A stretch of DNA of 32,126 bases, from contig JAUCBJ010002676.1 in the NCBI GenBank assembly GCA_032718475.1, forward strand, positions 1 to 32,126. The letters are read 5' to 3'. The DNA comes from Nemertoderma westbladi (Eukaryota > Animalia > Xenacoelomorpha). Position 1 is the stretch's first letter; the number at the start of each line of letters is the position of its first letter. Below the pieces are notes generated by a model that worked only from the letters and a program-made list of their open reading frames with translations, was not told the DNA's origin and did not search any database. Below are positions 1 through 32,126 of this stretch, one piece after another. The position numbers and the translations under genes are program-made.

Positions 1-175
1 CGAGCTGGAGTTCGCGTTTCTTCTGTTCGCGTTCGAGCTGGAGTTCGCGTTCCTTGCGTTCGCGTTCGAGCTGGAGTTCGCGTTCTTTCTGCTCGCGTTC
101 AAGTTCGAGTTCGCGTTCCTTGCGTTTGCGTTCAAGTTGAAGTTCACGTTCCTTCTGCTCGCGTTCCGCTCGCTC
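1..175 (-). repeat. 33-bp coding tandem repeat (about 5 visible copies), 11-aa charged unit
   Basis: cgagctggagttcgcg recurs at 1, 34 and 67, with variants near 100 and 133; encodes KERELQLEREQ-like units. Confidence 0.85.
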
Positions 176-1327
176 ACGCTTACCTTTTTCTTCCAATTTG
201 CGCAACTTCGCGTCTAACTTACGTGTTCGCTCCCTTTCCCGCTCGGCTTCCTTCCGCGCTTCCGATGCACGCAAAACTTCCGCCTGCTGTTCGTCCAGTC
301 GGCGTCTTCTCTCCTCCGCCGAGTTGTGAGAAACAAGAGATCTAGCACATATAACTTTCCCTCGCGCGTGACTAACCTGGGAATCGCCACTGTCTCTGGA
401 TGCGTCGTCGGGTGGAGTCAACGTCCTCTGTTGGATGTTCTCCGTCGTCGGTAGCACCTGACCCGGTACCACCACTCCATTCTGCATCAGCCAGCTAGTA
501 ACTTCCCTCTGATACCTGCGCTCCTCCTTGTCTTGGATCTCTTCTCGCTCCACTAACTCTCTCAACTCTGCGTCACTCACTTGAGTCGCCTGCGCTTGTG
601 ATGCCCATAGCAACCAGTTCTCCGTCCTAACTCGTCGGAATCGCTCCGATAACTCGCGGTGCTCCAACAAGGCTGCTAAAACCCTGTCGTAAATCCTCGT
701 CGCCACGTCGCTCGACTGAGACTCTACTGCCTTCTTCGCTAGGACTGCAAGCTCCTCCGTCTGCTTGAATAACGTTGAGTTATATCCTCTTCTAATCTCT
801 ACTAACTCTACCCTCCCGATGTTCGCTGAGTCAGCTAACATCTTCCTTACCTTGTCCGTCGTCCGAGTTATATGTCCGGCATGCGCGCGAAGTTTCTTCT
901 TTATCGCAATGTCTAGTTCTCTCTCGCTTACCTGACTCACACTCGGTGGACTTGAAGGATTATTTCGGGAACTACGGGTACTCCTTACAGCCGTTGGGAC
1001 CACGGCACTTACCATACCCACAGGTCTGGAAACCGGGCTCCGGGCTCTCGCTTCTGCTACACTACCCTCCCTATCACTCACCTCTGTCCGGGCTGCCGTA
1101 CAGTCCTTCCTATCAGTAGCGGTAAGGGATCCTAATACTATTACTTGAGGTTGTTGTTCTTCCTCACTAGTCACTGTCTCGTCCTCCTGTTCACTTACGT
1201 CAGCGTCGCTCGCTGCGTCGTCATAGTCGGCATTGTCATCAACAGTAATGTTTACGCTATCGTCAGTCGGCGGTCCAGCCGCCGTCTCATAGCTGTCCTC
1301 TAGTGCCTCTTTGTCTGAGACACTCAT
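1..1327 (-). CDS. Partial ORF (over 440 aa, runs off the left edge), putative retrotransposon gag-like coiled-coil protein
   Basis: ATG at 1327-1325 (MSVSDKEALEDSYETAAGPP...). My manual translation is open to the window edge: acidic N-terminus, helical middle, then E/R/K-rich repeats (ERELQLEREQK). It is absent from the ORF track, presumably because no stop lies inside the window. The gag identity is inferred from context only. Confidence 0.6.
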   Translation of the reverse strand, partial: MSVSDKEALEDSYETAAGPPTDDSVNITVDDNADYDDAASDADVSEQEDETVTSEEEQQPQVIVLGSLTATDRKDCTAARTEVSDREGSVAEARARSPVSRPVGMVSAVVPTAVRSTRSSRNNPSSPPSVSQVSERELDIAIKKKLRAHAGHITRTTDKVRKMLADSANIGRVELVEIRRGYNSTLFKQTEELAVLAKKAVESQSSDVATRIYDRVLAALLEHRELSERFRRVRTENWLLWASQAQATQVSDAELRELVEREEIQDKEERRYQREVTSWLMQNGVVVPGQVLPTTENIQQRTLTPPDDASRDSGDSQVSHARGKVICARSLVSHNSAEERRRRLDEQQAEVLRASEARKEAERERERTRKLDAKLRKLEEKGKRERAEREQKERELQLERKRKERELELEREQKERELQLERERKERELQLEREQKKRELQL

Positions 1328-4300
1328 AGTCTAAATAATGTTTGCCTTCCGGCAAAATATCTCGCAAAGGTTCGAGATATAATTATAATTTAACCGAAAT
1401 ACGGTCAAATTATTTGTCTAATATCAGTTGGTCCAAAATGTCAAAATAAATTCGCAATGCAATATTGTGAATTTAATGGGGTATATAGTTATAGCAAATA
1501 CTAACACAATATTTAAACAAAAATATTATTATATAGCTACTATATAGCATTAAATACCGGTATAGCACAAAATAACTTTGAATCTAATACAAAATATTCA
1601 AAATATACTTGCCGCCCGAATATTTCTAATTTTATATATATATAGCTCTAATTAACGTAATTTTAATTTCAAATATTATATGTATCCACTAGCGCGTGGC
1701 TACATCTTCGGGTTGCGACTCTCTCTAACTCTCTCTCTAACTTGAGCGATTCAAAACCATGGCCGGCTAAACCTAAATATCCTAACTAATAAATTGAGTT
1801 CAGCTTCGCAGTTAAACAACCGATAATTTTTTACTGCTTCCACAAACACTATGGTGCCAACAGAACAACTAACCTTGTTTGCTGTGAGATTCCACGTCCG
1901 CGTCCAAAGATTCAGGCCCTTCGCTGATTGCAAACCGAACCCGCAGACCCACACGAACCCCAAACTCAGAAGTTCCGTCTTGCCATGTATCTCCAGATGG
2001 TATAAAATAACTAAGCGGTTACCTAACATACCGGTACAAAACTCTAGAATTTTACAAAATAATTTTGACCGAAACTGAATTCTCGCAAACCTAGCTAATA
2101 ATTTTCAAAAAACTTACTAATTACAATTCGCCCTAAGGCCTAAGGAACTGCTGTATTCGCAATTAGTAAAAATGCACTACCGTACATCCACTGTATGCAG
2201 CACAGTAAGTAAAACAGTACACCAACCTAACAGCCTAATGATACTGTATGTGTGGTACGGCAAAACAAATGTCCCTTCTACCGTACGCAGTAACAGCAAT
2301 CAGCCTAATGTACTACTGTACTATTGTACGCAGCCAGTGAATACAGTAATCTAAACTAACAGCCTAAGAATACACTCAATGTTCTACCGTACGCTAGCCT
2401 ATAGCCTACAGCAGACGATCACGTGCTCTAACTTATTACTTAATACTGTGATACAACTAACAGCCTAAGAATACACTATTGACTGCTGCAAGTAACAGCC
2501 AATAATGCGCGTACTACTGATAAACAACCGCGACCTCTATACTAACAGCAGAACTGTTGAACAGACCAATACCCGTTAATATCCTTCTGTCAACCTAATG
2601 AGCTCTTGCCTAACCAATAAGACACAAAGAATGCTCTACTGTTAAGTAAAGGGGATCAGGAGCGTGATATTACTAAATTGTAAAGGTGGCTAAATACAAA
2701 ACCGCTACTTACCGTTGGATGGCGCTAATCTGCCGTCCGCTAATATATTTTACTAATTTTACACAACTCCTGCAAAATCGCTTGTTCCTTTCTCTACCGA
2801 TCGCTCGATAGAGAGCTAACTGTTCGAATCTATGAGCCACGCGGGAATAACCAAAACAATAAACCCGAGTCGGCTCCCTAAGCTTACTTAAGACGAGTGC
2901 GAGAGGCTTTGCACTCAGAGTATTCTTACGCCTAATTCTATCACTATTAAAGCACGCTATTGCCTACGTCTTTTCTAATCGCGAATACTGGAGGTTCCCT
3001 AACGTAATGTGTGAATGCGAGAATATTTAAAATAATCAAAATGATACAGTAATTGTTTCTACGTGGATAGTACCACTCTGGGTCGAAACTTGCCTGCGGC
3101 TGGCTTTAGGCCAGCAAATTACTAGCGTATCGTGCGTACCGAATAGTGCGATCTAGCTGATTGCCCGCTAATGCAAATAACCGCTCAGCGTGAATAGTTT
3201 ACAGTACTCTAATTATTACCTTAGCTACTCTCCGCTATGCTGCGTACTAATTCTTAATTTTTACTAATCAATTACAGTCACAAATATTTAACAGCGTACT
3301 AATTACTAAGAGTTCCAGAATACGTAATTCTAATTTATTACGCAACAGGTTTCGCTAGTAATAGCCTAAATTGCCGTATTACTTTGACCTAATCAGTAAC
3401 TAATTATTGTAACTAAGAAATAGAAATCAATCAAAAGAAAAGGGCGCCTACCTAAACATTCATAATCATAGGCACACTTCAATAACACACCAATCAGCGT
3501 CAGCAATCACAGTTCGCAATTATGCAGTTAACTACTGTATAGCCCACAATTATGCGATTCACTACTCGTACTCTACACTCAACGTTTTAATACGCGCAGG
3601 CCTCTCCCGGATACATCTAGGATTCCTAACTAACCCGATTCCTGCCCCCCTAATACTAAATAGAGACAAAACCTGGATCATCAGCCCCCTAGTTACTGTA
3701 TCGGCGAATGGTCTGCGTGTTACAGTGCAAGATACCCGCCCGCAACGGTGACCCTAGCCAGCGTTGCCCGCTTTGAATCCTCCGCTCTCTCCTAGTCGCT
3801 CAACCCCCCGATGTGCCCACCGCCCACTGGCACCTTAGCCCTCCATTATGCTAATAGCTACCGTAGCGGCGCATGCAAATCACAAAGTCTGACAGTCTCA
3901 GAAATCCCTTAGGATTATTGCGCAGAAAGGAATCACATAGAACCATTAATCAAAAGGTAGAAATCATAGTTCAGTTGTAATTAGCAGTAATCGAAGGAAT
4001 TAATTGAGAAACACAATCAAAAGTAATCGCACTAGCAAATCATTCCAAGAAATTAATCAAAATTAGCAAATTGCAGAAAATACGCTAAAATATCCGTCAA
4101 AAATTGAATAGAGACAGCTCAGCAAGTACAAAGGTGATAGCAGATCATGTGAGGTGTCAGTAAGGCTCTACCGGCACACCGCCAATTTATAGGTGATCCG
4201 GATGGGTGATGCAATAGGGTGACTCAATCGCTCTCCTATTGGCTCTCCAGTCCGTGCTAGCATTAGACCAACCTGGAAACAGTTAGTCCAATAAGGAGGC

Positions 4301-4617
4301 CGGATTGTAGCCCTATCGCTTGCCCAAACCTCGAATTATTACCATATATGGTAATGGTTCACGTCCCTGGCTGCTGAATGGCCAGGACAGCGTCCCTATA
4401 TGCTAGCCCTATCGATGCTAATATCAGCAAGCACAAAATCCAGGGTCCGAATAAACTTGCTACCCTGGAACTATCTACATATATCCTAATACAAAATTAC
4501 GTAGGTAGGGCTACATACTATACAAAATGGATGGATTCAAATATATGGGTGTTTCGATTTCCCTATCTAAATATCATTGCGTTATTATGCCTTATCTAAA
4601 ATATCATGCTGCACAAT

Positions 4618-4702
4618 GGACTAATATTACGTACAGTATAACGGACTAATATTGCATACTGCATAACGGAATAATATTGCATACTGCATAATGACTAATA
4701 AT
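4618..4702. repeat. 25-bp tandem repeat, about 3.5 copies, in the putative LTR
   Basis: ggactaatattgcatactgcataac-like units start at 4618, 4643 and 4668. Confidence 0.8.
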
Positions 4703-4729
4703 GTGGATACAGCGCCATATACCGTAACA

Positions 4730-6939
4730 TCACCCTTTGTGGCCGTCCTCATTGCGTAATCCAGCACAATTACAAATAGTAATGGTGCTAATGTGTCACC
4801 TTGCAGTACGCCAGCCAGGATTGAGAAAAACTCAGTTTCACCATCTGGTGAGAGTACCTGCGCTTCTGTGTCACAATATAACAATCCAATGCCAGCAACA
4901 ATTACTTCTGGTATTCTATAAGCTCTTAGGATTTCAAGCATTTTACCTCTATGGATGGAGTCGAATGCCTTCTTGAAGTCCACAAAAGTCATGACTGCGG
5001 GGAGATTCTTTCACTTAATTCCTTCAATCAGTCTCCGAAGTGCAAGTATCTGAGCTATTGTTGATCTACTTGGTCGAAATCCGTTTTGGCTCTTACGCAG
5101 TAGTTTCTCTATGTGAGGCCTAATCCTATATAGAATCATTTTATTGTATATTTTGGCAGCTACCACAAGCAGACAGATCCCACGATAGTTTGTTGGTATG
5201 CCGAGGTCTCCTTTCTTGGGGAGAGGCTTTAGTTGACCTTTAGTCCAAATTGGTGGTGGCTTTTCCCCTTTTTAACATCCGGTTGCAAACATTCAATAAT
5301 GGTCTATTTAGCACTCCGTTTTCCATACCTCCGCTGGGATTTCATCTAATCCACTCGCTTTATTATTGGACATGCTTTTAATGCTTCTTTGGAGTTCGGC
5401 AAGCTATAGGTATGTCTTGTCATATATTTTCCTTGTAGGGCTGACCTCGATGTTTGGTGGCTGCCCAAGCAAGTTGCTGAAGTGATTTTTCCACTTCCCA
5501 ACACGTTCTTCAGGACTACCGGCTTTGAGGCGCCCCTTTGCACAACTTTTCCGACCAGATACCTCATTTACAGTTTGCCAGGTAAGTCTTGATTGTTGCT
5601 GTATGTGAGCTGTTGTAATTGCTTCAGTTTTATCCTGTATGTACTTTTCCTGGCTGATGTTGTAGGCCAATTTAAGATCGTCCTTCGCTTTCTCAACCTT
5701 GTTAATGTTTTCGGTTGTTGGTTGTTCGGTTTTAACTTTGTAGGCTATCTTAAGATCTTCTCTCTTACAAGTAACCTCAGAGTTTTGCCATGGCACATAC
5801 TGTTTTCGTTTAGGTTTCTGGGGGATATGCCTCTTAGCTGATTCCTTGTGGGCTGTTATTATATTCTGGTATATTGAATCGGTGGATTGGTCTTCATCCA
5901 TTGACTGAAGTGCTTCAAAGCGGTTTTGAACTTCTACTGTATAAGCATCCTTTACAGCATTGTCAGTTCTGAGTTTCTCCCAGTCATAGTTGATATGCTT
6001 GCTTGTCCTGGGTTTGCTGGCTCTCAAACTGAGTCTGATCTCTGCAGTCACAATTCTGTGGTCCGAACCAATTAGGTTGAACGAGCTGTATGCCTCGCAG
6101 TTGATCATGCTATTTCTCCACTTTTTGTTTATAAGGATGTAATCCAGTTGTCCTTTGGTTCCATTAGGGTATTGAAAGGTCCATAGCTTCCCCTTACTCT
6201 TTTCGAATATGTTGTTTGTTGGTATCAATTCACATTCTTCCATTAGGTCTAAGAGTAAGTACCCATTTCTGTTAGAACTGGTGTTATAGGTGTAACCCTT
6301 GATGTCTTCTGGGCCAATTTGCGCATTCAGGTCACCAGCAATGACTTTAACATTGTGTTTCGGGATGTCCTTAATAAGTCCAGTCAGTTCTTCATAAAAC
6401 TTGACTGCTTGTTCTGGCTCTGATGCATTGGTTGGACTGTAGCAACATATAACTGTTGTCTTGGGATTCCCATCAAATGTTGCGATCATAACCCTGGAAT
6501 TTATAGATTCGATGTTGTTTAGGGTCTTAAGTGCAAATGGGCTTAGCAGAATTCCTACTCCACCAATTGATGCATTGGCCGAGTTTCTTACTGCTGAGCT
6601 TGTTACTAACGTCCATCCATTTCCAATGTCATTGTACTTCATGGCAGTGTCTTCATGACAAATCCGATGTTCTTGGATGCAGATGATGTCGATGTTATAT
6701 TCCATTGCCAGAGCGACCATGTCACCCTGTTTGCTCTGTGCTTTCAGCGTGCGTGCGTTCATTGTAGCAATCTTTAGTGTCTTTTTACATTTCAACAGGT
6801 TGGTTCTTCTTTCTTCTCTGTCTTCTGTTCCAGTAGCCAATTTATCGACCCCAGCCTGGTGTACCACTGAGGGACGCGGTCCTTGTTGACCCGGGCGACG
6901 ACCGAGCCGGTATTTCTCCTGGAGGGTTCTCATACTCAT
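4730..6939 (-). pseudogene. Disrupted APE-RT polyprotein of the RTE element
   Basis: The 511-aa ORF 5404..6939 ends by frameshift. There are further disruptions near 5270-5410, an in-frame TGA at about 5012 (GIK*KNLPAVMTFVDF), and truncation before the catalytic (Y/F)ADD motif. Confidence 0.85.
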
Positions 6940-7292
6940 ATCTTTCAGTTGCGGGGGTAAACCGCTTGTGGTCGCAACTCCTACAAGCGTCTTCGCAGTA
7001 GGTCGCCGTTGGTTGATTACCTTCAGCCGACCTTGTCAGCATGTCTAGCCGTTGGTTGATTACCTTCCGCCTATCCATGGCCTACAGCCCTGCTGCCGAC
7101 TGTAGGGGTCCATTTGTTACACCCTGAACCAAGTGTGCCTCCTGGGTTAGGTTACCTAACACTGGTAGAGGAGCATCCAGTATAGACAGGGCGGGGCTTG
7201 TATCATCTCTAATGCAGATGCGTATCAAGCCTTTGCCTTCAATGGTGCCCTAGGCGCTATAGCCCTCAGTGACTTATTTAGTTGACGGGGCT

Positions 7293-7398
7293 GAACCAAC
7301 CCACTCTTGATCAACTAAATAATGAATAGGCTATGCTTATCGGGCCTGCCCTACTGGGCTGACAGCTACAGGTAGTACCACATTACTGCCATAGTGGT
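7293..7398. repeat. 106-bp direct repeat, copy 1 (upstream end of the RTE element)
   Basis: gaaccaacccactcttgatc...ctgccatagtggt appears identical to 7800..7905. Confidence 0.9.
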
Positions 7399-7799
7399 AG
7401 CAGGATCTGGGGACCTGACCTGACCTAATTGGTATTCATAAACTTTCATAATTGATTGGATCAGTTTATAAGTTTTGACTTCCTTTCTGTTTATAAAGGC
7501 GAAATTGATGCGGTTGAAGGAAAGTGAATCTAACCATCAATATAATAAACAAACAGCGTAACGAGTGCAAAGATTTTCGGTACCGACTACGGACGTCGAT
7601 GTCGACTAAATCACTAAATTATCACGCGCGGCGCCAATATGTCTTGATCTCATTAGACACCGACATAAAACAATGTAAATTTAAAATATCACTGAGTAGA
7701 AAATTCAAATTCAAATTAATTAATGAACTGAAATAAGATGAAGCCTTTCCGATAATTTTTTTATTATATATATTTTTTTTATTTAACGTCATTTTTAAC

Positions 7800-7905
7800 G
7801 AACCAACCCACTCTTGATCAACTAAATAATGAATAGGCTATGCTTATCGGGCCTGCCCTACTGGGCTGACAGCTACAGGTAGTACCACATTACTGCCATA
7901 GTGGT
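7800..7905. repeat. 106-bp direct repeat, copy 2
   Basis: Matches 7293..7398; both copies are followed shortly by tgacctgac. Confidence 0.9.
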
Positions 7906-7964
7906 TGCTGACCTGACTAAGATCCCGTCTTACCCGTCTAGACAAGACCCGTCAAGACCCGTCT

Positions 7965-8611
7965 ATTGTAAAGGTATCCAATTATCATTTAAAGAATATA
8001 TCGAGGATAAGAAGATATTTAAATAGGGAGGAAACTGTGAAGCTGATGACGTCATTAATACTATCGAGAATGGACTACTGTAACTCTCTATTAGTTGGTA
8101 TTCCGGATTATCTACAACAAAGATTTCAAATTTGATTAATCATTGCGCACGTGTTGTAAATTGTGTTAATAGGCGTTCTCATGTGACACCTCTACTCAAA
8201 GACCTTCATTGGTTGCCAACATCTTTCAGAATCAGGTATAAGATTGCATTAATAACTTGGAAGTGTTTAAATGGAGTTGCTCCTGATTACTTGGCTGAAT
8301 TAATTCAAATTAACTCCAAAGTGACACGATCGCAGTATAACTCAACTTTGGTAGTACCATCAACCAACTATAAAACATTTGGCGATAGATCTTTTTCGGC
8401 GGCTGCATCGAGAATCTTTAATGACCTACCATTGGAAATCAGGATAGCGAGCAGTCTAGCTTCTTTCAAAACTATGCTCAAGTCACATTATTTTCTTAAG
8501 GCTTTTCCGAACTAATATTATGTAACGTACGTGTAAATGCGCATTAGACCTATTTATTTATAGATAGTGCGCTATATAAATTTGGTGTTATTATTATTAT
8601 TATTATTATTA
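7965..8611 (+). mobile_element. 5'-truncated CR1/L2-group LINE 3' end with (TTA)n tail
   Basis: C-terminal ORF2 motifs SRMDYCNSLL.GIP, HVTPLLKDLHWLP..RIRYKI, APDYL, GDRSFS.AA...NDLP, FKTMLKSH. Short 3' UTR, then a (tta)n tail at about 8588-8611. Confidence 0.85.
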
Positions 8612-9094
8612 ACATTATTGTACTCCTCAACTCCTGATGCTGCCTTACTCAATGTTAAATAAATTAGTGTTCTCGAATATTTATTACGTAATTAGAGAGC
8701 CGCTTAACTTCGTACATAAAGTAATATTGGATATTGAATTATGTTTTGATTTACACCTTTTTGGTGTACACCGTGCACACAACGCTAAACAGTTACAATA
8801 ACTTTTGAGGTGTGATTAGATTTTGCACTAATTACAGTACTTGCAAACCTTTTATACTTCGATGCTCTTTCAACCATTGTGATTAAATTTAAGAAGTTCC
8901 AATTCAAAATAACAATTTAAGAATAAAATTTATAATGTTTAATGACAAATAATTAAGTTAATATTCAAAGGTCGAGTAATCGAATCGAAGTCGAATCGAA
9001 TGTTTTACCTGAATTGAATCGAAATCGAATCAAAAAATATATGGGAAATCTAAGTCGAAAAATTGTTTTTGATTCTATTCAATGCCAGTCCCTG

Positions 9095-9746
9095 CCGGGT
9101 ACCAACTTTTAGATAAAATTAGCCACGCGTTGCTTTTCTATAAGAAAATTCCCGAAATTATTGAATACAATTGTCGCGAAATTAAGTATTCATTTCTTAT
9201 CAGGTAGGCCTAGGCCTATCATTTGTTGTGTACTGCTGTACTGTATAACAAACTATGTATGTAGGGAAGCCTACCGGGTACCGTACCTGTCACATACTGT
9301 ATATAGTAATAGCGGGTTAGCTAATAGAAATATGGAATAGCTTCGTCTGGGACTGATTGCTGAGGATATGAATTAGGAAGTTATCCCGTTACCGTACGTA
9401 CTGTACATGACGTACAGTATGGTAACACACGTCGGTACAACATAGGTACCGGATCCGCTACCTACCTGCCAGCCTGCCTAATGCTGTAATGCTGCACTGG
9501 AATATAAAGAGCTGGTTCCCGGTTAGGTACCTACCCTGACAGGTACCGGTAGGGATCTCTGTCCCGGTGCTAACCACACTTAACTTAGGCCTACTACTGT
9601 GTTAATTTATTGGTTGGCGGCTTAGGCTAGGCCTAATGTGAAAATAAATTAATATTTAATTTCGCGACAATTTTATTCAATAATTTCGGGAATTTTCTTA
9701 TAGAAAAGCAACGCGTGGCTCATTTTATCTAAAAGTTGGTACCCGG
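9095..9746. mobile_element. MITE/foldback-like element with about 100-bp inverted repeats
   Basis: ccgggtaccaacttttagataaaattagccacgcgttgcttttctataagaaaattcccgaaattattgaa... at 9095 is the near-perfect reverse complement of about 9650..9746. No TSD is evident, so the true termini may differ. Confidence 0.8.
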
Positions 9747-9769
9747 TGTTATTTTTTTGTGCTCTTTCT

Positions 9770-9863
9770 ATTTTCGACTGTGTTCGATTGTGTTCGGCAG
9801 TTTTTGGAGTGTGTTCGGCTGTGTTCTACTGTGTTCGCTTGTGTTCTGTAAAAAGATATATCC
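9770..9863. repeat. Degenerate ~10-bp tgtgttcg subrepeats, probably the subterminal region of a DNA transposon remnant
   Basis: tgtgttc(g) occurs about 6 times, ending in ...aaaagatatatccc. Confidence 0.4.
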
Positions 9864-10344
9864 CAAATACTTAAATTGGTAATAAAATAATGTGGTCCGT
9901 TGTCAATTAAGGGGAAGGAGCAGGTTACCGTGCTGAGTATGATTTACCAAAAACAATAAAATACTTTATCCATTAAACCCATTGCCATTGCCATTGCCAT
10001 TGCCATTAACGTCGTGAATACTTACAGAGATTGGTATAGGGCCTACTTACTTATACAGTATATCGCTCATTGAGACAGGGGGGGGGGGGGGGGGGGGACT
10101 GGACTGGACGCAAAACCCGCCTTGGCGAATTAATATCCCGCCTCAATGTTAAATTCTCAATTTAGGGAAATGACCAGGTTGCAGTGATACGTTATTTTAA
10201 CCAAAACAATAAACCAAACACAATAGAACAGCTTACAGTTATATTTTTGAGAGTAATAAATCAGCTATTATTTGCGTACAATTTTCCCTGGAGAGGGATG
10301 AATTTGTATTGCGTCCAGTTTCCCTATCTGCGCTCATTACTTAC

Positions 10345-11390
10345 CTTGGATAGGCAATGTCTGAAAGGATTGTTCAACTGATTGCCTGCTGTCGTCAGCA
10401 TTATTGATGGCATCAACCTGTTGGTTTATTAGCTCCTGTAGATTAACAGAGTACTGCCTGTTCAGGGACTTCGATGCAGCCTTAACTGCATTCTTGGCCG
10501 CTGTAGTCTGTTTGAGTCGGGACTCTTTCTGCGCCTTATAGAGGTCATTTCGGCACTTCTGAATTTTGTTGTCAGTCCAGGGGGCCCTTTTCCTGTTTCG
10601 AGGGTATACAGGAACTGTTTCTGCAGCTGCTAATTTAACTGCTTCTGTAAAGGCAGTATAGCCCTCACAGTGATCTGCCGCCTCAGAGGCAAGAGCCTCA
10701 TACCTGTTGCTCAGCTGTAGTGTGAAGCTGGATTTCACACTTGGCTGTTGCAACAGAGAGGACCAGTCATGCTGCGGCAAGGCAGATTTTGTTCTGCTAG
10801 CACGCAGACTAAGTCTTACCTTGGCCACAATAAGGCGGTGATCACTGGAGAAGGGTCGAAGTGTAAATGCATTACAGTCTTGTATAGAGCTCCTGTATTT
10901 CCTACGAAACAGAATATGGTCTATCTGGGACTTGTGACCACTGGGTCCATTATGAGTCCATAGCTTTCCATTTCGCTTCTTCAACTGGGCTCCAGCCGAA
11001 AACAATCCATTTCCAGAGATAAAATCCTGAAGATGGACGGAATTTCGGTTAACACTATTGCTATAGACCCAGGGCGATGTAGGTGATTGATGCAGACTTG
11101 CATTAATGTCTCCCAGGCATGTGAAGAATGCATGCTGATCCACTCCATCAGTAGCTGCTTGTAGATTGTAGCTTGTACAGTAGGTAACAGAAGTCGTCCA
11201 CATGCTCAAGCATACCATCCTTTGAGCTTATGCTCATCCGATCAGAGACTTGCTGAGGACTTTCAAAGTTAACTGTCAAAATGTTGGTCTTTCTGGAGTT
11301 AATAAAAAGACCAACACTAGAAGCAGCCTGTTCTAATGAGCTGAGGAGCCGTTGGGCTCCCTCTAGTGATTGAGTGAGGCAGTATCAGGA
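10345..11390 (-). mobile_element. Degenerate APE-endonuclease LINE fragment (RTE-like, distinct from the 4730..7425 family)
   Basis: ORF 10337..11218 contains GDINA, WTH.GPSG.KSQIDHIL, SSDHRLIVAKVRL and LSNRYEAL. It is truncated before the RT; boundaries are approximate. Confidence 0.8.
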
Positions 11391-13211
11391 GTCGAAGATA
11401 ATTGGAATCGCTAAAATCGAGGAAGCAATATAGGCCTAGTAAAATACTGTTCACATATATTTTTCATTGTATTCTCGACTATTTATTAATAGTTTAAAAA
11501 GTACTAGGCCTACTTTTTTTTCACGGTAATAATAACTTTTTTAATTTCGAAACAAAAATTGTCTGTTATCAAAAGAAACTTCCTACTTTTGTTGTGATGA
11601 TTTCGATTTGCCATTTACAAAATTCTAAACTGTTTTCGATTTCAACCAAGCTTTCAATTGAATAATAAACATTATTTAGTTCGCTTTAGCCTCAGCTATT
11701 TTTAGTTGAATGTACAGTACAGTACAGTAGTACTAAATTAGTTATTCTACAGTATGCAGGGTGAAAACACAGAAAAGTTGCCAAATTGGAGACATTTTAG
11801 GATTTAATTAAGTTTCTCAAAACCCAACATATGATATACAGTATATTCTGAAAGCTCAGAGTCTGTAGAATTCAGTGAGAGTTAAATATGAGACTTAAAT
11901 ATGACCTGGAAAAAAATACACTGCTTGTCCCTTCCTTTCCACTGCCTGTAACCATTGGATACAGGCGTGGGACAATTGTCCCTCTGTAACCTTCCATGTA
12001 AATGTAACAGGCGGTTACTAGGTGGGGCGGGGGGCGTTTTATGGTATGCATTGGTTTAGACAGGCGATGGCATTATAGGAGGGTACGTGTATTATACCAT
12101 TAGAAAGCTTGCCTGGCGGGTGATCTAAATATGACCATGGTTCCTAGTTCATATATATAAAATGACCCTAGTTCAAACAAATTTCCATTTTGCAGTTCTG
12201 CGTTTGCATAGCCTGATTACAGGGAAGGACATTTTATGGTCGGACACACAGGTTTGGAGATATTTATCAACCTTTAACTTCAAAGCTATTAAAAATGAAT
12301 TTGATTTCTGTGATTTCAAATATAATTAATTCGAACATGTAAAAAAAGTAAAGGGGGTTTTACCTATTTAGAGGTGTTTGCATTGTGCTTTCTTACACCA
12401 TATTTAACTAACGTATTGTAGTGGTACTTATCTACTGTATATGGATTTTTGTGTTGACAATCATCTGATTTATGTCTTGTTCTGCACTTCTTTGTTTTAA
12501 ACATTAAATAAAACTTTTAACATGGCTCCAAACGCCACCATAAATATAAACTAACTTTTTTATAACATAATTTATGTCATTTTTACACTCATTTATACAG
12601 CAACTAATTTAATTTGTGCAATTTCAAGTACTTATAATATATATACAATTTTTTCGTAATGTTACAATTTTGGAATAAAACTACATACATTTGTTGTAAA
12701 GTACTTTATTTACTTTTACTTTGTAAAGTGCTTTATTTTCACTCACTCACTACGTTCGGTCGTGTATCAAAAACTCTCAGATCAAAAACACTGTAAAGTG
12801 CTACTTTATACACAAGTATGTAAATAGTTATTTCTACGATGTTAAAGATTACAGTATGAACTTAGTTTGAAATTTGAATGTGTTAAAAAAGCTAAAGATA
12901 AATTGTGTTTTGGAAATTAAAGCAAAAAATAGTGTTCGTGACGTTGAAATAGAAATTCAATGAGTTTCCTTTTGAAGGTGGGTGCGGGAAAGTGGTAGGC
13001 AGGCGTACCTGTATTCGATACCACTGTTGTACTAACACTACCCAAACCCAACCCATACCCAGCTCTGCAGCTACCTGGCTACCGGTAACCTACTGACCTG
13101 GACCTAACCGTATCCCTGTATCCTGATATCAACATATCCAGATATCAGCATATAGCTGTATAGATACCGGTACTGTAACCCTGTAACCGTAACAAACTGC
13201 AGAACTGACAA

Positions 13212-13412
13212 ATGGCTCGACAACCGCCCTTACCACCAGCTATTGACTACGACAATGGCGAACGCGGTGTCTGGGACTCAGACTTCGACGACGATGAGGG
13301 CACATTCTACATGCCGAGCGAGGAGAGCGAGATCGGTTGCACCCCTCCCGTAACGAGACTAATAGAGGAGGACACATACGAGGTTCCTCACGATGTCCCC
13401 ATATCCATTCAG
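13212..13412 (+). CDS. BLNK-like: BLNK/SLP-76-family SH2 adaptor, coding exon 1 (acidic region with Tyr motifs)
   Basis: ATG at 13212 is preceded by an in-frame TGA (13206). Encodes WDSDFDDDEGTFYMP...EEDTYEVP. Donor CAG|GTTAGT at 13412/13413; 201 nt, phase 0. Confidence 0.8.
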
Positions 13413-14065
13413 GTTAGTTGGGCCTGTCAGCCTGTTGCAGCCGTGCCTCTGCCCTACCTGTATACATACAGGTATATCTGTGTTGTAGGCCTATACAGCT
13501 ATACAGCTATAGGCCTATGCTGATATGTCTGCCAGATTGAAATTTATGTTTGCTCAACATGTTTGGCGCGCATTGTAGATCCTGGCGCGCATATGGACAG
13601 ACAGTTTGGTGTGAATTTTTATAGTTTAGTGCGAATATTGGTAAAGGTTGAATACCCCTATATCCCGATCGGGATATGTAAATATCCCGATCCTGCGATC
13701 GGGATATATCAGTATATTCATATATCCCGATCGGGATAGGGAATCCTACTGTACTGACAGATGGATGTCATGTAACAGTAGTAGTAATAGTAGCTGCATT
13801 GCAGCTGCATTTTTAAGAATGCTGTGCCGTCTTATCGTCAAAATTGCGCCGCCGCAACTCCCTATCACCCATGACATTTGCTAGATCATCCGCATCTAAG
13901 GCCAGTGTCCTTTAGGAGGTGTCTCAAGAAAGTCATGGGCTGTCCACCATGCTTATTCACTCCATGAGGCTGCCAAAGCACAAGATTATGCACTGGCTGG
14001 TCCTCACGGCGAAAGCACATACACTAGGGTATATATAGGTTGATATAATTATTAATTATTCGCAG

Positions 14066-14547
14066 ACTTTCATCAAAGATGTTTCCAACCAACGGCTCCA
14101 GAAGAAGAACCTCCCGGGCGACCTCCCTCAGGAAGAGACCAGGACAACGCCACCTGGCTACGGCTTCGATACCAAACCCGCCGCAGGGGGGCGTCTCTCT
14201 ATAATGGAACGGAAGAAACTGTTGGAAGCCAACAGCGGTACGGGATCCTTCGAGAAACGGCCTAGTAAGCCGCCCAAACCGTTCAACCAGAAGCTCTCCT
14301 CCACCCCGGTAGCCAATCAACGGGCTGCATTCCAACGCGACCAGGAGCCGCGGCGGGATTCCACGCCTACTCTGCCGCAACCTCAAACCCTCGGGGCCGC
14401 ACGCAAGATGTCTGTGCCGGTGGCGTTACCAGGACGCCCAGGCAGCGCGCGACATCTATCGTCCAGACCCCAGCAATCCGGTGGTCTACTCGCCAACCTT
14501 CCAATCGGTCATACTAGAGGGGGGCAGCAGCCCGAAGATTCCCATTG
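14066..14547 (+). CDS. BLNK-like: BLNK/SLP-76-family adaptor, coding exon 2 (Pro-rich)
   Basis: Acceptor ttattcgcag| at 14065, in frame with ORF 14204 (TFIKDVSNQR...KRPSKPPKP...EDSH). Donor TG|GTTAGT at 14547/14548; 482 nt, phase 2. Confidence 0.8.
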
Positions 14548-17500
14548 GTTAGTTAAAGTCATGATTCTTATTGGTTAGTGAAAGGCGTTGATTCTTATTG
14601 GTTAGTGAAAGGCGTTGTTTCTTATTGGTTAGTGAAAGGCGTTGATTCTTATTGGTTAGTGAAAGGCGTTGATTCTTATTGGTTAGTGAAAGGCGTTGAT
14701 TCTTATTGGTTAGAGAAAGGCGTTGATTCGTATTGGTTAGTGAAAGGCGTTGTTTCTTATTGGTTAGTGAAAGGCGTTGTTTCTTATTGGTTAGAGAAAG
14801 GCGTTGATTCTTATTGGTTAGTGAAAGGCGTTGTTTCTTATTGGTTAGTGAAAGGCGTTGTTTCTTATTGGTTAGAGAAAGGCGTTGATTCTTATTGGTT
14901 AGTGAAAGGCGTTGATTCTTATTGGTTAGAGAAAGGCGTTGATTCGTATTGGTTAGTGAAAGGCGTTGATTCTTATTGGTTAGTGAAAGGCGTTGATTCT
15001 TATTGGTTAGTGAAAGGCGTTGATTCTTATTGGTTAGTGAAAGGCGTTGATTCTTATTGGTTAGTGAAAGGCGTTGATTCTTATTGGTTAGTGAAAGGCG
15101 TTGATTGTTATTGGTTAGTGAAAGGCGTTGATTCTTATTGGTTAGTGAAAGGCGTTGATTCTTATTGGTTAGTGAAAGGCGTTGATTCTTATTGGTTAGT
15201 GAAAGGCGTTGATTCTTATTGGTTAGTGAAAGGCGTTGATTCTTATTGGTTAGTGAAAGGCGTTGATTCTTATTGGTTAGTGAAAGGCGTTGTTTCTTAT
15301 TGGTTAGTGAAAGGCGTTGATTCTTATTGGTTAGTGAAAGGCGTTGATTCTTATTGGTTAGTGAAAGGCGTTGATTCTTATTGGTTAGTGAAAGGCGTTG
15401 ATTCTTATTGGTTAGTGAAAGGCGTTGATTCTTATTGGTTAGTGAAAGGCGTTGATTCTTATTGGTTAGTGAAAGGCGTTGATTCTTATTGGTTAGAGAA
15501 AGGCGTTGATTCTTATTGGTTAGTGAAAGGCGTTGATTCTTATTGGTTAGTGAAAGGCGTTGATTCTTATTGGTTAGTGAAAGGCGTTGATTCTTATTGG
15601 TTAGTGAAAGGCGTTGATTCTTATTGGTTAGTGAAAGGCGTTGATTCTTATTGGTTAGTGAAAGGCGTTGATTCTTATTGGTTAGTGAAAGGCGTTGATT
15701 CTTATTGGTTAGTGAAACGCGTTGATTCTTATTGGTTAGTGAAAGGCGTTGATTCTTATTGGTTAGAGAAAGGCGTTGATTCTTATTGGTTAGTGAAAGG
15801 CGTTGATTCTTATTGGTTAGTGAAAAGCGTTGATTCTTATTGGTTAGTGAAAGGCGTTGATTCTTATTGCTTAGTGAAAGGCGTTGATTCTTATTGGTTA
15901 GTGAAAGGCGTTGATTCTTATTGGTTAGTGAAAGGCGTTGATTCTTATTGGTTAGTGAAAGGCGTTGATTCTTATTGGTTAGTGAAACGCGTTGATTCTT
16001 ATTGGTTAGTGAAAGGCGTTGTTTCTTATTGGTTAGTGAAACGCGTTGATTCTTATTGGTTAGTGAAAGGCGTTGATTCTTATTGGTTAGTGAAAGGCGT
16101 TGATTCTTATTGGTTAGTGAAAGGCGTTGATTCTTATTGGTTAGTGAAAGGCGTTGATTCTTATTGGTTAGTGAAAGGCGTTGATTCTTATTGGTTAGTG
16201 AAAGGCGTTGATTCTTATTGGTTAGAGAAAGGCATTGATTCTTATTGGTTAGTGAAAGGCGTTGATTCTTATTGGTTAGTGAAAGGCGTTGATTCTTATT
16301 GGTTAGTGAAAGGCGTTGATTCTTATTGGTTAGTTAGTGAAAGGCGTTGATTCTTATTGGTTAGTTAGTGAAAGGCGTTGATTCTTATTGGTTAGTGAAA
16401 GGCGTTGATTCTTATTGGTTAGAGAAAGGCGTTGATTCTTATTGGTTAGTGAAAGGCGTTGATTCTTATTGGTTAGAGAAAGGCGTTGATTCTTATTGGT
16501 TAGTGAAAGGCGTTGATTCTTATTGGTTAGTGAAAGGCGTTGATTCTTATTGGTTAGTGAAAGGCGTTGATTCTTATTGGTTAGTGAAAGGCGTTGATTC
16601 TTATTGGTTAGAGAAAGGCGTTGTTTCTTATTGGTTAGTGAAAGGCGTTGATTCTTATTGGTTGGTGAAACGCGTTGATTCTTATTGGTTAGTGAAAGGC
16701 GTTGATTCTTATTGGTTAGAGAAAGGCGTTGATTCTTATTGGTTAGTGAAAGGCGTTGATTCTTATTGGTTAGTGAAAGGCGTTGATTCTTATTGGTTAG
16801 TGAAACGCGTTGATTCTTATTGGTTAGTGAAAGGCGTTGATTCTTATTGGTTAGAGAAAGGCGTTGATTCTTATTGGTTAGTGAAAGGCGTTGATTCTTA
16901 TTGGTTAGTGAAAGGCGTTGATTCTTATTGGTTAGAGAAAGGCGTTGATTCTTATTGGTTAGTGAAAGGCGTTGATTCTTATTGGTTAGTGAAAGGCGTG
17001 GATTCTTATTGGTTAGTGAAAGGCGTTGATTCTTATTGGTTAGTGAAAGGCGTTGATTCTTATTGGTTAGTTAGTGAAAGGCGTTGATTCTTATTGGTTA
17101 GTTAGTGAAAGGCGTTGATTCTTATTGGTTAGTGAAAGGCGTTGATTCTTATTGGTTAGAGAAAGGCGTTGATTCTTATTGGTTAGTGAAAGGCGTTGAT
17201 TCTTATTGGTTAGAGAAAGGCGTTGATTCTTATTGGTTAGTGAAAGGCGTTGATTCTTATTGGTTAGTGAAAGGCGTTGATTCTTATTGGTTAGTGAAAG
17301 GCGTTGATTCTTATTGGTTAGTGAAAGGCGTTGATTCTTATTGGTTAGTGAAAGGCGTTGATTCTTATTGGTTAGTGAAAGGCGTTGATTCTTATTGGTT
17401 AGTGAAAGGCGTTGATTCTTATTGGTTAGTGAAAGGCGTTGATTCTTATTGGTTAGTGAAAGGCGTTGATTCTTATTGGTTAGTGAAAGGCGTTGATTCT

Positions 17501-20500
17501 TATTGGTTAGTGAAAGGCGTTGATTCTTATTGGTTAGTGAAAGGCGTTGATTCTTATTGGTTAGTGAAAGGCGTTGATTCTTATTGGTTAGTGAAAGGCG
17601 TTGATTCTTATTGGTTAGTGAAAGGCGTTGATTCTTATTGGTTAGTGAAAGGCGTTGATTCTTATTGGTTAGTGAAAGGCGTTGTTTCTTATTGGTTAGT
17701 GAAAGGCGTTGATTCTTATTGGTTAGTGAAAGGCGTTGATTCTTATTGGTTAGTGAAAGGCGTTGATTCTTATTGGTTAGTGAAAGGCGTTGATTCTTAT
17801 TGGTTAGTGAAAGGCGTTGATTCTTATTGGTTAGTGAAAGGCGTTGATTCTTATTGGTTAGTGAAAGGCGTTGATTCTTATTGGTTAGAGAAAGGCGTTG
17901 ATTCTTATTGGTTAGTGAAAGGCGTTGATTCTTATTGGTTAGTGAAAGGCGTTGATTCTTATTGGTTAGTGAAAGGCGTTGATTCTTATTGGTTAGTGAA
18001 AGGCGTTGATTCTTATTGGTTAGTGAAAGGCGTTGATTCTTATTGGTTAGTGAAAGGCGTTGATTCTTATTGGTTAGTGAAAGGCGTTAATTCTTATTGG
18101 TTAGTGAAACGCGTTGATTCTTATTGGTTAGTGAAAGGCGTTGATTCTTATTGGTTAGAGAAAGGCGTTGATTCTTATTGGTTAGTGAAAGGCGTTGATT
18201 CTTATTGGTTAGTGAAAGGCGTTGATTCTTATTGGTTAGTGAAAGGCGTTGATTCTTATTGCTTAGTGAAAGGCGTTGATTCTTATTGGTTAGTGAAAGG
18301 CGTTGATTCTTATTGGTTAGTGAAAGGCGTTGATTCTTATTGGTTAGTGAAAGGCGTTGATTCTTATTGGTTAGTGAAACGCGTTGATTCTTATTGGTTA
18401 GTGAAAGGCGTTGTTTCTTATTGGTTAGTGAAACGCGTTGATTCTTATTGGTTAGTGAAAGGCGTTGATTCTTATTGGTTAGTGAAAGGCGTTGATTCTT
18501 ATTGGTTAGTGAAAGGCGTTGATTCTTATTGGTTAGTGAAAGGCGTTGATTCTTATTGGTTAGTGAAAGGCGTTGATTCTTATTGGTTAGTGAAAGGCGT
18601 TGATTCTTATTGGTTAGAGAAAGGCATTGATTCTTATTGGTTAGTGAAAGGCGTTGATTCTTATTGGTTAGTGAAAGGCGTTGATTCTTATTGGTTAGTG
18701 AAAGGCGTTGATTCTTATTGGTTAGTGAAAGGCGTTGATTCTTATTGGTTAGTTAGTGAAAGGCGTTGATTCTTATTGGTTAGTTAGTGAAAGGCGTTGA
18801 TTCTTATTGGTTAGTGAAAGGCGTTGATTCTTATTGGTTAGAGAAAGGCGTTGATTCTTATTGGTTAGTGAAAGGCGTTGATTCTTATTGGTTAGAGAAA
18901 GGCGTTGATTCTTATTGGTTAGTGAAAGGCGTTGATTCTTATTGGTTAGTGAAAGGCGTTGATTCTTATTGGTTAGTGAAAGGCGTTGATTCTTATTGGT
19001 TAGTGAAAGGCGTTGATTCTTATTGGTTAGAGAAAGGCGTTGTTTCTTATTGGTTAGTGAAAGGCGTTGATTCTTATTGGTTGGTGAAACGCGTTGATTC
19101 TTATTGGTTAGTGAAAGGCGTTGATTCTTATTGGTTAGAGAAAGGCGTTGATTCTTATTGGTTAGTGAAAGGCGTTGATTCTTATTGGTTAGTGAAAGGC
19201 GTTGATTCTTATTGGTTAGTGAAACGCGTTGATTCTTATTGGTTAGTGAAAGGCGTTGATTCTTATTGGTTAGAGAAAGGCGTTGATTCTTATTGGTTAG
19301 TGAAAGGCGTTGATTCTTATTGGTTAGTGAAAGGCGTTGATTCTTATTGGTTAGAGAAAGGCGTTGATTCTTATTGGTTAGTGAAAGGCGTTGATTCTTA
19401 TTGGTTAGTGAAAGGCGTTGATTCTTATTGGTTAGTGAAAGGCGTTGATTCTTATTGGTTAGTGAAAGGCGTTGATTCTTATTGGTTAGTTAGTGAAAGG
19501 CGTTGATTCTTATTGGTTAGTTAGTGAAAGGCGTTGATTCTTATTGGTTAGTGAAAGGCGTTGATTCTTATTGGTTAGAGAAAGGCGTTGATTCTTATTG
19601 GTTAGTGAAAGGCGTTGATTCTTATTGGTTAGAGAAAGGCGTTGATTCTTATTGGTTAGTGAAAGGCGTTGATTCTTATTGGTTAGTGAAAGGCGTTGAT
19701 TCTTATTGGTTAGTGAAAGGCGTTGATTCTTATTGGTTAGTGAAAGGCGTTGATTCTTATTGGTTAGAGAAAGGCGTTGTTTCTTATTGGTTAGTGAAAG
19801 GCGTTGATTCTTATTGGTTAGTGAAAGGCGTTGTTTCTTATTGGTTAGTGAAAGGCGTTGTTTCTTATTGGTTAGTGAAAGGCGTTGATTCTTATTGGTT
19901 AGTGAAAGGCGTTGATTCTTATTGGTTAGTGAAAGGCGTTGATTCTTATTGGTTAGTGAAAGGCGTTGATTCTTATTGGTTAGTGAAACGCGTTGATTCT
20001 TATTGGTTAGTGAAAGCTGAAAGGCGTTGATTCTTATTGGTTAGTGAAAGGCGTTGTTTCTTATTGGTTAGTGAAAGCTGAAAGGCGTTGATTCTTATTG
20101 GTTAGTGAAAGGCGTTGATTCTTATTGGTTAGTGAAAGGCGTTGATTCTTATTGGTTAGTGAAAGGCGTTGATTCTTTTTGGTTAGTGAAACGCGTTGAT
20201 TCTTATTGGTTAGTGAAAGCTGAAAGGCGTTGATTCTTATTGGTTAGTGAAAGGCGTTGATTCTTATTGGTTAGTGAAATGCGTTGATTCTTATTGGTTA
20301 GTGAAAGGCGTTGATTCTTATTGGTTAGTGAAAGGCGTTGATTCTTATTGGTTAGTGAAAGGCGTTGATTCTTATTGGTTAGTGAAAGGCGTTGATTCTT
20401 ATTGGTTAGTGAAAGGCGTTGATTCTTATTGGTTAGTGAAAGGCGTTGATTCTTATTGGTTAGTGAAACGCGTTGATTCTTATTGGTTAGTGAAAGCTGA

Positions 20501-23500
20501 AAGGCGTTGATTCTTATTGGTTAGTGAAAGGCGTTGTTTCTTATTGGTTAGTGAAAGGCGTTGATTCTTATTGGTTAGTGAAACGCGTTGATTCTTATTG
20601 GTTAGTGAAAGCTGAAAGGCGTTGATTCTTATTGGTTAGTGAAAGGCGTTGATTCTTATTGGTTAGTGAAAGGCGTTGATTCTTATTGGTTAGAGAAAGG
20701 CGTTGATTCTTATTGGTTAGTGAAACGCGTTGATTCTTATTGGTTAGTGAAAGGCGTTGATTCTTATTGGTTAGTGAAAGGCGTTGATTCTTATTGGTTA
20801 GTGAAAGGCGTTGATTCTTATTGGTTAGTGAAACGCGTTGATTCTTATTGGTTAGTGAAACGCGTTGATTCTTATTGGTTAGTGAAAGCTGAAAGGCGTT
20901 GATTCTTATTGGTTAGTGAAAGGCGTTGATTCTTATTGGTTAGTGAAACGCGTTGATTCTTATTGGTTAGTGAAAGCTGAAAGGCGTTGATTCTTATTGG
21001 TTAGTGAAAGGCGTTGATTCTTATTGGTTAGTGAAAGGCGTTGATTCTTATTGGTTAGAGAAAGGCGTTGATTCTTATTGGTTAGTGAAAGCTGAAAGGC
21101 GTTGATTCTTATTGGTTAGTGAAAGGCGTTGATTCTTATTGGTTATTGAAAGGCGTTGATTCTTATTGGTTAGAGAAAGGCGTTGATTCTTATTGGTTAG
21201 TGAAAGGCGTTGATTCTTATTGGTTAGTGAAAGGCGTTGATTCTTATTGGTTAGTGAAACGCGTTGATTCTTATTGGTTAGTGAAAGCTGAAAGGCGTTG
21301 ATTCTTATTGGTTAGTGAAAGGCGTTGATTCTTATTGGTTAGTGAAAGGCGTTGATTCTTATTGGTTAGTGAAAGGCGTTGATTCTTATTGGTTAGTGAA
21401 AGGCGTTGATTCTTATTGGTTAGTGAAAGGCGTTGATTCTTTTGGTTAGTGAAACGCGTTGATTCTTATTGGTTAGTGAAAGCTGAAAGGCGTTGATTCT
21501 TATTGGTTAGTGAAAGGCGTTGTTTCTTATTGGTTAGTGAAAGGCGTTGATTCTTATTGGTTAGTGAAACGCGTTGATTCTTATTGGTTAGTGAAAGCTG
21601 AAAGGCGTTGATTCTTATTGGTTAGTGAAAGGCGTTGATTCTTATTGGTTAGTGAAAGGCGTTGATTCTTATTGGTTAGAGAAAGGCGTTGATTCTTATT
21701 GGTTTGTGAAAGGCGTTGATTCTTATTGGTTAGTGAAAGGCGTTGATTCTTATTGGTTAGTGAAAGGCGTTGATTCTTATTGGTTAGTGAAAGGCGTTGA
21801 TTCTTATTGGTTAGTGAAAGGCGTTGATTCTTATTGGTTAGTGAAACGGCGTTGATTCTTATTGGTTAGTGAAAGGCGTTGATTCTTATTGGTTAGTGAA
21901 AGGCGTTGATTCTTATTGGTTAGTGAAAGGCGTTGATTCTTATTGGTTAGTGAAAGGCGTTGATTCTTATTGGTTAGTGAAAGGCGTTGATTCTTATTGG
22001 TTAGTGAAAGGCGTTGATTCTTATTGGTTAGTGAAAGGCGTTGATTCTTATTGGTTAGTGAAAGGCGTTGATTCTTATTGGTTAGTGAAAGGCGTTGAAT
22101 CTTATTGGTTAGTGAAAGGCGTTGATTCTTATTGGTTAGTGAAAGGCGTTGATTCTTATTGGTTACCCCTAGTGAAAGGCGTTGAATCTTATTGGTTAGT
22201 GAAAGGCGTTGATTGTTATTGGTTAGTGAAAGGCGTTGATTCTTATTGGTTAGTGAAAGGCGTTGATTCTTATTGGTTAGTGAAAGGCGTTGATTCTTAT
22301 TGGTTAGTGAAAGGCGTTGATTCTTATTGGTTAGTGAAAGGCGTTGTTTCTTATTGGTTAGAGAAAGGCGTTGATTCTTATTGGTTAGTGAAAGGCGTTG
22401 TTTCTTATTGGTTAGAGAAAGGCGTTGATTCTTATTGGTTAGTGAAAGGCGTTGATTCTTATTGGTTAGTGAAAGGCGTTGTTTCTTATTGGTTAGAGAA
22501 AGGCGTTGATTCTTATTGGTTAGTGAAAGGCGTTGATTCTTATTGGTTAGTGAAAGGCGTTGTTTCTTATTGGTTAGAGAAAGGCGTTGATTGTGAAAGG
22601 CGTTGTTTCTTATTGGTTAGAGAAAGGCGTTGATTCTTATTGGTTAGTGAAAGGCGTTGATTCTTATTGGTTAGTGAAAGGCGTTGATTCTTATTGGTTA
22701 GTGAAAGGCGTTGATTCTTATTTGTTAGTGAAAGGCGTTGATTCTTATTGGTTAGTGAAAGGCGTTGATTCTTATTGGTTAGTTAGTGAAAGGCGTTGAT
22801 TCTTATTGGTTAGTGAAAGGCGTTGATTCTTATTGGTTAGTGAAAGGCGTTGTTTCTTATTGGTTAGAGAAAGGCGTTGATTCTTATTGGTTAGTGAAAG
22901 GCGTTGATTCTTATTGGTTAGTGAAAGGCGTTGATTCTTATTGGTTAGTGAAAGGCGTTGTTTCTTATTGGTTAGAGAAAGGCGTTGATTCTTATTGGTT
23001 AGTGAAAGGCGTTGATTCTTATTGGTTAGTGAAAGGCGTTGATTCTTATTGGTTAGTGAAAGGCGTTGATTCTTATTGGTTAGTGAAAGGCGTTGTTTCT
23101 TATTGGTTAGAGAAAGGCGTTGATTCTTATTGGTTAGTGAAAGGCGTTGATTCTTATTGGTTAGTGAAAGGCGTTGATTCTTATTGGTTAGTGAAAGGCG
23201 TTGATTCTTATTGGTTAGTGAAAGGCGTTGTTTCTTATTGGTTAGAGAAAGGCGTTGATTCTTATTGGTTAGTGAAAGGCGTTGTTTCTTATTGGTTAGA
23301 GAAAGGCGTTGATTCTTATTGGTTAGTGAAAGGCGTTGATTCTTATTGGTTAGTGAAAGGCGTTGTTTCTTATTGGTTAGAGAAAGGCGTTGATTCTTAT
23401 TGGTTAGTGAAAGGCGTTGATTCTTATTGGTTAGTGAAAGGCGTTGATTCTTATTGGTTAGTGAAAGGCGTTGATTCTTATTGGTTAGTGAAAGGCGTTG

Positions 23501-24620
23501 ATTCTTATTGGTTAGTGAAAGGCGTTGATTCTTATTGGTTAGTGAAAGGCGTTGATTCTTATTGGTTAGTGAAAGGCGTTGATTCTTATTGGTTAGTGAA
23601 AGGCGTTGATTCTTATTGGTTAGTGAAAGGCGTTGATTCTTATTGGTTAGAGAAAGGCGTTGATTCTTATTGGTTAGTGAAAGGCGTTGATTCTTATTGG
23701 TTAGTGAAAGGCGTTGATTCTTATTGGTTAGTGAAAGGCGTTGTTTCTTATTGGTTAGAGAAAGGCGTTGATTCTTATTGGTTAGTGAAAGGCGTTGATT
23801 CTTATTGGTTAGTGAAAGGCGTTGTTTCTTATTGGTTAGAGAAAGGCGTTGATTCTTATTGGTTAGTGAAAGGCGTTGATTCTTATTGGTTAGTGAAAGG
23901 CGTTGTTTCTTATTGGTTAGAGAAAGGCGTTGATTCTTATTGGTTAGTGAAAGGCGTTGATTCTTATTGGTTAGTGAAAGGCGTTGATTCTTATTGGTTA
24001 GTGAAAGGCGTTGTTTCTTATTGGTTAGAGAAAGGCGTTGATTCTTATTGGTTAGTGAAAGGCGTTGATTCTTATTGGTTAGTGAAAGGCGTTGATTCTT
24101 ATTGGTTAGTGAAAGGCGTTGATTCTTATTGGTTAGTGAAAGGCGTTGATTCTTATTGGTTAGTTAGTGAAAGGCGTTGATTCTTATTGGTTAGTGAAAG
24201 GCGTTGATTCTTATTGGTTAGTGAAAGGCGTTGATTCTTATTGGTTAGTGCAAGGCGTTGATTCTTATTGGTTAGTGAAAGGCGTTGATTCTTATTGGTT
24301 AGTGAAAGGCGTTGATTCTTATTGGTTAGTGCAAGGCGTTGATTCTTATTGGTTAGAGAAAGGCGTTGATTCTTATTGGTTAGAGAAAGGCGTTGATTCT
24401 TATTGGTTAGTGAAAGGCGTTGATTCTTATTGGTTAGTGCAAGGCGTTGATTCTTATTGGTTAGTGAAAGGCGTTGATTCTTATTGGTTAGTGAAAGGCG
24501 TTGATTCTTATTGGTTAGAGAAAGGCGTTGATTCTTATTGGTTAGAGAAAGGCGTTGATTCTTATTGGTTAGTGCAAGGCGTTGATTCTTATTGGTTAGA
24601 GAAAAGCGTTGATTCTTATT
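14537..24620. repeat. About 10.1-kb minisatellite, ~370 copies of 27-bp GATTCTTATTGGTTAGTGAAAGGCGTT, filling intron 2
   Basis: Directly visible. Variants include gag for gtg, gtttct for gattct, cgc for ggc, +4 (ttag), +7 (gctgaaa) and gtgcaa. Copy number is estimated as length/27. Confidence 0.98.
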
Positions 24621-24690
24621 ATTTAGGTTTATTTAATAGCTTTGATTATTTGTTGGTTTTGTTATGTAGCTGTTTCTCATTATATCTTAG

Positions 24691-24864
24691 GGAGCCATCT
24701 GCGGGGTCTGCCTCCACCCAAGGTCTATCATCCAGACAGCGGTTCGACCCGCTGCCCCCAACCCCCGCTAACGATCGGGCACCGTGTCCGCTACCCACCG
24801 AGTCCCCAGAGCGGATTATCCCCGTCCAACAACAGTACAAACCACCCGGGATCGACTCCCCTAG
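24691..24864 (+). CDS. BLNK-like: BLNK/SLP-76-family adaptor, coding exon 3 (Pro-rich)
   Basis: Acceptor tatatcttag| at 24690; G completes TG|G (Trp), then EPSAGS...PLPPTP...GIDSP. Donor AG|GTAAGT at 24864/24865; 174 nt, phase 2 to 2. Confidence 0.8.
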
Positions 24865-25640
24865 GTAAGTCGAAGTAACTAATATACCCCTCATACTAAT
24901 AGTACCACCTCTCCTTAAATCGTTTTACCGAGAGCGAGCGCTAATCCTATACCAGAAGAATAACTTACGTTACGTTACGACTAAGAGTTAATAAGTATAT
25001 TGCAGAACATAGTTTTCCTATTATAATTTAATAATTTATAGTGTAACTACAGTACCGGTAGATAGATTTAACGCTGTCACGGCGTGGTAAAACATCCACT
25101 TTCCGAACACCATTCTGGCAGTTCCGTCCGGACGGGGGGGGGGGGGGGCTGTCGTTTCGTTATATGTTAAAAAAAGTTTTACTTAAAAATACATATTATT
25201 TTATAATAAATGTTTATTACAACGGTTAGAAATTTATGTTTTTACATTCCGTATATCGTACTACGGTACCTGAATCATCTGGTAGTCTAGTAGAAAATAG
25301 GCTGGGGGCGGAAATTTGGTACAACTGGGATTGTCTAATGTTTTAGGTTAGTAATTATGTCTACTGGACTGTAGTGGTGATGGTGTCAACTTTCCACTGC
25401 AGGGGGGGGGGGGGGGGGGGGTGGTGTCGTCGAAAGTTTTCAAAAGGTATCTTTTATGAAATCGCCAATAATAATTAATAGAAACTATATTCAGGAATAT
25501 TTTGTCCTTTAAAAGTCTCGCTCAGAGGAAACAGTGTGTGAAGCAAAGTTAACATTCTGGTGAGGGTGTGGGGGAGGTCATTCAATATGCTAGGCTTCTA
25601 TTGGGCTTATATTTGTATACGTTACCTTGACTACCTATAG

Positions 25641-25986
25641 AAATCGAGCCATGGAGAACCAACTTTGGTACGACCCCCGGCTGAAATCGGACGAAGCTAA
25701 ACTCAAACTAATTGGCGTTGGGGTTGAAGGCTGCTTCGTGGTCCGTCCCAACAGTCTGCGTCCCGGCATCGACTACTCCCTGTCTCTCTACTTCCGGGGC
25801 GGGGTCCACCATCTCATCATTGGACTCCGCGACGACGGCAGTTACGCCCTCGGCACCGTGAAGGACTTCGAACCCCGGTTCCCCACCGTCGCTGACCTCA
25901 TCGAGCACCACAAGGCCGTGGCCATCAACATCAATAAAGTGGGGGAGTTAACCCTGACGAAACATTTACAGAGAGGCATGCGATAA
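25641..25986 (+). CDS. BLNK-like: BLNK/SLP-76-family adaptor, last coding exon (SH2 domain)
   Basis: Acceptor cctatag| at 25640; A completes AG|A (Arg). SH2 sequence WY...A...L...EGCFVVRPNS...YSLSLYF...VHHLII...YALG...F.TVADLIEHH; TAA at 25984-25986. Total CDS is 1203 nt (400 aa). Confidence 0.9.
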
Positions 25987-26644
25987 TATAATTTAAATCT
26001 CTCAACGTTAGTCTTCTTCACACTAAATTTACAGTGCCATTACTAATTTATTTTATAGTGTTTGTGCCTTTATTCTTTGTACATCCTACACGGCCACTGA
26101 TGGATGTTAAATTCCCCCAACTTATTATTGTTTTAACGATATTATTCGAATCCAAATCAACATTATATCGCCAACATCGTTTTATCCTTTATTTAATAGA
26201 CTAAATCAACTGTGTGTTTAAATTTCACATCACGAATGAAATATTGTATTTTAAATTTCCTTTATTAGGGTGTCGTATAAACTTCATATATCTGGAATTG
26301 ACCGCTATAGATTATAATAATATGTTACAAAGGATAATATGTCAAATTTTGTGATTATAAGTTTAAAGTACAGTTAGTTAATTATTTCCTAAAAGTTGAT
26401 TAACCTGCTATAAAATAATTGATTTGCAATAATTAGGATTTAATTATATTAATTTATCATTCGTGTCGCCTGCCGGAAAATTGTGGTTAATCTAATGCAA
26501 AAGATTTCCTCTTATTATATTATTATGTAAAGATATTTGGTGCTACTCTGAGTAACATTCAAACGTATTGTTATGGTTTCTCTTGGGAGTAGCTGAGTAC
26601 CACACTGTTATGGGTTGGTTTGGTTATCCGTACATAAATGTGTT

Positions 26645-26892
26645 GCGCGCTGGTCTGTGCGGGATGTAGGCCTACTCACATGGCGCACGCTGGTCTGTGC
26701 GGGCTGTAGGCCTACTCACATGGCGCACGCTGGTCTGTGCGGGCTGTAGGCCTACTCACATGGCGCATGCAGGTCTGTGCGGGATGTAGGTCTATATTCA
26801 CATGGCGCACGCTGGTCTGTGCGGGATGTAGGCCTACTCACATGGCGCCCCACTCTGGTCTCTGCGTGATGTAGGTCTACATGCATGGCGCT
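26645..26892. repeat. 40-bp minisatellite, about 6 copies
   Basis: cgctggtctgtgcgggatgtaggcctactcacatggcgca; tggtctgtgc at 26651, 26691 and 26731, degenerating to the right. Confidence 0.92.
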
Positions 26893-28091
26893 CGCCGGCT
26901 GATTTTTACATCATCTCCCCTCGTTTCAGATTTTATTATGTATCATACTTCGTTATCTTTACTAATTGGTACTGAATTTCCTGTATTTCTTAAATGATAA
27001 TTCGTGAATCCTCTTCCTTCGACAATGTTTTCATAGGAGTTCAGAAGGGTAGAGATGTGTGGAATATTTTATTATTTTTTTATAACATGCAGTGCATACG
27101 GGAGGGACGCCTTCTACGAGACTTTTAGGAAATTTTGATTGTCGGTCGTGAAATTGATATAGTATTGAGGTGATAGAGTGGGTTGGCACGGTGATTTGGG
27201 ATTATCGTTGTATTGAATCATACGGAAATATGTATTGGGTTGTTTTTTGTTTTTGTTACATGATATATTACTGCATATAATACGTTCATAATAGTTACAT
27301 TTGTACTGTAATAATAGTTTGTATTCACGTATCGTTGTAATTTTTAGTCGAAACGGAATTCGTTATTGTCATAAATATCATTCAGTGTTATAGTTTTGTC
27401 TTTATTATCAGTAGCAATATACCTAAACTAGTTGTAGATAAATGTATACACGTCGGGTTCCACACGTAATAGTTACGCTTATTTTGTAATAATTGTTTTT
27501 AATTATTATATTTAATTTAATTAGTTACTGTTTATAATATATACTTTATTTTATGATTGTTTAAAGTAATTTTTAGTGTTCGCAATTATTACAGTATTTT
27601 AATCGTGCTCTGTAAATTGTGCTGCAGTAAGCCAAACGAGATAAAATATATTTTTTATTGTAATCGAATACATATATATTTTTAATTACAATTCATGGCA
27701 ATTCTTTCGAGTTGTAAAAAGTGCAAACTATACATTTGGGGTGCGATACGCGCTGGCTTTGGGTGAATCCCTTCCCGCACGTATCGCACACGTACGGCCG
27801 ATCACATGAGTGCGTTCGCCTGTGTGTCTTTAGGTTGCCTAGTCGAGAGAAACGTTTCTCACATCGTTGCAGAGCATTTTACAATATTCATAGTCCCTGT
27901 GCGTAAAAGTATTAGACAGCTGTATGAAATTTATAGTTAATAAAGTTTTTAAAAAAGTCCATAAATTGTCTGCGCCTCTTAGCGACGCAGTCAGTTGTTT
28001 TAAATTTAAAAACAGAGTCAAAACTCTCATTTTAAGCATAACTTTTTAGTCCATTTTATCTAGCATTATTTACCTAATATTAAAAAAAAAA

Positions 28092-28882
28092 CAAGCTTGC
28101 CAGCCGCGAGCTGGCAATAATGGACGGATCTATGGCCCATGTGAAGAATACCAGACTTTCTGCCGTTATATTTCACTTTGCAGTTACCCCCATGTGAAGT
28201 ATACCAGGTTTTAACAAAAAAAAACAGGTTACAGAAGGGCTGAATCTAACCAAATCAATATACGAATTAGTACAACATGTAAAGGTTATAAGACAGAAAT
28301 AAGCGATAAGAATAAATATATCTTAATAAAGATGAATTTAAAAGAATAACAAATCTTCATATATAAAATTCCAATAAAAAGTCGTCCGAAAAGTGAAATC
28401 CGAAATGTGAAGTATTCTTCACATGGGCGTTATAACCTGTACATATACTAATTCGTTTATTGTTTTGGTTAGATTCAGCCCTTCTGTAACCTGTGTTTTT
28501 GGTGAAAACCTGGTATTCTTCACAGGGGGGTAACTGCAAAGTGAAATATAACGGCAGAAAGTATGGTATTCTTCACATGGGCCCATAATTTTGATTGAGT
28601 GAATTCTATGAATATGATCGCTCATTCTAGGATTAATTTCACTATTGCTAGGTAACCAACAATTCCCTCACAACCAAAACCTTGCATATACACAACTAGG
28701 TCCGATAACGAACCTATCATCAAAGTTTCATCCAATTCCAGTTACATTCACATTTTCATTCACATAACAGTTACATTTCATACAATTCCAGTATTCTTGC
28801 ACATTAAGTGCAAGAAGTTGTGTGGACAAACAAACAAACAAACACACGTGAGAAATAAGGACATCCATGATGGATCCGTCCA
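28092..28882 (-). mobile_element. Non-autonomous Helentron-type element (HINE / DINE-1-like)
   Basis: Minus-strand order: 5' subTIR TGGACGGATC with partial inverted repeat (28882-28859), (TTTG)n microsatellite (about 28826-28843), core, 3' subTIR (plus-strand tggacggatc 28121-28130), GC-rich hairpin ttgccagc/gctggcaa (28097-28117), then CTTG and a T-run. Confidence 0.7.
28131..28586. mobile_element. MITE with about 160-bp TIRs and a probable TA target duplication, nested in the HINE
   Basis: ta|tggcccatgtgaagaataccagactttctgccg...ggttataa mirrors ttataacc...cggcagaaagtatggtattcttcacatgggccca|ta. Confidence 0.85.
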
Positions 28883-29280
28883 ACATCCATGATGGATCCG
28901 TCCAACATCCATGATGGATCCGTCCAACATCCCCTGATGGATCCGTCCAACATCCATGATGGATCCGTCCAACATCCCCCTGATGGATCCGTCCAACATC
29001 CCCATGATGGATCCGTCCAACATCCATGATGGATCCGTCCAACATCCCCATGATGGATCCGTCCAACATCCATGATGGATCCGTCCAACATCCATGATGG
29101 ATCCGTCCAACATCCCCCTGATGGATCCATCCAACATCCCCATGATGGATCCGTCCAACATCCATGATGGATCCGTCCAACATCCATGATGGATCCATCC
29201 AACATCCCCATGATGGATCCGTCCAACACCCATGATGGATCCGTCCAACATCCACGATGGATCCGTCCAACATCCCCCTG
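28861..29280. repeat. 22/24-bp satellite array 1 (ACATCCATGATGGATCCGTCCA), about 18 copies
   Basis: Directly visible. Variants have longer C-runs (ccccat, ccccct). The unit has the internal palindrome atccat-g-atggat. Confidence 0.95.
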
Positions 29281-29282
29281 TG

Positions 29283-31151
29283 TGTGTGACACCGCATCAT
29301 TTCAAGCCGTTAAAAAGGCTCTCTGTTCTCCGCCAATTCTAGCCAATTTCAACCCTGAACTGCCTGTAATACTTCAAACAGATGCTTCCCGTACCCGCGG
29401 ATTAGGTTTTGCCCTCCTCCAGAAATCCCTGGATGGCCATCTACTATTAATACAGTGTGGGTCAAGATTTGTATCGGAAACGGAGGCCAGGTATGCTATG
29501 GTCGAATTAGAACTGTTAGCTGTCACTTGGGCAGTGAATAAATGTCGTTTATATGTATTAGGTTTGCCACAATTTACATTAGTAGTTGATCATAAACCCT
29601 TGATATCATTGCTAAATGATAAAACCTTGGAGATGGTAGACAACCCTCGTCTCGTTCGACTTAAAGAACGTTTGATACCATATTCATTTACCGCAGTATG
29701 GAAGAGGGGAAGCGAACATTACATTCCGGATGCATTATCTCGTGCTCCCATTCAGGACCCGACTGCTGAAGACCAGATCTCTGAGGAAGATTTAACTGGC
29801 TTAATGTGTGCACGAATATGCATAAATGAAATGAGGGATAATTCAGATGAGATTGTCGACCCCATATTGAAGGACTTAAAGAATGTTGCAGATGATGACC
29901 CAGACCATAAACAGTTAATTAATTTCATTACAAACGGATTCCCAAAAACATTGTCAAATTTAACCACAGAACTCAGGAAATTTTGGAAAATTCGTGATGA
30001 TCTTCATCTGTCTGATGACAACGTTATCATGTACGGCTGTCGTTTGGTTATACCTCAGCTTAAACGCAAAGATATATTAATGTTTCCCCATGAATCGCAC
30101 CAGGGAATGGAGAGAACAAAGAGAAGGGCGCGCCAAACAGTCTATTGGCATAAATGTAGATATTGTCAATCTTGTACAAGAATGTTCCCGCTGTCAGGAG
30201 CGCCGCCCATCCCTCCCCGCTGAACCAGAACTAACAGATCCACCTCCAACACGACCATTCCAGGAGGTTGCTGCTGATTTTTTCGAGTGTGCTGGAAAAC
30301 ACTTTCTGACATACGTGGACCGTTATTCTGGATGGCCAGATGTTGTTTCATTTGGTAAACGTTTTCCAACTACCTCATTACTAAAAACTGCCCTTCGTCG
30401 AATCTTTAGTTACACTGGGATCCCGGTAAAGTTGAGATCTGATGGTGGTTCCCAGTTTACTTCAAGTGAGTTTGAAAACTTTGCGCGTGATTGGAAATTC
30501 AACCATATTTTGAGTGCTCCCCGATATCCTCAGAGTAACGGACTTGCTGAGTCTGCAGTTAAAGTGATGTCTCATTTAGTTGCAACCTCAACATCCAATG
30601 GAAATTTGGACATTGATGAATTTCATAAGGGTCTTATCGAATATCGAAATACGCCGAGGGAACATGGTCAATCCCCGGCACAATTATTGTATGGTAGACC
30701 ACTTTGCTCATGTGTACCCACCCACCATTCTGCTTTTGATAGAAAGTGGAAAGAGATTAACATGAGTTTAGATGATAAAGAAACGTGTAATACCGAAGCG
30801 CAATATAGGTCTCAAAAGACACGTAATCTTAACCCATTAGATGTTGGCAATATTGTTTGGATTCAAGATAGACCTTCTAAACATTGGAAGCGATCTGGTA
30901 GGGTCGTTTCACGCAATGGCCGTAACTACACTATTAAGTTGCCAAGTGGTCGTGGTGTTTTATGGCGCAATAGACGTCACATTCGACGGAAGTGCGGCTA
31001 CAAGAATGAGAACTCAATGAACGCTAAGAAGAATATCACCTTCTCAAATACCGAGGAAATACAAGAGTTTAAAAGACAGGACACTCCTGACTCTATTAAT
31101 GGAAGTATTCTCAAACCGATATTGCGCCATAGCCCACGTATAAAGAAATGA
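29283..31151 (+). mobile_element. pol: Ty3/Gypsy pol fragment (RNase H and integrase), frameshifted; Mag-like
   Basis: RNase H: LQTDAS..GLGFALLQ, YAMVELELLAVTWA, VVDHKPL, DALSR. Integrase: HESHQG...CSRC zinc finger, DFF/VDRYSGW, SDGGSQF, PQSNGLAE. Frameshift at about 30147 (TVYW/GIN). RNH-then-INT order indicates Gypsy. Gag, protease and RT core are missing. Confidence 0.93.
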
Positions 31152-31261
31152 TTTTTACATTATAAACTGAAAGCAAATCAATTTGAAAGGGAGATAGTGT
31201 ATGAGATATAACTGAAACTATAATAAGTAACCATTGTTAGTTAGGGTTAACTAATTATTTT

Positions 31262-31505
31262 AGAAAGGGGAGATGGTGTGATATGTAATATTATACAATT
31301 ATCATACTGTATAACGGTATGTGTAAGCGGTACAGGGGATTGGGTACCGGTCCGGGCTGTAGAGGTATATATTATATTTAGGTATTCCGTGTGGTTGACA
31401 GTCAGATATCTTGAATCTTTATAACTACTGATAAATACACTGCTGTACTGGTTAACTGAACATATGTTTTTGATATGGATGGATAAGATTATACAAAACA
31501 TACCA
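31262..31505 (+). mobile_element. Probable polypurine tract and truncated 3' LTR of the Gypsy element
   Basis: agaaaggggagatgg is followed by TGTG at 31277. An alternative PPT+TG lies at 31185-31198. The sequence is cut by satellite array 2. Confidence 0.5.
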
Positions 31506-32126
31506 GATCCGTCCAACATCCCCATGATGGATCCGTCCAACATCCATGATGGATCCGTCCAACATCCATGACGGATCCGTCCAACATCCCCCTGATGGAT
31601 CCGTCCAACATCCCCATGATGGATCCGTCCAACATCCATGATGGATCCGTCCAACATCCATGATGGATCCGTCCAACATCCATGATGGATCCGTCTCCAA
31701 CATCCATGATGGATCCGTCCAACATCCATGATGGATCCGTCCAACACCCATGACGGATCCGTCCAACATCCCCCTGATGGATCCGTCCAACATCCCCATG
31801 ATGGATCCGTCCAACATCCATGATGGATCCGTCCAACATCCATGATGGATCCGTCTCCAACATCCATGATGGATCCGTCTCCAACATCCATGATGGATCC
31901 GTCCAACATCCATGATGGATCCGTCCAACATCCCCCTGATGGATCCGTCCAACATCCCCATGATGGATCCGTCCAACATCCATGATGGATCCGTCCAACA
32001 TCCATGACGGATCCGTCCAACATCCCCCTGATGGATCCGTCCAACATCCCCATGATGGATCCGTCCAACATCCATGATGGATCCGTCCAACATCCATGAT
32101 GGATCCGTCCAACATCCATGATGGAT
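31506..32126. repeat. 22/24-bp satellite array 2 (same family and orientation as array 1), at least ~27 copies, runs off the window
   Basis: Same unit as array 1, with extra variants gacggatcc and ccgtctcca. Confidence 0.95.

What the first reader, a model, noticed from the sequence alone, without database searches (positions are those of the whole stretch)
14537..24690. A 10-kb intron built from ~370 tandem copies of its own 5' splice site
Seen: the predicted exon-2/intron-2 junction GATTCCCATTG|GTTAGTTAAAGTCAT aligns with the repeat unit GATTCTTATTG|GTTAGTGAAAGGCGTT. Each unit equals the last 11 exonic nt plus the first 16 intronic nt. Only about 70 nt (24621-24690) of the 10,143-nt intron is non-repetitive. 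Intron 1 is predicted to use the same GTTAGT donor, and most copies keep the same TTG|GTTAGT context as the predicted donor. Inference: a ~100-nt ancestral intron grew about 100-fold by amplifying its donor, so the spliceosome must choose the most distal of hundreds of equivalent U1 sites. The array could act as a U1 sponge, a decoy array, or a copy-number-dependent expression control.
Basis: partly seen in the sequence, partly recalled or inferred. Interest (0 to 1): 0.85.

Follow-up and report, generated by a model that had tools for sequence, protein, structure and literature searches.

The report
Splice-donor "mirage" repeat in SH2 gene
In an animal signalling gene, the end of exon 2 with its splice signal is repeated about 370 times over 10 kb of the next intron, yet the one spliced RNA assembly seen (from another individual) uses the first signal, so this is likely a tolerated, large example of a repeat type already known from lancelet, chicken and human genes.

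Summary
The array is real: 27-bp unit, 369 copies, 14537-24620. A spliced contig from run X4 confirms all three introns, including 14548-24690 (10,143 nt, 99.3% repeat), and uses the 5'-most donor. The host gene encodes a 400-aa SH2 adaptor resembling SLP-76/BLNK. 307 of the 368 later units keep the same TTG|GTTAGT, with predicted U1 pairing no weaker than the used site. Any other donor would truncate the protein before the SH2 domain. Substitutions neither spare nor target the donor (6 of 18 in 9 of 27 positions), so nothing here supports a sponge or decoy. The arrangement is published: human F7, 6-16, CBS and LMNB2 minisatellites, lancelet 'mirages', chicken 'exon stuttering'. F7 experiments show that the most upstream donor wins. 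This scan has noted the same thing in other genes of this genome (8 notes shown, one with about 2,100 copies) and in other genomes. Gaps: the RNA is from another individual whose intron is unseen; no long reads, genome or outgroup, so '100-fold growth' is untested. Verdict: new, large member of a known kind; low interest.

The parts
13026..13412 (+). Exon 1 (5' UTR from at least 13026; ATG at 13212; acidic, tyrosine-bearing N-terminus)
   Evidence: X4 contig covers 13026-13409 and skips 653 nt GT..AG; ORF
13413..14065 (+). Intron 1, 653 nt, donor CAG|GTTAGT; holds a high-copy dispersed element at about 13790-14017
   Evidence: tables 2, 5, 7
14066..14547 (+). Exon 2, 482 nt, proline-rich; its last 11 nt begin the first array unit
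   Evidence: X4 contig covers 14063-14548
14537..14562 (+). First, divergent unit (26 nt) spanning the junction; holds the donor that is used (GT at 14548)
   Evidence: 21 of 27 matches to the consensus; junction
14563..24620 (+). 368 further 27-bp units plus a partial last one; 241 identical to the consensus, 307 with TTG|GTTAGT, 52 with TTG|GTTAGA; a near-exact 2,419-bp block duplication in the 5' half
   Evidence: array-edge and high-depth unit contigs in DNA runs X1-X3
24621..24690 (+). Unique 70-nt 3' end of intron 2, T-rich, ending in the acceptor AG
24691..24864 (+). Exon 3, 174 nt, phase 2-2
   Evidence: X4 contig covers 24690-24861 and skips 776 nt GT..AG
25641..26350 (+). Exon 4: SH2 domain, stop at 25984-25986, 3' UTR running past 26350
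   Evidence: Pfam SH2 E 1.9e-9; X4 contigs 25638-26071 and 26069-26350

Best explanation
This is a tandem array of a 27-bp piece spanning the exon 2/intron 2 border of an expressed SH2-adaptor gene, likely a neutral 'mirage' minisatellite that is tolerated because splicing likely commits to the first donor after the exon. Shown: the array, its register on the junction, and use of the first donor in one spliced contig. Inferred: a local duplication of the junction seeded it; slippage and unequal exchange or gene conversion expanded and homogenised the inner units (66% identical, one 2.4-kb block duplicated) while the exon-anchored copy stayed apart. Inferred: the first donor wins by position (exon-anchored, 5'-to-3' selection as in human F7), not by strength. 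Inferred: rare use of later donors would mostly be hidden, since every donor from the third on reads through an in-frame stop at 14576-14578 upstream of two junctions (a decay target by general knowledge).
For: Register on the junction beyond chance. Spliced contig uses 14548; X4 has zero depth in the array bins and 1 of its 38 records lies only partly on the right flank. Later donors have the same 9-mer, predicted U1 pairing of -6.0 against -5.2 kcal/mol for the used site, and are predicted less paired (0.52-0.76 against 0.44 unpaired), so strength does not explain the choice. 6 of 18 distinct substitutions fall in the 9 donor positions of 27, the neutral expectation. Only donor 14548 of 370 GTTAGT/GTTAGA sites yields the 400-aa protein. 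Divergent edge unit with homogeneous interior matches lancelet mirages (PMC3087553). F7 mutagenesis shows that the most upstream functional donor is chosen even over stronger ones (PMC1557585).
Against: The RNA contig is from sample S3, which differs at 4 sites in the 3' UTR; its own intron 2 was not seen and could be short. One contig from one study; contigs drop rare isoforms. The neutrality test has only 18 events and the unit parsing constrains the last positions. The F7 work concerns 4-8 spare donors in mammalian cells, not about 300 in an invertebrate. No genome, so strict locus specificity is not shown.
Confidence: 0.8

Rival explanations
1. The array tunes expression: spare donors bind U1 or are used at some rate, sending part of the transcripts to decay or to an SH2-less product, so copy number sets the adaptor's dose.
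For: 307 intact donors, predicted slightly stronger and more open than the used one. Donor 14574 would give a frameshifted product stopping at codon 309 in the last exon, so it would likely escape decay. Human 6-16 and CBS use the next two pseudo-sites (as cited in PMC1557585).
Against: No X4 contig holds array sequence (depth 0). No sign of selection on the donor; the commonest variant (52 units) weakens +6. This donor pairs with U1 more weakly than the gene's other two (-8.2, -10.5), a poor design for a sponge. A paper search for decoy minisatellite donors listed 6 papers, none on this by title or abstract start except F7.
Confidence: 0.08
2. An unrelated minisatellite landed or arose at the exon edge and only happens to resemble, or has supplied, the donor (edge effect).
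For: The junction copy differs from the consensus at 6 of 27 positions. A 13-base match to the unit lies in another element at about 2610-2622 on the other strand. No outgroup shows the ancestral junction.
Against: The match covers coding bases in register (9 of 11; 6 of 8 outside the donor triplet) and stops sharply upstream. Depth is of the order of one array, not a genome-wide satellite: two X1 unit contigs imply 0.7-0.9 or 3.5-4 times the assembled array, depending on which flank sets single-copy depth, while the dispersed element in intron 1 sums to over a million.
Confidence: 0.06
3. The array exists but its 10-kb length is inflated by assembly error.
For: A 2,419-bp block is repeated almost exactly (exact runs of 765 and 348 bases). 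No laid record spans the array, and depth is noisy: X2 and X3, one sample, give about five-fold different array-to-flank ratios.
Against: X1 and X2 contigs run without differences up to both array edges and break there. X1 unit contigs have depth 7,464 and 7,214 against flanks of 8-44. The duplicated block is not fully identical (19 differences in 1,441 bases compared).
Confidence: 0.06

Closest known systems
Human F7 intron 7 37-bp VNTR, with the 6-16 (IFI6), CBS intron 13, lamin B2 and PDGF intron 4 arrays it cites (Borensztajn et al. 2006, PMC1557585; read: abstract, synopsis, introduction, and 8 matched passages, three of them from the discussion)
   Same: First unit spans the exon/intron border; later units repeat the exact donor; the most upstream donor is used.
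   Different: About 370 units against 5-9 (F7), 15-20 (CBS) or 25 pseudo-sites (6-16); here the array is 99% of the intron; the junction copy has diverged from the consensus; no sign so far of the second or third donor being used.
Lancelet 'mirage' minisatellites: Adh3, globins BflGb6/BflGb9, troponin C, PGBD5 (PMC3087553, 7 passages; PMC3902484, 1 passage; the Adh3 and troponin C papers were not read)
   Same: [quoted passage not shown]
   Different: Globin examples have 3-6 units; this has about 370. Length instability was shown there and is not shown here.
Chicken dot-chromosome 'exon stuttering' (Hron et al. 2026, PMC12954441; read: abstract, section 7 whole, 11 passages)
   Same: Exon edge plus splice site copied in tandem into the adjacent intron, strictly local, coding sequence intact; spans of 112 bp to 23.6 kb cover this size.
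   Different: 1-44 detected copies (median 4) with exon parts of 20-187 bp and imperfect repeats on GC-rich chromosomes; here a short, highly regular, 37% GC unit with only 11 exonic bases.
SLP-76 (LCP2)/BLNK-type adaptors (host gene)
   Same: Acidic N-terminus with tyrosines, proline-rich middle, single C-terminal SH2; 5 of 10 top-hit clusters looked up carry a BLNK or LCP2 name.
   Different: No SAM domain detected, while 2 of 8 relatives scanned have one; best hits are only 29-45% identical in the SH2; orthology not tested.

Membership tests
Mirage / junction-spanning minisatellite | Tandem repeat whose first unit spans a real exon-intron border | tested here: met
   Array starts 11 nt inside exon 2; junction seen in a spliced contig
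Mirage / junction-spanning minisatellite | Later units repeat the splice signal | tested here: met
   307 of 368 later units carry TTG|GTTAGT
Mirage / junction-spanning minisatellite | Normal mRNA is made from the exon-adjacent site | tested here: met
   One X4 contig, donor 14548; from another individual whose array was not seen
Mirage / junction-spanning minisatellite | Inner units homogenised, edge unit set apart | tested here: met
   241 of 368 units identical to the consensus; junction copy 21 of 27
Mirage / junction-spanning minisatellite | Local origin, confined to the locus | tested here: inconclusive
   No genome. Depth in X1 fits 0.7-4 times the assembled array, far below a dispersed repeat, but a second locus is not excluded
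Mirage / junction-spanning minisatellite | Copy number varies between individuals | not testable with these tools
   Only assembled contigs, none spanning the array; depth ratios differ five-fold within one sample
Recursive-splicing (ratchet) array | AG directly followed by GT inside the intron | tested here: not met
   In the unit variants listed, AG is followed by TG, TT, AG or GC, not by GT (read by eye)
U1 decoy or sponge | Spare donors kept by selection and bound by U1 in vivo | tested here: inconclusive
   No depletion of substitutions in the donor, 6 of 18; binding cannot be tested here
SLP-76/BLNK adaptors (host gene) | C-terminal SH2 after acidic tyrosine motifs and a proline-rich region | tested here: met
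SLP-76/BLNK adaptors (host gene) | N-terminal SAM domain (family feature recalled; seen in 2 of 8 relatives) | tested here: not met
   No Pfam hit on exon 1; in-frame stop before the ATG; contig begins at 13026
SLP-76/BLNK adaptors (host gene) | Orthology by phylogeny | not tested
   No tree was built

The most novel reading that the evidence does not exclude
This animal has a mutational process that seeds and inflates tandem arrays specifically at exon-intron borders across its genome (for example repair or slippage tied to splicing-coupled R-loops or exon-edge chromatin), and its spliceosome follows a first-donor rule strict enough to ignore 300 or more equal or better sites at 27-nt spacing. 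The locus would then be one of a set of natural, extreme tests of how the first 5' splice site is chosen. The genome-wide part rests on unchecked scan notes, not on my own calls.
Probability: 0.2. Interest if true: 0.6.

Novelty: new member of a known kind. Interest (0 to 1): 0.2.

Why it matters
As a single locus it adds a large example to a described class: roughly 8 to 15 times more donor copies than the largest counts I read (44 in chicken, 25 in human 6-16), though within the chicken size range. If array-bearing animals splice cleanly at the first donor, it is a natural long-range test of position-based 5' splice site choice, which the F7 work showed for only a handful of sites. The more interesting question, why such arrays recur at exon edges in this genome, needs the whole genome and not this window.

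Tried and rejected
No whole genome is held, so a genome-wide search for the unit was not possible. The run search listed no holder on record as RNA; X4, labelled 'DNA?', behaves as RNA because its contig skips all three introns. 4 of the 8 listed runs were laid (the four that hold the stretch); both lays covered the flanks with about two units each, not the array's interior, and their tables were cut (only the longest or best-supported rows shown). The word-indexed protein search with the SH2 exon found 118 candidates and none at E <= 0.001; the full HMMER search found 179 proteins at E <= 0.001, none at 1e-30, so no close relative gave an outgroup intron. Array translation (9-aa repeats open on both strands) was rejected as coding: read-through from exon 2 meets a stop at 14576-14578 and X4 has no array contig. 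Recursive splicing was rejected: no AG-GT in the unit. Hairpin masking of spare donors was rejected: they are predicted more open than the used site. A CCAAT-box reading (363 ATTGG in the array; motif recalled) was considered; it follows from the ATTG|G junction itself and has no support. Depth as copy number is rough: X1's left flank is four times deeper than its right, unexplained. X1 and X2/X3 show no differences from the window in the flanks and may not be independent animals. Paper searches; supplements were not opened, and the chicken paper's supplementary list could hold larger arrays.

Full report
Observation. Tandem Repeats Finder reports one array at 14537-24620, period 27, 369.4 copies, 94% matches. 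Parsing gives a 26-nt first unit and 368 further units, 241 of them identical to the consensus. The 9-mer TTG|GTTAGT occurs 308 times counting the first unit, and TTG|GTTAGA 52 times. The last 70 nt before 24690 are unique. The window has no N.

Host gene. Four exons (13212-13412, 14066-14547, 24691-24864, 25641-25986) give an uninterrupted 400-aa frame with an acidic N-terminus, a proline-rich middle and a C-terminal SH2 domain (Pfam E 1.9e-9). A full HMMER search with the SH2 exon found 179 proteins at E <= 0.001, 8 at 1e-10 and none at 1e-30. Of 10 top clusters looked up, 5 carry a BLNK or LCP2 name (sea cucumber, sea slug, priapulid, sponge, mite), 2 other names and 3 none. I call it SLP-76/BLNK-like; it lacks a detectable SAM domain and orthology was not tested. 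The organism was not identified beyond 'animal'.

The junction is real. The run search listed 8 runs, 4 holding the stretch, none on record as RNA. Laying those 4 showed that X4 has a 1,474-nt contig of depth 285 that covers 13026-13409 and 14063-14548, then 24690-24861 and 25638-26071, with complementary record coordinates. It skips 653 and 776 nt at GT..AG, and its loose end before 24690 reads the end of exon 2. The two letters shared at the middle joint allow three cuts, and only 14547/24691 has GT..AG. So intron 2 is 14548-24690 (10,143 nt, 99.3% array) and the first donor is used. X4 has zero depth in the bins that hold array units, and 1 of its 38 records lies only partly on the right flank. 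Limits: this is one contig from one study, contigs drop rare isoforms, and sample S3 differs from the window at 4 sites in the 3' UTR, so it is another individual or haplotype whose intron 2 I could not see.

The likeness to the junction is not chance. The last 11 exonic bases match the unit at 9 of 11; none of 1,182 other exonic 11-mers reaches 9. The first 21 bases match at 18 of 21, above all 43,870 windows outside the array on both strands at any rotation (best 17). The 54 bases further upstream match at 17 of 54. The junction copy agrees with the consensus at 21 of 27, so 'equals' in the finding is too strong.

The array exists in DNA runs and is not a genome-wide satellite. X1 and X2 contigs run without differences to both array edges and break there. 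Two X1 contigs of the unit have depth 7,464 and 7,214. Assuming they carry the consensus, which the assembled array holds 222 and 228 times at those phases, that is 32-34 per copy: 0.7-0.9 times the assembled array if single-copy depth is X1's left flank (36-44), 3.5-4 times if it is the right flank (8-9). For contrast, the dispersed element in intron 1 sums to 1.1-2.2 million in X1-X3 against 25,695, 5,608 and 265 for the array bin. The tool warns that summed depth is no copy number, and X2 and X3 from one sample disagree about five-fold, so this fixes only the order of magnitude. A 2,419-bp block is duplicated nearly exactly in the 5' half, which fits unequal exchange but could also be an assembly error.

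How it likely works. Donor strength does not pick the first site: predicted U1 pairing is -5.2 kcal/mol for the used site and -6.0 for the consensus copies, against -8.2 and -10.5 for introns 1 and 3; the copies are also predicted less base-paired (0.52-0.76 against 0.44 unpaired) (the U1 motif was recalled). Position is the remaining explanation. In human F7, 50 constructs showed that the most upstream functional donor is chosen and that later identical or stronger ones do not compete (PMC1557585); the same paper notes that earlier duplication experiments gave opposing results. That the rule holds here is inferred. Of 370 GTTAGT or GTTAGA sites, only 14548 gives the full protein; 14574 gives a frameshift ending at codon 309 in the last exon; the other 368 read through a stop at 14576-14578 and would likely be degraded, which could hide errors. 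Among 27-nt units there are 18 distinct substitutions; 6 fall in the 9 donor positions, exactly the share expected without selection, and the commonest one (52 units) weakens the donor. The count is small, but it gives no support for a kept decoy or for purging.

Comparison with what is known. PMC1557585 (abstract, synopsis, introduction, passages) describes F7 and cites 6-16, CBS, lamin B2 and PDGF arrays whose first unit spans the donor; 6-16 and CBS also use the next two sites. PMC3087553 (7 passages) and PMC3902484 (1 passage) describe lancelet 'mirages' with normal splicing, length instability and edge units left out of homogenisation. PMC12954441 (abstract, section 7, passages) reports 236 chicken introns with exon stuttering, 1-44 copies, spans up to 23,555 bp. 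This locus meets four tested features of that class; locus specificity is inconclusive and length variation untestable here. It has more copies than any count I read in those papers. A search for minisatellite donors acting as U1 decoys listed 6 papers, of which only F7 was on the topic by title and abstract start.

Earlier scan notes (unchecked AI notes). 126 findings in at least 39 genomes hold the search words, and 18 of 19 notes on this genome fit 'intron repeat splice'; the 8 shown all describe junction arrays in other genes, up to about 2,100 copies. None lies near this window. They gave me the term 'mirage' and two paper leads, which I then read; I did not check their loci. If they hold, the array is a habit of this genome and not a device of this gene.

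Verdict. Observation confirmed, first-donor use shown once, functional readings unsupported, ancestral size untested. New, large member of a known kind; interest 0.2. The boldest open reading is a genome-wide process that seeds arrays at exon edges together with a very strict first-donor rule (probability 0.2, interest 0.6 if true).

Noticed in passing
window 13790-14017: High-copy dispersed element (SINE- or MITE-like) inside intron 1; thousands of contigs in each of X1-X3 match it, summed depth over a million.
   Followed up: partly
window 28861-29275 and 31506-32126: The same 22-bp minisatellite flanks both sides of a frameshifted LTR-retrotransposon pol fragment (RNase H and integrase, 29168-31151), as if the element had inserted into the array.
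   Followed up: no
window 26648-26895: A separate 40-bp minisatellite, 6 copies, just downstream of the gene; the window holds at least four unrelated arrays.
   Followed up: no
window 4627-7035 and 10337-11384, minus strand: Two broken LINE-like fragments; the first has a Pfam endonuclease hit followed by reverse-transcriptase-like pieces (read by eye).
   Followed up: no
window 2-1330, minus strand: Open 443-aa frame with a charged coiled-coil repeat and no Pfam hit, possibly the gag-like start of a retroelement running off the window.
   Followed up: no
window about 2610-2622, minus strand: A 13-base match to the array unit around the ATTGG (CCAAT-like) motif, the best match outside the array.
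   Followed up: partly
window 12900-14590 against 24575-26350: In run X1 the flank left of the array is about four times deeper (36-44) than the right flank (8-9); X2 and X3 do not show this. Unexplained: library bias or extra copies of exons 1-2.
   Followed up: no
window 25134-25149 and 25401-25421: Two long G runs in intron 3 at which short-read contigs break.
   Followed up: no
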